Shown in pieces: positions 1 to 38,741 of a DNA stretch of 38,741 nucleotides; within the stretch, counting starts at the first letter, position 1; every line of letters starts with the position of its first letter. A program made the position numbers and the translations under genes. Location of the stretch: NCBI GenBank assembly GCA_031267375.1, contig JAIRZE010000086.1:1-38741 (forward strand). Reading direction: 5' to 3'. The notes below the pieces were generated by a model. It was not told the origin of the DNA and ran no database searches. It worked only from the letters and a program-made list of their open reading frames with translations. This DNA is from Rickettsiales bacterium (GTDB taxonomy: Bacteria > Pseudomonadota > Alphaproteobacteria > Rs-D84).

Positions 1-90
1 GTTTTATCTCTTTTTATTTCTGAATAAAAAAAATAAACCCCTATTTGGAACCATTGCCAGTAGGGGTTTTAATTTATAAAGTTTTAACCA

Positions 91-543
91 ATGTATACAA
101 AAAAAATTACGGCAAAACAGCAAGAATTTTGCGAAGCTGTTGTTTTTAAAAAAAAATCTTATAAGGAAGCTTTTTTGGCCGCATACGGCCAGGGCAACTA
201 TAAAAATGATGTATTGATCCGAAAAGCGTCCAAAGTTGCCAAAAATCAAAAAGTATTGGCCGAGATTGCAAGATTGCGGGATTCAATTCTTAAAAAAGTT
301 AAAGAAAAAGAATTGTATACTCGCGAGAAATGGCTGGCCGAGGCTGAAGCGGTCCGCGAATTAGCACTGCGCGGCGAGAAGCCAAATTTATTGGCCGCGT
401 TGCGGGCGATTCGCGAAAAAGCCGATGCCGCCGGCATTAATATTGCCAAATCAGAGGTTGAAATAAAAGGAGCGCCCGAAATTAAAGTGTCAAACCAGTC
501 AGATCTGAATGCGTTAAAGGATTTGGATAAATGCTGCGCCTGA
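91..543 (+). CDS. terS: Terminase small subunit
   Basis: N-terminal 'ITAKQQEFCEAVV' HTH-like start typical of TerS; directly upstream of and overlapping terL. Confidence 0.8.
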   Translation: MYTKKITAKQQEFCEAVVFKKKSYKEAFLAAYGQGNYKNDVLIRKASKVAKNQKVLAEIARLRDSILKKVKEKELYTREKWLAEAEAVRELALRGEKPNLLAALRAIREKADAAGINIAKSEVEIKGAPEIKVSNQSDLNALKDLDKCCA

Positions 544-1808
544 CCAAGGTATTCCACAGGATTGTGGAATATATAAAAAGCGGCAAGGTTATAATATTTT
601 GCCGCGGCGGAACATCATCATCAAAAACTTGGTCAATTTTGCAAGTTCTGATTCGTCGCGCCCAAAACGGGCATCAGGTAAATATAATTGGCCTGTCGTA
701 TGTCCATTTGCGCTTGGGTATAATCCGCGATATGCAATTAATCGCGCCGACAGTGGGTATTGATTGGAGCGCGCAATACAAGGTTGGGACAAACAGCCTG
801 TTGTTTCCGGGCGGCGGAATTATTAATTTTATTAGTGTAGATAAAATTGACAAGGCGCACGGATTGCGGTCCGGGGATTTATATATAAACGAGTGCAATT
901 ATCATTCGTGGGAAATTGTTGATCAACTACTCTCGCGCACATCTGGATTAAAGTTTCTGGACTGCAACCCGTCGGCGCGATTTTGGATTATAGATAAAAT
1001 TTTAGAAAATCCAAAATGGAAAGATGTTGCGATAGAAGATGTTAGTACTTATAAGGATAATGAATTTTTAGACGCATCAGTCGTTGCAGCGATTGAAGCC
1101 CACGACCCCGCCAGTAATTGGTGGCGTGTTTATGGCCTGGGCCAGTGGGGGATTCACGAGGGGTTGATTTTTGATAATTTCAAAATTCAGGAATTTAATA
1201 AGAATCAATTCGGCGAATATCGGTATGGGGTAGACTGGGGCTTTGGAACAGACCCTTTTGCGTTTGTTGAATGCGCGATTAATCCGCGGGAAAACAACCT
1301 GTATATATGTCGGGAAATCTATGGCAAAGGGCTGTTGAACCAACAGACCGCGCCGATAGTCAAGGATATTGCCGGCGCCGCAATTGTGATGTGCGACAGT
1401 GCGGAGCCAAAATCAATTGCGGATTATCAAACCGCCGGGATAAACGCAATCGGCGCCGACAAGGGGCACGGTTCCGTGTCGGCAGGTATCAAATATCTGC
1501 AAGGATATAATCAAATTATAATTCATCCGGATTGCGTCCGGGTGGGTTCGGAATTTGGTCAATACAGCTACAAAAAAAACCGGATAAGCGGTGAATATAT
1601 AGCCGAGCCAATAGACGAGTTCAATCACGGGATTGATGCAATCCGGTATGCGCTGAACTTTGACATAACAAGCGGCGATCGTTATAAGCCGCATCTGACT
1701 AAGGCCGAGCGGCAGGCGCAGATTGAAGAAAGTTATAATAAACAGATTGAAGATGTAATTAAACACAGTGGAAAGATAATAATTTCCACAAAAGGAATAA
1801 TACTATGA
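531..1808 (+). CDS. terL: Terminase large subunit (PBSX/Terminase_3-like)
   Basis: Walker A RGGTSSSKT, Walker B LYINE, coupling motif LDCNP, nuclease motifs GVDWGFGTDP, CDSAEP and NHGIDAIRY. Confidence 0.95.
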   Translation: MLRLTKVFHRIVEYIKSGKVIIFCRGGTSSSKTWSILQVLIRRAQNGHQVNIIGLSYVHLRLGIIRDMQLIAPTVGIDWSAQYKVGTNSLLFPGGGIINFISVDKIDKAHGLRSGDLYINECNYHSWEIVDQLLSRTSGLKFLDCNPSARFWIIDKILENPKWKDVAIEDVSTYKDNEFLDASVVAAIEAHDPASNWWRVYGLGQWGIHEGLIFDNFKIQEFNKNQFGEYRYGVDWGFGTDPFAFVECAINPRENNLYICREIYGKGLLNQQTAPIVKDIAGAAIVMCDSAEPKSIADYQTAGINAIGADKGHGSVSAGIKYLQGYNQIIIHPDCVRVGSEFGQYSYKKNRISGEYIAEPIDEFNHGIDAIRYALNFDITSGDRYKPHLTKAERQAQIEESYNKQIEDVIKHSGKIIISTKGIIL

Positions 1809-2074
1809 ATTTCAGACCATTAAAAGAATTGGTGCAGATTAAGATTTGCGCGGATTTAGAAAAGTCAGATCAGTTATTCGTTCGCGACAATGGCGATAGT
1901 GGAGATGCGAAGCAAACGCGTATCGTTAAAATTATTGCAAAGGGCGAGAGCTGCCGCGATACATATCAGGTTGGAGATAATTGTCTGATAGTGGACGGCC
2001 AACAATTGGAATCACCAGAAACGGGTTTAACCCTTTGTTTTGATATGGATATCTTGGGGGTCTTAAATGGTTGA
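1805..2074 (+). CDS. groES: Phage-encoded GroES/Cpn10-like co-chaperonin
   Basis: MNFRPLKELVQIK resembles MKIRPLHDRVIVK. It has a hydrophobic mobile-loop triad (LFV), 'IIAKGE...YQVGDNCLI' and C-terminal 'DMDILGVL' (compare ESDILAIV). 89 aa; ATGA overlap with the terL stop. Confidence 0.82.
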   Translation: MNFRPLKELVQIKICADLEKSDQLFVRDNGDSGDAKQTRIVKIIAKGESCRDTYQVGDNCLIVDGQQLESPETGLTLCFDMDILGVLNG

Positions 2075-4085
2075 TTTTAATAAATCTTCGTATTGGCTGC
2101 AAAAAATTTCAAAATACAAGAATGATAAAAGAGTGGAAAGCTTTCTGGATTCCGGTTTCCAAATCCTGCGGCGCCTGCGAAATAAAAAAAATTCAAATGC
2201 TTTGAAATTCAGTTGGGCTGATATTTCATCGTGCCTGAGCAATACAGAAAACATTGAAGATGGTTATAATCTTTTGTTTCAGGTTATAAAAACCATATCG
2301 CCCTTTTTAATATCATACATCCCAGATCCGATAGTTGACCGGCGCGATCGCGAGCAAAATCCAGTCGCCAGAATGGCGTGCGAGATTTTAGAGCGCACTA
2401 TATCTTATAATTTGGATATTTCGGATTTCAAAAACGCGTATTTTCGCGCGCGCCAAGATAACTTAATCTTTGGCCGCGGCGTGCTGTGGGCCGAGTATTC
2501 AGCGGAAAATAGCCAAGAAACCGTGCAAGAATCAGATCCGCTGACCGGCGCTGTTATTGAAAGCACTCGCGACATAGTGTCGGACGAAAAAATATCATTG
2601 GTATATGTGGCGCCGTCTGATTTTTTTCATAATGAAGACGCGCGAATTCCAGAAGAGATAAAATGGTATGCGCGGCGCAAGTTCGTAAGCCCTGATTACA
2701 TAAAATCAGCATTTCCCGGCGCCCGCGTCCAAGAATCCACCGCGTCCAAAAAAGCAAAAATAATTGAAGTAGATGACCCAAAAACGGGCGATGACAATAT
2801 AGAGCTTTTTGAAATCTGGAATGTTGCTGATAAAAAGATTTACTGGGTATCGCCGCAAGTTATTGCAGAAGATATGGAATCTGTCTTGGCGGCGCAAGAT
2901 TTTTACTGGGATGTCCCTGCGCCTTGCCAGATGTTGGTGCTGAATGAAACAAATGACAATATCATCCCGACATCGTTATTATCGCAGATTTTGCCCCAGC
3001 AAAACGAAATTGACCTTTTGTCATCGCGCATAACACGGCTGTCAAAGGCTTTGAAAGTAAAAGGCGCTTATGATAAATCAATCAGCGAAATGGGCGACTT
3101 TTTGTCGGACGCCAACGATACGGCGATGAATCCTGTTGATGTTATTAAATATATTGACAAGGGCGGTATCCAAAATGCGCTGTATTTTATGCCGCTAGAC
3201 ACCATAAAGCAGGCGCTGGATTACTGCAAGCAGGCGCGGCAAGATTTGATAGATTTATCGCTGCGCAACATTCAAATTAATCCAATATTAGAGGGACAAA
3301 CCAATAGCAACGAAGCCTTTGGCACTAATCGCATTAAGGGCAGCTTTGGCATTATGTCGGTCCAAGATATGCAACGCGTTTGTGCAGAATTTTTGGAAGC
3401 CTGCGTCAAAATGCAAGCAAATATAATATGTCAGGAATTTGAATCGTATAACATCGCGGATTATGCCAATATGCCGTTTGACGCGGAAACCGCCCCCGCT
3501 TTGGAGCTGTTAAAGTCTGAGAAAATCCGCAATACAGAAATCTGCGTGGAAATTGAATCAACAAAAGCCTATTACGACGAAGTTTATCAGGCCCGCATTG
3601 CCGCGTTTATGAGCACTTTGCAGCAGGATATCCAAAATGCGCAACAGGTGATTGCAGGGGCGCCGGAACTGGCCGATGTCTTTAAATTAATCATATTACA
3701 AAAGGTTCGCAGTCAGCGAATTGGCCGAATGTTTGAAGCGGGTTTGGAAAAATCCTTGGAAGAATTGGTTGCTAAAGTCAAGCAGGCCGCCGCGCAACCC
3801 GCGCCGCCGCCGCAACCGGACCCCACGGCAATGGCAACAATACAAGCACGCGAAGCCGGATCTATCCAGCGCGAGCAGGTCAGGCAGACCGCCGAAAACG
3901 ATCGCGCCGACAAGAAAATGGCGATAGAGGCGATGAATCTGGAAATCAAGCGCGAAGACTTGCGCATCAAGCAAGCCAGCGATCGTGCAAAAGAGCTTCT
4001 TAAAAACAAGGAATTGGACGCGGAAATAATAGCGAACCAAGAGCGGGTCGCCGCTGGATTAATTCCGGACGCCAATCTGGGATAA
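2067..4085 (+). CDS. Portal protein
   Basis: 672 aa immediately after the terminase genes; 'RARQDNLIFGRGVLWAEY' portal-like segment and a coiled-coil C-terminus. Confidence 0.88.
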   Translation: MVDFNKSSYWLQKISKYKNDKRVESFLDSGFQILRRLRNKKNSNALKFSWADISSCLSNTENIEDGYNLLFQVIKTISPFLISYIPDPIVDRRDREQNPVARMACEILERTISYNLDISDFKNAYFRARQDNLIFGRGVLWAEYSAENSQETVQESDPLTGAVIESTRDIVSDEKISLVYVAPSDFFHNEDARIPEEIKWYARRKFVSPDYIKSAFPGARVQESTASKKAKIIEVDDPKTGDDNIELFEIWNVADKKIYWVSPQVIAEDMESVLAAQDFYWDVPAPCQMLVLNETNDNIIPTSLLSQILPQQNEIDLLSSRITRLSKALKVKGAYDKSISEMGDFLSDANDTAMNPVDVIKYIDKGGIQNALYFMPLDTIKQALDYCKQARQDLIDLSLRNIQINPILEGQTNSNEAFGTNRIKGSFGIMSVQDMQRVCAEFLEACVKMQANIICQEFESYNIADYANMPFDAETAPALELLKSEKIRNTEICVEIESTKAYYDEVYQARIAAFMSTLQQDIQNAQQVIAGAPELADVFKLIILQKVRSQRIGRMFEAGLEKSLEELVAKVKQAAAQPAPPPQPDPTAMATIQAREAGSIQREQVRQTAENDRADKKMAIEAMNLEIKREDLRIKQASDRAKELLKNKELDAEIIANQERVAAGLIPDANLG

Positions 4086-4088
4086 CCA

Positions 4089-4412
4089 ATGATTCCGTGG
4101 AACCAAAGTCTTGGCGAAGATTTGATTAAAATATCCAGCGAGCAGGATTTGAAAGAATTCTGCCGCCGAACCAATCAGATCAATATAACCGCAAATGCCG
4201 AAGAATTTATATCCGACAGCCATAAGGTTTCAGATTTTGAAAAAAAGCAGCGAACGCTGCGGATGCGGCAAAAGATGTTTGATGTCGCAAACAAACTGAG
4301 ATTCGGAGCGGTCCCCGCGCCGGACCGGTTTCATATCTGCCGGCTGGATTTTGATAAATTCAAGGTTCGCCGGCGTAATAACGCAGACATTGTACGCAAG
4401 TCTGCCAAATGA
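4089..4412 (+). CDS. Hypothetical protein (head module)
   Basis: 107-aa ORF filling the portal-scaffold gap with 3-15 nt spacing. Confidence 0.6.
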   Translation: MIPWNQSLGEDLIKISSEQDLKEFCRRTNQINITANAEEFISDSHKVSDFEKKQRTLRMRQKMFDVANKLRFGAVPAPDRFHICRLDFDKFKVRRRNNADIVRKSAK

Positions 4413-4427
4413 TCCAAAGGAGCACAA

Positions 4428-5534
4428 ATGACCGACTTAAAAGAAGTTCAAGATAAGGTAAAACATAGTATTTTAGAGCAGGTTGGCGCAGAAAATATGG
4501 ATGACGCCGAAGCCGCGCTGCAAAAACAGCAATTGGCCATAGAGCTGGCCGCAGATATTCCGGTTGATGATCCGGATGATGAAAAAGATCCCGATGAAGC
4601 GGACCCAAAACCCACCTCCGCAGATCCGAACAAACCGGACGATAGTCCAAAACCCACCCCCGCCGATGATGATAAAACATTGCCGGCCCCTGATCTGACC
4701 GAAGAGGAATCTTTGGCTTTGGCGCCTTTCAAAAAAGAAATAAAAGATAAATTGGTGTCAATTCCGGAAGATATTCGGGCAGAAATCGTCAGGGTTAATT
4801 CCGTAAGTCAAAAATATATAGAACGTCTGGAAAACGATAAAAAAGCATACCAAGAATCAATTCAGCCCGTTTACGGATATCTGTCATCGGTTGCAAAATC
4901 AAGCCAGATTCCCATAAATGAAGTCGTGCGAAATTGCGTCAATTGGATCCAATCTTTGGAAGTTAGCCCAGAGCAGACAATTTTGAATGCTTTGCTGGCC
5001 GGCAATATCAGATTAAATTCACCCGAAACAATCTTGCGCGGAATTGAAAGGATTTACAATATTAAAACAACAAGAACTGAACAAGAAGAGCAAATGGCTC
5101 TTGCGAATGACAGGGCCTTTCTGGCGGAGCAGAATCTGCAAGCCAGCAGGAACTTTCAGTCCCATATGCGCGACGCGGAAATCGCCACAGCCGAAAACGA
5201 ATTGATTTCAACAATCGGCGCTTTCAAAGACGCGCACAATGGGTTTGATGTCAGCAGTCCACTATTTCAGTATTTCGTAATCCAAGAGGAAAAGAAAGCC
5301 GACGGACGCGACGCGTTGAATATTATGGAATCCGCATTTGCGGCGATGAACGCGGCATATCCCCAGACGCCGCCAGCCAATCCGATACCGCCAAAAGTGG
5401 TTGATGTCAATAAAAAGCTGGCCAAGGTGGCGCCAAAAAACAACGGGGTATCCGGCGCAGACACGCCCGTAAAAGCCGAAAGTCTGGAAGAAGTTCGCAA
5501 GAATCTGAATAAATCTTTTTCAGCATTAATCTAA
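4428..5534 (+). CDS. Capsid scaffolding/assembly protein
   Basis: Acidic, Pro/Asp-rich disordered N-terminus and helical body; AGGAG RBS; immediately upstream of the major capsid gene. Confidence 0.75.
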   Translation: MTDLKEVQDKVKHSILEQVGAENMDDAEAALQKQQLAIELAADIPVDDPDDEKDPDEADPKPTSADPNKPDDSPKPTPADDDKTLPAPDLTEEESLALAPFKKEIKDKLVSIPEDIRAEIVRVNSVSQKYIERLENDKKAYQESIQPVYGYLSSVAKSSQIPINEVVRNCVNWIQSLEVSPEQTILNALLAGNIRLNSPETILRGIERIYNIKTTRTEQEEQMALANDRAFLAEQNLQASRNFQSHMRDAEIATAENELISTIGAFKDAHNGFDVSSPLFQYFVIQEEKKADGRDALNIMESAFAAMNAAYPQTPPANPIPPKVVDVNKKLAKVAPKNNGVSGADTPVKAESLEEVRKNLNKSFSALI

Positions 5535-5546
5535 AAGGAAAATAAA

Positions 5547-6512
5547 ATGGCAGATGGAAATCTGAATTTTGACACAATGAAAGCAACCACGATAGACGAG
5601 TACTCTCGCTATCTGGATGATAATGTGTCTATTAACAATGAGCTGGGTAAGGATTTGAAAGCCCGCGGAAACTTGCGCCCCGATCGCGGCGGCTTGCGTA
5701 TTTTGGAAAGTTTATCCTATGCGTTTGCCGGCGATAAAGACGGGTTTGCGTTTCGTTTTACCGGGTCGGCTGAAATCCCGCTTCCCAATAAAAAGTTCGC
5801 CACCGCCGCGGAATTTGAAAGAAAGATGATCGCATCCCCGATTGTCTTTACAGACAGCGAGCGGCTGGCCAACTCTGGCGTGGCGCAAATGATTGACGAA
5901 ATCCAAGCGAAAGTTGAGAATGCGGCAGTGCTGATTCAGAATACTTTGGCAAACGACGAATATTCGGCAGGCGCGATTACCGATCAGATCGGCGGATTGC
6001 AGTTGTTGGTCCAGGATACTTTATCCGGCGCTGTCGGCGGAATCAATCAGCAGTCCAATCCTTGGTGGCGAAATTCCACCCAATCTGGCGCTTTGGCGAT
6101 AGAAAACATAGGTGGTTTTATGACCAATATGTATCTGGCAACAAAGTGCAACGCTGAAACGATTACCAACATATACGGCGATAACACCACTTGGACTTAT
6201 TACTATCAGTCCTTGGCGGATTTGCAGCGCTTTACCAACACCGACGGCAAAGGCGGCTTCACACCAAATTCCGTCGCGTTTATGGGTAATATACCCGTTA
6301 AACTGGACGGCGGTATCGGCGGATGCTGTCCCGTGGGCCATATGTACGGTCTGAATTTGGGCAAGATTTTCTTACGTGAAAATAAAGACTGGAAAGGCAA
6401 GCGCGGATTGCAGAAAGCAATTAATCAGGCGGTTGAAGTGGATATGTTCCGCTGGGCGGGCACGATGACCACATCGGGGCGCCGCTATCACGGCGTTATC
6501 TTTAACAGCTAA
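5547..6512 (+). CDS. Major capsid protein (HK97-fold, inferred)
   Basis: 'FDTMKATTIDEYSRYLDDNV...L...GGLRILESLSY' capsid-like N-terminus, 321 aa, strong AAGGA RBS, position after the scaffold gene. Confidence 0.88.
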   Translation: MADGNLNFDTMKATTIDEYSRYLDDNVSINNELGKDLKARGNLRPDRGGLRILESLSYAFAGDKDGFAFRFTGSAEIPLPNKKFATAAEFERKMIASPIVFTDSERLANSGVAQMIDEIQAKVENAAVLIQNTLANDEYSAGAITDQIGGLQLLVQDTLSGAVGGINQQSNPWWRNSTQSGALAIENIGGFMTNMYLATKCNAETITNIYGDNTTWTYYYQSLADLQRFTNTDGKGGFTPNSVAFMGNIPVKLDGGIGGCCPVGHMYGLNLGKIFLRENKDWKGKRGLQKAINQAVEVDMFRWAGTMTTSGRRYHGVIFNS

Positions 6513-6521
6513 ACATCAACC

Positions 6522-6541
6522 AACCCCGGGCAACCGGGGTT
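6522..6541 (+). other. GC-rich hairpin with GCAA tetraloop after the capsid gene
   Basis: AACCCCGG-GCAA-CCGGGGTT; no U-tract follows on the + strand. Confidence 0.7.
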
Positions 6542-6560
6542 AAACAAAAAAGGAAATGAT

Positions 6561-6890
6561 ATGTCAGCAGTAGCAAGTTTTGCATTGGATACAGTCTGGA
6601 CGCCGCACGAACGCGCGATTACCGGCGTGCAACCGGGCGATTTCGTGGACGGGAAACAGGGGCGCGGCGTTGTCGCGCTGTTTCCGGCCGCGGTTAGCGC
6701 CAACACGGCGGTGTATGTTGACGGCACCTTTAACGGTACCGCAACATCGGCAACCGGAACACTGGCGGGCGTCGTTAACGCAGATGTCGCAGCCGGCAGT
6801 TATGCTGTCGTGCAGATAGAGGGATTGACTGGCGCGGGCGCCTGGATAGTTCCGACTGTCGTCGCGGCTGCACCGTCAGGTGGCGCATAA
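6561..6890 (+). CDS. Capsid decoration/cement protein (putative)
   Basis: 109-aa Ala/Gly/Val-rich, beta-type ORF directly after the capsid gene, followed by a terminator. Confidence 0.6.
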   Translation: MSAVASFALDTVWTPHERAITGVQPGDFVDGKQGRGVVALFPAAVSANTAVYVDGTFNGTATSATGTLAGVVNADVAAGSYAVVQIEGLTGAGAWIVPTVVAAAPSGGA

Positions 6891-6900
6891 CCCAAGCAAT

Positions 6901-6926
6901 AGTGCCGGCATCCTTTTGCCGGCACT
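6901..6926 (+). terminator. Intrinsic terminator between the decoration gene and groEL
   Basis: AGTGCCGGCA-tccttt-TGCCGGCACT followed by a short T run. Confidence 0.65.
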
Positions 6927-6953
6927 TTAATATATTGAAAAAGGATAATAAAA

Positions 6954-8258
6954 ATGCAAAAATGTAAGATAAAACGCGGAATTAACAAGGTTGTAGACTG
7001 TGTCGCCAAGACAGCGGGAAAATATGGCAAAAACATAATATTCACAAATTCAGCAGATTCAATCGCCACAAAAGACGGCGTGTCCGTCGTCCGTATGTTT
7101 AACCTGACGGATTCGGCAGAGATGACCGGCGTGAATCTGGTGCGGCAAGCTTGCGAGCAACAATTGCGCGAACACGGCGATGGCACGACGGCGACAGCGG
7201 TAATTATGCGCGAATTTTGCAAGCATAAATACACGCGCCAAGATATAGATTTTATTGATGTACAGCTTGAAAATTTGGAATTAAACAAGCTTCAAAATTG
7301 GGATTTAATGGATATAGCGACTGTATCCAGCAACGGCAATATGCCGATCAGCGCCGCGGTTGTGGAAGCTGTTAAAAAAATAGGCATAAACGGCAAGTTT
7401 ACCGGCGAACAGTGGTTTGAAAAAGGCATAAAAGTCAAGTATGCCCACGGTTTTGAATTCGGAAATGGTTTTATTTCAGAACAATTCGCAGATTCTGGGC
7501 AGTGGCACGCGATTAACCCCAAAGTGCTGATTTTTGATAATTATTCCGCAAGCGACAAAACACTGTTGGATGTCATATCCGCAAGCTTTCAGGCGGGTCA
7601 GCCGGTGCTGATTATCGGCAATCCGGACGAGTTGTTCTTGCGAAATGCAATTAATTGGAAAGGTGCCGGCAAGGGCGATATATGCCTGGTCCAGCCGTAT
7701 GGTATGGGCCACATTCGCCGAGATTTTATGAAAGATATTTTAGAGATCGCCGCCGTTGGAGTGGAAGAAGTGTATGTTAAGAATCATAGTACTGTTATAA
7801 GGTATTCCGGCGACCTATCGGATTATATCGCGAAGATTGAATCGTTGGAATTTGAAAGCGAATTGGAAAGGACTGAAAATAACGAGCGGATTGCCCGTTT
7901 GAAAGGCAATGTTGCGCGCTTTTTGGTTGGCGAGGATACAATCGCCGGCCTGCGCGCTGCAACCGACTGTCTGGATGACACTATTAAATCCTGTCTGTCG
8001 GCCGAAAAGCACGGCGCAGTCAAGGGCGGCGGGTTGGCGTTGTTTGAAGCGTCCAAGTCTGCGCATCTGCATCCGGCGTTAAGGGCGGCGATGCGGGCAC
8101 CGTATAAAAGCCTGCGCCGTTTGGGCAAAGTTGTCATAAGCGGCGATATAATAGATAGCGCCGGAGTTGTGAAAGCTTCATTGAAAAACGGCTGGGAGGC
8201 GGCAAAGCAGTTTATTAAGTCTGCCGATTTAATAATAGCCAAAGAGCCTGCGCGATGA
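6954..8258 (+). CDS. groEL: Phage-encoded, shortened GroEL/Cpn60-like chaperonin
   Basis: TKDGVSV, GDGTT, ATVSSNG (compare TISANS), ERIARLKGNVA (compare ERVAKLAGGVA), LDDT (D398 position), GAVKGGGLAL and IIDS. 434 aa; no GGM tail. Confidence 0.93.
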   Translation: MQKCKIKRGINKVVDCVAKTAGKYGKNIIFTNSADSIATKDGVSVVRMFNLTDSAEMTGVNLVRQACEQQLREHGDGTTATAVIMREFCKHKYTRQDIDFIDVQLENLELNKLQNWDLMDIATVSSNGNMPISAAVVEAVKKIGINGKFTGEQWFEKGIKVKYAHGFEFGNGFISEQFADSGQWHAINPKVLIFDNYSASDKTLLDVISASFQAGQPVLIIGNPDELFLRNAINWKGAGKGDICLVQPYGMGHIRRDFMKDILEIAAVGVEEVYVKNHSTVIRYSGDLSDYIAKIESLEFESELERTENNERIARLKGNVARFLVGEDTIAGLRAATDCLDDTIKSCLSAEKHGAVKGGGLALFEASKSAHLHPALRAAMRAPYKSLRRLGKVVISGDIIDSAGVVKASLKNGWEAAKQFIKSADLIIAKEPAR

Positions 8259-8848
8259 GCTATAACGAAATAGAACTTAAAAGAATACAGAAAAGCCGCG
8301 ATATACCGGCTTTTTTCTTTGTAAAACCACTGTACAACAGCGCGAAAAGCTTGTCCGCCGGCCGCCCCATATATGATCCGGTAATAATGCTGCAAGTTGA
8401 CACTGGCGGAACAGCAACTGTTGAAATAAAAGAATTTGCCGCGACGCCTGAATTAAAAAAACTGTATTCTGACGCTTGGAAATTTTTTGAAACCTATCAG
8501 GCGCCGCAGGTAAGAACCGGTATAAACGATCTGGAAATAGAAGAGCTGGCCGAACAGCACCCAGAAATTTATAGGGAATATATAAAGAATTGCAAAACCG
8601 CAACCGGGATAAGCGGGACACTAATTGAAGAACTGAACATTATTCCGATATCGGTGGTCCAAGAGTTGAAATCAATAGGTGTGTTTTATATAGAGCAGAT
8701 CTGGGATGAAACCGTGCCAACCGAAATTATAACAAGGGAAATATTGGACGCGGCCAAGCGCTATAAAAAGCTGTCCGAGCATAATTTTGATCTGAATCAG
8801 CTGGCCGACACGATAGACCAACTTTGCGATAAATTGGAAAATAAATAA
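8255..8848 (+). CDS. Hypothetical phage protein (head-tail junction)
   Basis: ATGA overlap with the groEL stop. 'S..AGRPIYD' and 'GT.IEEL..I....V.ELK.IG....EQ' recall a family I associate with this position in podophages. Confidence 0.6.
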   Translation: MSYNEIELKRIQKSRDIPAFFFVKPLYNSAKSLSAGRPIYDPVIMLQVDTGGTATVEIKEFAATPELKKLYSDAWKFFETYQAPQVRTGINDLEIEELAEQHPEIYREYIKNCKTATGISGTLIEELNIIPISVVQELKSIGVFYIEQIWDETVPTEIITREILDAAKRYKKLSEHNFDLNQLADTIDQLCDKLENK

Positions 8849-8853
8849 GGATA

Positions 8854-9339
8854 ATGAATAATAAAAAGCCGATTTTAAGCGAGATTTTAGCATTAGGGGC
8901 TGCCGAGGTGCCACAGCCAACCAGTGGGTCAGTATTATCCCAATTATGTGATTCTATCGGAGTTCCAAAACAAATGTTAGATCGTCAACTGCAAGCATCA
9001 CGAGCAAATGCAGATATGACAGCCCGAAATTACATATTAGGCGATACTGACGATTATTGGCACAGGCTGGCAGTCGCAGAGCAGGCAAATAAGGGTGTTA
9101 TTCCAGGGCGCTTAGCTTTGTTGTTGGGGCGAGCCAAGGAAGATTTGGTTGATCTTCCGTATTATACATATAAAGACGGCTTGTCCAAAGCTTTGGAGTA
9201 CCGAAGAAAAGACTTGCAAAGGAATTCTGACGGATATAAAATAGGGCGTGAAACACCTGCATCGCGATTAAGCGAAGTTTTGGAATTTTATAAAAATAAC
9301 TCTTTGAAAGATTGGTGGTTAAAATATGGCGATAAATAA
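8854..9339 (+). CDS. Serum amyloid A (SAA)-like domain protein (putative)
   Basis: 'DMTARNYILGDTDDYWHR...A.KG...A..LG.AKE...KDLQRNSDGYKIG' parallels SAA '[17 protein letters not shown]...AAKRG...A...S.ARE...ADQAANEWGRSG'. Confidence 0.55.
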   Translation: MNNKKPILSEILALGAAEVPQPTSGSVLSQLCDSIGVPKQMLDRQLQASRANADMTARNYILGDTDDYWHRLAVAEQANKGVIPGRLALLLGRAKEDLVDLPYYTYKDGLSKALEYRRKDLQRNSDGYKIGRETPASRLSEVLEFYKNNSLKDWWLKYGDK

Positions 9340-9520
9340 ATATATTAAAATTCCACTATGTATTATAAGTGTATGGGTTATATGCGTGTTTGGCGCCGCC
9401 GCAATATTTCCGTCGTTTGAAAATATTGACGAAGCGCGTGGATGCGGCAAAGCTGAGTTTTCAGTTCCACAAAATTGTGTTATAGGTGGCGATCCGACAA
9501 TCTGGTGTCATACTTGTTAA
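9326..9520 (+). CDS. Small single-pass membrane protein with Cys-containing C-terminus
   Basis: 64 aa with hydrophobic IPLCIISVWVICVFGAAAIF; overlaps the upstream gene by 14 nt. Confidence 0.55.
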   Translation: MAINKYIKIPLCIISVWVICVFGAAAIFPSFENIDEARGCGKAEFSVPQNCVIGGDPTIWCHTC

Positions 9521-9538
9521 AATTTGTATTATAATTCA

Positions 9539-9566
9539 AAAAACACCCGCAAAAGCGGGTGTTTTT
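9539..9566. terminator. Bidirectional intrinsic terminator
   Basis: AAAAACACCCGC-AAAA-GCGGGTGTTTTT. Confidence 0.85.
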
Positions 9567-9600
9567 AATTGTTCGTAAACAGGGGCAAAATGAGGAAAAA

Positions 9601-10647
9601 ATGAAGTTTTATGAAATCTTAAATGAAGTTTTGATAAAGGTCAATTTGACGCAGAATCAGACACTAAAACCGTTTGGTTCCGGCAGTCCGGAAATATTGG
9701 AATTAATATCACTGTTGAATGACTTGCTTCGCTCGTTCCCTGTGCAAGAAAAAATAACAGAATGTCTGGATGTATGTAATTTTAGAGTTTATTCGCCTTG
9801 GACACAAGGCACGGAATACAAAGTTGGGGATTGTGTATCCGGAATGTACCTTGGCAAACCGGTAGCTTATCAGGTTTTGTCTGGCGGCATATCCAACACA
9901 GAGCCAAACGGCGGGGGTATATTCTCTATGAATGTGTCGCCAAATTGGATTGGCGGCACACTTGTGCAGAGTACACAGGAATATATCAACGATAAGAGCG
10001 CGTGGCGTCCGGTCAATACTATGGTTTGCGGTAATGTCGCACCCAGCGGCAAGCAAGCGGAGTTTGTAGACGATATCGGGTGTGTATGGGTTCGCATACG
10101 CGATGTTTTGTATTGGAAAAATCTGGGCCCGGAATATTGCTATCCACTGGATGTAATCGCCCCGAATTGCGCAACGATTGCACCCAACACACTTTACAAT
10201 AAAACCACCAACCGCCAACTGAAAGAAATCAGCGCCGCGCAGTGGCAATTTAATGCCGCTCACAATATAACCGCGGCAAATGCGTATTATTCCATTTTTA
10301 ACAAAGCAATTAACCTGTTTCCCGGTTTTTCACAAAGGGATGAAATATCGTTTATGTATTATCGCAAGGATCTGGTGCAGGACGCATACGGCGAGATTAA
10401 GGACAGGTTTACCGAAGATGATGACGAGCTGTTATACATTCCCGATCAATTGTTTATTTGGGGCGCGGCCGAGCTTTGGCTGAAAATGAAAGGCTTTGAT
10501 GCAACCTTTGCCGGTATGCGGCTGCACGATGAGTTGTTGCCGGCATACCGCGCGCGTCAGCAAAATACCCAAAGAATCAGCCTGTGCGGCGACGGACCCG
10601 CCGCGTCAATGGTTCCGGACGGAAATTGGAAAATAATAACGGATTAA
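9601..10647 (+). CDS. Head-tail adaptor (tail tubular A / gatekeeper-like) with an inserted carbohydrate-binding-like segment
   Basis: The likely start is ATG 9601 after a GAGGA RBS. C-terminal 'DDDELLYIPDQLFIWGAAELWLKMKGFD' is adaptor-like, and the gene precedes the nozzle gene. Confidence 0.7.
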   Translation: MKFYEILNEVLIKVNLTQNQTLKPFGSGSPEILELISLLNDLLRSFPVQEKITECLDVCNFRVYSPWTQGTEYKVGDCVSGMYLGKPVAYQVLSGGISNTEPNGGGIFSMNVSPNWIGGTLVQSTQEYINDKSAWRPVNTMVCGNVAPSGKQAEFVDDIGCVWVRIRDVLYWKNLGPEYCYPLDVIAPNCATIAPNTLYNKTTNRQLKEISAAQWQFNAAHNITAANAYYSIFNKAINLFPGFSQRDEISFMYYRKDLVQDAYGEIKDRFTEDDDELLYIPDQLFIWGAAELWLKMKGFDATFAGMRLHDELLPAYRARQQNTQRISLCGDGPAASMVPDGNWKIITD

Positions 10648-10650
10648 ACT

Positions 10651-12159
10651 ATGCGCTGGAAAGAATCTGCACCAATCAATGGATTAGATCTAAAATCTTT
10701 GAAATCGGAAGTCCAAGACGGCTTTGCATTGCAGCTGAATAACCTGCTGCCGGATTTTGGCGCGGTAAAGGTCAGGCGCGGTTATTTCCCACTGATTAAC
10801 TTTAATACGCTGATGCCCGTAACGCGCATTATGAAGTTTGCAGATGCAAAGCAAATGATATACGCGTCCGGCAGTCAGCTTTTTATAAACGGAAGCCCGA
10901 TTTACACGGGCGCACAATCCGATTACTGGGTGGAAGCTTACCTGAAACATAACCTGTACCTGTGCAATGGTTTTGACACGGCAAAAGTTTACAATGGCAC
11001 AGCAGTCAGCGATATAGGGTTTACGAATGCCCTGGTATCTATCCAGAATTACGCCTGGTGCGCGAATCTGAATGGCGAGATTGTTTTCGGGATGCCAAAT
11101 TCTTTGGATATTTATGCGCCCGGAGTCGGCGTGGTATCCGGGCCGCTGAATCTGTTCAGCCTTTCTCAGTACGCCAAGCGCGGCGGATATATCGTATGCG
11201 CGGTATCCTGGGGACGCGACGCGTCCGACGGGTTTCATTCATATTCCGGCTTTTATACATCCGAGGGCGAGCTGATAGTTTATGAGGGCGCGGGATTCGG
11301 CGACGCGTCCGGCGATGTGTCGCTGGTGGGTAATTTTTATATCGGCCGCCCGCTGGGGCCGCGGCCGTACATAAATTACGGCGCGGAAATAATATTCATA
11401 ACCCAATCCGGGCTGATGCCGATGTCCGCAATCGTTGCAAACGGCGAAGTCATTAAGCGGTCTGATTTGTTCAGCGATTTAATCAACAATCTGTTCGCTG
11501 ACGGACCAAACAGCCAAGAATGGTGCGCGCATATTTCGCCAAAACAAAATATTGCCATTTTCAACCTGCCGGCCGAATATGGCAACCGCCAAGCGGTTAT
11601 GAACATAAACACCGGCGCGTGGAGTACTTTCAGCGGCTTTGATGCGCTGGATTTTGCTGATGATTTTGACGGCAACCTACTGATTGCAGGGCGCGACGGC
11701 ACGGTGTATCAATACGGCGGCCTTTCCGATAACGGCGGCCAAATTGAAACAACAATTCAATTCCGCTATTCAAAATGCGGCACTGATTATAATAAGCTGT
11801 TTAAGCTATTCGGCCTACGGTTGGAATCATCGGACGAGATTCGGCCGACATTTACGGTTGCAAAAGATTACTTGGATAAAACGCTGGGGTTTTCCGAATC
11901 CGCGGGCAATACCGGCAATGACTGGGCTATAACCGATGACCCGAATCCCGCGCTGGCAGATCCGACAGATCCGTCAGTTGGAATATTCTGGGACAGCGAA
12001 AAGTGGGGCGGCCTTTATCCGAAAGAGCTTTATAAATGGCATTCAATATCCGGATACGGACAGGCGCTGTCTGTAATTTGCAATATATCAACAAAAGATA
12101 TTGATTATAAAATTTATGAAAATCTTTATGAATTTGAAGTGTCAAGGGGCAAGTTATGA
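10651..12159 (+). CDS. Tail nozzle / stabilisation protein (tail tubular B, P22 gp10-like)
   Basis: 'APINGLD...ALQLNNLLPDFGAVKVRRGY' start, followed by ~500 aa of beta-propeller-like sequence. Confidence 0.82.
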   Translation: MRWKESAPINGLDLKSLKSEVQDGFALQLNNLLPDFGAVKVRRGYFPLINFNTLMPVTRIMKFADAKQMIYASGSQLFINGSPIYTGAQSDYWVEAYLKHNLYLCNGFDTAKVYNGTAVSDIGFTNALVSIQNYAWCANLNGEIVFGMPNSLDIYAPGVGVVSGPLNLFSLSQYAKRGGYIVCAVSWGRDASDGFHSYSGFYTSEGELIVYEGAGFGDASGDVSLVGNFYIGRPLGPRPYINYGAEIIFITQSGLMPMSAIVANGEVIKRSDLFSDLINNLFADGPNSQEWCAHISPKQNIAIFNLPAEYGNRQAVMNINTGAWSTFSGFDALDFADDFDGNLLIAGRDGTVYQYGGLSDNGGQIETTIQFRYSKCGTDYNKLFKLFGLRLESSDEIRPTFTVAKDYLDKTLGFSESAGNTGNDWAITDDPNPALADPTDPSVGIFWDSEKWGGLYPKELYKWHSISGYGQALSVICNISTKDIDYKIYENLYEFEVSRGKL

Positions 12160-12599
12160 GATTAACATACTATGCCTATCCCAATGGCGCCGTGTTTTTT
12201 AATTGGTGCAACAAGAAATTAAAGGGCAGATTAACGCAGTATAATTTTGTGCTTGCAATACAAGAAGAATCTGGTAAGATAAAAGGCGTAGTGGTTCTTA
12301 CCACATTTCCGCATAATCTGTATATAGACTGTGCTGGAATAGGAATGTGGCTGACACGCGACATTCTGAACAATATATTTAATTTCTGTTTCAAAAATTT
12401 ATCCTATAAAAGAATAACAGCCCTGACCAGTGCCAAGAATCACCGGGTGCACAAGTTTATATCGCGCCTGGGGTTTCGGCGCGAAGCTGTTCAAAAATAT
12501 GCTTGGGACGGGGAAATAGCTATGTGGACATTCGGTTTAGTTTGGGAAAACTGGTGCGCCACAAAATTTTATAAAAAAGGAAGAAAAAATGCCGGTTAA
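12156..12599 (+). CDS. GNAT-family acetyltransferase-like protein of the podovirus tail module
   Basis: 'RITALTSAKNHRVHKFISRLGFRREA' is a GNAT C-terminal motif; lies between nozzle and fibre genes. Confidence 0.75.
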   Translation: MRLTYYAYPNGAVFFNWCNKKLKGRLTQYNFVLAIQEESGKIKGVVVLTTFPHNLYIDCAGIGMWLTRDILNNIFNFCFKNLSYKRITALTSAKNHRVHKFISRLGFRREAVQKYAWDGEIAMWTFGLVWENWCATKFYKKGRKNAG

Positions 12600-14046
12600 C
12601 GCCAATACTGGAATTTTTACGAAAATTTATACCTGGGTGCAGGATGCGCTGAATGGCGTTAAAATTTCTGCGAACAGATTTGACGCGCAAGAAAATGATA
12701 TAGCAAACGCTATAAACGCCCAAATGGACCGGGCGGGAAAAAAAAGACCCACGGCAGATTGGGATATGAATCAGTTTAAGCTGACCAACCTGCGGCCGGG
12801 AAGCAATACAAACGATGGCGCGACATACGGCCAGATTCAAGCATTGCTCGCGCGGCACGCGTCCACGACGGCATTCGGCAATATTATGTTAGCGACTTTG
12901 GCTGAGGGGTTAGCCGGAACAGATACCCAGAAAGCCATTACGCCGAACATACTAAAAATGGTAGTGGATTACATATCAAATCAGCAGAATTCATTGCCGC
13001 CGAATTATGTCTGGGGGTTCGCAAATAACATCAATGATCAAATCAGATACAACTTGTTTCCCGGGGCGGGGTATGATTCAGCTGGTCAAAATCAGATTGT
13101 TTTACCGAGCAATATAACAAAGGATACAACCATAGTTTGGTCCGAGGGGAATAATGGCGGAACTTTGCCGTCCAGCATATCTAATATAAGCGGCAGATTT
13201 TATTTGTTTGTGATTTCAAAAGTAAATTCGCCTGCCACACCGGGAAAGCTGACAACGACAGATATTTCTGCTAATATTACGAATTTTCAACAATGCACAA
13301 ATGGTGCGATAAATATCAATGTGGACGGTATAGATTATCAATTGACGGGGTTAAATTTTTCCACGGTCGGCACTGTGGCGGATATTGCGATGATAATAAA
13401 CGGAGTTTTGCAGCATTCGTCAATAGTTGCAAATGGAAACACCTTAGTATGGTCCAGCAATAAGACCGGATCGCAAAGTTCTGTATCAATCAGTTCCGCG
13501 GCATCTGGCACCGATTTATATGGGGCTGCGTATTTGAATGGCGCGGATGCAACAACCACCGACGGTTATGATGTGGCTTTTGGCACATCTGACAGCGGAA
13601 TAGACATAGATCCCAATGCGTCCAATTTAATGGCTACATCCGGGGCCCCGTATGTTGCGGGATACAGATATTTCAAACTTATAGGCATTGGAAATCTTAA
13701 TAATGGCCAGATTTCCGGGCTGGATTCGCTGGTGGCGCCGCAGTTCCAGCGCCCGTCTGTGGGGCTGGGTACAATATCCGGAACAGTCAGCCTGCGCGAG
13801 GGTGTTAATTATACAGCGACAATCGGAGGCGAGACATTTTTCGCCTTACCCCCGATCGCCGCGCACAATACGATAATAAATATGACCGTGGCTATGGATC
13901 AAAATAATAGCGCGGTTGATATTGGCACAGAAACTTACTTTAACAGCGCGCCGCCCGCAACAATTGCGGGCGCTATATATGATTGTTTTTGGCAATACGA
14001 CACACTTATTGGCAAATGGAAATTCGGCAGAGTTTGGGTGGTATAA
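12589..14046 (+). CDS. Tail fibre protein
   Basis: Virion-attachment-like N-terminus; fibre repeat 'ASTTAFGNIMLATLAEGLAGTDTQKAITP'; Gly/Ser/Thr/Asn-rich body. Confidence 0.8.
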   Translation: MPVNANTGIFTKIYTWVQDALNGVKISANRFDAQENDIANAINAQMDRAGKKRPTADWDMNQFKLTNLRPGSNTNDGATYGQIQALLARHASTTAFGNIMLATLAEGLAGTDTQKAITPNILKMVVDYISNQQNSLPPNYVWGFANNINDQIRYNLFPGAGYDSAGQNQIVLPSNITKDTTIVWSEGNNGGTLPSSISNISGRFYLFVISKVNSPATPGKLTTTDISANITNFQQCTNGAININVDGIDYQLTGLNFSTVGTVADIAMIINGVLQHSSIVANGNTLVWSSNKTGSQSSVSISSAASGTDLYGAAYLNGADATTTDGYDVAFGTSDSGIDIDPNASNLMATSGAPYVAGYRYFKLIGIGNLNNGQISGLDSLVAPQFQRPSVGLGTISGTVSLREGVNYTATIGGETFFALPPIAAHNTIINMTVAMDQNNSAVDIGTETYFNSAPPATIAGAIYDCFWQYDTLIGKWKFGRVWVV

Positions 14047-14856
14047 ATGATAGAAAAAAAGCTGTTTCTTAATCAACCGGCTGCGAACGATATTTTGGTG
14101 GCAATATCCGGCGCAAGTCAGTTTACGGATATGTCCCGCGTATTCGCGCCCGGCATTTATGAAATGTCCATAGGCGGCGGATCCGGTCAAAATGTAAACG
14201 GCACAAGCTTTGTTCAGCAATTCAGTGTCAGCGATTACTTTTATTTTAATGCGTATTGCGGCAGCAATAATACAGATCCGCGGATTGGGGGTACTAATCC
14301 GTATGCTGGACAATTTAAGGCGAATTCAGTGCTGAGATACAGCGGAGTGTTTGGCGGAAATGGCGAAAGCGACGGCATATTCGGGGGCGCTGGCGGTATA
14401 GGCGAAGATCAAGGCAAGCAACTTGGCGGTGGCGGCGGCAATGCGCTGGGGAATGCTTATTCTATAGGTGGCTATAACGCCGCCGACGGATCTGGCGGCG
14501 CAGGCAGCGCGGCGCACTGTATGCCGCTTACCAAATCGGATGGCGTCAGTCTTCCGGAATTTGGCGTTGATTATTTAAGGTGCTTTCACTGCGGCGGCGC
14601 GGGCGGCCGCGGTAATAGCTGGTCATACGGCGGCGGTGGCGGCGCTTATGGAAACGGAGCGCAAGGCAATGGGGCAAATGGTCTGAGTTATATAGGTGGT
14701 ATTGGCACCGGTGGCACCGAAATTGGAGCCGCATCAGGCGTTAGTGCGGGCAAGGCGTGGTTTGATGGCGCAAGCTGGATAGATTTGGGTGTAGGCAATT
14801 CAAGCGCCGCGCCTGTGCAAACAATTAAACTGAAATTTATTTCAAGCGTGGTTTAG
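14047..14856 (+). CDS. Glycine-rich fibre-associated/adhesin-like protein
   Basis: Numerous GGAGG/GGGGG tracts; abuts the fibre gene. Confidence 0.6.
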   Translation: MIEKKLFLNQPAANDILVAISGASQFTDMSRVFAPGIYEMSIGGGSGQNVNGTSFVQQFSVSDYFYFNAYCGSNNTDPRIGGTNPYAGQFKANSVLRYSGVFGGNGESDGIFGGAGGIGEDQGKQLGGGGGNALGNAYSIGGYNAADGSGGAGSAAHCMPLTKSDGVSLPEFGVDYLRCFHCGGAGGRGNSWSYGGGGGAYGNGAQGNGANGLSYIGGIGTGGTEIGAASGVSAGKAWFDGASWIDLGVGNSSAAPVQTIKLKFISSVV

Positions 14857-14865
14857 GAGAAAAAA

Positions 14866-15591
14866 ATGGGAAAAAGTCCAAGTATACCGACATACGATAC
14901 AGCGGCAGCGCAGAATGAGCAAATCTGGGCGGCCGATCAGAATCGTAAATACGGGCAAGTAAATTACAACGGATTGCAGGGTGGATATTCGTATCAAACC
15001 AATCCGGACGGAACGCAAACATTGGTTCAGAACGCATCATCGGCCGACAAAGCGCGGCAGAATCTGCAATCGCAATACCTTTCAGGTGTTGATCCGACAG
15101 AGTTATCAAACTTTAATGTAGATCCCAGTGTTGGGGCGAATGCGTACTGGAACGAGCAGATGACATATATGCAGCCCCAGTTCCAGCGCCAGACAAACGA
15201 TATTATAACTAATTTAGAAAAGCGCGGGATTCCGGCGGGTAGCCCACAGTTTAACCAAGCGATGCAAGAAGTCGCGGATGCCCAGAACCGGAGTATGGCG
15301 ACAACATCCGCAGGCGCGGTATCGGCCGGCCAGCAATATCAGACAAACGCCCTTAATAATATAATCAATAAGCAGGGGGCGCAGACTGGCGCAGCCGGAA
15401 GCTTGGCAAGCCAGATGTACCAAGTTAATCCATACAGCGGCACAGGCGGCACATTTGGCGGCACATACGACAGTCTGTACAACAGCCAAGTCCAGCAGGC
15501 CCAGCTGAAAGCCCAGCAACAAAACGCAATTATGGGTATGGTTGGTAGTATTGCTGGCGCAGGCGCCGGGGCTTTAACAGGGAGATTTTGA
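14866..15591 (+). CDS. DNA ejection (internal virion) protein 1
   Basis: MGKSPSIP start, Q/N/A-rich, C-terminal 'MGMVGSIAGAGAGAL' typical of P22 gp7-like pilot proteins. Confidence 0.72.
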   Translation: MGKSPSIPTYDTAAAQNEQIWAADQNRKYGQVNYNGLQGGYSYQTNPDGTQTLVQNASSADKARQNLQSQYLSGVDPTELSNFNVDPSVGANAYWNEQMTYMQPQFQRQTNDIITNLEKRGIPAGSPQFNQAMQEVADAQNRSMATTSAGAVSAGQQYQTNALNNIINKQGAQTGAAGSLASQMYQVNPYSGTGGTFGGTYDSLYNSQVQQAQLKAQQQNAIMGMVGSIAGAGAGALTGRF

Positions 15592-15592
15592 T

Positions 15593-16513
15593 ATGAATCC
15601 GCAAACAGGAACCAATATATCGGTAGGCAACGCATTGCCGCAATCAATCGTGCCGGTTAGCAATTACACTCAGACACGATTACAGCCGTCGCTGGTGCAA
15701 CTTCTGAAAGAGCAACGCGATAAAATGACGGCCGGCCGTCAAGCGTATTCAGATGCGCGCGCCGCCGCTGAACCGGGTTATGTAGGTAGATTAAGTTCTG
15801 CGCTTAGCAACATAAAGCCGATTAATGACCCAATGGCAAATCCATTAGCCACGGCGCTAAGCAACTTTGGCGCGGCATTTGGTCAAACCCAACAGGCCGA
15901 GCAAAAGCGGATTGAAGCATCAGCGGATAAAGATTATATGGCGCTTCTTAAAGAAGCCGAGCAAGAAATGGATATGGCAAAGATTTTGGCGCAAGAAACG
16001 AATAAATTGGAAAATACCAATATGAAAGTTAATGACGGCGCCAACAGGGGCCCGAATCTGGGCACCGCCGCATTCTTTTTGGATCCAAAAATTAACGAAG
16101 ATATGGCGCTTTTGAACACCCAAGCGGGCCGGTGGGACACTAATAAATTTGATCCGACCGACAAGAATCAAGGCTGGTGGTCGCGGCAAGGCGTGGTAGC
16201 TATGCCTGGCAAAGATTACGGCATATCCAGTAGTGATAATGATGAGCGCGCGCGAAAATATCAAGAATGGTCAAATAAGGCGACGCAGAATTTTCAGTCC
16301 GATTTGAAAAGAATTTACGGAAGCCAGTTATCGGATGCAGAATCAAAACGATTTTTTGACACACTGGGCATAAGCCCGGTTATAGATCCGGCAGTGCGAC
16401 AAAGCCTTTATGATCAAGCTGTGGAGCGGTGGGCCTTGGAAAACGGATTACCGCCACCACAAAAGAACAATATAAATAAACCAGCAGGATTTGTAATTGA
16501 ACAGGTGCAATAA
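15593..16513 (+). CDS. DNA ejection protein 2
   Basis: Helical, Q/A-rich; second of three tandem large genes. Confidence 0.62.
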   Translation: MNPQTGTNISVGNALPQSIVPVSNYTQTRLQPSLVQLLKEQRDKMTAGRQAYSDARAAAEPGYVGRLSSALSNIKPINDPMANPLATALSNFGAAFGQTQQAEQKRIEASADKDYMALLKEAEQEMDMAKILAQETNKLENTNMKVNDGANRGPNLGTAAFFLDPKINEDMALLNTQAGRWDTNKFDPTDKNQGWWSRQGVVAMPGKDYGISSSDNDERARKYQEWSNKATQNFQSDLKRIYGSQLSDAESKRFFDTLGISPVIDPAVRQSLYDQAVERWALENGLPPPQKNNINKPAGFVIEQVQ

Positions 16514-18795
16514 TGCCAAGATATAAAATAACATCGCCGGACGGCCGCGTCATAACTGTCAGTGGGGATCACGCGCCGACAGAATCAGATGCTGCGCAGA
16601 TCTTTGCGACGCTGCCGCCAAAGTCGGATTTCCCAGCGGACAAAATCGCGGCCGCCCAGGATGCCGTAAATGCGCTTAAAAAAGAACAGCAATCTGAAAC
16701 CCGTCCAATATCCGGGATTGCAAATTTCTTTACAAAAAATATCGGCGGCCGCCTGATAACCGCAGGTTTGCAAGGCTTGAACAAGGGCAATCCGATGACC
16801 GGATTCGGAATGATTGGCCCGGACGATGTAATCCGGCCGGAAAATATGGCAGAGCGAGCCCTGCAAACCGCAGCGGAATTTGCCACGCCGGCCGGCATAT
16901 CGGCCAAAGCAATGGGCGCGATTGCAAAGGCGCCAAAAATAGCCGGTGCGCTGGCCAAGTCAAAGGTTGGACGCTTTGCCGCGAATGTGTTGACCCCGGC
17001 GGCAATGCCATTAGAATACGCTGGCGCTGCCGCTGGCGGCGCACTGACCGGTGCGGCAGATCCAGAAGACACAATAGGTAAAATCGCAACCGGCGTTGTC
17101 GGCGGCGGACTGGGCGCGGCGGGATTAGCCGCCGTTAATCGCGGCGCGGTTGGTATTGGAAAAAATATAATTGGCAAAACCACTCTCTCAGAAGCTCTGA
17201 GAGACGCAGAAAGAAATACAAAGCCCAGATTTTACGATAAATTGCTGGGCGAAAACGCAATGACCCGCCGGGAGCTGGAAGAAGTCCCGTTTGGACAATT
17301 GTCGCAAGCAAGATTGGATGAGTTAAACGGATTGCGAAATCTTAATAGCTTGATAAAAGTAGATAATGGGCGTATTTCTGTACCGTCAGATCGGGTAAAA
17401 CATCTTTATGAATCAAGATCGGTTGACCCAAATTATTCCCCGCGCAAGTTATCTGAAATTATAAATGACGCCATATATAGCGATAATAGCATTATGTCAA
17501 GGCAGGCCGGTAAGCATTTTGACACGATAGCTTTTATAAATAAAGAATCCACGCCAAAAGATATAGCCTATGTAGGTGCGCGCGACAACAAGAACATAAT
17601 TGTTTCAGGGCAAAAAATGCGGGCCAGTAATATAAAGGCCCGCCAATATATTGACTTGGATGGGCGGCCGTCCGTCCCGTCTGAATCACTTTCGCAATCC
17701 CAACTTAAAGGGCCTATTGGTCAAGTCAATAATATTATAAATCAAACCCCGACAAATGTCAAGCCATTGCTTTCGGATATTATATCTGATCGCAAAGCTT
17801 ATTCGGCTTTGCAAAAAGGTATTCATTCTAGTGAGAATTTTTCCAATGATATTCAGTATGAAATCGCGCCCGAATTGCGCAATTCAAGCGAGCGCGTAAA
17901 AAAAGGCGTATTTGACATCCTAAATAAGCCACAATATGACAAAAACAGCAAATTAATATCAGAGCAATTTTCCAATGTCGGCGATATATATAAGGATTTC
18001 TTAAAGCAATACGGTGATGAAAGAATTGATAAAAGCAAGGTGGAATACCTGCGGTCCGGTTATTCTAATATATCAAAAATGTTCAAAAATGTGCGGGCAA
18101 ATAATCCGCATTTGAAAAAGTATCCGGAAAATTCTCTGGCATTTTTGCAAAAAGTAAGCAGTAATCTTAAAGAGGATTTGCGACGCGCCGGCAGCAACGC
18201 TACAGGCACAAATATAAAAAATTTGAAAGCTGCAAATTCACAACTTGACAAGCTGATAGATGAAAGATTTGCAGGCCACGAATATATAGATAAAGCATAT
18301 CGCCGGACGATACGCCAAATGCAGTTAATGGACGAGCTTTCCGAGCTGCCCGGAAGTGAACTTTCTGATTTTGCAAAAAAAATAAATACGCGCGAAAATC
18401 AAAGTTTAATAAGCGAACTTTTTGGACCGGAAACATCCGAAGAATTTGCGAAGTATATGCGACAGGAATCACAGAATTTTGACCGCCTTAAAAATTTGAA
18501 TGCGCGCGCCGAATCCAAGATGTCGCAGGTTGGTATCCCTAAACCATTATGGCGTGAATCTGCTGAAACAATTGGATCTGCTCTGGGGACAATAGCTGAT
18601 TTTGGATACAACGCAGCCGTGCGTAAAGCGCGCACAAAATTTGCACAGGATTTAGTATCCGGCAAAAAAACACCTGATGATATTTTTCAACTTTCAAAAT
18701 TTCTTAAACAAAAAACCGCATCTGCGCCCGCCGGCATTAAAACCCTGGCGCCGCGCCTGATGCTTTCTGATTACCTGAACCAAGAGGATAAATAA
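16513..18795 (+). CDS. DNA ejection protein 3 (large), with a possible central cargo domain
   Basis: 'MPRYKITSPDGRVITV' start and Ala/Gly-rich membrane-like segments; 760 aa. Confidence 0.68.
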   Translation: MPRYKITSPDGRVITVSGDHAPTESDAAQIFATLPPKSDFPADKIAAAQDAVNALKKEQQSETRPISGIANFFTKNIGGRLITAGLQGLNKGNPMTGFGMIGPDDVIRPENMAERALQTAAEFATPAGISAKAMGAIAKAPKIAGALAKSKVGRFAANVLTPAAMPLEYAGAAAGGALTGAADPEDTIGKIATGVVGGGLGAAGLAAVNRGAVGIGKNIIGKTTLSEALRDAERNTKPRFYDKLLGENAMTRRELEEVPFGQLSQARLDELNGLRNLNSLIKVDNGRISVPSDRVKHLYESRSVDPNYSPRKLSEIINDAIYSDNSIMSRQAGKHFDTIAFINKESTPKDIAYVGARDNKNIIVSGQKMRASNIKARQYIDLDGRPSVPSESLSQSQLKGPIGQVNNIINQTPTNVKPLLSDIISDRKAYSALQKGIHSSENFSNDIQYEIAPELRNSSERVKKGVFDILNKPQYDKNSKLISEQFSNVGDIYKDFLKQYGDERIDKSKVEYLRSGYSNISKMFKNVRANNPHLKKYPENSLAFLQKVSSNLKEDLRRAGSNATGTNIKNLKAANSQLDKLIDERFAGHEYIDKAYRRTIRQMQLMDELSELPGSELSDFAKKINTRENQSLISELFGPETSEEFAKYMRQESQNFDRLKNLNARAESKMSQVGIPKPLWRESAETIGSALGTIADFGYNAAVRKARTKFAQDLVSGKKTPDDIFQLSKFLKQKTASAPAGIKTLAPRLMLSDYLNQEDK

Positions 18796-19142
18796 TGGCG
18801 GAAAAAATCAACTCTAAAGAAGAAAATTTGAAATGGGCAAAAGAAACTGTTGCTGCCAGAATTGCTGAAAATCTGATCAAGGAATCAGAATCAATTAAAG
18901 AATATCTGCCTTTGATCCAAATATTGGAAGATAATAATTTTAAGGGCGGCGCCCGGATGATTCGCGAAATTATCGCGGACGAGAAAAATCACATAATCCT
19001 ACTTATGGGGTTAATTCGCGAATTTGACGGCAATATTCCAAATTCCAACCGCCGCCGACTACGTGGAACAGGCGTTAAAACAAATCAGAACCAACTTACA
19101 GGAAGAATAAATGCCAATAGACACAATACTAAGTCGGGATAA
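18795..19142 (+). CDS. Half-ferritin (ExxY...DExxH) protein with an apparently frameshifted C-terminus
   Basis: 'KESESIKEY...IIADEKNH'. A tandem ATTCCAA x2 at 19035-19048 shifts the frame away from a TAA at 19108-19110 that abuts the next ATG. Confidence 0.6.
   Translation: MAEKINSKEENLKWAKETVAARIAENLIKESESIKEYLPLIQILEDNNFKGGARMIREIIADEKNHIILLMGLIREFDGNIPNSNRRRLRGTGVKTNQNQLTGRINANRHNTKSG
19035..19048 (+). repeat. 7-nt tandem duplication ATTCCAA x2
   Basis: Read directly from the sequence. Confidence 0.9.
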
Positions 19143-21192
19143 CCAGAATAATTTGGCGTTGCGAGTTTTAATAAATGATCCGGCGCAGCTAAAAGACGAA
19201 CTATTAACGCGCGACGAACACGGCAACCTGTGTATGCGCGTTGATTTGCAGGGTGGCACCGGCCCGCAAGGAGCGCAGGGCGCACAGGGGAATCAAGGCG
19301 CCCAGGGTGTAGTTGGCGCCCAAGGCCCGCAAGGGGATATTGGCGCAACCGGCGCCCAGGGGAATCAAGGCTGGCAGGGCATCGTCGGCGCCCAAGGTCC
19401 CCAGGGCGCGGACGGAATATCTGTGAATATTCAACCGGGTGTGTATTCGGCGTCAAACCCGCTGCCGGCATTTGGCACGACAGCCGAGGGACAGGCTTTT
19501 ATATACCAAGATTCCAACAATCTTTACGATTTATATATACATCCAATCGGCGGGACAGGCTGGCTGATTATTGATGATTGGGCCGGTATTCCCGGGCCAA
19601 CCGGCCCGCAAGGTAGTCAAGGCCCGCAGGGACCAACCGGCCCGCAAGGGGTCAGCGGGTCAGCGGGTCCAACTGGCGCACAGGGTCCAACTGGCGCCCA
19701 AGGCCCAACCGGCCCGCAAGGAGCGCAGGGCGCACAGGGGAATCAAGGCACTGTTGGCGCACAGGGTGTGCGCGGATTCCAAGGGTATCAAGGTCAGCAG
19801 GGCTATCAAGGCACACAGGGTTATCAGGGTTCCGTCGGCGCCCAAGGTGCAACCGGCGCCCAAGGGGTCAGTGGTCCCCAAGGCTCTACCGGCGCAACCG
19901 GTAATCAAGGCTGGCAAGGTAATGTCGGAGCCACCGGCCCGCAGGGTCCAATAGGCGGCTCTGACGGAGCTGCCACCATAGGTAGCCGTATAATTATAAA
20001 CGCTGCCCGCAGCGTGCAAGAGCAGGACCAGCAGGGGACTATCAGTCTGTCCGGCACCACGGCATTCAGCATCGCGGACCACTGGTCCGTACATCCGGAA
20101 ATCTTCACATCCCTTGTTAACGCGGGCATCTTTATTAATAACGGCGACGGAACTTTTGTTGCATCTCCAAACGCGCGGAGCATAGAAAGGTATAATACGA
20201 GTGCCAACAGCGCTATATCGCTTAGCCTTAGTGTTGGAAGTTATACCAGTCCAGCCACTGGTATACTTGTATATACTAATGCGACAGGGAGTGGAAGTAA
20301 CAACAGCCAAAACGGCATAGTTATAACCATTAATGGTACCCGCTATGATATGATACACGGGTGGAGTGGCGCGGATTATATGTCCGGTTTCGGAACCGTA
20401 TATATCAACAAGGGCGACACTTACGAAATCTTATATACAAACAACGGAACTCTGCTAATCCAGCCGGCAATATATCGTAATGACGAATATATCATCACGG
20501 ACAAGTATATATCCAATTACACCGCGCCAGCGGCGGCGCCTGTGTTTAACTATGCCGTTGGCGATATTACAATAAAAAGCATACCGCTGTCTGTATCAGA
20601 GCAGGATTCGCTTGGCGCCATAAGCCTTGACAGCACTAGCGCGTGGAACATCGCGACGCACTGGGCAAACAATATGACGCAGTACAATGCGTTAGTTGCA
20701 GAGGGTGCGTTGATAGACAATGGCAACGGTACTTTCACTGTCAATAATTTTTATGCAGGATTTACCTGCAAACAAAAGATTTTTGACACCGGATTTCAGG
20801 AAGTAAATGATATTGTTATATCTGGAACAGATAATCAGGTTTGGCCGCATAATCTGAATCTGACACAGAATCAGATTGAAGCTGGAATTACTTTCCGTAT
20901 ATATCTAAAATACAAAGGAAGTCCGGGAAGCACAAATTATCCCGCTGGCTCGGTCTTTGAATCAGACATCCGGGACGATGCCGCATTCCCGGAGTATCCA
21001 GTGATATCGGCAAACAATATTTCATTCGGCGCAAGTGCACCGACGCAAATATGTGTTTTTTATAATAGCAATGGAGCCACTGCTTGGGTTGGATATAACA
21101 ACAATAGTAATTCTTTTCTTATGAAATGGATTTTGGAAGCAAACGCGCCGATAAAGAATGGCTATCTTATTACTGGTAAATGGGGGGCGTAG
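19111..21192 (+). CDS. Collagen-like (Gly-X-Y) fibre protein
   Basis: Two long G-X-Y tracts ([12 protein letters not shown]) and a duplicated domain 'SV.EQD..G.ISL..T.A..IA.HW.......LV..G..I.NG.GTF'. Confidence 0.85.
19258..19749 (+). repeat. 42-bp exact direct repeat in the collagen tracts (19258-19299 and 19708-19749)
   Basis: ACCGGCCCGCAAGGAGCGCAGGGCGCACAGGGGAATCAAGGC occurs twice, 450 nt apart. Confidence 0.85.
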
Positions 21193-21194
21193 AT

Positions 21195-21458
21195 ATGCAA
21201 GAATTAATCAAAGATATTCTGACCCTTGGGTATAACCGATATAAAGAAAATCGTAAGTTTCAGCAGAAAATGCTGACCGTTGTGGACAAACTGGACGTGG
21301 CGGAAATCGTGCTGAAACGCCTGGAATTCCTTAACTGTTATCAACACAAAGGAAACTATCAAACGCTTTGCAAATTATACGATGAGTATAAGAAGCTGGG
21401 CGGCAATAGCTATATTGATGATTTGTTTTTGAATTACAAAAAAGGACAAAAAAAATGA
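21195..21458 (+). CDS. Lysis-cassette-associated small protein (YxxYxxLGGN motif)
   Basis: 'LYDEYKKLGGNSYIDDL' motif, which I associate with genes next to holins; likely start ATG 21195. Confidence 0.6.
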   Translation: MQELIKDILTLGYNRYKENRKFQQKMLTVVDKLDVAEIVLKRLEFLNCYQHKGNYQTLCKLYDEYKKLGGNSYIDDLFLNYKKGQKK

Positions 21459-21748
21459 AGAAATGGTTTAATTCTTGGGAATGGCTAAAATGCAGTAATG
21501 GCAACTGGAATTTTGCGCGTATAGTTAGCGTTTTATTTCTTGTGCCTATACAGGCTTATACTCTGGCTCATACTATATCAATTAAGGGGCTGGAATCAAT
21601 CGGCAGCCTATATCAGTGGCTTGTCGTTTTTATACCCGGTGAACTGATAATTTTTCTGTTTGCGCTGGAAATCTGGCGCGACATAAAAAATACAGGATTG
21701 CGCTTGAAAGTCGGGGACAAGGAAATCAATATCGGCAAAGCCGAGTAA
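21455..21748 (+). CDS. Putative holin (two TM helices)
   Basis: 97 aa with two hydrophobic segments and a charged C-terminus; ATGA overlap with the upstream gene. Confidence 0.55.
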   Translation: MKKWFNSWEWLKCSNGNWNFARIVSVLFLVPIQAYTLAHTISIKGLESIGSLYQWLVVFIPGELIIFLFALEIWRDIKNTGLRLKVGDKEINIGKAE

Positions 21749-21855
21749 ACAGTTTGGCACAAAAGGCCCGATTCAAATGCGTTCTTGGGCCTGCCAAAGT
21801 TGACTTCCTGGATTCGGGAAGTCAATCAATTTAACTCAAAAAAAGGATAAATAAA

Positions 21856-22020
21856 ATGATAAAAGATAAAAATAAGTTATGCGAAAAGTGTGCGCTTATA
21901 TTTTTGAAGTCATCTTTTAATTTTTGCCCTTATTGTGGAAAAAAATTAAAAGCCACAGATTTACAAATAAATTACAGCGAGCATTATATGCCAATAGCGC
22001 AAATAAACAAAGTTGAATAA
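21856..22020 (+). CDS. Small zinc-ribbon protein (54 aa, absent from the ORF track)
   Basis: AAGGA RBS; MIKDKNKLCEKC...FCPYCGKKL. Confidence 0.65.
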   Translation: MIKDKNKLCEKCALIFLKSSFNFCPYCGKKLKATDLQINYSEHYMPIAQINKVE

Positions 22021-22024
22021 AAAT

Positions 22025-22276
22025 ATGCGAAAGAAAGCTGCCAAAAGGTTATTTGCCAACCTGTCAGAGCCGATACTCTGTTGCATCTGCGGCGCGGCGA
22101 TACTTAATCCAAAAGAGCTTTCAAAGGAGCACGAGCCGCCACTATCCAGAGGCGGCACGAAAAACGGCTGGGCCTGGGCGCACAAGTCCTGCAATAACCG
22201 CAAGGGCGCACTGACACAGCAAGAGTATCAGCAATGGCTGATACTTGAAAAACGGAGGCACGGCAATGAGCGTTAA
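22025..22276 (+). CDS. HNH endonuclease
   Basis: CCICG...EHEPPLSRGG...AHKSCNNRKG. Confidence 0.85.
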   Translation: MRKKAAKRLFANLSEPILCCICGAAILNPKELSKEHEPPLSRGGTKNGWAWAHKSCNNRKGALTQQEYQQWLILEKRRHGNER

Positions 22277-22412
22277 ACTGACTGGTTGCGATTCTTGGCT
22301 GCGCCGTTGGCTATGCAGGCTTCGCGGCGGCAAATTGCGTTGTTGCTATAATTATAATAACCAACCGGTTGGATGCTACTGCCGTAGTGTCAAAAAAAAC
22401 AAGAAAGGGTAG
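22266..22412 (+). CDS. Small basic Cys-rich hypothetical protein (48 aa)
   Basis: ATG 22266 after GGAGG, to TAG 22412; fills the gap between the HNH and glutaredoxin genes. Confidence 0.4.
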   Translation: MSVKLTGCDSWLRRWLCRLRGGKLRCCYNYNNQPVGCYCRSVKKNKKG

Positions 22413-22416
22413 CATA

Positions 22417-22701
22417 ATGCAAGAAGCACACATAATAAAAGAATCAATGCTGTTATGGACTGGTGATAATTGCAAATACTGCGATGAATTGCACCAGAAA
22501 GCAGAAGAAACTGGCACACTTTTGCCAATTAAATTAAATGCTCGCGAGCATTTGGATAGGGCAAAAGAGCTTGGGATTAAAACTATCCCAACACTTTACT
22601 ACAACGGCCAGTTGATAACTGGCGTTGATGAAATCCTGAGCGTTATACGCGCAGAAATGCAACTACAAGCCGAAATGGGGGATAAAAGGAGTAAAAAATG
22701 A
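22417..22701 (+). CDS. Glutaredoxin/NrdH-like thioredoxin-fold protein
   Basis: CKYC redox motif, 'IPTLYYNGQLITG' cis-Pro motif; likely start ATG 22417. Confidence 0.8.
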   Translation: MQEAHIIKESMLLWTGDNCKYCDELHQKAEETGTLLPIKLNAREHLDRAKELGIKTIPTLYYNGQLITGVDEILSVIRAEMQLQAEMGDKRSKK

Positions 22702-23168
22702 TAGAATTGATAGGCTTTACAATAATAGGTATGTTTTTTATAAGCATTTTTATCTTTATTTTTGCGGCGGAAGAAATATTGGAGCGTCGGGCTGCCAGGC
22801 ACGCCGCTAAACAAACCCCAAAAAAGCCCGACACGAAGCGTTGCGAGTTTGGTCTGTGCGTGTTATTGGCCTGTGCGCTGGGTTTGTCTGCGTGCGGCAC
22901 TACGCCGCCGTCAAAAGCTATTCTGGATAACGCGGGTGCGCAAATTGAAAATGTTAAGAAGCAGGTAGCAGCGCTGCCGACCGAGTGCAACGCGCAGCCG
23001 ATAATTGCGCAGCTGGATGCAATCGCCGGGGCGCAACAGGCGGCGGCCGCCGCGTGCGAGTCGGAAAAGGCCCCGATTCGGAAAGATATCTGGATATGGC
23101 GTCTGATAAGCGGCTTTCTAGCGACCATTATCGCAGCGTTTGTTGTATACAAAGTAATCAAAAAATAG
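22698..23168 (+). CDS. Membrane protein with internal lipobox and C-terminal TM helix; possible unimolecular spanin
   Basis: N-terminal TM, 'LLACALGLSA-C' lipobox, helical linker, C-terminal TM 'WIWRLISGFLATIIAAFVVY'; directly upstream of the endolysin. Confidence 0.45.
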   Translation: MIELIGFTIIGMFFISIFIFIFAAEEILERRAARHAAKQTPKKPDTKRCEFGLCVLLACALGLSACGTTPPSKAILDNAGAQIENVKKQVAALPTECNAQPIIAQLDAIAGAQQAAAAACESEKAPIRKDIWIWRLISGFLATIIAAFVVYKVIKK

Positions 23169-23192
23169 CAAAAAAATCAATTGGAGGGGTAA

Positions 23193-23777
23193 ATGTCTTA
23201 TTCGGAAAATTTTACAAAATCATTAAAACCGCTATTGGCGGCCGAGGGTGGCTATGTATGCCGAGCATCTGACACTGGCGGCCAGACTTACGCCGGTATC
23301 ACGCGTCGTGATAATCCAGGCTGCGCGTTTTGGAGCCAAATTGACGACATCTGTACGAAGATGTCGCAAAAGTCAAGTAATGGCACGGACGAGCTGGCAC
23401 GGACGATTAATAAAGTCCTGAGTGTTAATCAGCGCGCGCAATCGGAGATTGCGGAATGCTATCACGCGCGGTACTGGTTGCCCGCGAACTGCGACAGTCT
23501 GCCGTGGCCGATATGCGCGATAGTGTTTTCAACGGCCGTGAACTGCGGCACGGTTCCCGCAAAAAAGATACTGCAACAGGCACTCGGAGTCGTGGTGGAC
23601 GGCAATGTCGGCCCCAAGACTTTGGCGGCCGTTGAATCGGCGAATCAGAATACCTTAAAAGCCAAATACTGCGATGTACTGACTGCGCATTATCAGGGGA
23701 TTGTGTCCAAGAATCCCGCGCAAAAGCCGAATCTGACCGGCTGGCTTCGCCGAGTTGCGGATCTGCGCAAACTTTGA
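23193..23777 (+). CDS. Endolysin, GH108 family with a peptidoglycan-binding domain
   Basis: 'EGGYV...DTGGQTYAGIT', 'AVNCG', 'DGNVGPKTLAA', 'GWLRRV'. Confidence 0.92.
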   Translation: MSYSENFTKSLKPLLAAEGGYVCRASDTGGQTYAGITRRDNPGCAFWSQIDDICTKMSQKSSNGTDELARTINKVLSVNQRAQSEIAECYHARYWLPANCDSLPWPICAIVFSTAVNCGTVPAKKILQQALGVVVDGNVGPKTLAAVESANQNTLKAKYCDVLTAHYQGIVSKNPAQKPNLTGWLRRVADLRKL

Positions 23778-23823
23778 AAGTGTTTGCAAAAAGCTTTCAA
23801 AATATTGGATTATTTGAAAGAAT

Positions 23824-23849
23824 AACCCCGGTAGCGAACTACCGGGGTT
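23824..23849. terminator. Hairpin/terminator between the convergent late and leftward operons
   Basis: AACCCCGGTAG-CGAA-CTACCGGGGTT flanked by A/T runs. Confidence 0.75.
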
Positions 23850-23972
23850 TAATATTGGGACAAGCCCTGTTAACCGCCGGGTTTCCGGCGGCAACTTTAT
23901 TGCCAGTTTCGGACACTCCACTGGCGGGGAGTTAGGAGAGTACCTGTTTAGTTCAACTTTGTCCTATCCGGT

Positions 23973-24611
23973 TTATTGCTCCGGAATCTTGCTTATGAAA
24001 ATCTTTGTCCACAAACCGTGGCAATAAGATTTAATCAGGTCTATATACTCATATTGCATAGCCTTTGGTAAGGCCTTATTAATCAAATCAATAACACTTA
24101 TCAGTGTATCAGTTGGCATATAGGTTAACGGCGTGCCAAAATCATCATCGTCTTCGCAATTGTTCGCAGCGGCGACACAAAGCTCGCGCGCCGCCCACGA
24201 GCTCCTGCGGTATTCCGGGAACTCGGCCAAGATGCCCAACAGGTTATCCGCGTGCCAGACCGAAGTGGACGCCGAGTTATCACAGAGCCACAACAGCCAG
24301 CCAGAATCTGTGTCATCTTCATAGGTTATCTTATAGCTTCTCTTCGTGTTCTTTTTAGAATCCTTCGTATCCTGCACCGGTATAAAATTATTGTTGTTAA
24401 AGTTATTAGAATGAACAACCACCACTACTTGCTTAACAGCTTTGCCGTATTCTTTCTGATTGCTTATGCTGAAATCTGCAAACCATTTAGTCTGGCGTTG
24501 CATATTCTCTTCGTCGTGTTTATTCCCAGTATTATTGACCAGCGTGTATTTACCCGCTTCCACAATCAAGTGGAACAGCGGGAAATCAGTTGCGATTTGT
24601 TTGTGTGTCAT
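23973..24611 (-). CDS. Hypothetical protein, last gene of the leftward early operon
   Basis: 212-aa ORF whose start overlaps the methyltransferase stop (ATGA). Confidence 0.65.
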   Translation of the reverse strand: MTHKQIATDFPLFHLIVEAGKYTLVNNTGNKHDEENMQRQTKWFADFSISNQKEYGKAVKQVVVVVHSNNFNNNNFIPVQDTKDSKKNTKRSYKITYEDDTDSGWLLWLCDNSASTSVWHADNLLGILAEFPEYRRSSWAARELCVAAANNCEDDDDFGTPLTYMPTDTLISVIDLINKALPKAMQYEYIDLIKSYCHGLWTKIFISKIPEQ

Positions 24612-25303
24612 TTTTTTAATCCTTTTGTAATTAAATTAAAAAGATATTCAGATAATTCTGGCTCAAACATATTCCGCAAAACCTGTCTTTTATTTTTGAT
24701 TTTTGGCCAATTGGACAAGTCAAACCCCGTATCATCCTTAACACGCTTTATAGAGTAGTAGTCTATATTTTTTATACCACGGTTCGGGGAGATTTTATTT
24801 GATTTAGGGGGGGGCGGTATAAGGAGCGGAATGTCAGCGTTAGTCCATACATAATGCCGTCCGATTTTGCGCAAAAATAGCGGGGCGAACCGGACGAAGC
24901 GATCATAATATGGATTGACATTTTCTATAATCCAAGTCGGCGGATTATTACTTGGCAATGTCATCATAAATATTAGTAGTTGAATAAGCATTGGGTCAAT
25001 GAATTCGTGCTCTTTTGCTTTTGAATTTTTCTTATTACGAACTCCGAGCTGATAACGCAAGCGCGAGTGTGTCTGGCACGGCGGCGAAGCTTGTATAATA
25101 TTTTCTTTTCCTTGATAAGTCTTCCAATTATCGCGCAGATAGGCCATAGCGTCGCCGACGATTACTGTGTGGTTCGGATAGCGGTCAGCGTAGCACTCGG
25201 CGATCGCCGGGTCATTTTCAATGGATACAACATCCCAGCCGGACAAGTCCAGCTTTTCGCACCAGCCACCGATTCCAGCAAAAAGTACAAGCATTTTTGG
25301 CAT
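24608..25303 (-). CDS. Orphan C5-cytosine DNA methyltransferase (short)
   Basis: Motif I LFAGIGG, motif IV ASPPCQ, motif VI IIENV; 231 aa. Confidence 0.88.
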   Translation of the reverse strand: MPKMLVLFAGIGGWCEKLDLSGWDVVSIENDPAIAECYADRYPNHTVIVGDAMAYLRDNWKTYQGKENIIQASPPCQTHSRLRYQLGVRNKKNSKAKEHEFIDPMLIQLLIFMMTLPSNNPPTWIIENVNPYYDRFVRFAPLFLRKIGRHYVWTNADIPLLIPPPPKSNKISPNRGIKNIDYYSIKRVKDDTGFDLSNWPKIKNKRQVLRNMFEPELSEYLFNLITKGLKK

Positions 25304-25704
25304 CAGAAAATACTTAAATTATCGGGTTTCGGCTCCCCGGAATTGTTATAGGCATCCAGTGCCGCCTGAGCGGATACCAATATGTCTTTGCGCAATTTAT
25401 CTTCGTTAATCGGTACCATACATAACTCTTCCATATACTCCGCTAGCTTAGCTAATTTGTAATAATCTTCCCTGTCCAAGGCATTTTGTAAGTCGTATTC
25501 TTCGGGTATTAGCACATAACTAACTATTAATCTTTTATCTTTTGGTAAGCGACATTCTAGATCGTGCTTACCAAAATCACCAATATCGGTGAATTTATCT
25601 ATCGTTTCTTTTACAAATTCAATAAGTTCAGTGGCAGTGCCACTTGATGGGAATCCCGCTTTCAAAACAGCTTCAAAGTCAGCTGAGAGTATTATGGTTT
25701 TCAT
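25303..25704 (-). CDS. Hypothetical protein, first gene of the leftward operon
   Basis: True start is ATG 25704 (MKTI...), after the AAGGAG RBS inside the inverted repeat. Confidence 0.7.
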   Translation of the reverse strand: MKTIILSADFEAVLKAGFPSSGTATELIEFVKETIDKFTDIGDFGKHDLECRLPKDKRLIVSYVLIPEEYDLQNALDREDYYKLAKLAEYMEELCMVPINEDKLRKDILVSAQAALDAYNNSGEPKPDNLSIF

Positions 25705-25801
25705 CGTCAAATCTCCTTTGGTTAGGCTTATTGTAGATTAATCTACTTTAATTGTCAAATAAAAAATGTAGATTGTTCTTAATAATAAGAGGATAGGGAT
25801 T
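25699..25801 (-). repeat. Left copy of a perfect 103-bp inverted repeat (leftward promoter, operator, RBS, ATG-AAA)
   Basis: Base-by-base reverse complement of 27698-27800. Confidence 0.97.
25730..25758 (-). promoter_or_regulatory. Leftward sigma70-type promoter with overlapping palindromic operator GTAGATTAATCTAC (25733-25746)
   Basis: TTGACA-17 nt-TACAAT on the minus strand. A degenerate second operator copy (10/14 match) lies at 25768-25781. Confidence 0.85.
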
Positions 25802-25830
25802 GTAGTACAATTAATAAGTAAGGATATAAA

Positions 25831-26208
25831 ATGCTGACTAACAAACAAATAATAGCCAGAATTCGCTCTATTGCCAGCGCAAAAGGGATAAAAAACGATG
25901 CTGAAATTGCAAGGCGCGCCGGAACAACTCACGTAATGCTTATAGATATTCCAAATCTAAAAACATCCCCCCGCTTGGATACCATAGACAAGTTCGCGCG
26001 CGCTCTTGGCGTATCGGTTTCAGATTTAATTTACCCCGAACAATCACAAAAAGATACCGAAATGCTGGAAATATGGAATCAATTAAACGATTCGGAACAA
26101 TCCGAAATGCGCGGACTGATGTCCGGAATAATTTTACGCAGAAAATACGGACTGGATTCTGATTCTGAGCATAAAAAAACATTACCAAAGAAATCCGCCG
26201 CCGCATAA
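25831..26208 (+). CDS. XRE/cI-like HTH repressor (no S24 peptidase domain)
   Basis: 'DAEIARRAG...SPRLDTIDKFARALGVSVSDLI' HTH; 125 aa; divergent from the leftward promoter. Confidence 0.85.
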   Translation: MLTNKQIIARIRSIASAKGIKNDAEIARRAGTTHVMLIDIPNLKTSPRLDTIDKFARALGVSVSDLIYPEQSQKDTEMLEIWNQLNDSEQSEMRGLMSGIILRRKYGLDSDSEHKKTLPKKSAAA

Positions 26209-26280
26209 TTGCCGAAAACATAGTATTTATCACGGATTTGAAATTATTAAGAGAATTGAATTAATAAGGGAAATTTTAAT

Positions 26281-27699
26281 ATGGAGCGGCTAATTGTTAT
26301 TTTAATTATTTTATTTGTTTGGATTTTTTGGAATTTAAGCGCAATTAAGAAACATCACAAGACAAAAGTAAAACTTGATTCGTATCAGAAATCTGTGTTT
26401 GAATATATAACTAAAAATAATGGCAATGTATTTATTCAAGGGAAAGCAGGAACCGGAAAATCAACATTTATCAAATTTCTAGCCAAATATTATAATAACA
26501 ATATTTTGATAGCTGCCCCAACTGGTATAGCGGCTATAAATATAGATGGCTCCACTATTAATTCTCTTTATAAGATTCCCCCAGAAGATATATTAGATCA
26601 AGAACAAATTATTGATTCTGTAAACTTGGACCCTAATAAATATCCACGAAAAAAACTATTTGAAGCGGCGGAATTGTTAATAATTGACGAAATATCTATG
26701 GTGCGGCCCGATATTTTAGATGCAATAGATAATATTCTTCGCGAACTTTTAGATAAAGAAAAACCTTTTGGTGGAAAACAATTGTTATTATTAGGCGATT
26801 TATTTCAATTACCACCGATTATAAAAAATGATAAATCTGATACGGATTCAGTTAGTGTAAGCGCTATATTTAAGGATATTTACGGCTTTTCTAATGCTTA
26901 TTTTTTTGATTCTATCGCATATAAAACCGGAAAATTTAGAATTTTTGAATTTACTAAGGTATATCGTCAAGACGCCGATAATTTACTCACAAAAAATTTA
27001 GATAATTTACGAAATAATATCAATATACAAGAAACGATTAATTATTTTAATACTCTTAAACATTATGACCCTAAAATGTTAAATGAATATACGACGATAA
27101 CGCCATATAGAAAAGTTGCAGAAAATATAAATAATAAACGCTTACGGGAAAACCCTAATGAGCCGCTATCTTTCACAGCAAAAATTATTGATAAATTCCC
27201 TGCGGATGAAGCGCCCAGCCCAAAATTATTAACATTAAAAGTTGGAACACTGGTTATGTTTACTAATAATAGCAAACCTAACTGGCATAATGGAAGTATG
27301 GGGGTGATCACGGGTTTTGAAAAAGACGAAAATGACGGGGAAGATATTATTATCGTAAGTACATTGCCTAATAAAAAAGAAGTTCGGGTTATTAAAACCG
27401 AATGGGAAAAGAAACAATATTATTATGATAAAAAAAGTGGAAAAGTTTCTCAAAAAACTATCGGTAAATTTATACAGTTTCCGCTGGCGCTGGGTTATGC
27501 GATGACGATACACAAGGCCCAAGGGAAAACATTACATAAAGTTATAATAGACATATCCCGCGGAGCGTTTGCACACGGACAAACCTATGTTGCCCTAAGC
27601 AGAACAAGATATAGTTCCGATATGTATATAAAAAATGACTTAAAAATATCTGACTGCTTAACGGATCACAGAATTATTAACTTCTTATCAAAAAAATAA
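26281..27699 (+). CDS. Pif1/RecD-like SF1B helicase with an N-terminal hydrophobic anchor
   Basis: GKAGTGKS, AAPTGIAA, LIIDEISMV, GDLFQLPPI, FTKVYRQ, QFPLALGYAMTIHKAQGKTL, GQTYVALSR; visibly AT-rich. Confidence 0.92.
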   Translation: MERLIVILIILFVWIFWNLSAIKKHHKTKVKLDSYQKSVFEYITKNNGNVFIQGKAGTGKSTFIKFLAKYYNNNILIAAPTGIAAINIDGSTINSLYKIPPEDILDQEQIIDSVNLDPNKYPRKKLFEAAELLIIDEISMVRPDILDAIDNILRELLDKEKPFGGKQLLLLGDLFQLPPIIKNDKSDTDSVSVSAIFKDIYGFSNAYFFDSIAYKTGKFRIFEFTKVYRQDADNLLTKNLDNLRNNINIQETINYFNTLKHYDPKMLNEYTTITPYRKVAENINNKRLRENPNEPLSFTAKIIDKFPADEAPSPKLLTLKVGTLVMFTNNSKPNWHNGSMGVITGFEKDENDGEDIIIVSTLPNKKEVRVIKTEWEKKQYYYDKKSGKVSQKTIGKFIQFPLALGYAMTIHKAQGKTLHKVIIDISRGAFAHGQTYVALSRTRYSSDMYIKNDLKISDCLTDHRIINFLSKK

Positions 27700-27800
27700 T
27701 CCCTATCCTCTTATTATTAAGAACAATCTACATTTTTTATTTGACAATTAAAGTAGATTAATCTACAATAAGCCTAACCAAAGGAGATTTGACGATGAAA
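27698..27800 (+). repeat. Right copy of the perfect 103-bp inverted repeat (rightward promoter, operator, RBS, ATG-AAA)
   Basis: Reverse complement of 25699-25801. Confidence 0.97.
27741..27769 (+). promoter_or_regulatory. Rightward sigma70-type promoter with operator palindrome GTAGATTAATCTAC (27753-27766)
   Basis: TTGACA 27741-46, 17-nt spacer, TACAAT 27764-69; AAGGAG 27781-86; ATG 27795. Confidence 0.85.
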
Positions 27801-28226
27801 TACTTCAAACACACCTGCAAATCCACATTAGAACAACGGCTTGCCCGTAAGTTTCAACAACTTTCTAATGGTCAAGCCTGCGCCGTATGCGGCCAAATCG
27901 CACACTGCGAGCATCACATCATCCGGCGCCACCAGTCCGAACTGCTGCGCTATGACTGGCGCAACGGCCTGCACCTGTGCCGCGAGTGCCACAACCGCAT
28001 TCACAACGGCGAAATCCCGGAACCTGTCGCGCCCAAGCACAAAGAGCTGTTGCAGTTCATCGCGACAATTAACTTTAAGGATATTCTGCGCGAGCGCGGA
28101 ATCACAGCCGAAGAGTATTACCGCGAGAAAGAGCGCGAGCTGGATGAACAGTTATCAGATTTGGACATACAATATGTCCGAATATCAAACGGCTATGTAT
28201 ACCAAGGACCAGACATACCGTTTTAA
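27795..28226 (+). CDS. HNH/NinG(Rap)-like zinc nuclease
   Basis: CAVCG...EHHIIRR...LRYDWRNGLHLCRECHNRIH. Confidence 0.75.
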   Translation: MKYFKHTCKSTLEQRLARKFQQLSNGQACAVCGQIAHCEHHIIRRHQSELLRYDWRNGLHLCRECHNRIHNGEIPEPVAPKHKELLQFIATINFKDILRERGITAEEYYREKERELDEQLSDLDIQYVRISNGYVYQGPDIPF

Positions 28227-28240
28227 TAAGTTTGGGGCAA

Positions 28241-28260
28241 ATTTTTGACAAGTCAAAAAT
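28241..28260. promoter_or_regulatory. 20-bp palindrome ATTTTTGAC-AA-GTCAAAAAT (operator-like)
   Basis: Perfect 9-bp arms, read directly from the sequence. Confidence 0.55.
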
Positions 28261-28269
28261 CCTTTGAAC

Positions 28270-28519
28270 GCCGGGTGTGGCCCCAGCCCGGCAACTTTAA
28301 CAAGCCCCGGAATCTATCTGATGTGTTTCAGCAGGGGCGCCAAGTTTTGCGACGCGCCCGTCAGTAGGTGCATATAGTAGGCGATGACAAGAAGCCGAAT
28401 TGTGCGGAAAGCGAGTAGCTAAGTAGAAACCCGACCGCGCGGGGGATCGCCGCGCGAAAGACTGTTGGAAAGACAACACGAGATTAACGGCAAACACTGC
28501 GCGATGCATTTCGCGGCAG
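28270..28519 (+). ncRNA. Candidate structured non-coding RNA/leader
   Basis: At least six GC-rich stems in a gap with no convincing ORF; no family recognised. Confidence 0.35.
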
Positions 28520-28551
28520 GTGATTTTTGCAACAAAAAAAGGGAGAGAAAA

Positions 28552-28668
28552 ATGGAACTTAATGAAAATCTGGAATTAAGTCTGGGCGAAAAGCTGGGTG
28601 GCGTGGCATTCGGTTTGTTTTTATTTTTGCTGTGTTTGCCGGATATATATTGCAATAAAGGGGGATAA
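28552..28668 (+). CDS. Small membrane peptide (38 aa)
   Basis: GGAG RBS; MELNENLELSLGEKLGGVAFGLFLFLLCLP... Confidence 0.5.
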   Translation: MELNENLELSLGEKLGGVAFGLFLFLLCLPDIYCNKGG

Positions 28669-28669
28669 A

Positions 28670-28789
28670 ATGCTGACTATTGAACAAATCAGAGCCAAGG
28701 TAGATCTGCCGGTATCGGACGAAGTGCTGATGCGGCTGCGGGATTTGATTTACAAAACAGTTTACGGATTTATGGGGGCAATCAAATGA
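28670..28789 (+). CDS. Small protein (39 aa) upstream of the integrase
   Basis: GGGGA RBS; MLTIEQIRAKVDLPVSDEVLMRLRDLIY...; 1 nt after the previous stop. Confidence 0.55.
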   Translation: MLTIEQIRAKVDLPVSDEVLMRLRDLIYKTVYGFMGAIK

Positions 28790-28887
28790 AACTTGTAATA
28801 GCGCCATTTTGGATGAATTGGGCATTTTGGGCCGCTGGATATAACTCCTATTATGTGTTTGTAAATATAGATAAATGGGTTAAATAA
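28786..28887 (+). CDS. Small Trp-rich peptide (33 aa) translationally coupled to the integrase
   Basis: ATGA overlap upstream and TAATG overlap with the integrase start; MKLVIAPFWMNWAFWAAGYNSYYVFVNIDKWVK. Confidence 0.45.
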   Translation: MKLVIAPFWMNWAFWAAGYNSYYVFVNIDKWVK

Positions 28888-30452
28888 TGAGCAACAACGC
28901 AGTCATTTATGCCAGAGTGTCTTCGGCCCAGCAGCGCCGGGATAATTCCATTGCGTCCCAGCTGGACGCCTGTCGCAAGTATGCGGCGGCGCGGGGTATG
29001 ACTGTGGTCCGTGAATTTATGGATGACGGATTTTCGGGCAAAAATGACCAGCGGCCGGACTTACAAAATATGCTGCGTTGGCTGAAAAAGAATCCGGACA
29101 CAACGGTCATAGCTTACGATACATCGCGCATAGCCCGGCATATCGGAACTATGTGCAATATCAGCGACGCAATAGATGTGGCGGATTGCAGTTTGTCATT
29201 CGTGGTAATGAACTTTGATAAAACGCCCGAGGGCGAATTTATGAAGAATATGATTTCCGCCCAGAATCAATACTTCCGCGAATCCAATACAAGAAAGGTA
29301 AAAGACAGTATGCTGAGCCAGATGAAGCTGGGTATATACCTGCTGAATCCGCCAATAGGATATGCAAGGTCAAGGGACGGCCAGAAACGACTGGTACTGG
29401 TAAGGGACGAGCCAACAGCAACGATAATAGCGGAAGCAATAGGCAAATACGCCACAGGACAACTGAATACAAAGCTTGATGTTGCAGACTGGCTGAACAA
29501 AAGACTGTCAAAGCCGATAGGTGAAGACACGGCCCGAAGAATAGTAGAGAGCCCAGTATACACTGCAAGGTTTGCTTACAAGCCCTGGGGTATACCAGAG
29601 CAGGATTGGCATATAGAACCAATAATAACCCCAGAACTGCACCAAAGGGTAATGGATAGGATAAAAGGCATAGGAAGACACCAGATGCGAAGCAACCTAC
29701 TTGAAGACTTTCCATTACGGGGATATGTAATCTGTGGATACTGCGGACACCCATTGACCAGCTGTTGGTCAAGTGGAAAGAATAATAAGTTCCCATACTA
29801 TTTTTGCTCCCAGAAAGGATGCAGTCATTATGGCAAGTCAATCCGCCGGGCGGACATTGAAGATGCAATGCTGACCGTTTTAAGCGACATCAGGGCAGAT
29901 GATAGCATTCTTGCGCTGGTTGACCTTATTATTGACAATGTTGCAGAAAAAGCGCATAATGAAGCATTGGCAAGCGCGAAGAACTTAAACGGCGTTATTG
30001 CCGATATTCAGAAAGAAATTGATGCGCTGGTGGATTTGATTGCGAAGCGCTCTTTGAATTGTGCGCTGGCCAATGACCCAGTGGCGGCGCAGTACGAAGA
30101 CAAGATTTGGAAATTGACTTCCCGGATTCAGGAATTGAAAGCAGATCAAAAGAATCTGGAAACCGGGCACGCAGGCAAGGATTATAGGGCAGCGTTTGAA
30201 CGGACGCGTGAGTTCATTAGAACACCTGTAAAATTGTTTGAAAATGGCGATTTATCGCAGAAAAGAAAGGTGCTTGAAGTAGTATTCAAGGGTAAACCGA
30301 GGTATTTCAGAAATGAGGGTTATAGAACACCGGAAATAGCCGAGATTTTCAGCATTTTATCAGAAAAAAACGAGAGTAAAATAGATTGGTGCACCCGGCG
30401 CGATTCGAACGCGCAATCCCCGCCTTCGGAGGGCGATGCTCTATCCAGTTAA
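28887..30452 (+). CDS. int: Large serine recombinase (integrase)
   Basis: YARVSS catalytic motif, D.GFSG...RP.L, SRIAR, recombinase domain, zinc ribbon CGYCG...YYFC...C, coiled coil. Confidence 0.95.
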   Translation: MSNNAVIYARVSSAQQRRDNSIASQLDACRKYAAARGMTVVREFMDDGFSGKNDQRPDLQNMLRWLKKNPDTTVIAYDTSRIARHIGTMCNISDAIDVADCSLSFVVMNFDKTPEGEFMKNMISAQNQYFRESNTRKVKDSMLSQMKLGIYLLNPPIGYARSRDGQKRLVLVRDEPTATIIAEAIGKYATGQLNTKLDVADWLNKRLSKPIGEDTARRIVESPVYTARFAYKPWGIPEQDWHIEPIITPELHQRVMDRIKGIGRHQMRSNLLEDFPLRGYVICGYCGHPLTSCWSSGKNNKFPYYFCSQKGCSHYGKSIRRADIEDAMLTVLSDIRADDSILALVDLIIDNVAEKAHNEALASAKNLNGVIADIQKEIDALVDLIAKRSLNCALANDPVAAQYEDKIWKLTSRIQELKADQKNLETGHAGKDYRAAFERTREFIRTPVKLFENGDLSQKRKVLEVVFKGKPRYFRNEGYRTPEIAEIFSILSEKNESKIDWCTRRDSNAQSPPSEGDALSS

Positions 30453-30463
30453 GCCACGGGTGC
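30387..30463 (-). tRNA. tRNA-Arg(CCG), probable prophage attachment site
   Basis: Minus strand GCACCCG...CTCCGAA...GTTCGAATC...CGGGTGC-A-CCA; all stems pair; 77 nt. Confidence 0.95.
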
Positions 30464-30473
30464 ATTGCCGATT

Positions 30474-30502
30474 ACTATAAATCATTATTCCCGCCCTTGC
30501 AA
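30474..30502 (-). promoter_or_regulatory. Promoter of tRNA-Arg
   Basis: TTGCAA-17 nt-TATAGT on the minus strand, about 10 nt upstream of the tRNA. Confidence 0.7.
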
Positions 30503-30577
30503 ATAAAAATAATCACGCGAGCACAACAAAGCTATCTTTATGCGCTCGGACAGAAATCAAAACGAACACGCAGTGTT

Positions 30578-30702
30578 CGTCATCCCTTTGAGGCTCGGGA
30601 TCCACTGCGTCGCAGACCTTAATCCTCGAAGCGGATACACTGTATAAATGCTTCGCATTAAAGCCTGCGGCGCAGTGGATCCCGGCCTGCGCCGGGATGA
30701 CG
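30578..30702. repeat. REPIN/REP-like long imperfect palindrome
   Basis: CGTCATCCC...GGGATCCACTGCGTCGCAG...CTGCGGCGCAGTGGATCCC...GGGATGACG; contains a GTCATCCCGGCGCAGGCCGGGATCCA unit on the minus strand. Confidence 0.75.
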
Positions 30703-30797
30703 ATTTACTTCGTAAATCGTTTTGATTTTATTTTGATTCTTAAAAGATACACTCTTTGCACTTGCATCTATAATAATAATTGACTACAATTTGGCAA

Positions 30798-31259
30798 ATG
30801 AAAAAGTTCCTGCCGTTTTTATTAATCCTGGCCGCCTGCAACAGTATGTATATAAAGCCGGATACGATTGACAAGACAAAAACCGTATTCGCCGGGCGCG
30901 GCGGTTATTCTATGACGCGCAGCATAAAAGAAAGAATGGAAGAACGCGGATACAATGTCATAGTCGGCGTGGCAAGGACTATTTACACAGTTGATATAAC
31001 CGATGACGAATGGAATGATGTGCGCGATTTCAAAGGAAATAAAGTTCCAAAAGAAGCACGCTATGTTGTCAATGTTTCGGAACGGCGCGAGAAATTCTTT
31101 CCGACCTGGTGTTTGTTCAATGGTTTCTGGTGGTGGAATTTCAATGTTTCTATCGCAGACCAGATGACCGGCGAAGAGCTGTTATCTTGGCGCGGCCGCG
31201 GCTGCGCGAACAGCTCTCTGCGCAAGCTGGACGCCGCTTTGGATGAATTAGAGAAATAA
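30798..31259 (+). CDS. Host lipoprotein, unknown function
   Basis: MKKFLPFLLILAA-C lipobox; likely start ATG 30798. Confidence 0.78.
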   Translation: MKKFLPFLLILAACNSMYIKPDTIDKTKTVFAGRGGYSMTRSIKERMEERGYNVIVGVARTIYTVDITDDEWNDVRDFKGNKVPKEARYVVNVSERREKFFPTWCLFNGFWWWNFNVSIADQMTGEELLSWRGRGCANSSLRKLDAALDELEK

Positions 31260-31280
31260 CTGGATTCCTTTATTCAAACA

Positions 31281-31321
31281 CCCTCCCCGGCCACTTCGTG
31301 GCCACCCCTCCATAGGAGGGG
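31281..31321. repeat. REP-like double hairpin
   Basis: GGCCAC-ttc-GTGGCC followed by CCCCTCC-ata-GGAGGGG. Confidence 0.55.
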
Positions 31322-31379
31322 AATTTTCACCGAGTTTAATTTCCACCAATTGCTAATTGATAATTGCTAACTGCTAATT

Positions 31380-31403
31380 AAAAACGCCCAAACGGGCGTT
31401 TTT
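31380..31403. terminator. Bidirectional terminator between the lipoprotein gene and aqpZ
   Basis: AAAAACGCCC-AAAC-GGGCGTTTTT. Confidence 0.85.
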
Positions 31404-32080
31404 TACTTTGTCTTCTTTTTGCTTTCCAGCAGGTATTTCCAAACAAATCCCGCCAGCACCGCGCCCGCTATCGGCGCGACCCAAAACACCCACAGCTGAG
31501 CCATTGCCGCCGGATCCGTCGCAAACAAAGCCTGGGATGTGCTGCGCGCCGGATTCACCGATGTATTCGTAATCGGTATGCTGACCAAGTGTATCGCCGT
31601 CAATGCAAGTCCTATTGCTACGCCTGCAAATTTATTAAACGCATCCTTTGCCGTGGTTCCCAGAATCACCAGCAAAAACACCGCCGTCATCACGACTTCG
31701 CACAGCACCGCCGCGCACAAGGTATAGGTTCCATAAATATTTGCCGCAAATCCGCCTACATCAACGCCGCCGCCGGAAACGCCCGTCGCAATTCCATAAA
31801 TCACGGCCGCGCCCAATATCGCGCCCGCAACCTGAGCCACCACATACGGCAGGACAGAGCGCCACTTGAAACAGCCCGCCGTCGCCAAGCCGATTGACAC
31901 CGCCGGATTGAAATGTCCGCCGGAAATCGGGCCGACTGCATAGGCCATAACCAGAACGGAAAGTCCGAATGCCAAAGCGATTCCTGCGAAGCCTATGTAC
32001 GCGCCCGCAAGCACGGCAGAGCCGCAGCCGAACAGAACCAAGACAAAAGTCCCCAATAATTCTGCGAAAAGTTTTTTCAT
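31403..32080 (-). CDS. aqpZ: Aquaporin Z
   Basis: [34 protein letters not shown]. Confidence 0.95.
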
Positions 32081-32192
32081 AGTAAAGCCTCCATTGCTTA
32101 TACGGCTGTAATTATGACAGAAATCCTAAACTGAAAAAAGGATAAAAAAAACTTGCATTTTGATCGGCAATACTATAAACTGCACGGGCATC

Positions 32193-32268
32193 GGCTAGGT
32201 AGCTCAGTTGGTAGAGCAAGGGACTGAAAATCCCTGTGTCGGCGGTTCGATTCCGTCCCTAGCCACCA
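32193..32268 (+). tRNA. tRNA-Phe(GAA)
   Basis: GGCTAGG...CTGAAAA...GGTTCGATTCC...CCTAGCC-A-CCA; 76 nt; upstream TTGCAT-17 nt-TAAACT. Confidence 0.96.
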
Positions 32269-32302
32269 CCCTTCGCTGCTGCGCAGCTTCGGGTGGCAAG
32301 CC
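32266..32302. repeat. Short REP-like hairpin after tRNA-Phe
   Basis: CCACCC-TTCG-CTGC..GCAG-CTTC-GGGTGG-CAAGCC. Confidence 0.4.
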
Positions 32303-32318
32303 AGAAATCACAATCTCC

Positions 32319-35300
32319 CTAAAACCTGCTGGACAGGCCAATGTGGCCGCTGATTCCGCTGATGTCATTCCCGCTGCGCAAATTAATTTTCGCTTCCACA
32401 GATGTAGAATCCGCAACCTGCCCCACCAGGCCCACACCATACTCAAAGTATGAATCCGGCGCAGTCAAATCCTGCATTTCAACCTGGCCCGCCGTATTCT
32501 TTACCTTATTCATCATATTCTTTACATAGCTTCCCGAAAAGAACGCATTAAAAGAATCCATCCCAAGCATAGCCGAAATCCCCGGGATTGCCGTAAATCC
32601 GGCCAGTTTGTCGGAATGCATTGCAATATCGCCGTAATTGGAATTCCAATTTTGTGCGCCGAAATAATTATATGACAGCGTCAAATTCGGCTGGATTATC
32701 ACATTCTGGGTTCCCGGACGCCAATCATACGCCAGCTTTCCGGCCGCGCCTGCAAACCAATTGTCAACGGAATCATCGGTGCCGGCGACTTGGATTTTGT
32801 TATTATAAATTCCGCCATAGCCCAGAATCGCAGCGATGAAATCCCCGTCGGACCAGCTGCTCATCAAGCCTGCTTGCGCGCCGTTCTGGGTCATTTCCAC
32901 GCCGTTAAAGCTTTGTTTTCCGCCGTTGTATTCCATATAAAATGTCGGAACCCAATGCCATCTGCCGCCAATAGAAACCGCGTCAAAATCATATCCAGCG
33001 ATAACACCGAAAGAATCATTGCTGATTTCATCCAGCGCCTGATTCAGATTCAATTTTTCTTTTCCGCCGTATGCTTTTGCAAAGACTCCGTCTTTGTGGC
33101 GCTCAAACTGCCAGGGCGCGAATTCGCAGTGCAGGCACTCGTTGCTGTCCATAAAGATATGCTCAAACATAATATTATTCAGCATAGTCTGGGCGGACAA
33201 TACCGCGCTTGCAGCAACACCGCCGCGCGGGCCCGCCGGGTTCAAGTCTTGCAGCCGCAGCTCATAATTACCGCTGCCCAGCGAGTACAGGCCGTAATCG
33301 CCCACAGCCGTGGAAACGCGCTGACTGCCGGCCGCAAATTGAATAGATGAATCATAACTTGGCGATTCCATAATCGTAAACGGCACGACCGCAACGGTTG
33401 GCGAATTCAGCAAATTTACCTGGGACAAAATTACCGTTCCGCCCATTGCGATCGTATCCGCAACACCAGTTGCAGAGTTTCCCGGCGCCGCCAAATCCCC
33501 CGGCGCCGCGGTGCCGCCGCTGAAAGAAAATACATCAGAAACAAAATTCTGAGCATCCAAATCAACCGCAAAATTGGCCGTGGTAGTGCTTGAATTAATG
33601 GCCGAATACAATGCGAACTTTCCAGCGAATGTGTGCGTCTGCAACGCGCCGTCTATACTGTTAAATGTCGCGCCGTCGCCCATTGCCAGATTACCGCTGG
33701 TTTGCGCGTATGTTCCGTTTCCCGCGCCCAGAGTCAGGGTATAATCTATCGCATACACTGTGGAGTTTGACAAGACAATATCGCCGCCGAATATTCCGTT
33801 ATATGAATTATTGCGATTCAAATATCCCGTCGCCATATTCTGCAAAAATATAACTCCGCCGGTCTGCACGAATGCGCCCGAATACACCAGCATATTTTTG
33901 CCGCCCATAATCACCCAGCCGTCGGACATACTGGCCGCTCCAAAACTGCCGTCCGCTTCCACCAGCATATCCGTCGCGCCCAGGTACAATGTTCCGCCGG
34001 CAATCTCGTAATATCCCGTATGAAACAGATTAAAGTTCGCAGCCTTGCCTATCAAGTCATTCACATTGCCCAGGCGCAGCGATCCGTATAAATTGATAGA
34101 ACCGCCGGTTATATTCAGCACCGCGGCGTCATCTTTCGCCGCGTCTGCGTTCCAATTCAAAGTACCGGCATTTATATTGCTTGTCCCGCCAAAGAAATTT
34201 CCATTGGCGTTCACAATACCGTTGCTCATATTAAATGCGCCCAAGTACTGCGAATTATCGCCGTTCAGATTTAATATCGCGGCGCCGTCTTTATTTATGA
34301 CGCCGACGCTTGTGCCACTGATTCCGCCGTTAAAACTAATGCTGCCGCCGGTTGACGCGAATGTCAATATTCCGGAATTATACAAGTCATTGCCGGTGCT
34401 GCGGCGATAATTTTCGCTGAAAACTATATCGCCGCCGGACATCGCGACCAGGGTCAAATTACCGGCATTATATATCGCGCCACCCGCGCCGGTATCCGCC
34501 ACATTTCCTGTGAAATTCATTTCCGATGTTCCGGAATAAATAGTCAAGGTTCCATTTGCGTCATTATAAATCGCCCCGCCAGATGCCGCGGTATTGTTGG
34601 TAAAAGATCCCGCGCTGATCTGCAAATTCGCATTATTATAAATCGCGCCGGCCGTGTTATGATCCCAATCAGTATTTTGGACAGAAACAGTTCCCGCCAG
34701 AATATTCAATGCCACGCCGTTGTTCTGTTGAATCAGCAAGTCAGACAATAACGCCGTGGAATTAGCATTATTCATAGTCAGAACATTGGTTGAATTTTCC
34801 ACCGTCAAATCCGCCAATGTAAAATATGTATCATCAATTCCTACATTAAACAAAGACTGATAAATACTTAGATCCGTCGCATTCAATCCTGATAATACGC
34901 TGGTGCGGGTGCCGGAATTCGCGCCGTGAACAGAAAAAGTTCCGGCGGCCATTGGATCCAAATCCGCCGCATTATAATAAACTTCGTTCGCGCCGATTTG
35001 CCACGCGCGCGCGGTGGCGCTGGAAAAAGTCGCCGCGATCGCCGTCGGCGTCAATGCGTTCACATCATTCAGGACCAAGACTGTCGCCGCGCCCGTATCC
35101 GGAGTATTAATATTTACAGTCGGGCTTTCGCCGTCGCCGCCGGGCGTTATGACAACTTGTCCGCCGGGAATATCAACTGTTCCGCCGTCGCCCGGATTTA
35201 CAACTGTTGTATTTCCGCCGCCGGTATCAACGGTTATCAGTCCGGTATCCGGATCTTGGGTTATGCTCGTCGTTCCGCCGCCGCTGCCGCCGGTATCAAC

Positions 35301-37583
35301 AGTTATTAATCCAGTATCCGGATTCTGGGTTATAGAGTTCCCGCCGCCGCCCGTTGTTATCGCCGAAAATTGCAAGTACTGATCGTTTATCGTGGTTATA
35401 TTATATGTTCCCAAACTGGTCGCGACAGTTTGCACCAGTCCGTTCTGAAACTTTAACACATTGCCGTAAATTGCGCGCACCATTCCGGTTATGATTCCGT
35501 TTTCATCATCAACATAAACCTGGCCCAGGCCAATCGTTCCGCCGCCCGCAGCGACATTGACTGTATCCAATTGCAATGCCCCCAAATCGTTTCCTATTTT
35601 CAAAGACAGCGATGCTGCATTGTCCGCCGATAAATTGCCGAATGAAAAAGATTGATAGCTGCTTGACGATTGCGCAAGATTTATTACTGAATTCGCAAAG
35701 TGATAATTCGTGCTGCTGCCGAAACTGGTCGCGCCAAAAGTTATGTCAGAATCATTGAATGTTATCTGATTGCTTTCCCCGTTCGTTATATCGTTTTGCA
35801 GATTAAACATCGCGCCGTGAAAATTCACCGCCGCGCCGGTTCCTTCAAACGCTATCCCGGCAGCCGCAAGGTTTGCGGCGGCCGCGACATTCACGCGCGA
35901 TGACGATGTTGAATAAAAATTCAGGGTTGAGTTATCCAGCATACTGGCGTTGAAATAAAATCTTTTCGCGCTGGAATTTATATTCGCCGTGCCGCCGAAA
36001 TTATTCAACCCGCCGAACATAACGCCGGATGAATTCAATGTAGCGCCGGCCGCTTGATTAAAGGCGCCGGTGTATCCGAAACTCTGACTGCCTGCATTCA
36101 AATTGAAGGCAGTGCCGGTGCCCTGATTAATTACCCCCAGCCCCCCTATTCCGTCATTGATATTTACAATTCCGGTCCCCAGTATGTTTATAATTGCATT
36201 ATTCGTCGCCTGATAAATATCCGCCCCGTTTGCAGAAGACGCTGCATAGTTGTTTCCGAACGTTATGCCATTTGTTCCGGTATTCAGATTAATAACGCCG
36301 AACCCGTCATTATAAATAGCTCCGCCATATGTCGCACCGTTGCCCCAAAACAAAGTTCCGTCGCTTATATCCAGACCGGTGGCATTAAAGCGCCCATTGG
36401 CCCTGTAATTATAAATTGCGCCGCCGTTTGCGCTTGCATAATTGTTTGTAAAATTGCCGCTGACGGAATGGTGCAAAACCGCTTGGCCGGGATTGATATT
36501 GCTGTAAATAGCGCCGCCGACAGTCGCTTTGTTGCCGTCAAAATTCCCGGAAATATTATATTCAATAGTTCCGCCATAAGGAGAATATTGGTTGCCGTTG
36601 ACTTTGTAAATCGCGCCGCCGTTTTGCGATGCATAGTTGCCGTAAAAGTTTCCGTCTATTACCACATTTATATTCGTGCTGCCGCCGTTTATCTCGGTCG
36701 CTATCGCGCCGCCGTTTGTCGCTTGATTTTGCACGAATTGACCGCCGGAAATATTCAGATTATTTATAGTCGGATCGTTTCCGTTTATAACGGAAAAATA
36801 AATCGCGCCGCCCCAATTCGCCGCATAGTTTTGATAATAAGTATATCCCGTCGCGTTAAAGTCATTGACTCCATCGCCTTGGGAATTGTTGTAAATGAAA
36901 TAAATTCCGCCGCCGTTGCCGGATACGGCCTTGTTCATTGCTATATAGTGCCCTTGGGTTCCTGTATCATCTATGACAGAGAAAACAGTCGGATTTGCAG
37001 CGCCGTATTGCAAGGAATTATTAGACGCCATATAAACCGCGCCGCCGTTTGCCGCAGCGTTGCTTGTAAAGTCGTTATCGGTCAGGATAAAATTATTATC
37101 TGCCGCGCTTTGAATCTGCGCGGCCAGGGAAACCGCGCCGCCGTTTTGCCCGCTGGAATTTCCGTAAAAATAAGTGCCGGACACGGAATAATTATGCGCG
37201 CCGATTCCGTTTCCGCCAAAGATAATTGCCCCATTCGCCGCATTGTAAATGGAAAGATTTTGAATATCGGCGGATATGTCATTATTCCAGCCCGGCGAAA
37301 ATGCCATAACATATTGCCCCAAGTACAAAGCGGTTCCGTCGGGCGTGCCGCCAACGCTGTTGATTGATAAAGATGTCCCGCTGAACGAATTCAAATAATC
37401 GCTGATGGTGATTCCGTAATTGCTGGCATTGCCGGGCAGCGGCGCGCCTGTGATGATTATGCTGGATGCGTTGCTGTTCCAAGCGCTTGCAAAATCCGCG
37501 CTGGTTATGATCGCCGCGCGCAAGGACACGGGGGCAAAGGCCGCAAGGATAAAACAGAATGCGAGTGCTTTTTGTCCGGTCAT
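32319..37583 (-). CDS. Large autotransporter adhesin with Pmp-like GGA(I/V) and FxxN repeats
   Basis: Signal peptide, about ten GGAI/GGAV plus FxxN repeats, N/G/S/T-rich passenger, C-terminal beta-barrel ending in Phe; 1754 aa. Confidence 0.88.
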   Translation of the reverse strand: MTGQKALAFCFILAAFAPVSLRAAIITSADFASAWNSNASSIIITGAPLPGNASNYGITISDYLNSFSGTSLSINSVGGTPDGTALYLGQYVMAFSPGWNNDISADIQNLSIYNAANGAIIFGGNGIGAHNYSVSGTYFYGNSSGQNGGAVSLAAQIQSAADNNFILTDNDFTSNAAANGGAVYMASNNSLQYGAANPTVFSVIDDTGTQGHYIAMNKAVSGNGGGIYFIYNNSQGDGVNDFNATGYTYYQNYAANWGGAIYFSVINGNDPTINNLNISGGQFVQNQATNGGAIATEINGGSTNINVVIDGNFYGNYASQNGGAIYKVNGNQYSPYGGTIEYNISGNFDGNKATVGGAIYSNINPGQAVLHHSVSGNFTNNYASANGGAIYNYRANGRFNATGLDISDGTLFWGNGATYGGAIYNDGFGVINLNTGTNGITFGNNYAASSANGADIYQATNNAIINILGTGIVNINDGIGGLGVINQGTGTAFNLNAGSQSFGYTGAFNQAAGATLNSSGVMFGGLNNFGGTANINSSAKRFYFNASMLDNSTLNFYSTSSSRVNVAAAANLAAAGIAFEGTGAAVNFHGAMFNLQNDITNGESNQITFNDSDITFGATSFGSSTNYHFANSVINLAQSSSSYQSFSFGNLSADNAASLSLKIGNDLGALQLDTVNVAAGGGTIGLGQVYVDDENGIITGMVRAIYGNVLKFQNGLVQTVATSLGTYNITTINDQYLQFSAITTGGGGNSITQNPDTGLITVDTGGSGGGTTSITQDPDTGLITVDTGGGNTTVVNPGDGGTVDIPGGQVVITPGGDGESPTVNINTPDTGAATVLVLNDVNALTPTAIAATFSSATARAWQIGANEVYYNAADLDPMAAGTFSVHGANSGTRTSVLSGLNATDLSIYQSLFNVGIDDTYFTLADLTVENSTNVLTMNNANSTALLSDLLIQQNNGVALNILAGTVSVQNTDWDHNTAGAIYNNANLQISAGSFTNNTAASGGAIYNDANGTLTIYSGTSEMNFTGNVADTGAGGAIYNAGNLTLVAMSGGDIVFSENYRRSTGNDLYNSGILTFASTGGSISFNGGISGTSVGVINKDGAAILNLNGDNSQYLGAFNMSNGIVNANGNFFGGTSNINAGTLNWNADAAKDDAAVLNITGGSINLYGSLRLGNVNDLIGKAANFNLFHTGYYEIAGGTLYLGATDMLVEADGSFGAASMSDGWVIMGGKNMLVYSGAFVQTGGVIFLQNMATGYLNRNNSYNGIFGGDIVLSNSTVYAIDYTLTLGAGNGTYAQTSGNLAMGDGATFNSIDGALQTHTFAGKFALYSAINSSTTTANFAVDLDAQNFVSDVFSFSGGTAAPGDLAAPGNSATGVADTIAMGGTVILSQVNLLNSPTVAVVPFTIMESPSYDSSIQFAAGSQRVSTAVGDYGLYSLGSGNYELRLQDLNPAGPRGGVAASAVLSAQTMLNNIMFEHIFMDSNECLHCEFAPWQFERHKDGVFAKAYGGKEKLNLNQALDEISNDSFGVIAGYDFDAVSIGGRWHWVPTFYMEYNGGKQSFNGVEMTQNGAQAGLMSSWSDGDFIAAILGYGGIYNNKIQVAGTDDSVDNWFAGAAGKLAYDWRPGTQNVIIQPNLTLSYNYFGAQNWNSNYGDIAMHSDKLAGFTAIPGISAMLGMDSFNAFFSGSYVKNMMNKVKNTAGQVEMQDLTAPDSYFEYGVGLVGQVADSTSVEAKINLRSGNDISGISGHIGLSSRF

Positions 37584-37656
37584 AGAATCTCTCTTTTCTT
37601 GTACCGGATTTATTTTATATAAAAATGTTGTATGGATTTATAGGCAAATATTCTTA

Positions 37657-38725
37657 CTATCTCTGCAACAGGGAAAGCATAAAGTCATCCAGGTCCCCGT
37701 CCAGCACCGCCGCGCTGTCCGTCTTTTCCACACCGGTGCGCACATCCTTTACCAGCTGGTACGGATACAGGACATAGTTCCTGATCTGGCTGCCCCATTC
37801 TATCTTTTTCTGGGCGGCTTTTTCGGCATCCGCTTCCGCGGCGCGTTTCTGCATTTCTAATTCGTATAATTTAGACCGCAGCATCTTCATCGCCATTTCG
37901 CGGTTTTGCAGCTGTGATCGCTCGTTCTGGCACTGCACCACCGTGTTGGTCGGCAAGTGAGTTATCCGCACCGCGCTGTCCGTTTTATTAACGTGCTGGC
38001 CGCCCGCGCCCTGGGCCCGGTAAGTATCTATGCGCAGATCTTTTTCATTAATCTCTATCTCTATGGAATCGTCAATGTCGGGCCAGACATCAATGCTGGC
38101 GAAACTGGTCTGACGCTTTCCATTCGCATTAAAAGGCGAAATTCGCACCAGGCGGTGAACCCCAATCTCGTTTTTCAGCCAGCCGTACGCGCGCGGGCCG
38201 CTTATCTGAAAAGTTGCGCTTTTTATTCCGGCGGTGTCCCCCGGATGCTCTTCCACGACAGATACCGCAAAGCCGTGCCGCTCCGCCCAGCGCTGATACA
38301 TTCGCGACAGCATCTGGGCCCAGTCTTGGGCCTCGGTCCCGCCGGCGCCCGCCTGGATAAAAAGAAATGCGTCCTGGCCGTCCGCCGGACCACTGAATAA
38401 AGTGATGAATTTTGCCCTGTGCGCGGATTCCGCAAGTTTTGAAACAGCAGCGGCGACATCCAAATCTTCCGGCGCCATTTGCGCCAACTCGCGCAGGTTT
38501 TCATATTCTGTTTCCAAAGCGGCAAATTCGCCCAGGGATTTTTCCAATGCTGATTTTTTTTGCAAAAGCACGCGCGCAGAATCAGGATTGCTCCACAGGT
38601 CCGGGTTATTTGTCTGGGCGGTTAAATCGGCGATTTGGGATTTCAGGGAATCCGGGTCAAAGATACCCCCGCAGCGAAGAAACATCGCTGTCAATTTGGG
38701 CTAAAAGTTCATTTGCATTTACCAT
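37657..38725 (-). CDS. prfB: Peptide chain release factor 2 with programmed +1 frameshift
   Basis: SPF and GGQ motifs. ATG 38725 opens MVNANELLAQIDSDVSSLRGYL-TGA, and the frame shifts at CTT-TGA-C into the 345-aa ORF. Confidence 0.96.
38656..38670 (-). promoter_or_regulatory. RF2 +1 frameshift cassette
   Basis: GGGGG-TAT-CTTTGAC (internal SD plus slippery stop) on the minus strand. Confidence 0.93.
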
Positions 38726-38741
38726 AAATTGATTCTAGCAA

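What the first reader, a model, noticed from the sequence alone, without database searches (positions are those of the whole stretch)
1805..8258. Small temperate phage carries its own GroES + GroEL pair inside the head operon
Seen: a Cpn10-like gene is coupled between terL and portal by overlapping start/stop codons, and a Cpn60-like gene follows the capsid and decoration genes. Established: T4/RB49 encode only a co-chaperonin that uses host GroEL, while the characterised phage GroELs (EL gp146, OBP gp246, AR9 gp228) come from jumbo lytic phages. Inference: this is a complete, split, late-expressed folding machine dedicated to virion proteins in a prophage with only ~30 kb visible, which is atypical. 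It may be an undescribed minimal chaperonin system, possibly needed because host GroEL cannot fold this capsid or portal.
Basis: partly seen in the sequence, partly recalled or inferred. Interest (0 to 1): 0.85.

Follow-up and report, generated by a model that had tools for sequence, protein, structure and literature searches.

The report
Compact phage GroEL-GroES pair in prophage
A prophage in a tiny-genome gut bacterium carries its own shortened GroEL and very divergent GroES among its head-building genes. This is a compact form of the virus-encoded chaperonin pairs already known from marine phages, and no such pair has been tested in the laboratory.

Summary
An 89-aa gene (1805-2074) sits between terL and portal with overlapping start and stop codons. 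A 434-aa gene (6954-8258) follows the capsid gene and a small head gene.

The 434-aa protein is a true GroEL homologue (solved GroELs E 3.6e-33; predicted fold matches 1AON at E 3e-27). It keeps the ATP-site residues. It lacks about 110 residues, including both inter-ring contact regions and the C-terminal tail.

The 89-aa protein gets no Pfam hit but is a divergent Cpn10. The family profile matches canonical GroES (97% probability, E 3e-11), the predicted fold matches GroES and T4 gp31, and a profile search recovers bona fide Cpn10 proteins.

The two genes travel together. They occur in three phage lineages in three different gene orders, adjacent and overlapping in one. Among 328 genomes of the host order, exactly the same five carry both genes. 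The GroEL is not a recent host capture and is under purifying selection.

The novelty claim is overstated. Viral GroEL+GroES operons were described in 2017, and 60-72 kb phage isolates are annotated with both genes.

Verdict: a new compact variant, probably a single ring closed by a lid. Activity and partner binding are untested.

The parts
531..1808 (+). Terminase large subunit. Its stop codon overlaps the start of the Cpn10-like gene (ATGA).
   Evidence: Pfam Terminase_3C 1.3e-22; PHROG terL 3.9e-42; junction read.
1805..2074 (+). 89-aa divergent Cpn10/GroES-like co-chaperonin. It has a GroES-like N-terminus (MNFRPL...), a long flexible loop carrying LFV where GroES has IVL, no roof hairpin, and the family motif KG..C..Y.VGD.
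   Evidence: No Pfam or PDB sequence hit. hhalign of the family against canonical GroES gives 96.8-97.2% probability, E 2e-10 to 3e-11, over the full length. AF2 pLDDT is 82.4. The top 27 Foldseek PDB hits are all Cpn10, including 1AON_O and T4 gp31 1G31. BFVD top hits are viral GroES. The family profile finds Pfam-positive Cpn10 proteins and host groES genes.
2067..4085 (+). Portal protein. It overlaps the Cpn10-like gene by 8 nt.
   Evidence: PHROG portal 1.2e-80; junction read. The Cpn10-like gene sits directly before the portal gene in at least 6 related contig lineages.
4428..5534 (+). Scaffold-like protein.
   Evidence: Its position, and 24-33% identity to the equivalent genes of related phages. 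No family hit.
5547..6512 (+). Major capsid protein, the likely client of the chaperonin (inferred).
   Evidence: PHROG major head protein 5.6e-51; 35-40% identical to the capsid proteins of related phages.
6561..6890 (+). Small head-module protein (putative decoration protein; function not verified).
   Evidence: Its position, and weak similarity to the 103-105 aa protein that follows the capsid gene in relatives.
6954..8258 (+). 434-aa shortened GroEL homologue. The ATP site is intact. The inter-ring contact regions, part of the apical domain, the adenine-pocket loop and the Gly-Met tail are deleted.
   Evidence: PHROG groEL 3.6e-50; Pfam Cpn60_TCP1 34.0 bits against a cut-off of 34.3; PDB GroELs 3.6e-33; AF2 pLDDT 84.7; Foldseek 1AON_A E 3.6e-27, TM 0.76; residue map.
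8255..8848 (+). 197-aa conserved virion-module protein, translationally coupled to the GroEL gene (ATGA).
   Evidence: Junction read. Homologues follow the small post-capsid (decoration-position) gene in relatives L003 and L005, and follow GroEL in L006. No family hit.
9539..9566 (+). Strong terminator-like hairpin that closes the head-gene unit.
   Evidence: 12-bp stem followed by a T run.
25831..26208 (+). Cro/C1-type HTH repressor-like gene of the lysogeny region.
   Evidence: Pfam HTH_26 1e-05, HTH_3 3.9e-05.
28887..30452 (+). Large serine recombinase (integrase) at the right end of the prophage. Its 3' end runs into tRNA-Arg.
   Evidence: Pfam Resolvase 4.8e-28 and Zn_ribbon_recom; PHROG integrase 2e-73.
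30387..30463 (-). tRNA-Arg(CCG) at the junction between prophage and host. Host genes follow (aquaporin, tRNA-Phe, PMP-repeat protein, release factor).
   Evidence: ARAGORN; Pfam. The release factor is about 80% identical to those of Candidatus Enterousia and gut Alphaproteobacteria MAGs.

Best explanation
The prophage belongs to a family of temperate phages of small-genome (about 1 Mb) gut Alphaproteobacteria related to Candidatus Enterousia. Their morphogenesis module carries a private, compact group I chaperonin system.

The 434-aa GroEL homologue keeps the equatorial ATPase site, the hinges and the three-domain fold, so it most likely forms an ATP-driven ring (inferred). Every segment that makes inter-ring contacts in E. 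coli GroEL is deleted or replaced, and so is the Gly-Met tail. The ring is therefore probably single (inferred).

The 89-aa protein is a GroES-fold co-chaperonin with a flexible loop carrying a hydrophobic triplet (LFV) and no roof hairpin. It most likely caps the phage ring as a lid, as Hsp10 caps mitochondrial Hsp60 (inferred from strict genomic linkage).

Both genes are translated from the head operon, together with terminase, portal, scaffold and capsid. The client is most likely the major capsid protein and/or the portal (inferred by analogy with T4 gp23, GroEL and gp31).

Shown here: homology, fold, conserved catalytic residues, purifying selection, and linkage across lineages. Not shown: oligomeric state, ATPase or foldase activity, the identity of the partner, the client, and the timing of expression.
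For: GroEL homology:
- PHROG groEL 3.6e-50 and solved GroELs 3.6e-33.
- AF2 pLDDT 84.7. Foldseek hits to GroEL and mtHsp60 at E 3e-27, with TM 0.76-0.79 to GroES-bound conformers.
- T30, G32, K51, D52, G53, G86-D87-G88-T89-T90, N153, D398, G414 and G416 are invariant in all 10 family members. D495 is D or E.

Cpn10 homology:
- hhalign 97.2%, E 3.3e-11, over 82 columns.
- Foldseek PDB and BFVD top hits are all Cpn10/GroES.
- The family profile retrieves Pfam-positive Cpn10 proteins at library-wide E 5e-4, and hosts' own groES genes at E 1e-4 (compared).

Linkage:
- The window has terL-ES-portal...capsid-small head gene-EL.
- The L003/L005/L007/L008 lineage has terL-EL-(about 200 aa)-ES-portal.
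- Prophages in four other genomes of the host family have EL followed by ES, overlapping, upstream of scaffold and capsid.
- In 328 genomes of the host order, the short GroEL and the Cpn10-like gene occur in exactly the same 5 genomes (6 loci each) and nowhere else.

Not a host capture:
- The short family is a 100%-supported clade on a stem of 2.3 substitutions per site. The host GroEL nests among its relatives.
- Identity to bacterial GroELs in the database search is 24-29%.

Selection:
- dN/dS is 0.07-0.14 for EL and 0.05-0.27 for ES among L003-L008.
- EL diverges at the same pace as capsid and terminase between lineages.
Against: - The Pfam Cpn10 model gives no hit for the 89-aa protein. 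The Pfam Cpn60 score is just under the curated cut-off and covers only residues 15-90.
- The loop that lines the adenine pocket in E. coli GroEL (479-481) is deleted and T91 is Ala, so nucleotide handling may differ.
- The apical groove residues that bind GroES and substrate in E. coli are only partly kept in the window protein (F, Q, F, L, I, L, I, N). They are replaced by charged or small residues in the sister lineages.
- In some lineages the mobile loop is very short. Lid binding by the canonical mechanism is therefore not assured.
- All three phage GroELs studied so far work without a co-chaperonin (PMC9598537).
- There are no expression data, and no complex prediction could be run.
- dS is near saturation, so the dN/dS values are rough. 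For the window's own genes dS is fully saturated.
Confidence: 0.65

Rival explanations
1. The two proteins do not work together. The Cpn10-like protein is a gp31/CocO-type lid that re-tools the host GroEL for capsid folding. The shortened GroEL works alone as a lid-less holdase or foldase, like EL gp146, OBP gp246 and AR9 gp228.
For: The host has a canonical GroEL. T4 gp31 is among the structural matches, with the highest TM of the listed hits. The roof hairpin is missing, as in gp31. The Cpn10-like gene keeps a fixed place before the portal gene while the GroEL gene moves around the module. In contig L124 no GroEL lies between terL and the Cpn10-like gene. The characterised phage GroELs need no lid. 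Apical groove residues are poorly conserved.
Against: Co-occurrence in 328 host-order genomes is perfect, and every contig long enough to judge has both genes. In one lineage the two genes are adjacent and overlapping in GroEL>GroES order, the arrangement Marine et al. found for viral pairs. No relative was found with one gene demonstrably absent.
Confidence: 0.15
2. The 434-aa protein is no longer a folding cage. After losing about 110 residues it serves another ATP-dependent or structural role in head assembly, for example as an assembly platform. The 89-aa GroES-fold protein is a small head or portal accessory protein.
For: The deletions are large, the adenine-pocket loop and C-tail are lost, and the apical groove is variable. 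Both genes sit among structural genes. No Pfam model passes its threshold.
Against: The catalytic and Mg/phosphate-binding residues and both hinge glycines (G192, G410) are conserved across lineages that share only about 30% identity. The predicted structure keeps all three domains. The lid-like protein keeps a flexible loop and the GroES core.
Confidence: 0.12
3. The genes are recent, decaying captures of host groES and groEL carried passively by the prophage.
For: Phages do occasionally capture host GroEL. Marine et al. report viral GroELs about 70% identical to Bacteroidetes genes.
Against: Identity to bacterial GroELs in the database search is only 24-29%, and the host GroEL sits far away in the tree. 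The reading frames are intact. The same deletions are shared by 10 members in three lineages. dN/dS is well below 1. Divergence matches that of the core head genes.
Confidence: 0.02

Closest known systems
Virioplankton GroEL>GroES and GroES>GroEL operons (Marine et al. 2017, ISME J, PMC5649160), and annotated pairs in Cellulophaga phage phi38:1 (72.5 kb), Flavobacterium phage elemoF (60 kb) and isolate ctfjg026 (61 kb)
   Same: A phage-encoded group I chaperonin together with its own co-chaperonin. The genes are distinct from cellular chaperonins, some carriers are presumptively temperate or podovirus-like, and viral GroES often lacks the roof hairpin and has an altered mobile loop.
   Different: Here the GroEL is 419-444 aa against 490-542 aa in those phages. 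It shares at most 27% identity with any of 50,697 phage records. The GroES is too divergent for Pfam. In this window the pair is split by five head genes and sits inside the structural module. The host is a gut alphaproteobacterium with a genome of about 1 Mb. The visible prophage is about 30 kb.
T4 gp31 and RB49 CocO
   Same: A phage GroES-fold co-chaperonin without a roof hairpin, tied to capsid folding. 1G31 is a structural match.
   Different: Those phages have no GroEL of their own and use the host's. Here the gene is strictly linked to a phage GroEL.
Phage chaperonins EL gp146, OBP gp246 and AR9 gp228
   Same: Phage-encoded GroEL homologues. OBP and AR9 are single-ring heptamers (PMC9598537). 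EL gp146 and OBP gp246 are detectable sequence relatives (E 4e-12 and 4e-4).
   Different: Those come from jumbo lytic phages (the AR9 record is 251 kb). EL gp146 and OBP gp246 are 558 and 515 aa. All three work without a co-chaperonin. Here a co-chaperonin gene is always present and the subunit is about 100 residues shorter.
Mitochondrial Hsp60/Hsp10 and engineered single-ring GroEL (SR1) with GroES
   Same: A lid-dependent group I chaperonin that can work as a single ring. The predicted fold superimposes best on lid-bound Hsp60 and GroEL subunits.
   Different: These are not relatives in any close sense. They retain full-length equatorial domains. The single-ring state of the phage protein is inferred only from deleted contact regions.

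Membership tests
Cpn60/GroEL (group I chaperonin, Pfam PF00118) | Score above the curated Pfam threshold | tested here: inconclusive
   34.0 bits against a cut-off of 34.3, residues 15-90 only; 26.4 bits in the six-frame search. The collection's precomputed table lists PF00118. PHROG groEL family 3.6e-50.
Cpn60/GroEL (group I chaperonin, Pfam PF00118) | Significant sequence homology to experimentally solved GroELs over most of the length | tested here: met
   64 PDB sequences matched at E up to 0.01, nearly all GroEL/Hsp60 (two are other chaperonins). Best E 3.6e-33, query 6-378 aligned.
Cpn60/GroEL (group I chaperonin, Pfam PF00118) | Three-domain fold (equatorial, intermediate, apical) | tested here: met
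   AF2 pLDDT 84.7, pTM 0.76. Foldseek 1AON_A, 5OPX_A and mtHsp60 at E 3e-27, TM 0.76-0.79.
Cpn60/GroEL (group I chaperonin, Pfam PF00118) | ATP-binding and hydrolysis residues (T30, K51, D52, GDGTT 86-90, N153, D398, GGG 414-416, D495) | tested here: met
   All are present in the window protein, and all are conserved in 10 family members except G415 (Ala in two) and D495 (D or E). T91 is A or S. The 479-481 loop is deleted.
Cpn60/GroEL (group I chaperonin, Pfam PF00118) | Back-to-back double ring held by contacts at A109, E434/D435, and R452/E461/S463/V464 | tested here: not met
   The segments holding A109, E434/D435 and S463/V464 are deleted in the first alignment, and E461 is replaced (Leu) there and deleted in the second alignment. 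The same deletions are shared by all 10 members, with boundaries depending on the alignment. This points to a single ring but was not observed directly.
Cpn60/GroEL (group I chaperonin, Pfam PF00118) | Gly-Met-rich C-terminal tail | tested here: not met
   The protein ends shortly after the last equatorial strand.
Cpn60/GroEL (group I chaperonin, Pfam PF00118) | Heptameric ring, ATPase and foldase activity | not testable with these tools
   Needs protein work.
Cpn10/GroES (Pfam PF00166) | Match to the Pfam Cpn10 model | tested here: not met
   No hit at E up to 10 for the window protein or four orthologues. The host GroES scores 87.5 bits with the same model.
Cpn10/GroES (Pfam PF00166) | Homology detectable by profile methods | tested here: met
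   hhalign against 23 canonical GroES: 87.6% (5 sequences), 96.8% (15) and 97.2%, E 3.3e-11 (19). The family profile finds Pfam-positive Cpn10 proteins P0138 and P0140 (58.5 and 54.5 bits) among 1.8 billion proteins at E 5-8e-4. It also finds three hosts' groES genes at E about 1e-4.
Cpn10/GroES (Pfam PF00166) | GroES beta-barrel fold | tested here: met
   AF2 pLDDT 82.4. The top 27 PDB matches are all Cpn10 or gp31, probability mostly 1.00 (0.97 for one), TM 0.47-0.63. BFVD top matches are viral GroES.
Cpn10/GroES (Pfam PF00166) | Flexible mobile loop with a hydrophobic triplet that docks on the GroEL apical domain | tested here: inconclusive
   The loop at residues about 18-40 has lower confidence (pLDDT 62-69). 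LFV aligns with host III and E. coli IVL. The sister lineages have shorter loops with KFIPV or AF. Binding was not tested.
Lid-independent phage chaperonins (EL gp146, OBP gp246, AR9 gp228 type) | No co-chaperonin gene in the phage, and function without one | tested here: not met
   A Cpn10-like gene accompanies the short GroEL at every locus where it can be judged.
T4 gp31/CocO-type system | The phage encodes only the lid and uses host GroEL | tested here: not met
   The phage encodes its own GroEL homologue. Whether the lid also binds host GroEL cannot be tested here.

The most novel reading that the evidence does not exclude
This phage family encodes what may be the smallest natural group I chaperonin, with subunits of about 420-444 aa. 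In this reading it is an obligate single ring that has shed its inter-ring interface, part of its apical domain and its C-terminal tails, yet still cycles with its own co-evolving miniature lid. It would be dedicated to folding the capsid and/or portal of a roughly 40-kb temperate phage in a host with a reduced genome. It would be a natural counterpart of engineered SR1-GroES, and the first lid-dependent viral chaperonin open to study.
Probability: 0.35. Interest if true: 0.7.

Novelty: new variant of a known kind. Interest (0 to 1): 0.5.

Why it matters
Every phage GroEL studied biochemically so far works without a lid. Phage GroEL+GroES pairs are known only from sequence.

This family offers a very compact pair, with a subunit about 20% shorter than E. 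coli GroEL. The conserved core shows what a chaperonin ring can lose: the ring-ring interface, the C-tail and an apical segment. It also shows what the ring must keep: the ATP site and the hinges.

If the pair is active, it would be a minimal natural model for single-ring, lid-dependent folding and a compact tool for co-expression. It also shows that small temperate phages of reduced-genome gut Alphaproteobacteria invest about 1.6 kb of a small genome in private protein folding. That suggests host chaperonin capacity or specificity limits capsid assembly.

Tried and rejected
- Pfam and PDB sequence searches with the 89-aa protein and four orthologues found nothing.
- The word-indexed homologue search found only the protein itself.
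- Recent host capture was rejected by the tree and by identity levels.
- dN/dS for the window's own genes cannot be estimated, because synonymous sites are saturated against the nearest relative.
- A second, divergent Cpn10 in relative G025 (L032) is not in a related phage context.
- Two human-faecal phage scaffolds with GroEL fragments (MT835541, MT837446) share nothing else with this phage.
- The GC-rich hairpin at 6903-6927, before the GroEL gene, was not called a terminator. The promoter-like match at 6935-6963 overlaps the start codon, so no separate promoter or terminator is claimed.
- Contig ends show no overlap with other contigs, and early genes of related phages have no match elsewhere in the assembly. 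The left arm of the prophage could not be recovered.
Full report
**What is there.** The window is a whole 38.7-kb contig (C58) of a 0.92-Mb, 78%-complete assembly. Positions 91-30452 are prophage:
- terS, terL, an 89-aa ORF, portal, scaffold and major capsid protein, then a 109-aa small head protein and a 434-aa ORF;
- a run of virion and tail genes, including a collagen-repeat fibre;
- a GH108 endolysin, a methylase fragment, and a Cro/C1-type repressor plus a Pif1-like helicase bracketed by a perfect 103-nt inverted repeat;
- a large serine recombinase whose 3' end runs into tRNA-Arg.

Beyond the tRNA lie host genes: an aquaporin, tRNA-Phe, a PMP-repeat protein and a release factor. The release factor is about 80% identical to those of Candidatus Enterousia and other gut Alphaproteobacteria MAGs. 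Relatives in the same family and order all have genomes of 0.7-1.1 Mb. The contig begins at terS, so the early region of the prophage is off-contig.

**Check of the observation.** The coordinates and the coupling are exact. terL and the 89-aa ORF share ATGA at 1805-1808. The 89-aa ORF and the portal gene overlap by 8 nt. The 434-aa ORF and the next gene share ATGA at 8255-8258. No strong terminator is called between terS and the hairpin at 9539-9566. Both genes therefore belong to the head-gene unit on sequence grounds. Expression timing was not measured.

**The 434-aa protein is a GroEL homologue.**
- It matches PHROG 'chaperonin groEL' at 3.6e-50 and 64 solved chaperonin sequences, nearly all GroEL/Hsp60 (best 3.6e-33).
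- Pfam Cpn60_TCP1 gives 34.0 bits, just under the 34.3 cut-off, on the N-terminal 76 residues only.
- An AlphaFold2 model (pLDDT 84.7) matches GroEL and mitochondrial Hsp60 subunits at E 3e-27. TM is 0.76-0.79 to lid-bound conformers and 0.51-0.58 to apo conformers.
It keeps T30, G32, K51, D52, G53, the GDGTT loop, N153, D398, GGG 414-416, I493 and D495, and the hinge glycines G192 and G410.
- It lacks roughly residues 1-10, 106-120 (with 128-133 in one alignment), 298-318, 425-440, 458-487 and the whole Gly-Met tail. Exact boundaries depend on the alignment.
- The deleted pieces include A109, E434/D435 and S463/V464, and E461 is replaced or deleted depending on the alignment. These are the contact sites that hold the two GroEL rings together. 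The 479-481 loop of the adenine pocket is also deleted.

**The 89-aa protein is a divergent Cpn10.**
- Pfam, PDB sequence and word-indexed searches find nothing.
- Its N-terminus (MNFRPLKELVQIK) resembles GroES. Small ORFs of the same kind sit directly before the portal gene in related contigs, and several of them were never called as genes.
- A profile of the family aligned to 23 canonical GroES proteins from the host clade gives 87.6% probability with 5 sequences. It gives 96.8% (E 2.3e-10) with 15 sequences and 97.2% (E 3.3e-11, 82 columns) with 19 sequences.
- A profile search of 1.8 billion representative proteins returns, besides family members, two proteins that pass the Pfam Cpn10 threshold.
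- In genome searches the family profile also picks out three hosts' own groES genes at E about 1e-4 (same places).
- The AlphaFold2 model (pLDDT 82.4, lowest in the loop at residues 20-40) has Cpn10 chains as its first 27 PDB matches. They include GroES from 1AON and T4 gp31. Viral GroES proteins are its top BFVD matches.
- In the alignments LFV takes the place of the IVL/III triplet of the mobile loop. The roof hairpin is missing and the Tyr71 position is Gln.

**The two genes are a linked pair.** The short GroEL has five relatives in the public protein collection (434-444 aa, 33-51% identical). All are on phage contigs whose terL, portal, scaffold, capsid and tail genes match the window's.
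- In the L003/L005/L007/L008 lineage the order is terL, GroEL, a protein of about 200 aa, the Cpn10-like gene, then portal.
- In the window it is terL, the Cpn10-like gene, portal ... capsid, the small head gene, then GroEL.
- A search of 328 genomes of the host order with the short-GroEL profile found a second, short GroEL in four other genomes of the host's family, twice in one of them.
- At the four of those loci inspected in detail the GroEL gene is followed directly, with overlap, by a Cpn10-like gene, upstream of scaffold and capsid homologues. At the fifth locus the Cpn10-like gene begins where the GroEL match ends.
- A search of the same 328 genomes with the Cpn10-like profile gives strong hits (E below 1e-27) in exactly those five genomes, at six loci, and nowhere else.

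So there are three gene orders, about 30% identity between lineages, and no case where one gene is seen to be missing. This is the main argument that the two proteins function together. It remains genomic inference.

**Not a host capture, and under selection.**
- In a maximum-likelihood tree the short family is a 100%-supported clade on a stem of 2.3 substitutions per site.
- The host GroEL sits among its relatives on short branches. The tool warns that the placement of long branches is unsure, but separation from the host clade is not in doubt.
- Between lineages the GroEL diverges about as much as capsid, terminase and tail genes do.
- Within the L003-L008 subgroup dN/dS is 0.07-0.14 for the GroEL and 0.05-0.27 for the Cpn10-like gene. 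dS is near saturation. For the window's own genes dS is saturated.
- The same deletions and the same catalytic residues are shared by all ten members.

**What is already known.**
- Marine et al. 2017 (PMC5649160) showed that GroEL-carrying viruses are common in marine viromes and that 40% of GroEL contigs also carry GroES, in either order.
- The same study reported that some carriers are presumptively temperate, that structural genes on GroEL>GroES contigs often match Podoviridae-type Cellulophaga phages, and that viral GroES often lacks the roof hairpin or has altered loop residues.
- GenBank records of Cellulophaga phage phi38:1 (72.5 kb), Flavobacterium phage elemoF (60 kb) and isolate ctfjg026 (61 kb) are annotated with both genes.
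- Of 50,697 phage records, 208 hold a GroEL homologue. None is more than 27% identical to this one, and the listed phage records marked complete are all at least about 60 kb.
- The three phage chaperonins that have been purified (EL, OBP, AR9) come from jumbo phages and need no co-chaperonin (PMC9598537).

The claim that such a pair is undescribed is not.

**Most likely mechanism.**
- The shortened GroEL forms an ATP-driven ring. Having lost the ring-ring interface, it is probably a single heptamer.
- The small lid binds its apical domains through the flexible loop and encloses a client made from the same operon, most plausibly the capsid protein or the portal.
- The closest working analogues are mitochondrial Hsp60/Hsp10 and single-ring GroEL variants with GroES. 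Membership of the Cpn60 and Cpn10 superfamilies is supported by homology and fold.

The double-ring and C-tail features of canonical GroEL are tested and not met.

The weak points are these:
- the apical groove residues are variable;
- the loops are very short in sister lineages;
- the adenine-pocket loop is lost;
- there is no biochemical or expression evidence.

The main rival is a gp31-like lid for host GroEL plus a lid-less phage ring. It cannot be excluded, but it fits the strict linkage and the overlapping gene pair less well.

**Verdict.** This is a real pair of genes and a new, compact variant of a known kind of system. Its interest is moderate: it would be the first lid-dependent viral chaperonin worth purifying and may be the smallest natural GroEL. 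It is not a new category.

Noticed in passing
window 30350-30392, and contig C87 5839-5881 of the same assembly: A 43-nt sequence (42/43 identical) lies immediately after the 3' end of tRNA-Arg in the window, inside the integrase 3' end. It also lies immediately after tRNA-Gly(GCC) on contig C87, between a 1271-aa host-like gene and an unannotated 502-aa ORF. It could be the attL/attR repeat, with C87 holding the missing left prophage junction, or a shared tRNA trailer.
   Followed up: partly
window 25699-25801 and 27698-27800: A perfect 103-nt inverted repeat brackets a Cro/C1-type HTH gene (25831-26208) and a Pif1-like helicase (26281-27699).
   Followed up: partly
window 28887-30463: The serine recombinase ORF has no stop before tRNA-Arg and ends 66 nt inside the tRNA gene on the opposite strand. 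tRNA-adjacent integration is unusual for a serine integrase.
   Followed up: no
L032 (G025:C20:5772-6020): A relative of the host carries a second, divergent 86-aa Cpn10 (Pfam E 1e-10). It sits among four paralogous 190-206 aa proteins of unknown function that share no similarity with this phage.
   Followed up: partly
G072 contigs C26 and C130: One genome of the host family holds two copies of the short GroEL plus Cpn10-like pair on different contigs. This could be two related prophages or an assembly duplicate.
   Followed up: no
L114 (Flavobacterium phage elemoF, NC_055853) 255-797 and 5950-7763: Besides its groEL-GroES operon, this 60-kb phage has a second 180-aa protein annotated as co-chaperonin GroES directly next to the terminase large subunit. 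This echoes the terL-adjacent position seen here.
   Followed up: no
L141/L142 (protein P0029, 469 aa): Another shortened GroEL family shares the loss of an apical segment (about 297-318) and of part of the equatorial domain (about 470-490). It sits in the head module of crAss-like marine contigs of 62 to about 110 kb, between an intein-bearing large protein and an 862-aa protein, just upstream of a Crass_capsid gene. No Cpn10 gene is called nearby.
   Followed up: partly
window 6903-6927 and 6520-6543: GC-rich hairpins follow the small head gene (GTGCCGGCA/TGCCGGCAC) and the capsid gene. Neither has a clear T tract. They may attenuate transcription, so that genes downstream of the capsid gene, including GroEL, are made in smaller amounts.
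   Followed up: no
window 19111-21192: The tail fibre has long collagen-like Gly-X-Y repeats (repeat families at 19248-19946).
   Followed up: no

What the first reader, a model, noticed from the sequence alone, without database searches (positions are those of the whole stretch)
6954..8258. Phage GroEL is stripped to 434 aa, losing both inter-ring contact regions: predicted single-ring chaperonin
Manual alignment to E. coli GroEL (548 aa) shows the ATP-site residues retained (D52 in TKDG, GDGTT, D398 position in LDDT, GGG, IDS). Deletions fall at the N-terminal strand, the ~100-130 region (left inter-ring contact around A109), apical ~300-320, the ~430-490 region (right contact R452/E461/S463/V464) and the GGM tail. 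LGPKG has become AGKYG. Inference: a catalytically intact but single-ring or altered-allostery chaperonin, smaller than the known phage single-ring ones.
Basis: inference. Interest (0 to 1): 0.7.

Follow-up and report, generated by a model that had tools for sequence, protein, structure and literature searches.

The report
Stripped-down phage GroEL with own GroES
A temperate phage integrated in a tiny-genome alphaproteobacterium encodes the smallest GroEL-type folding machine seen in this search (434 aa), which lacks the segments that join GroEL's two rings, and it also carries a matching mini-GroES lid, so it is probably a natural single-ring chaperonin for building the phage head.

Summary
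Window 6954-8258 (+) is an intact 434-aa GroEL homologue (hhalign probability 100 %; AF2 pLDDT 85; TM up to 0.81 to open GroEL/Hsp60).

Profile-profile alignment on E. coli numbering places deletions at:
- the N-terminal strand;
- K105-M111;
- A127-K132;
- V300-Q319;
- D428-I440 (E434/D435);
- P462-N487 (S463/V464 and the N479-A481 nucleotide loop);
- the GGM tail.

Both conserved inter-ring salt bridges (K105-E434, R452-E461) are impossible. T30, K51, D52, D87, D398, the first glycine of GGG (G414) and D495 are invariant across the 15 aligned clade members, and GGG is intact in the window.

The protein belongs to a monophyletic clade (100/100) of 411-457-aa phage chaperonins that always lie in head/packaging modules. 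None of 367 other GroELs loses both contact segments.

The phage also encodes an 89-aa divergent GroES (1805-2074): hhalign 90 %, and an unbiased AF2 model whose top 27 PDB hits are all co-chaperonins.

Single-ring assembly is a reasonable but untested inference. Phage EL still forms double rings after similar, milder changes, and loss of the N-terminal strand could compromise ring assembly itself. "Catalytically intact" is overstated. Verdict: a new reduced variant of a known kind.

The parts
6954..8258 (+). 434-aa reduced GroEL-like chaperonin (47.6 kDa, pI 8.0)
   Evidence: ORF. PHROG 5725 'chaperonin groEL' E 3.6e-50. PDB GroELs E 1e-26 to 4e-33. hhalign versus canonical GroEL probability 100 %. 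AF2 pLDDT 85.3. Foldseek GroEL/Hsp60 TMq up to 0.81.
7011..7028 (+). TAGKYG, equivalent to GroEL T30-G35 (TLGPKG) nucleotide-phosphate loop; T, G, G invariant in the clade
7068..7079 (+). TKDG (GroEL T50-G53; D41 = D52)
   Evidence: Invariant in 15 clade members; coordinates.
7176..7190 (+). GDGTT (GroEL G86-T90; D76 = D87)
7221..7247 (+). Truncated end of helix D and junction of the K105-M111 deletion (KHKY|TRQDI): left inter-ring contact K105/A108/A109 removed
   Evidence: hhalign. In the AF2 model the helix-D equivalent is only residues 78-89.
7749..7769 (+). Junction of the 20-residue apical-domain deletion V300-Q319 (AAVG|VEE)
7971..7982 (+). LDDT; D342 = catalytic D398 of GroEL
   Evidence: Invariant.
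8025..8033 (+). GGG (GroEL G414-G416)
8058..8081 (+). Junction of the D428-I440 deletion (SAH-L-HPAL): E434/D435 contact removed
8115..8147 (+). Junction of the P462-N487 deletion (RRLGKV|VISGD): helix Q, S463/V464/N467 and the N479-A481 loop removed. K385 = R452 and V393 = E461. The model is disordered here (residues 386-397).
8148..8159 (+). IIDS (GroEL I493-P496; D401 = D495)
1805..2074 (+). 89-aa divergent GroES-like co-chaperonin. It overlaps the TerL stop (ATGA) and the portal start. It has a disordered mobile loop with an LFV triplet and a shortened roof hairpin.
   Evidence: BLASTP versus E. coli GroES E 0.003. Family conserved upstream of the portal gene in L003, L006 and L018-20. hhalign versus 8 GroES probability 89.9 %, E 1.7e-6, with negative controls at 0.1-1.4 %. 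AF2 from 4 phage sequences pLDDT 81.7. The top 27 Foldseek PDB hits are all GroES/Hsp10/Cpn10/T4 gp31.
5547..6512 (+). Major capsid protein (321 aa, 35 kDa): the most likely client (inference)
   Evidence: phrog_9953 E 5.6e-51; mass.
6561..6890 (+). 109-aa post-MCP protein, probably a capsid cement/decoration protein and not a GroES
   Evidence: The positional counterpart in L003 weakly matches Phage_cement_2. It stays with the MCP when GroEL lies elsewhere. No Cpn10 signal.
6902..6936 (+). Terminator-like hairpin (GTGCCGGCA-TCCTTT-TGCCGGCAC followed by a T-rich run) between the cement gene and the GroEL gene
   Evidence: Read directly from the sequence.

Best explanation
The gene encodes a functional, ATP-driven group-I chaperonin that reductive evolution in a phage lineage has pared down to about 80 % of GroEL's size. 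It keeps the three-domain GroEL fold and the catalytic and phosphate-binding residues.

It has lost the N-terminal strand, the end of helix D, the start of helix O, helix Q with the following hairpin, a 20-residue apical excursion and the GGM tail. These losses remove every element that forms GroEL's staggered ring-ring interface, including both conserved salt bridges.

It is encoded in the head-morphogenesis module together with a cognate, equally minimal GroES-like lid.

Most likely (inferred) it assembles as a single heptameric ring that cycles with the phage GroES, as mitochondrial Hsp60/Hsp10 does, and folds phage head proteins, chiefly the 35-kDa major capsid protein, without depending on the host GroESL.

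Shown: homology, fold, the deletions, motif conservation, clade membership, synteny and the GroES-like partner. Inferred: oligomeric state, ATPase activity, use of the phage GroES, and the client.
For: - Homology and fold.
- Deletions mapped to K105-M111, D428-I440 and P462-N487. The AF2 model has a truncated helix D and a disordered stump where helix Q was.
[quoted passage not shown] Here K105 and E434 are deleted and E461 is Val.
- Conservation: T30, K51, D52, G86, D87, T90, D398, G414 and D495 are invariant across 15 clade members that are only 26-51 % identical.
- Clade: monophyletic at 100/100. It stands apart in profile score, >=225 bits versus <=197 bits. None of 367 other GroELs loses both contact segments.
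- Synteny: the gene always lies in head/packaging modules, and TerL (46 %), MCP (36 %) and GroEL (34 %) diverge at similar rates between related phages.
- Cognate GroES-like gene.
- Real phage: a prophage of this host, with the host's dispersed repeats in the flank and two perfect CRISPR spacers.
- The host has its own canonical groESL, so the phage copy is an addition, not a replacement.
Against: - No oligomeric-state data, and only monomer models could be made.
- Phage EL has a shortened helix D and no helix Q but still forms apo double rings via 1:1 contacts. From my own knowledge, mHsp60 forms double-ring footballs with ATP/Hsp10 despite lacking the salt bridges.
- The N-terminal beta-strand that joins the inter-subunit sheet within a ring is deleted.
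- The N479-A481 nucleotide loop is gone.
- The helix-I hydrophobic residues that bind substrate and the GroES mobile loop are poorly conserved in part of the clade.
- Pfam Cpn60_TCP1 scores just below its cut-off (34.0 versus 34.3 bits).
- More distant clade members show no GroES-like neighbour on their short contigs.
- The GroES assignment rests on remote homology (hhalign 90 %, Foldseek E about 1e-3).
Confidence: 0.55

Rival explanations
1. It is a double-ring (or ring-exchanging) chaperonin that uses a new, non-GroEL ring-ring interface, as phage EL gp146 does with 1:1 in-register contacts.
For: EL shows the same trend (helix D one turn shorter, helix Q replaced) and is a tetradecamer in the apo and ADP states (PMC7185714). 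Losing GroEL's contact residues therefore does not by itself exclude a second ring.
Against: EL's new contacts are made by the inserted loop that replaces helix Q, plus an extra helix N2. Here that segment is simply deleted, with 26 residues gone and a disordered 12-residue stump left. That leaves very little protruding surface on the equatorial base. K105, E434 and E461 are also lost.
Confidence: 0.2
2. It no longer forms a closed GroEL-type ring. It acts as a monomer, dimer or lower oligomer: an ATP-modulated holdase or assembly factor for head proteins, comparable to the poorly oligomerising mycobacterial Cpn60s.
For: - The N-terminal strand (Ec 2-13) of the inter-subunit beta-sheet is deleted.
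- The inter-subunit allosteric salt-bridge residues R197 and E386 are replaced.
- pI is 8.0, unlike GroEL, which from my own knowledge is acidic.
- Mycobacterial Cpn60.1 homologues show impaired oligomerisation (PMC13673040 abstract).
Against: - The stem-loop (residues 28-39) and the C-terminal strand region are retained.
- The full ATPase core is under strong conservation.
- A GroES-like partner, which only makes sense with a seven-fold ring, co-occurs in the lineage.
Confidence: 0.17
3. It works without the phage 89-aa protein, either with the host GroES or with no co-chaperonin, as EL/OBP/AR9 do. On this reading the 89-aa protein is a GroES-fold protein with another role, for example head completion.
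For: - Characterised phage chaperonins need no co-chaperonin.
- The host encodes a canonical GroES.
- Pfam and PHROG models do not detect the 89-aa protein.
- It is not adjacent to the GroEL gene in this window.
Against: - The best structural matches are specifically co-chaperonins, ahead of other GroES-fold domains.
- The GroES N-terminal signature, the hydrophobic mobile-loop triplet and a disordered loop are all present.
- The gene is conserved in all five close relatives that carry the short GroEL, and lies about 500 nt downstream of it in L003, L006 and L020.
- Viral GroEL+GroES pairs are common (PMC5649160).
Confidence: 0.2
4. It is a decaying, non-functional remnant of a captured groEL.
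For: It has lost 114 residues relative to GroEL. Pfam scores it just under the cut-off.
Against: - Intact ORFs occur in about 15 clusters at 50 % identity, with the catalytic residues invariant.
- Head-module synteny is conserved.
- The fold is predicted with confidence.
- Deletions fall at surface elements, not in the core.
Confidence: 0.03

Closest known systems
E. coli GroEL/GroES (group I chaperonin, Cpn60/Cpn10)
   Same: Same three-domain fold (TMq 0.7-0.8). Same catalytic and phosphate-binding residues. No group-II-type lid detected: the best structural and sequence matches are all group I. A GroES-fold partner gene is present.
   Different: - 114 residues shorter.
- Lacks the N-terminal strand, K105-M111, V300-Q319, D428-I440, P462-N487 and the GGM tail.
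- Both inter-ring salt bridges are impossible.
- The allosteric salt-bridge residues are replaced.
- pI is 8.0.
- The genes are not arranged as a groES-groEL operon.
Mitochondrial Hsp60/Hsp10, and the engineered GroEL SR1 (R452E/E461A/S463A/V464A; mutant composition from my own knowledge)
   Same: Loss of the inter-ring salt bridges, with retained dependence on a lid. mHsp60 lacks both bridges and is purified as a single ring (PMC8292379). Open mHsp60 single-ring structures are among the best structural matches (9shk, 7azp, 8g7l).
   Different: mHsp60 and SR1 keep the full-length equatorial domain and change only side chains. Here the whole secondary-structure elements are excised, and the nucleotide loop 479-481 is also missing.
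Jumbo-phage chaperonins: EL gp146 (double to single ring), OBP gp246 and AR9 gp228 (single ring)
   Same: They are phage-encoded, divergent GroEL homologues. EL also shortens helix D and replaces helix Q. OBP and AR9 are single heptamers.
   Different: - Those proteins are 515-562 aa as deposited (PDB chains 6tmt 558 and 6hdd 515; AR9 562), come from jumbo phages, work without a co-chaperonin and act on endolysins in vitro.
- This one is 434 aa, sits in a temperate prophage of about 30 kb, has a GroES-like partner and lies in the head module.
- Sequence similarity to EL is only local, over the N-terminal ~80 residues (6tmt, E 4e-12).
Virioplankton and Bacteroidota-phage GroEL(+GroES) genes (Marine et al. 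2017; Cellulophaga phi14:2, Flavobacterium elemo phages, crAss-like cr111)
   Same: Phage GroELs that often come with their own GroES, some of which lack the roof hairpin. The 469-480-aa metagenomic forms already share the V300-Q319 deletion and part of the 105-111 and 428-441 losses.
   Different: Those are 469-520 aa and keep 23-33 residues of the 455-488 segment, including N479-A481. They fall outside the short clade in the tree.
T4 gp31 co-chaperonin (comparison for the 89-aa partner)
   Same: A phage-encoded GroES-fold lid dedicated to capsid-protein folding. It is among the structural hits (1g31, TMq 0.63). The roof region is reduced.
   Different: gp31 works with the host GroEL, is longer (107-residue chain) and has an extended mobile loop. 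Here the phage brings its own GroEL as well.

Membership tests
Group I chaperonin (GroEL/Cpn60, Pfam PF00118) | Sequence homology to Cpn60 over the whole length | tested here: met
   hhalign probability 100 %, E 2.6e-61, 434 aligned columns. phmmer versus PDB GroELs reaches E 3.6e-33. PHROG 5725 E 3.6e-50. Caveat: the Pfam HMM scores 34.0 bits against a 34.3-bit cut-off.
Group I chaperonin (GroEL/Cpn60, Pfam PF00118) | Equatorial-intermediate-apical three-domain fold | tested here: met
   AF2 pLDDT 85.3. Foldseek TMq up to 0.81 to open GroEL/Hsp60 chains.
Group I chaperonin (GroEL/Cpn60, Pfam PF00118) | ATP-binding and hydrolysis residues (T30, K51, D52, GDGTT/D87, D398, GGG, D495) | tested here: met
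   All are present in the window. T30, K51, D52, G86, D87, T90, D398, G414 and D495 are invariant in the 15-member clade alignment; G88 and G416 are nearly invariant and T89 and G415 vary.
Group I chaperonin (GroEL/Cpn60, Pfam PF00118) | Nucleotide base/ribose pocket loop N479-A481 | tested here: not met
   Deleted in the window and in most clade members. It is retained in the early-branching P0123 and P0128, and in P0127, which was not in the tree.
Group I chaperonin (GroEL/Cpn60, Pfam PF00118) | Staggered double-ring interface: K105-E434 and R452-E461 salt bridges, plus A109 and S463/V464 contacts | tested here: not met
   K105-M111, E434-I440 and P462-N487 are deleted. E461 is Val, and only R452 survives, as Lys. 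The salt bridges are defined in PMC8292379.
Group I chaperonin (GroEL/Cpn60, Pfam PF00118) | Heptameric ring assembly | not testable with these tools
   Only monomer predictions were possible. The stem-loop is kept but the N-terminal strand is lost.
Group I chaperonin (GroEL/Cpn60, Pfam PF00118) | Works with a Cpn10 (GroES) lid | tested here: inconclusive
   A GroES-fold gene is present and co-conserved. Physical interaction was not tested, and the helix-H/I groove is only partly hydrophobic.
Group I chaperonin (GroEL/Cpn60, Pfam PF00118) | C-terminal Gly-Met-rich tail | tested here: not met
   The protein ends ...LIIAKEPAR, at about Ec residue 525.
Natural single-ring chaperonins (mHsp60, OBP gp246, AR9 gp228) | Absence of GroEL's inter-ring salt bridges and contacts | tested here: met
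Natural single-ring chaperonins (mHsp60, OBP gp246, AR9 gp228) | Heptamer, not tetradecamer, in solution | not testable with these tools
   Needs SEC-MALS, mass photometry or cryo-EM.
Co-chaperonin-independent jumbo-phage chaperonins (EL gp146 type) | No cognate co-chaperonin; close sequence relationship to gp146/gp246/gp228 | tested here: not met
   A GroES-like gene is present. 6tmt and 6hdd match only over the N-terminal ~80 residues (E 4e-12 and 4e-4).
Cpn10/GroES (PF00166), for the 89-aa partner | Cpn10 profile match | tested here: not met
   No Pfam or PHROG hit even at E 10. The six-frame search of the assembly finds only the host gene.
Cpn10/GroES (PF00166), for the 89-aa partner | GroES beta-barrel fold with a disordered mobile loop carrying a hydrophobic triplet | tested here: met
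   AF2 pLDDT 81.7 with a disordered loop at about residues 18-37. The top 27 PDB matches are co-chaperonins. LFV aligns with the IVL triplet of GroES.

The most novel reading that the evidence does not exclude
The short clade is a previously undescribed, naturally minimal group-I chaperonin system. It would be an obligate single-ring GroEL of about 47 kDa that has excised, not merely mutated, the entire ring-ring interface, the N-terminal strand, one nucleotide-pocket loop and the cavity-plugging tails. It cycles with an equally minimal phage GroES. The reduction was stepwise: early-branching members still keep part of the 455-488 segment. This would define the minimal structural requirements for an encapsulating chaperonin.
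Probability: 0.4. Interest if true: 0.72.

Novelty: new variant of a known kind. Interest (0 to 1): 0.6.

Why it matters
GroEL is the model system for chaperonin mechanism, and the role of the second ring has been argued from engineered mutants (SR1) and from mHsp60.

A natural lineage that has physically deleted the inter-ring elements while keeping the ATPase core and a dedicated lid would be an evolutionary experiment on three questions:
- what the second ring is needed for;
- what the N-terminal strand, helix Q and the 479-481 loop are needed for;
- what the C-terminal tails are needed for.

It would also be a compact (47 kDa + 10 kDa) chaperonin pair for structural and biotechnological work.

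Biologically, it shows that even a temperate phage of about 30 kb, in a host whose genome is about 1 Mb, invests about 1.6 kb in its own folding machine placed inside the head module. That points to capsid-protein folding as a limiting step in such hosts.

Tried and rejected
1. The ~200-aa gene directly downstream of the GroEL gene (8255-8848) as a conserved partner: rejected. Its homologue in L003 and L006 stays next to the MCP module while GroEL sits after TerL.
2. The 109-aa ORF directly upstream (6561-6890) as GroES, in the canonical groES-groEL order: rejected. It has no Cpn10 signal, and its positional counterpart weakly matches phage cement proteins.
3. Mis-binning of the phage contig: rejected. 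The right end carries the host's dispersed repeats, tRNA-Arg sits at the integrase end, and two perfect CRISPR spacers match.
4. Recent capture of the host groEL: rejected. The host GroEL is a canonical 549-aa protein far from the short clade in the tree.
5. Searches that found nothing:
   - a word-based homologue search with the 89-aa protein found only itself;
   - IMG/VR pattern scan with the small-protein alignment;
   - the GTDB representative-genome scan returned only canonical GroELs;
   - 100 genomes related to the host hold no short GroEL;
   - small ORFs next to the distant clade members P0123 and P0129 are not GroES-like.
6. A column-shuffle null for hhalign timed out. I replaced it with unrelated small ORFs as negative controls.
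7. The first E. coli coordinates I fetched were the wrong locus; corrected.
8. The hmmalign-based segment counts misplace some C-terminal residues of short members. I used them only for the qualitative comparison, and took coordinates from hhalign.
Full report
**What is there**

Window 6954-8258 (+) is an intact 434-aa ORF. An in-frame TGA lies six codons upstream of the ATG, and an AGGA Shine-Dalgarno sits 8 nt before it. The open frame is 439 codons, so the short N-terminus is not a start-codon artefact. The stop overlaps the next gene's start (ATGA).

The protein is a diverged GroEL:
- PHROG 5725 'chaperonin groEL', E 3.6e-50;
- PDB GroEL/Hsp60 chains, E 1e-26 to 4e-33;
- Pfam Cpn60_TCP1 falls just under its cut-off, at 34.0 versus 34.3 bits.

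An AlphaFold2 model built from a 57-sequence alignment has pLDDT 85.3. It superposes on open-state GroEL/Hsp60 chains with TMq up to 0.81.

**Checking the deletions**

I fetched authentic E. coli GroEL and aligned it with the protein and its relatives. I then ran a profile-profile alignment of 15 short chaperonins against 23 canonical ones (probability 100 %, E 2.6e-61).

In E. coli numbering the protein lacks:
- residues 2-13, the N-terminal strand;
- K105-M111;
- K117, A127-K132 and K142;
- D253;
- V300-Q319;
- five residues around 335-352;
- D428-Q432 and E434-I440;
- V455;
- P462-N487;
- everything after about residue 525, including the Gly-Met tail.

The model agrees. The helix-D equivalent is 12 residues (78-89) instead of 21, and the site of the large deletion is a disordered 12-residue stump (386-397).

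Three corrections apply:
- The R452 position survives, as K385.
- E461 is substituted (V393) rather than deleted.
One is the N479-A481 nucleotide-pocket loop. The other is the set of allosteric salt-bridge residues (R197->N, E386->I, D83->R, K327->N).

[quoted passage not shown] Three of those four residues are gone, so GroEL's staggered interface cannot form.

**It is a clade, not a one-off**

A word-based search found five relatives of 434-444 aa, 33-51 % identical. A full HMMER scan of 1.84 billion representatives with their profile found about 15 clusters of 411-457 aa. These score >=225 bits, ahead of a clear gap to all other chaperonins at <=197 bits.

In a maximum-likelihood tree the short proteins form one clade (100/100) on a long branch. 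That clade is well separated from cellular GroELs, from the 469-520-aa phage GroELs and from the host's own GroEL.

The earliest-branching members (P0128, P0123) still keep about 23 residues of the 455-488 segment, including N479-A481. This suggests stepwise reduction.

Among 367 other GroELs collected here, none loses both the 105-111 and the 455-488 segments.

Across 15 members that share only 26-51 % identity, these residues are invariant: T30, G32, G35, T50, K51, D52, G53, G86, D87, T90, D398, G414 and D495. That is strong evidence of selection for ATPase function.

Annotated GroELs of isolated phages are 490-520 aa. BFVD viral chaperonins are 511-609 aa. The three characterised viral chaperonins, EL, OBP and AR9, are 515-562 aa as deposited and all come from giant phages. 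'Smaller than the known ones' is therefore correct.

**Context**

The window is one whole contig (C58) of a 0.92-Mb, 109-contig MAG. The MAG's own GroEL is about 80 % identical to those of MAGs labelled Rickettsiales/Alphaproteobacteria. Its family consists of genomes of 0.7-1.1 Mb that are 61-100 % complete, mostly above 90 %.

Positions 1 to about 30,450 are a temperate prophage. Gene order is:
- TerS, TerL, the 89-aa ORF, portal, a 107-aa ORF, scaffold, MCP;
- a 109-aa cement-like protein, then GroEL;
- tail genes;
- the immunity region;
- a serine integrase abutting tRNA-Arg.

The right flank carries short dispersed repeats shared with more than 20 other contigs of the bin. A CRISPR array on contig C66 contains two perfect 30-nt spacers against the prophage, matching window 10170-10199 and 15125-15156. 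So the phage-host link is real.

The host has a canonical groES-groEL operon on C75.

Related phages (L003, L004, L006, L018-L020) share the head module: TerL 46 %, portal 27 %, MCP 36 % and GroEL 34 % identity. In them the GroEL gene sits directly after TerL instead of after the cement gene. More distant clade members also lie next to terminase genes. The chaperonin is thus an old, mobile-within-module component of head morphogenesis in this lineage.

**A cognate GroES**

I tested it independently.

The 89-aa product gets no Pfam or PHROG hit and only E 0.003 against E. coli GroES by BLASTP.

It does have homologues immediately upstream of the portal gene in every close relative. They share the N-terminal signature M-x-I-x-P-L-x-x-Q-V-I-V-K-K.

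A profile of the four phage proteins aligns end to end with a profile of eight genuine GroES proteins (hhalign 89.9 %, E 1.7e-6). Seven unrelated small phage ORFs give 0.1-1.4 %.

An AF2 model built only from the four phage sequences has pLDDT 81.7. It is all-beta and has a disordered loop where the mobile loop should be. Its top 27 PDB matches are all GroES, Hsp10, Cpn10 or T4 gp31 (probability 1.00, TMq 0.50-0.63). Generic GroES-fold dehydrogenase domains appear only after those.

In the alignment, LFV replaces the IVL triplet of the mobile loop, and the roof hairpin is shortened by about 7 residues. Roof-hairpin deletions are known in viral GroES (PMC5649160).

The gene overlaps both the TerL stop and the portal start.

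**Interpretation**

The best-supported reading is a functional, minimal GroEL/GroES pair dedicated to head assembly. The 35-kDa MCP is the most likely client, by position and by analogy with T4 gp23/gp31. That client assignment is an inference.

Single-ring assembly is plausible:
- every element of GroEL's ring-ring interface is excised;
- mHsp60, which merely lacks the two salt bridges, is a single ring;
- from my own knowledge, four point mutations suffice for SR1.

It remains untested, and there are real counter-arguments:
- Phage EL made similar but milder changes and still forms double rings, through the loop that replaces helix Q. Here that loop is absent, which weakens this rival without excluding it.
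- The missing N-terminal strand and the replaced R197/E386 pair could compromise ring assembly or cooperativity itself.
- The missing 479-481 loop means 'catalytically intact' is unproven.
- If the protein is a single ring with a lid, lid release must work without a trans ring. That is the reason SR1-GroES is a dead end. It predicts weak or transient binding of the phage GroES.

**Novelty**

Viral GroEL(+GroES) genes are known and common, and single-ring viral chaperonins are known.

What I could not find in three full-text searches of the held paper library or in BFVD is a clade of about 430-450-aa chaperonins that combines three things: the interface elements, the N-terminal strand and a nucleotide loop are all deleted; a minimal GroES accompanies it; and it sits in small temperate phages.

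I rate it a new variant of a known kind. Interest is moderate to high for chaperonin specialists.

Noticed in passing
G000 contig C66 ~2537-2900; window 10170-10199 and 15125-15156: The MAG carries a CRISPR array (36-nt repeat GGTACAGATTCACATAAAAAGGCGGGTTTCCCCGCC, five 30-nt spacers). Two of the spacers match this prophage perfectly. That means either self-targeting or a population that mixes lysogens and immune cells.
   Followed up: partly
window 30550-30750 and 31275-31390: Short dispersed repeats (about 45-100 nt, 87-97 % identical) shared with more than 20 other contigs of the same MAG. They look like a REP/MITE-type host element and mark the right end of the window as host DNA.
   Followed up: partly
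window 30387-30463 (-) and 28887-30452 (+): tRNA-Arg(CCG) overlaps the 3' end of the serine-integrase gene, which is the likely attachment site. tRNA-Phe lies at 32193-32268.
   Followed up: partly
window 6902-6936: A perfect 9-bp GC-rich hairpin followed by a T-rich run lies between the cement-like gene and the GroEL gene. It could attenuate read-through, so that the chaperonin is made at a lower level than the capsid proteins.
   Followed up: no
window 6954-8258: The short GroEL has a calculated pI of 8.0, whereas its GroES-like partner has pI 4.5. GroEL is strongly acidic (my own knowledge), so the cavity electrostatics may be inverted.
   Followed up: no
window 32319-37583 (-) and 37657-38694 (-): In the host flank there is a 1754-aa ORF with no PHROG hit, and a 345-aa protein with an RF-1 (peptide chain release factor) domain (phrog_19918, E 1e-96).
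   Followed up: no
window 10651-12159 and 12156-12599: A 502-aa protein labelled 'amidase' (phrog_5107) and a 147-aa acyl-CoA N-acyltransferase-like protein sit inside the virion module. Both have homologues in relative L005, and the 502-aa protein also in L003 and L006.
   Followed up: no
L003 10001-12191, L006 10001-12133, L020 8001-10143: In related phages the order is TerL, short GroEL, a ~200-aa unknown protein, the GroES-like gene, then portal. The ~200-aa gene between GroEL and GroES (193-207 aa, 49 % identical between L003 and L006) has no counterpart in the window and no known family.
   Followed up: partly
The genome search relatives (G001-G020): The host family consists of genomes of only 0.7-1.1 Mb, mostly above 90 % complete, so it is a genuinely reduced-genome alphaproteobacterial lineage. 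None of the 100 relatives searched carries a short GroEL.
   Followed up: partly

Follow-up and report, generated by a model that had tools for sequence, protein, structure and literature searches.

We lean towards reading the two genes described here as an effector-immunity cassette of a temperate phage, mobile and accessory, which would act from the periplasmic side on lipid-linked precursors of the envelope. The cassette, about 0.7 kb in total, lies within the 38,741-nucleotide stretch that we analysed (hereafter the window; contig JAIRZE010000086.1 of a Rickettsiales bacterium) and encodes a 161-aa protein resembling serum amyloid A (SAA), together with a 64-aa membrane partner.

Organisation of the locus

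The 161-aa SAA-like gene (prok-SAA / Lipocone; positions 8854–9339, forward strand, stop codon included) and the 64-aa partner gene (9326–9520, forward strand) overlap by 14 nt; an earlier note on this DNA had already described the overlapping pair. In the window the pair is sited between the head genes and the tail genes, and the description of the cassette as part of the virion operon holds here, but not as a general property of the cassette in other phages. The GC content of the two genes was 0.37–0.43, versus 0.45–0.58 for most neighbouring genes; the upstream 197-aa gene had a GC content about as low as that of the pair. A GroEL-like gene, an unusual assembly helper, was also found nearby (6954–8258). 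The window contained no terminal repeats.

The cassette is closed by an intrinsic terminator hairpin (9539–9566, forward strand) with a 12-bp stem and a CACCCGC/GCGGGTG core. The hairpin is symmetric, with an A-run before it and a T-run after it, and its energy was about -18.9 kcal/mol, in agreement with the strong bidirectional terminator proposed earlier. In each of the seven phage contexts, the partner gene was immediately followed by a hairpin with a T-run. Regarding promoters, we detected a weak sigma-70-like match (TTGCAA-17-TAAAAT, 9/12, low confidence) at 9214–9242 on the forward strand, inside the SAA-like gene and 84 nt upstream of the partner start codon, which may serve the partner as a promoter of its own. 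A second weak match (9/12) was located at 8834–8862, and the region contained 15 such matches, compared with 8.7 expected from shuffled sequences. Since only 5 nt separate the upstream late gene from the start of the SAA-like gene and no clear promoter was found for the pair, uninduced lysogens may not make the immunity protein.

Homology of the 161-aa protein to serum amyloid A

Taken as a single sequence, the 161-aa protein had no match in Pfam, PHROG or PDB searches. It was below the threshold for Pfam SAA (PF00277; curated gathering cut-off of 30.8 bits), with no match even at E ≤ 10, and it was not among the matches of the genome-wide Pfam SAA scan. A word-indexed homologue search returned the query alone, while the same search with a profile returned five proteins. 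We then used a family profile made of the 161-aa protein and six relatives, recovered by exhaustive search of 1.84 billion representatives; the family alignment is small (seven or eight sequences). Searched against PDB sequences, this profile matched only SAA chains: the eight best matches were all serum amyloid A, and the best one (7zh7_A, E 3.9e-6) spanned profile positions 40–121, nearly the whole SAA domain. The comparison of the family with three bacterial proteins above the Pfam SAA cut-off, using hhalign, gave a probability of 77.5% and an E-value of 1.9e-5. Three out of the seven family members also matched Pfam SAA weakly (best E 0.0029), and along the entire domain the aligned motif residues fell on the conserved SAA signature.

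On the strength of these profile comparisons, we conclude that the resemblance to SAA is true homology, visible only by profile. The SAA-like spacing first noticed by eye in the 161-aa protein thus goes beyond chance and withstood profile searching against both PDB and bacterial SAA proteins. Among deposited phages, a megablast of the region against GenBank phages gave no match, and tblastn against 50,697 deposited phage genomes retrieved no homologue of the window protein or of the L025 protein, nor any match to a canonical protein combining a peptidoglycan-binding domain with SAA.

Predicted structure and candidate active site

The N-terminal extension of the 161-aa protein (residues 1–36; 8854–8961, forward strand) is variable and predicted to be disordered (pLDDT < 50). 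It carries a short recurring amphipathic helix ('xxLxxAL') before the disordered linker, and no recognisable signal peptide was found at the N-terminus. The remainder (residues 37–161; 8962–9336, forward strand) forms the helical SAA/Lipocone core according to the AlphaFold (AF2) model and the alignments. In the AF2 model, core helices span residues 39–57, 66–80, 82–108 and 110–133, followed by C-terminal helices at 136–146 and 149–158. The sequence is devoid of a hydrophobic membrane segment, and the protein is predicted to be soluble; the four-helix core with a shorter fifth helix corresponds to the layout of soluble Lipocone/prok-SAA proteins. Mean pLDDT of the model was 79, with block means of 86–95 for most of the core and lower confidence at its first and last few residues, while the model obtained from the single sequence was unusable (pLDDT 39). 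In a Foldseek search against PDB, mouse SAA3 provided the four best matches, with probabilities of 0.72–0.90 versus 0.12 or less for other folds, weak E-values of about 0.38–0.6, and target-normalised TM-scores of 0.42–0.51. SAA therefore ranked first in structure as well, albeit with weak E-values. Against the BFVD viral structure models, Foldseek gave no meaningful match.

Three residues, D66, H70 and E96, were invariant over 14 sequences comprising both phage-type and canonical bacterial SAA domains. Over the same 14 sequences, G81, D120 and N124 were nearly invariant, N124 being replaced by Asp in one member, and D100 was invariant within the phage-type family. By alignment, the candidate catalytic codons are H70 (9061–9063), E96 (9139–9141) and N124 (9223–9225), all on the forward strand, together with D100 and D120. 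The scheme proposed for the Lipocone/SAA-Wnt proteins places a His in helix H2, a Glu in H3, an acidic residue towards the end of that same helix and an Asp/Asn-xx-Gly motif in H4 (PMC12419801), and H70, E96 and D120/N124 of the phage-type family match these positions. With respect to the 'sNxxGR' motif of H4, the window protein (R-N124-S-D-G127-Y) keeps N-x-x-G and is devoid of the small residue and the Arg; a 'GR' is present four residues after this motif. Together with the profile-level relation to SAA proteins, the helical layout and the conserved His, Glu, acidic and Asp/Asn positions place the 161-aa protein among the SAA-Wnt / prok-SAA members of the Lipocone superfamily.

Within this superfamily, TelC is an experimentally characterised lipid II phosphatase that needs the equivalent His/Glu/Asp residues (PMC12419801). 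VanZ/Llp1 and YfiM are lipid-linked-oligosaccharide pyrophosphatases whose catalytic His, Glu and Asp were defined by mutagenesis, and overexpression of YfiM led to osmotic lysis of E. coli (bioRxiv 10.64898/2026.09.16.752124). Demonstrated Lipocone activities comprise those of TelC, PTDSS, VanZ/Llp1 and YfiM, and no enzymology exists for SAA or prok-SAA. Strict conservation of His, Glu, Asp and Asn across very divergent members argues for chemistry rather than packing. The key SAA property of this protein is probably the conserved His/Glu/Asp-Asn Lipocone pocket (PMC12419801) and not passive lipid binding, the SAA property named in the earlier note.

The membrane partner

The 64-aa partner contains one hydrophobic helix (residues 9–27, nt 9350–9406; Kyte-Doolittle 2.55), as expected from its previous description as a single-TM, Cys-containing protein, which ORF and hydrophobicity analyses confirmed. 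Its N-terminus bears lysines and its tail is acidic, with cysteines at positions 40, 51, 61 and 64; two further cysteines lie inside the membrane helix. Topology prediction anchors the partner in the membrane with its tail in the periplasm. Across the family, partner helices had Kyte-Doolittle values of 2.55–3.29 and lay between a basic N-terminus and a tail that is acidic, contains Cys and is predicted to be periplasmic. A small same-strand membrane gene, directly downstream and overlapping, followed the SAA-like gene in every context examined (i.e. the window, L001, L002-4, L005-7, L008-9, L010, where only its start was available, L024, L025 and L026). In L026, the partner is a 28-aa membrane peptide without a tail.

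The phage partner tails have diverged beyond recognition, while the SAA-like enzymes keep 21–48% identity; immunity proteins would be expected to show such faster divergence. An HMM built from the tails encoded after the three bacterial Pfam-SAA genes (see below) recovered no phage partner among 4846 ORFs, and the reverse search was also negative. Because no HMM similarity to canonical immunity tails was found, the term 'immunity' follows from architecture and position alone. We make no claim of a likeness of the C-x-x-G-G...W...C type, seen by eye between phage and canonical tails, as small HMMs gave no signal for it.

We also considered the partner as a holin and rank this assignment low. 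The partner does not combine the features of a holin (sole candidate, location beside the endolysin, basic cytoplasmic C-terminus): its tail is acidic, Cys-rich and predicted to be periplasmic, as opposed to the usual basic cytoplasmic holin tail, other candidates exist, and the same architecture occurs downstream of an Rhs toxin. In the window, the partner lies 13.7 kb from the GH108 endolysin (23193–23777) and a two-helix 97-aa holin candidate was found at 21455–21748; a 113-aa holin candidate was found in L006.

Distribution and genomic contexts

Related phages were found through alignment of the portal protein; a search with a single 502-aa tail protein found no related loci. Among phages that share portal, capsid and tail genes, the cassette occupied four different positions. 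In L024, L025, L026 and L005-7, the gene order was u-spanin, SAA-like gene, small membrane protein gene, terminator and putative endolysin, the latter being of M15-type or DUF5675. This spanin-endolysin site represents four of about eight phage contexts, and in L024 and L025 the partner gene comes just before the endolysin. The DUF5675 putative lysin beside the pair in L006 had no match in a PDB sequence search. In the window, L002 and L008, the cassette is located far from the lysis genes. The L005 locus, which has an SAA pair, also carries a polyvalent protein of ART-PolyVal/MuF_C type.

In the complete genome G405, the spanin adjoins the endolysin and the cassette is absent, while its close relative G404 has the cassette at that very place. 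The cassette is thus an accessory, mobile unit, and the gene pair and the terminator are conserved as one unit. Presence or absence in collinear relatives, variable sites and an own terminator are features of morons, and the earlier concern that both genes might be universal structural genes can be dismissed.

The Pfam SAA scan of 401 genomes of the host's phylum returned three matches. Behind each of these genes came a short ORF whose product has a membrane helix at the N-terminus and a tail with a Cys loop. Among the three proteins, one (L012) is the tip of an Rhs toxin and another (G269) is fused to a peptidoglycan-binding-like N-terminal region. P0008, a member of the phage-type subfamily, is fused to PG_binding_1; its gene is part of a bacterial chromosome and is accompanied by that of a membrane/Cys partner, and a second copy adjoins it.

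Proposed function and alternatives

We infer the enzyme activity, its substrate, its site of action, its neutralisation by the partner and its release route as follows. The 161-aa protein would be a soluble SAA-fold enzyme whose predicted action is to cleave off the head groups that envelope lipids carry through a phosphate link. Its likeliest substrates would be precursors linked to undecaprenyl-pyrophosphate, lipid II being one example, which it would attack from the periplasm. As it has no signal peptide, the protein should stay harmless in the cytoplasm; it would be made with the late genes and freed at phage lysis, in the manner of a colicin. The translationally coupled 64-aa partner would sit in the inner membrane, expose a small disulfide-bonded periplasmic tail and neutralise the enzyme in the periplasm, sparing sibling cells that carry the phage. 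The toxin/immunity-like, moron-like pair suggested in the earlier note agrees with the conserved pairing, the mobility and the similar partner of bacterial SAA toxins, while the expected similarity between the partner tail and immunity tails did not materialise. Delivery modules (Rhs, PAAR, MuF, LXG) were searched for in the 161-aa protein and no Pfam or PHROG domain was found. The effector-immunity reading leaves the route into the periplasm of another cell unexplained.

The siting between spanin and endolysin in four contexts fits a role in lysis at least as well as effector-immunity. The 161-aa protein could in that case be an auxiliary, 'amurin-like' lysis enzyme, which we regard as rather unlikely: it would break down lipid II or further lipid-linked envelope precursors in the infected cell itself, working on the cytoplasmic side or once the holin has opened the membrane, and thereby hasten or secure lysis, and the partner would be a gate, anchor, timer or holin-type protein. 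Apart from the shared gene order of L024, L025, L026 and L005-7 and the partner just before the endolysin, a frequent position of holins, this is consistent with P0008 (and the similar G269), in which a peptidoglycan-binding domain is fused on and a signal peptide is missing, the usual layout of endolysins, and with the osmotic lysis of E. coli upon overexpression of the Lipocone protein YfiM. However, the cassette is dispensable, given that spanin and endolysin are direct neighbours in G405, it lies far from the lysis genes in the window, L002 and L008, and a terminator separates it from the endolysin where they are close. The other holin candidates (97 aa in the window, 113 aa in L006) and the acidic, Cys-rich, predicted periplasmic tail, unlike that of a usual holin, also argue against it, and a similar partner follows the Rhs-tipped SAA toxin, where a holin would be senseless. 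A bolder version, to which we give a slightly lower chance still, is a new class of component of phage lysis cassettes: a soluble pyrophosphatase of lipid II or undecaprenyl-PP-glycan would collapse envelope synthesis, with the membrane protein as its dedicated inhibitor or timer; the enzyme may be released to the periplasmic face at holin triggering or may act from the cytoplasmic face. If true, holin, endolysin and spanin would be joined by this enzyme as a fourth functional element, and the SAA family would gain its first member whose enzymatic phenotype is open to genetic study.

A further candidate role is that of a virion-delivered entry enzyme, packaged via its N-terminal extension, then ejected into the periplasm of a newly infected cell, where a local break in envelope-lipid or cell-wall synthesis would aid DNA entry and the membrane partner would provide superinfection exclusion. 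In the window, the pair is co-transcribed with head and tail genes, delivery from outside would suit a protein that lacks a signal peptide and has a partner facing the periplasm, a short N-terminal helix is conserved before the disordered linker, and MuF-fused Lipocone toxins appear in the 2025 catalogue (PMC12419801). Nonetheless we find this improbable, because absence from a complete close relative, variable sites and frequent location in the lysis cassette are unexpected for an entry component, and no match to known internal virion or ejection proteins was found. Even less credit is due to a non-catalytic helical protein, either an SAA-like binder of lipids or hydrophobic ligands or an accessory for assembly or chaperoning at the head-tail junction, with the partner as unrelated neighbouring cargo. 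Vertebrate SAA is experimentally a lipid- and retinol-binding helical bundle (the fold matches include PDB 6py0), enzyme activity has never been demonstrated for any SAA-family protein, and unusual assembly helpers such as the GroEL-like gene are close by; against this, the polar His/Glu/Asp/Asn residues are strictly conserved and match the proposed active site of the superfamily, overlapping codons couple the partner to the SAA-like gene in all contexts, and the cassette is accessory and mobile. Finally, a convergent or spurious resemblance of an unrelated helical bundle to SAA is hardly credible. The failure of the single sequence to match Pfam SAA or PDB, the modest Foldseek E-values (0.4–0.6) and an alignment of seven or eight sequences could be taken that way, but three independent lines agree (profile search, profile-profile comparison and SAA3 as best fold) and the motif residues align with the SAA signature along the whole domain.

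Comparison with known systems

The effector-immunity reading brings the phage pair close to several described systems. Prok-SAA Lipocone toxins with 'TM+Imm-SAA' partners were listed in the computational catalogue of Burroughs, Nicastro & Aravind 2025, eLife (PMC12419801), with the entries 'PGBD(f), TM+Imm-SAA' and 'T6SS, MuF, TM+Imm-SAA'. The type of system is therefore already catalogued, although the earlier note did not recognise it as characterised; the stand-alone phage version is absent from that list. Both sets have a soluble SAA-fold helical domain with the His/Glu/Asp-Asn positions, a small membrane-anchored Cys-containing protein encoded directly downstream, and fusions to peptidoglycan-binding domains. 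In contrast to the catalogued toxins, the phage protein stands alone, without Rhs, PAAR, MuF or signal peptide, and belongs to a divergent subfamily under the Pfam SAA threshold, with an N-terminal extension of about 36 aa, an extra conserved acidic residue (D100) and an N-x-x-G motif without Arg in H4. The partner tails have no detectable sequence similarity, and the late/lysis operon context is not in the catalogue for prok-SAA (PMC12419801).

The phage protein shares with vertebrate SAA (Met-SAA; PDB 4ip8, 4q5g, 7zh7) homology over nearly the whole domain and the DxYxH...KG...A(K/R)E...D..N..G spacing, and SAA is its best structural match. Identity is only about 17%, however, and the phage protein is longer (N-terminal extension and longer C-terminal helical part), has no secretion signal peptide, is paired with a membrane protein and has no lipoprotein or amyloid link.

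Colicin M is a plasmid-borne, lipid II-cleaving toxin that has no signal peptide and is released by cell lysis. Its immunity protein, Cmi, is small, with an N-terminal membrane helix and a disulfide-containing periplasmic domain. We propose that the phage cassette would work alike, even though the fold is unrelated and the receptor-binding/translocation domains of colicin M (FhuA/TonB) are absent from the phage protein. MuF polymorphic toxins of temperate phages, reportedly the subject of work by Jamet et al. in 2017, are similar in that the toxin-immunity pair is embedded in phage morphogenesis operons; they differ in that the phage SAA-like domain is fused neither to MuF nor to a head protein and belongs to the lysis cassette in several phages. 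MuF delivery of Lipocone toxins was noted in the 2025 catalogue (PMC12419801).

TelC-TipC of Streptococcus intermedius pairs a lipid II phosphatase toxin with a membrane-anchored immunity protein (PMC12419801). TelC belongs to the same superfamily as the phage protein, for which we propose the same extracytoplasmic cutting of an undecaprenyl-PP-linked peptidoglycan precursor, but it is a member of another Lipocone clade and is exported by type VII secretion via an LXG domain. TipC protects on the outer side of the membrane, as is predicted for the 64-aa partner, but it is larger than the partner and unrelated to it. YfiM and VanZ/Llp1 are also of the same superfamily, but they are integral membrane housekeeping enzymes, neither soluble nor phage-borne, and have no immunity partner.

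Significance

What serum amyloid A does biochemically is a long-standing question, and the 2025 Lipocone proposal regards the SAA family as lipid head-group-cutting enzymes descended from bacterial toxins, which is a prediction for the SAA branch (PMC12419801). The phage cassette offers a minimal two-gene version of this problem, and its marked candidate catalytic residues and natural presence/absence variants make it straightforward to assay toxicity, neutralisation and substrates in laboratory strains. Here, tailed phages of a diderm bacterium that has a small genome and probably lives in association with a host have acquired an SAA-type domain, and its repeated siting between spanin and endolysin raises the possibility of a lysis accessory that targets lipid precursors, or of a bacteriocin released by phages.

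Similarity of the 161-aa protein to serum amyloid A

Searched as a single sequence, the 161-aa protein (8854..9339, forward strand) had no matches in Pfam, PHROGs or PDB, and it lies below the Pfam serum amyloid A (SAA) threshold. Phmmer, run exhaustively over 1.84 billion representative proteins, recovered only six relatives (E 3e-23 to 2e-4); the phage-type family is therefore very rare. When a profile built from these seven was run against every PDB chain sequence, its top eight matches were eight serum amyloid A entries, the best being 7zh7_A (E 3.9e-6; profile positions 40-121, almost the whole SAA domain), and three of the seven family members matched Pfam SAA weakly. AlphaFold2, run on an eight-sequence alignment, gave a confident all-helical model (mean pLDDT 79; block means 86-95 over most of the core) with residues 1-36 disordered. 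Foldseek against PDB ranked four mouse SAA3 chains on top (probability 0.72-0.90; target-normalised TM-scores 0.42-0.51; weak E of about 0.4), with all other folds at a probability <=0.12. Profile-profile comparison with three bacterial proteins above the Pfam SAA cut-off yielded a probability of 77.5% and E 1.9e-5. Because these approaches agree, we place the protein in the SAA lineage as a divergent member, and the resemblance proposed in the earlier note held in the profile and structure searches it had called for, the Foldseek E-value being weak. Among the relatives, P0004 (125 aa) loses similarity beyond the helix 3 Glu, with a C-terminal part of 'APTHLARLATNNIYRRMRLRVP...'; this copy has probably undergone a frameshift or decay.

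SAA has been grouped with Wnt, TelC, VanZ, YfiM and phosphatidylserine synthases in one superfamily, 'Lipocone' (Burroughs, Nicastro & Aravind 2025, eLife, PMC12419801). The active site proposed there comprises a His in helix 2, a Glu and, close to the helix end, an acidic residue in helix 3, and an Asp/Asn in helix 4, the latter inside an sNxxGR motif in the SAA-Wnt clade; the predicted chemistry is the cleavage of phosphate-linked lipid head groups or their exchange, lipid II cleavage by TelC is experimental, and the immunity proteins found for Lipocone toxins are all membrane proteins or lipoproteins (PMC12419801). Both YfiM and VanZ/Llp1 act as lipid-linked-oligosaccharide pyrophosphatases and require Ca2+ as well as the His, Glu and Asp at the equivalent positions; overexpression of YfiM results in osmotic lysis (bioRxiv 10.64898/2026.09.16.752124). 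In 14 sequences including canonical bacterial SAA domains, D66, H70 and E96 were invariant and G81, D120 and N124 nearly so; D100 was invariant inside the phage-type family, whose helix 4 motif retained N-x-x-G without the Arg. Judged by these conserved residues, the 161-aa protein looks like an active Lipocone enzyme.

A conserved two-gene unit closed by a terminator

The gene of the 64-aa partner (9326..9520, forward strand) overlaps the SAA-like gene by 14 nt, with its start codon within the last codons of the latter. The partner has a lysine-bearing N-terminus, a single strongly hydrophobic segment (residues 9-27; Kyte-Doolittle 2.55) and an acidic tail with Cys40, 51, 61 and 64. A hairpin at 9539-9566 (12-bp stem, core CACCCGC/GCGGGTG, A-run 5' and T-run 3'; about -18.9 kcal/mol) precedes the tail-gene block, so the ORFs and the hairpin bear out the overlapping pair with membrane helix, Cys and strong terminator described from the sequence before. 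The GC content of the unit is 0.37-0.43, against 0.45-0.58 for most neighbour genes, with a similarly low value for the 197-aa gene upstream. As a promoter of its own for the partner, we found only weak consensus matches, none of them clear.

We examined the contigs encoding the relatives for partner genes, and in every context a small gene with an N-terminal membrane helix overlapped or abutted the SAA-like gene downstream. Its product had 53 aa in L002-4, 75 aa in L005-7, 96 aa in L008-9, 118 aa in L001, 60 aa in L024 and 59 aa in L025, while in L026 it comprised 28 aa, the membrane helix alone, and in L010 the contig ends after the start of the gene. Tail cysteines numbered two to eight in every complete partner apart from that of 28 aa. 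A hairpin with a T-run also lay directly 3' of every phage copy; the enzyme gene, the small membrane gene and the terminator thus form a conserved unit.

Position of the unit among phages

The window is an integrated prophage, in a genome of 0.92 Mb (78% complete). On the phage side it carries genes for terminase, portal and major capsid, a GroEL-like gene, genes for tail and fibres, a lysis block and, in the prophage/host junction region (28887-38741), a large serine recombinase (28887-30452). The host-type genes at the right end, all on the reverse strand, encode an aquaporin (31403-32080), a protein of 1753 aa (32319-37583) that carries Pmp repeats of the Chlamydia type, and a peptide-chain release factor (37657-38694). 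The 434-aa GroEL/Cpn60-like gene of the head module (6954-8258, forward; phrog_5725, E 3.6e-50) is shorter than cellular GroEL, matches Pfam Cpn60_TCP1 only over N-terminal positions 15-90, slightly below the cut-off, and has homologues in related IMG/VR phages (L017-L019). The 693-aa tail fibre (19111-21192, forward) has extended G-X-Y repeats of collagen type (19270-19946, repeat family D1). A GNAT acetyltransferase gene (phrog_4470; 12156-12599, forward) lies among the tail genes, and at L008 another (2059-2481) is directly upstream of the SAA-like pair; a GNAT fusion of a phage Min-Wnt domain is listed for the Lipocone superfamily (PMC12419801), so the two may be linked.

The lysis block (21455-23777, forward) comprises a 97-aa two-helix holin candidate (21455-21748), a 110-aa thioredoxin/glutaredoxin-like gene (22369-22701), a 156-aa protein (22698-23168) and, abutting the latter, a GH108 + PG_binding_3 endolysin (23193-23777). 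From its extra N-terminal membrane helix followed by a lipobox (LSAC) and its C-terminal membrane helix, the 156-aa protein looks like a unimolecular spanin. A redox-type gene beside a Cys-containing spanin is unusual.

Among phages sharing the portal (phrog_12082), capsid (phrog_9953) and tail genes (phrog_6013, phrog_5107) of the window, the unit was found at differing sites. It lies between the 197-aa head-module gene and the first tail gene in the window, between terminase/acetyltransferase and capsid gene in L008, after the portal block and ahead of the fibre genes in L002-4, and between a unimolecular spanin (called from a lipobox and a C-terminal membrane helix) and an M15-type endolysin (with Pfam support in L024 only) in three IMG/VR genomes (L024-L026). 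In an unrelated prophage-like region (L005-7) the order is spanin-like, SAA-like, membrane protein, terminator and DUF5675 protein. The complete phage genome G405 (terminal repeats), whose spanin appears closely similar (roughly 75% identity by eye) to that of the unit-bearing G404, has its spanin directly adjoining the endolysin and no SAA-like gene anywhere. Given the varied positions and this absence, seen in a comparison of related phages as the earlier note had proposed, the unit is accessory and mobile, in line with the moron-like character suggested there.

The unimolecular spanin gene that immediately precedes the SAA-like gene in phage G403 continues in frame from an ORF resembling HNH-type homing endonucleases (L024 740-1480); this suggests a recent insertion at that lysis cassette. 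The L005 region also encodes, together with the SAA-like pair, a polyvalent protein of >1250 aa (ART-PolyVal + MuF_C), a PBECR3-like protein and a Fic protein (1-2210 and 10001-11121). The 141-aa DUF5675 protein following the pair in L006 (3753-4178; also L002 9118-9543) had no matches in a PDB sequence search and contains 'HSGNTHADTDGCILLG', which we take to resemble the YkuD-type L,D-transpeptidase catalytic motif; it may be an uncharacterised endolysin type.

SAA domains in bacterial toxin systems

A Pfam SAA scan of 401 genomes of the host's phylum gave three hits, all above the curated cut-off: one at the C-terminal tip of an Rhs protein, beyond the ...DPxGL boundary, one behind an N-terminal region that by eye is peptidoglycan-binding-domain-like, in a genome of the host's class, and one stand-alone. 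After each of the three came a small ORF whose product has a membrane helix at its N-terminus and a short tail with a Cys loop (approximate consensus D-x-C-x-D-x-G-G-x-W...C). Within the phage-type subfamily, P0008 (35% identity to the window protein) is fused to PG_binding_1 and encoded in a bacterial chromosome with a membrane-helix partner, adjoining a second gene copy. At L001, beside accB/accC, mreB and mutS of a bacterial chromosome, a second, near-identical PG_binding_1 + SAA-like gene (11599-12072, cut by the contig end) begins ~470 nt 3' of the first pair, in a tandem arrangement such as polymorphic toxin loci typically show. The bacterial hits and P0008, with their membrane/Cys partners, are the strongest support for an effector-immunity reading. 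Small HMMs of the canonical tails detected no phage partners, nor did the reverse search; phage and canonical partners thus have architecture and position in common, without demonstrable sequence homology.

Proposed role and alternatives

Any explanation has to join a soluble, seemingly catalytically intact SAA/Lipocone enzyme without signal peptide, a coupled membrane partner whose tail is predicted toward the oxidising periplasm, a dispensable unit transcribed alongside late genes and placed markedly but not exclusively in lysis cassettes, and bacterial homologues that are toxin-immunity pairs. We favour, with modest confidence, an effector-immunity cassette. From the periplasmic side, the enzyme would attack lipid-linked precursors of the envelope or other phosphate-linked lipid head groups, and the membrane partner would neutralise it there; as the phage would make both proteins late, the enzyme would be freed at lysis. 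Lysis release and a membrane-anchored partner recall colicin M, whose immunity protein is membrane-anchored and disulfide-containing. The weak points of this reading are the absence of a delivery domain for entry into another cell, a partner with only weak consensus matches to an independent promoter, and the tail-less partner of one phage.

The main rival, in which the enzyme helps to lyse the cell that makes it and the partner acts as gate or timer, is favoured by the four contexts in lysis cassettes, by the peptidoglycan-binding-domain fusions, which are endolysin-like, and by the lysis phenotype of YfiM; yet the unit is dispensable, a terminator intervenes, three positions lie outside the lysis cassette and one homologue is an Rhs protein, and we regard it as rather unlikely. 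An enzyme delivered by the virion at entry, with exclusion mediated by the partner, has a small chance of being correct, a non-catalytic binder is still less probable beside the conserved candidate active site, and a spurious SAA similarity is highly improbable beside the agreeing profile and structure searches.

Prokaryotic SAA toxins with a membrane-anchored immunity protein, including peptidoglycan-binding-domain fusions and MuF-linked versions, were described computationally in 2025, with zero phage (Duplodnaviria) contexts in the catalogue and no spanin or lysis-cassette association in the text or supplements (PMC12419801). The earlier view of an uncharacterised SAA-like cassette therefore stands for the phage context but not for this kind of toxin-immunity pair. 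Tblastn found no homologues among 50,697 deposited phage genomes, and Foldseek no matches among BFVD models. In view of that catalogue and these searches, what is new here is a divergent, stand-alone, phage-borne subfamily, in a two-gene layout closed by a terminator, that recurs between spanin and endolysin.

What the first reader, a model, noticed from the sequence alone, without database searches (positions are those of the whole stretch)
25699..27800. Perfect 103-bp inverted repeat makes the two early promoters identical and brackets a repressor-helicase cassette
Seen: 25699-25801 is the exact reverse complement of 27698-27800. Each copy holds TTGACA-17-TACAAT, a perfect 14-bp palindrome GTAGATTAATCTAC over the spacer/-10, a degenerate second site, an AAGGAG RBS and ATG-AAA, so both outward operons share one transcription and translation start unit. 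Between them lie only the HTH repressor and the helicase. No cro-like gene follows either promoter, and the repressor lacks an autocleavage domain. Established: lambdoid PL and PR share operators but are not sequence-identical over 100 bp. Inference: a mirror-symmetric, Cro-less genetic switch giving matched left/right output. Zero mismatches imply recent duplication or ongoing homogenisation by inversion (flip-flop) of the 1.9-kb core, giving two genome isomers.
Basis: partly seen in the sequence, partly recalled or inferred. Interest (0 to 1): 0.85.

Follow-up and report, generated by a model that had tools for sequence, protein, structure and literature searches.

The report
Mirrored promoter-operator arms around prophage repressor
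The perfect 103-bp inverted repeat is real and is the left and right promoter-operator pair of a lambda-style prophage immunity region; related phages have the same mirrored layout with diverged arms, so here one arm was recently copied over the other.

Summary
25699-25801 is the exact reverse complement of 27698-27800, and it is the only such repeat in the contig and in the MAG. Each arm carries TTGACA-17-TACAAT, the palindrome GTAGATTAATCTAC over the spacer/-10, a weaker site 35 bp upstream, AAGGAG and ATG-AAA.

The arms face outward. They bracket a SinR-like HTH repressor and an AT-rich PIF1/Dda-like helicase.

Eight related loci carry a homologue of this repressor. The seven that include both flanks have the same mirrored layout: left operon, arm, repressor, variable cargo gene, arm, right operon. 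Their arms are only 61-75% identical, with exact runs of 9-21 nt. Orthologous arms are closer to each other than the two arms of one genome.

So the mirror architecture is an inherited, lambda OL/OR-like design. The perfect identity here is a recent, local gene conversion or duplication that covers exactly the family's arm module. It is not family-wide homogenisation.

Two related loci place the repressor in opposite orientations relative to a shared HNH gene, so the cassette has flipped at least once in evolution.

This is a new member of a known kind and of modest interest.

The parts
25699..25801 (-). Left arm. Outward (leftward) module with O2, -35, O1/-10, RBS and ATG-AAA of the 133-aa gene.
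   Evidence: Exact reverse complement of 27698-27800. Aligns column for column with the arms of relatives.
27698..27800 (+). Right arm. Outward (rightward) module. It starts inside the helicase stop codon and ends after ATG-AAA of the HNH-like gene, so it fills the whole intergenic space.
25730..25758 (-). P_L: TTGACA-17-TACAAT.
   Evidence: Promoter scans, 11 of 12 matches.
27741..27769 (+). P_R: TTGACA-17-TACAAT.
   Evidence: Promoter scans, 11 of 12 matches.
25733..25746 (.). O1 (left): perfect palindrome GTAGATTAATCTAC over the spacer and -10.
   Evidence: The homologous position in relatives also holds a palindrome.
27753..27766 (.). O1 (right): perfect palindrome GTAGATTAATCTAC over the spacer and -10.
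25768..25781 (.). O2 (left): degenerate site (GTAGATTGTTCTTA), 35 bp centre-to-centre from O1, on the repressor-gene side of the -35.
   Evidence: Half-site scan. L046 has a second full palindrome 34 bp from the first at the same place.
27718..27731 (.). O2 (right): degenerate site TAAGAACAATCTAC.
25831..26208 (+). Repressor: 125-aa Cro/C1-type HTH with a C-terminal helical tail, SinR-like, no S24 peptidase domain.
   Evidence: Pfam HTH_26/HTH_3. PHROG transcriptional repressor/regulator families. The family profile matches SinR 1b0n over 7-106 at E=3.5e-6. GC 0.418, like neighbouring phage genes.
25802..25830 (+). Unique 29-nt leader of the repressor gene, holding a possible -10 (TACAAT, 25806-25811) and RBS AAGGA. 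The promoter is inferred only.
   Evidence: Read from the sequence. No consensus promoter was called here.
26281..27699 (+). Cargo gene: PIF1/Dda-like SF1 helicase with a hydrophobic N-terminus. It is a compositional outlier.
   Evidence: Pfam PIF1 at 3.8e-30. PHROG Dda-like helicase at 1e-79. GC 0.311 and GC3 0.249 against about 0.46 for the phage. Homologues at 39-50% identity occur in related host genomes; those inspected lie among chromosomal housekeeping genes.
25303..25704 (-). First gene of the leftward operon (133 aa, orphan). It is followed by a C5 DNA methyltransferase fragment-like gene (24608-25303) and a 212-aa orphan (23973-24611). The operon ends at a bidirectional terminator at 23824-23891.
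27795..28226 (+). First gene of the rightward operon (HNH-like, 143 aa). The operon continues through two small ORFs to the large serine integrase (28887-30452).
   Evidence: Homologues sit next to homologous repressors in L046 and L167.

Best explanation
This is the immunity (lysogeny-control) region of a roughly 30.4-kb prophage integrated at tRNA-Arg, and it is built like lambda's OL/PL - cI-rex - OR/PR region.

A SinR-like HTH repressor sits in the middle, together with a horizontally acquired helicase as cargo. Two outward-facing promoters flank them. Each promoter is overlapped by a strong palindromic operator (O1) and preceded by a weaker one (O2).

Inferred mechanism: repressor dimers, or higher oligomers, occupy O1 and O2 in both arms and shut off both outward operons. 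The leftward operon is the 133-aa gene, the methyltransferase and the 212-aa gene. The rightward operon runs from the HNH-like gene to the integrase. The repressor has no autocleavage domain, so release would need an antirepressor or dilution.

Shown by comparison: the mirrored arms are an inherited feature of this phage group.

Inferred: in this phage one arm was recently overwritten by the other. The likely route is gene conversion between two already homologous arms, because the converted tract (103 nt) matches the extent of the arm module in relatives. As a result, promoter, operators, 5' leader, RBS and the first two codons are now identical on both sides.
For: Anatomy.

Conserved architecture:
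- L050, L047, L054 and L053 and L167, L168 and L170 all show left operon <- arm | HTH -> cargo -> | arm -> right operon.
- In each, the arms align in inverted orientation from about 45 nt upstream of the -35 to the RBS or start codon.
- L046 shows one such arm, with two palindromes 34 bp apart and TTGACT-17-TACAAT.

Operator inference: palindrome half-sites differ between genomes (ATCTAC here, ATTTAC, ATATAC, CTATAC elsewhere). They match between the two arms of each genome and always overlap the spacer/-10.

Recent conversion:
- Arm identity is 61-72% over about 107 nt in six relatives and 75% over 91 nt in L170, with exact runs of 9-21 nt. Here it is 103 of 103.
- Orthologous left arms are 79% identical, against 58-65% for the two arms of one genome.

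Cargo slot is variable: helicase here; WYL proteins, a PLD nuclease or membrane proteins elsewhere. The helicase is a GC outlier.

Only regulatory region in the element: contig bases 1-29 are an imperfect inverted copy of 30354-30382, which fits the P and P' half-sites of the serine-integrase att site. That would make the whole prophage 1 to about 30385. No second control region or replication module was found.
Against: - No binding, transcription-start or expression data exist; all regulatory roles are inferred from sequence and comparison.
- The repressor's own promoter is not a consensus match.
- The outward operons contain no recognisable replication or late-activator genes, so calling this 'the' lysis-lysogeny switch is an inference.
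- The half-site spacing differs from the nearest operator relatives (14-bp palindrome here, 16-bp in L046, L167 and L168).
- A de novo inverted duplication cannot be told apart from gene conversion with one genome.
Confidence: 0.75

Rival explanations
1. Active flip-flop. The 1.9-kb core inverts frequently by homologous recombination (RecA or a phage function) between the perfect arms. Two genome isomers then coexist, and recombination-associated gene conversion keeps the arms identical.
For: - 103 bp of perfect homology exceeds the minimum that RecA needs (established knowledge), and the host encodes RecA.
- Inversion would be nearly neutral, because each arm is a complete module.
- In the family, the repressor cassette is found in both orientations relative to a shared HNH gene: L046 is divergent, while L167 and this window are co-directional. 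The L046 and L167 HTH proteins are 53% identical and their HNH proteins 40%.
Against: - No read evidence could be obtained.
- The contig runs through both arms in a single orientation, and no alternative-junction contig is in the bin.
- The relatives' arms are diverged and evolve independently, so homogenisation is not a family property.
- No dedicated invertase is present. The only recombinase is a large serine integrase, and the arms show no similarity to its att region.
Confidence: 0.15
2. The 2.1-kb unit (arms plus core) is a mobile element with 103-bp terminal inverted repeats that inserted into the prophage.
For: - The arrangement has a TIR-like geometry.
- The core contains an AT-rich foreign gene.
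Against: - No transposase is present. The core holds only a small HTH protein and a helicase.
- The arms supply the RBS and start codons of both flanking genes, and joining the flanks leaves neither gene with a start.
- The HTH gene has phage-like GC; only the helicase is foreign.
- There is no other copy in the MAG and none in three public collections.
- Relatives have diverged arms in the same positions with different cargo.
Confidence: 0.03
3. Assembly artefact. The perfect identity, or one of the arms, was created by the metagenome assembler.
For: - The genome is a fragmented MAG of 109 contigs, 78% complete.
- The reads could not be inspected.
Against: - Both arms are expected from homology with seven independent assemblies of relatives.
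- Both arms are needed to give the flanking genes start codons.
- Arms that were really 60-75% identical would not be collapsed to identity by an assembler.
- The repeat is internal and has unique sequence on all four sides.
Confidence: 0.03

Closest known systems
Bacteriophage lambda immunity region (PL/OL - rexB rexA cI - OR/PR)
   Same: - The repressor and lysogen-expressed accessory gene(s) sit between two outward-facing early promoters about 2 kb apart.
- Each promoter is overlapped by several operators of a single specificity.
- The accessory slot holds non-essential cargo.
   Different: - There are two operators per arm, not three.
- The arms here are complete, alignable modules from O2 to the start codon, and in this phage they are 100% identical over 103 bp.
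- The repressor is a short SinR-like protein without the S24 autocleavage domain.
- No Cro-like HTH gene is visible behind either promoter.
- The integrase lies in the rightward operon.
Bacillus subtilis SinR (PDB 1b0n, 3zkc)
   Same: The repressor-family profile aligns to SinR over almost its full length, covering the HTH plus the C-terminal helical multimerisation region. This suggests oligomeric binding and control by a protein antagonist rather than by RecA-mediated cleavage.
   Different: - The similarity is distant (E=3.5e-6).
- The operator sequences are unrelated.
- No SinI-like partner was identified.
- Oligomeric state was not tested.
Invertible DNA segments (Mu G/Gin, P1 C/Cin, Salmonella hin, Bacteroides invertons)
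   Same: A segment is bounded by inverted repeats, and a serine recombinase gene lies within about 1 kb.
   Different: - Those repeats are 14-34 bp recombinase sites (0.6 kb in P1). The switchable promoter or gene ends lie inside the segment, and a small invertase is dedicated to the inversion.
- Here the promoters are in the arms, an inversion would change almost nothing, and the recombinase is a large integrase with its own att site.

Membership tests
Lambda-type prophage immunity region (OL/OR design) | The repressor gene is flanked by two outward-facing early promoters. | tested here: met
   TTGACA-17-TACAAT on both sides, facing outward. The same holds in seven relatives.
Lambda-type prophage immunity region (OL/OR design) | Both promoters are overlapped by repeated operators of one specificity. 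| tested here: met
   By sequence only. O1 is a perfect palindrome and O2 is degenerate in each arm; six of the eight half-sites in the window lie in the arms. In relatives, operators covary between the two arms of a genome. Binding was not tested.
Lambda-type prophage immunity region (OL/OR design) | The repressor is a Cro/C1-type HTH protein. | tested here: met
   Pfam HTH_26 at 1e-5 and HTH_3 at 3.9e-5, both over the curated cut-off.
Lambda-type prophage immunity region (OL/OR design) | The repressor carries a LexA/S24-type autocleavage domain for SOS induction. | tested here: not met
   The protein is 125 aa with only the HTH domain and a SinR-like C-terminus.
Lambda-type prophage immunity region (OL/OR design) | A Cro-like second HTH regulator is the first gene of one early operon. 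| tested here: inconclusive
   The first genes are a 133-aa orphan (no hits; AlphaFold pLDDT 60) and an HNH-like protein. Some relatives start P_R with a GapR-like DNA-binding gene.
Site-specific invertible segment (Hin/Gin/Cin type) | Both orientations are present in a population. | not testable with these tools
No alternative-junction contig is in the MAG.
Site-specific invertible segment (Hin/Gin/Cin type) | Short recombinase crossover sites lie in the repeats, with a dedicated invertase adjacent. | tested here: not met
   The only recombinase is a 521-aa large serine integrase with a zinc-ribbon domain, used for tRNA-Arg integration. The arms have no similarity to its att region.
Site-specific invertible segment (Hin/Gin/Cin type) | Inversion switches expression, because the promoter or alternative coding ends lie inside the segment. 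| tested here: not met
   Both promoters, RBSs and start codons lie in the arms, not in the core.
Transposable element with terminal inverted repeats | The element encodes a transposase and occurs in more than one context. | tested here: not met
   No transposase domain was found. There are only two arm copies in the genome and no hits elsewhere.

The most novel reading that the evidence does not exclude
The perfect arms make the repressor-helicase core a freely invertible cassette, and flip-flop with gene conversion is how this phage group keeps its two operator sets matched when immunity specificity changes.

In this phage both isomers would coexist. They would differ in which outward operon receives read-through from the lysogenically expressed repressor-helicase transcript, because no terminator lies between the helicase stop codon and the arm. 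One isomer would feed the integrase side and the other the methyltransferase side. That would give heritable heterogeneity in basal integrase or methylase expression.
Probability: 0.15. Interest if true: 0.6.

Novelty: new member of a known kind. Interest (0 to 1): 0.33.

Why it matters
This finding defines the control region of a previously undescribed group of small temperate phages. Their hosts are uncultured proteobacteria with genomes of about 1 Mb; the two named relative MAGs are an 'uncultured proteobacterium' RUG MAG and a second uncultured-proteobacterium MAG.

The design is simple and modular: a SinR-like repressor, a swappable cargo slot that holds defence-like genes, and two mirrored full expression modules.

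The perfectly converted arms are a natural snapshot of how two operator sets can be kept matched to one repressor. They also give a ready pair of identical repressible promoters for testing. None of this overturns the lambda paradigm.

Tried and rejected
- Exact and relaxed promoter-operator patterns found nothing in viral contigs, metagenome contigs or genome contigs.
- A looser operator pattern in viral contigs gave 110 chance hits. None carried an HTH or HNH homologue.
- BLAST of 23000-30600 against the phage collection matched only the tRNA.
- Exact-protein look-ups for the helicase and the 133-aa protein found nothing on record.
- The search for related loci in viral contigs with the helicase, the integrase, the HNH protein and the HTH alignment found no relatives.
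- The search for homologous proteins returned only self for the HTH and the 212-aa protein.
- The 133-aa protein has no homologue in 300 genomes of the order.
- I inspected 20 prophages with 30-35% identical integrases. They share only the integrase, and their few inverted repeats are host REP-like elements.
- The TIR-transposon reading is rejected, because the arms provide the start codons.
- The assembly-artefact reading is rejected as unlikely, because relatives show the same two-arm layout.
- Rfam has no match in 25300-28900.
- The AlphaFold model of the 133-aa protein was too poor (pLDDT 60) to search with.
- One literature search found no description of identical long inverted promoter modules around a repressor.
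Full report
**1. Observation**

The inverted repeat is exactly as described. The arms are 25699-25801 and 27698-27800, 103 nt, 100% complementary, with 1896 nt between them. It is the only inverted repeat that a minus-strand self-BLAST finds in the whole 38.7-kb window. The arm occurs exactly twice in the 917-kb, 109-contig MAG to which the window belongs; the window is the whole of contig C58.

Read outward, each arm holds these elements in order:
- a degenerate site, TAAGAACAATCTAC (27718-27731 / 25768-25781);
- TTGACA (27741-27746);
- a 17-nt spacer;
- TACAAT (27764-27769), with the perfect palindrome GTAGATTAATCTAC (27753-27766 / 25733-25746) lying over the spacer and -10;
- AAGGAG (27781-27786);
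- ATG-AAA (27795-27800).

The palindrome has only these two matches at up to 2 mismatches, against 0.08 expected. Six of the eight GTAGAWT half-sites in the window are in the arms. The two promoters score 11 of 12 and are the only matches of that quality in intergenic DNA.

The right arm fills the whole space between the helicase stop codon and codon 2 of the next gene. The left arm leaves only 29 unique nucleotides before the repressor's ATG.

**2. What lies inside and outside the repeat**

The core encodes two proteins.
- A 125-aa Cro/C1-type HTH protein (Pfam HTH_26 and HTH_3, no S24 domain). A profile of its family matches SinR over nearly its full length.
- A 472-aa PIF1/Dda-like helicase.

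Composition differs between the two genes. The HTH gene has GC 0.418, like the neighbouring phage genes. The helicase has GC 0.311 and GC3 0.249 and is a clear outlier. Its relatives, at 39-50% identity, are found in 22 of 40 related host genomes. In the loci I inspected they lie among chromosomal genes, and there is a paralogue in this MAG. So the helicase, not the whole core, is the recent import.

Outward to the left are a 133-aa orphan, a C5-methyltransferase-like gene and a 212-aa orphan. This operon ends at a bidirectional terminator that faces the lysis genes.

Outward to the right are an HNH-like 143-aa gene, two small ORFs and a large serine integrase. The 3' end of the integrase gene runs into tRNA-Arg(CCG).

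Positions 1-23777 hold terminase, portal, capsid, tail and lysis genes, all on the plus strand.

Contig bases 1-29 are an imperfect inverted copy of 30354-30382. This is what the P and P' half-sites of a serine-integrase att site look like. It suggests the contig starts at attL and that the prophage is complete at about 30.4 kb. No replication initiator and no second control region are visible.

**3. Relatives**

The phage itself has no close relative in any collection. Distant homologues of the repressor were found in eight loci, and they settle the question.
- L046 is a 2.2-kb JGI contig. It carries homologues of both the repressor (35% identity) and the HNH gene (36%), arranged divergently. 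Between them are two palindromes, GTAGAATAGATTCTAC and GTAGAATGTATTCTAC, 34 bp apart. The second lies over the spacer/-10 of TTGACT-17-TACAAT. This is the geometry of the window's arm, where the two sites are 35 bp apart.
- L047-L051 are metagenome contigs. L053 and L054 come from 'uncultured proteobacterium' MAGs. L167, L168 and L170 come from genomes of the host's family.
- Every one of these with enough flank shows the same layout: left operon <- arm | HTH -> cargo -> | arm -> right operon. The two arms align in inverted orientation from about 45 nt upstream of the -35, through the -10, to the RBS and sometimes the first codons.
- The cargo differs between loci: WYL proteins, a PLD-family nuclease, or membrane proteins.
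- The palindromic half-sites differ between genomes (ATCTAC here, ATTTAC, ATATAC, CTATAC elsewhere). Within one genome they match between the two arms. This is the pattern expected for operators of a co-evolving repressor.

**4. How unusual is the perfect identity?**

In the relatives, the arms are 61-72% identical over about 107 nt, or 75% over 91 nt in L170. Their longest exact runs are 9-21 nt. Here the figure is 103 of 103.

The orthologous left arms of two related phages are 79% identical, whereas the two arms within either phage are 58-65% identical. The arms therefore normally evolve independently, under selection for the promoter and operators only.

Its outcome is that relatives have divergent copies, which argues against family-wide homogenisation.

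The 103-nt identical tract here coincides with the span over which arms are homologous in relatives. That is what a single gene-conversion event between two pre-existing homologous arms would leave. A fresh inverted duplication cannot be excluded from one genome.

**5. Mechanism**

*Shown:*
- two identical outward consensus promoters, each with an overlapping palindrome;
- a family-conserved mirrored layout;
- an HTH repressor without a cleavage domain.

*Inferred:*
- The repressor binds O1 (occluding the -10) and O2 in both arms and silences both operons in the lysogen.
- The repressor and the helicase are the lysogen-expressed genes, with the helicase in the position that rexAB holds in lambda.
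- Derepression needs an antagonist protein.
- Identical arms give equal transcription and translation starts on both sides.
- O2 sits just upstream of where the -35 of the repressor's own promoter would be (-10 candidate TACAAT at 25806-25811), so it could serve autoregulation.

**6. Inversion**

The evidence is therefore indirect.

For inversion:
- The host has RecA.
- 103 bp of perfect homology is sufficient for RecA-dependent recombination (established knowledge).
- A flip would be nearly neutral.
- L046 and L167 have repressors 53% identical and HNH proteins 40% identical, yet the repressor cassette is in opposite orientations relative to HNH. The window has the L167 orientation. The cassette has therefore flipped at least once in the family's history.

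Against frequent flipping now:
- The contig crosses both arms in one orientation.
- No alternative junction is present in the bin.
- There is no dedicated invertase.

I put ongoing flip-flop at about 0.15.

**7. Comparison with known systems and verdict**

Functionally this is a lambda-type immunity region. Earlier notes of this scan record several mirrored OL/OR cassettes around prophage repressors, for example 33-bp near-identical blocks in Rac. I used those only as leads.

It differs from lambda in three ways: the SinR-like repressor, the absence of a visible Cro, and arms that are complete expression modules. It fails the defining tests for a Hin/Gin-type invertible segment and for a TIR transposon.

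The perfect identity is a recent local event. Interest is modest.

Noticed in passing
G000:C31:18809-18909 (own MAG, other contig); source is window 26159-26190: Inside the PDZ domain of an S41 C-terminal processing protease gene, a 35-36-nt direct duplication (TGTCGTCTATGGGGGAAATGACGCGTACCGCGCCC) flanks a 30-31-nt insert. The insert is identical to a piece of this prophage's repressor gene. The period is 66 nt, the same as the MAG's CRISPR array (36-nt repeat plus 30-nt spacer), and the insertion is in frame (+22 aa). The protospacer's 3' flank (gAAAT) resembles those of the two array spacers (tAAAA, cAGAT). This looks like an ectopic, off-target CRISPR spacer integration into a coding gene. 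No Cas1 was found in the 78%-complete MAG.
   Followed up: partly
G000:C66:~2490-2900; protospacers at window 10170-10199 and 15127-15156: A CRISPR array with the repeat GGTACAGATTCACATAAAAAGGCGGGTTTCCCCGCC and about 6 spacers. Two adjacent spacers match this prophage exactly. This means either self-targeting or a mix of lysogenic and immune strains in the bin. No cas gene was recognised next to the array; the neighbour is an AT-rich 489-aa orphan.
   Followed up: partly
window 1-29 and 30354-30382: The first 29 bases of the contig are an imperfect inverted copy of the sequence just before the tRNA inside the 3' end of the integrase gene. This fits the P and P' half-sites of a serine-integrase attP split between attL and attR. 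The contig therefore seems to begin at attL, and the prophage (about 30.4 kb) seems complete, yet it has no recognisable replication initiator.
   Followed up: partly
window 25826-25858 and 28665-28697: A 33-nt direct repeat (28 of 33 identical) covers the RBS, the ATG and the first nine codons of both the repressor gene and a 39-aa ORF just upstream of the integrase (MLTIEQIRAK...DLIY). The 39-aa ORF may be the remnant of an older repressor gene, or a recombination patch.
   Followed up: partly
G000:C87:5834-5951: A tRNA-Gly(GCC) gene is followed by a sequence encoding ...SILSKKNESKIDWC, 89% identical at the DNA level to the integrase C-terminus/att region of this prophage. It is a likely scar or secondary att site of a related phage at another tRNA.
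   Followed up: partly
window 26281-27699: The cargo helicase has a hydrophobic N-terminal segment (MERLIVILIILFVWIFWNL). In the nine relatives whose N-termini I read, the starts vary and I did not see this segment. Its closest relatives (48-50% identity) come from low-GC members of the host family, not from the host's own paralogue (46%, contig C43).
   Followed up: partly
L050, L053, L054, L046, L167, L168, L170 (cargo position after the HTH gene): The slot between the repressor gene and the distal arm holds a different gene in almost every relative: WYL-domain proteins, a PLD-like nuclease on the opposite strand, or small membrane proteins. It behaves like a hotspot for defence-like or exclusion-like cargo.
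   Followed up: partly
window 30555-30770 and 31265-31409: Two host intergenic repeat families (REP-like, GC-rich palindromes) recur on dozens of contigs of the MAG. They confirm that the DNA to the right of the tRNA is host chromosome.
   Followed up: no
window 25799-25811: A 13-bp palindrome, ATTGTAGTACAAT, straddles the inner end of the left arm and contains the candidate -10 of the repressor gene. It shares ATTGTAG with the flank of O1.
   Followed up: no
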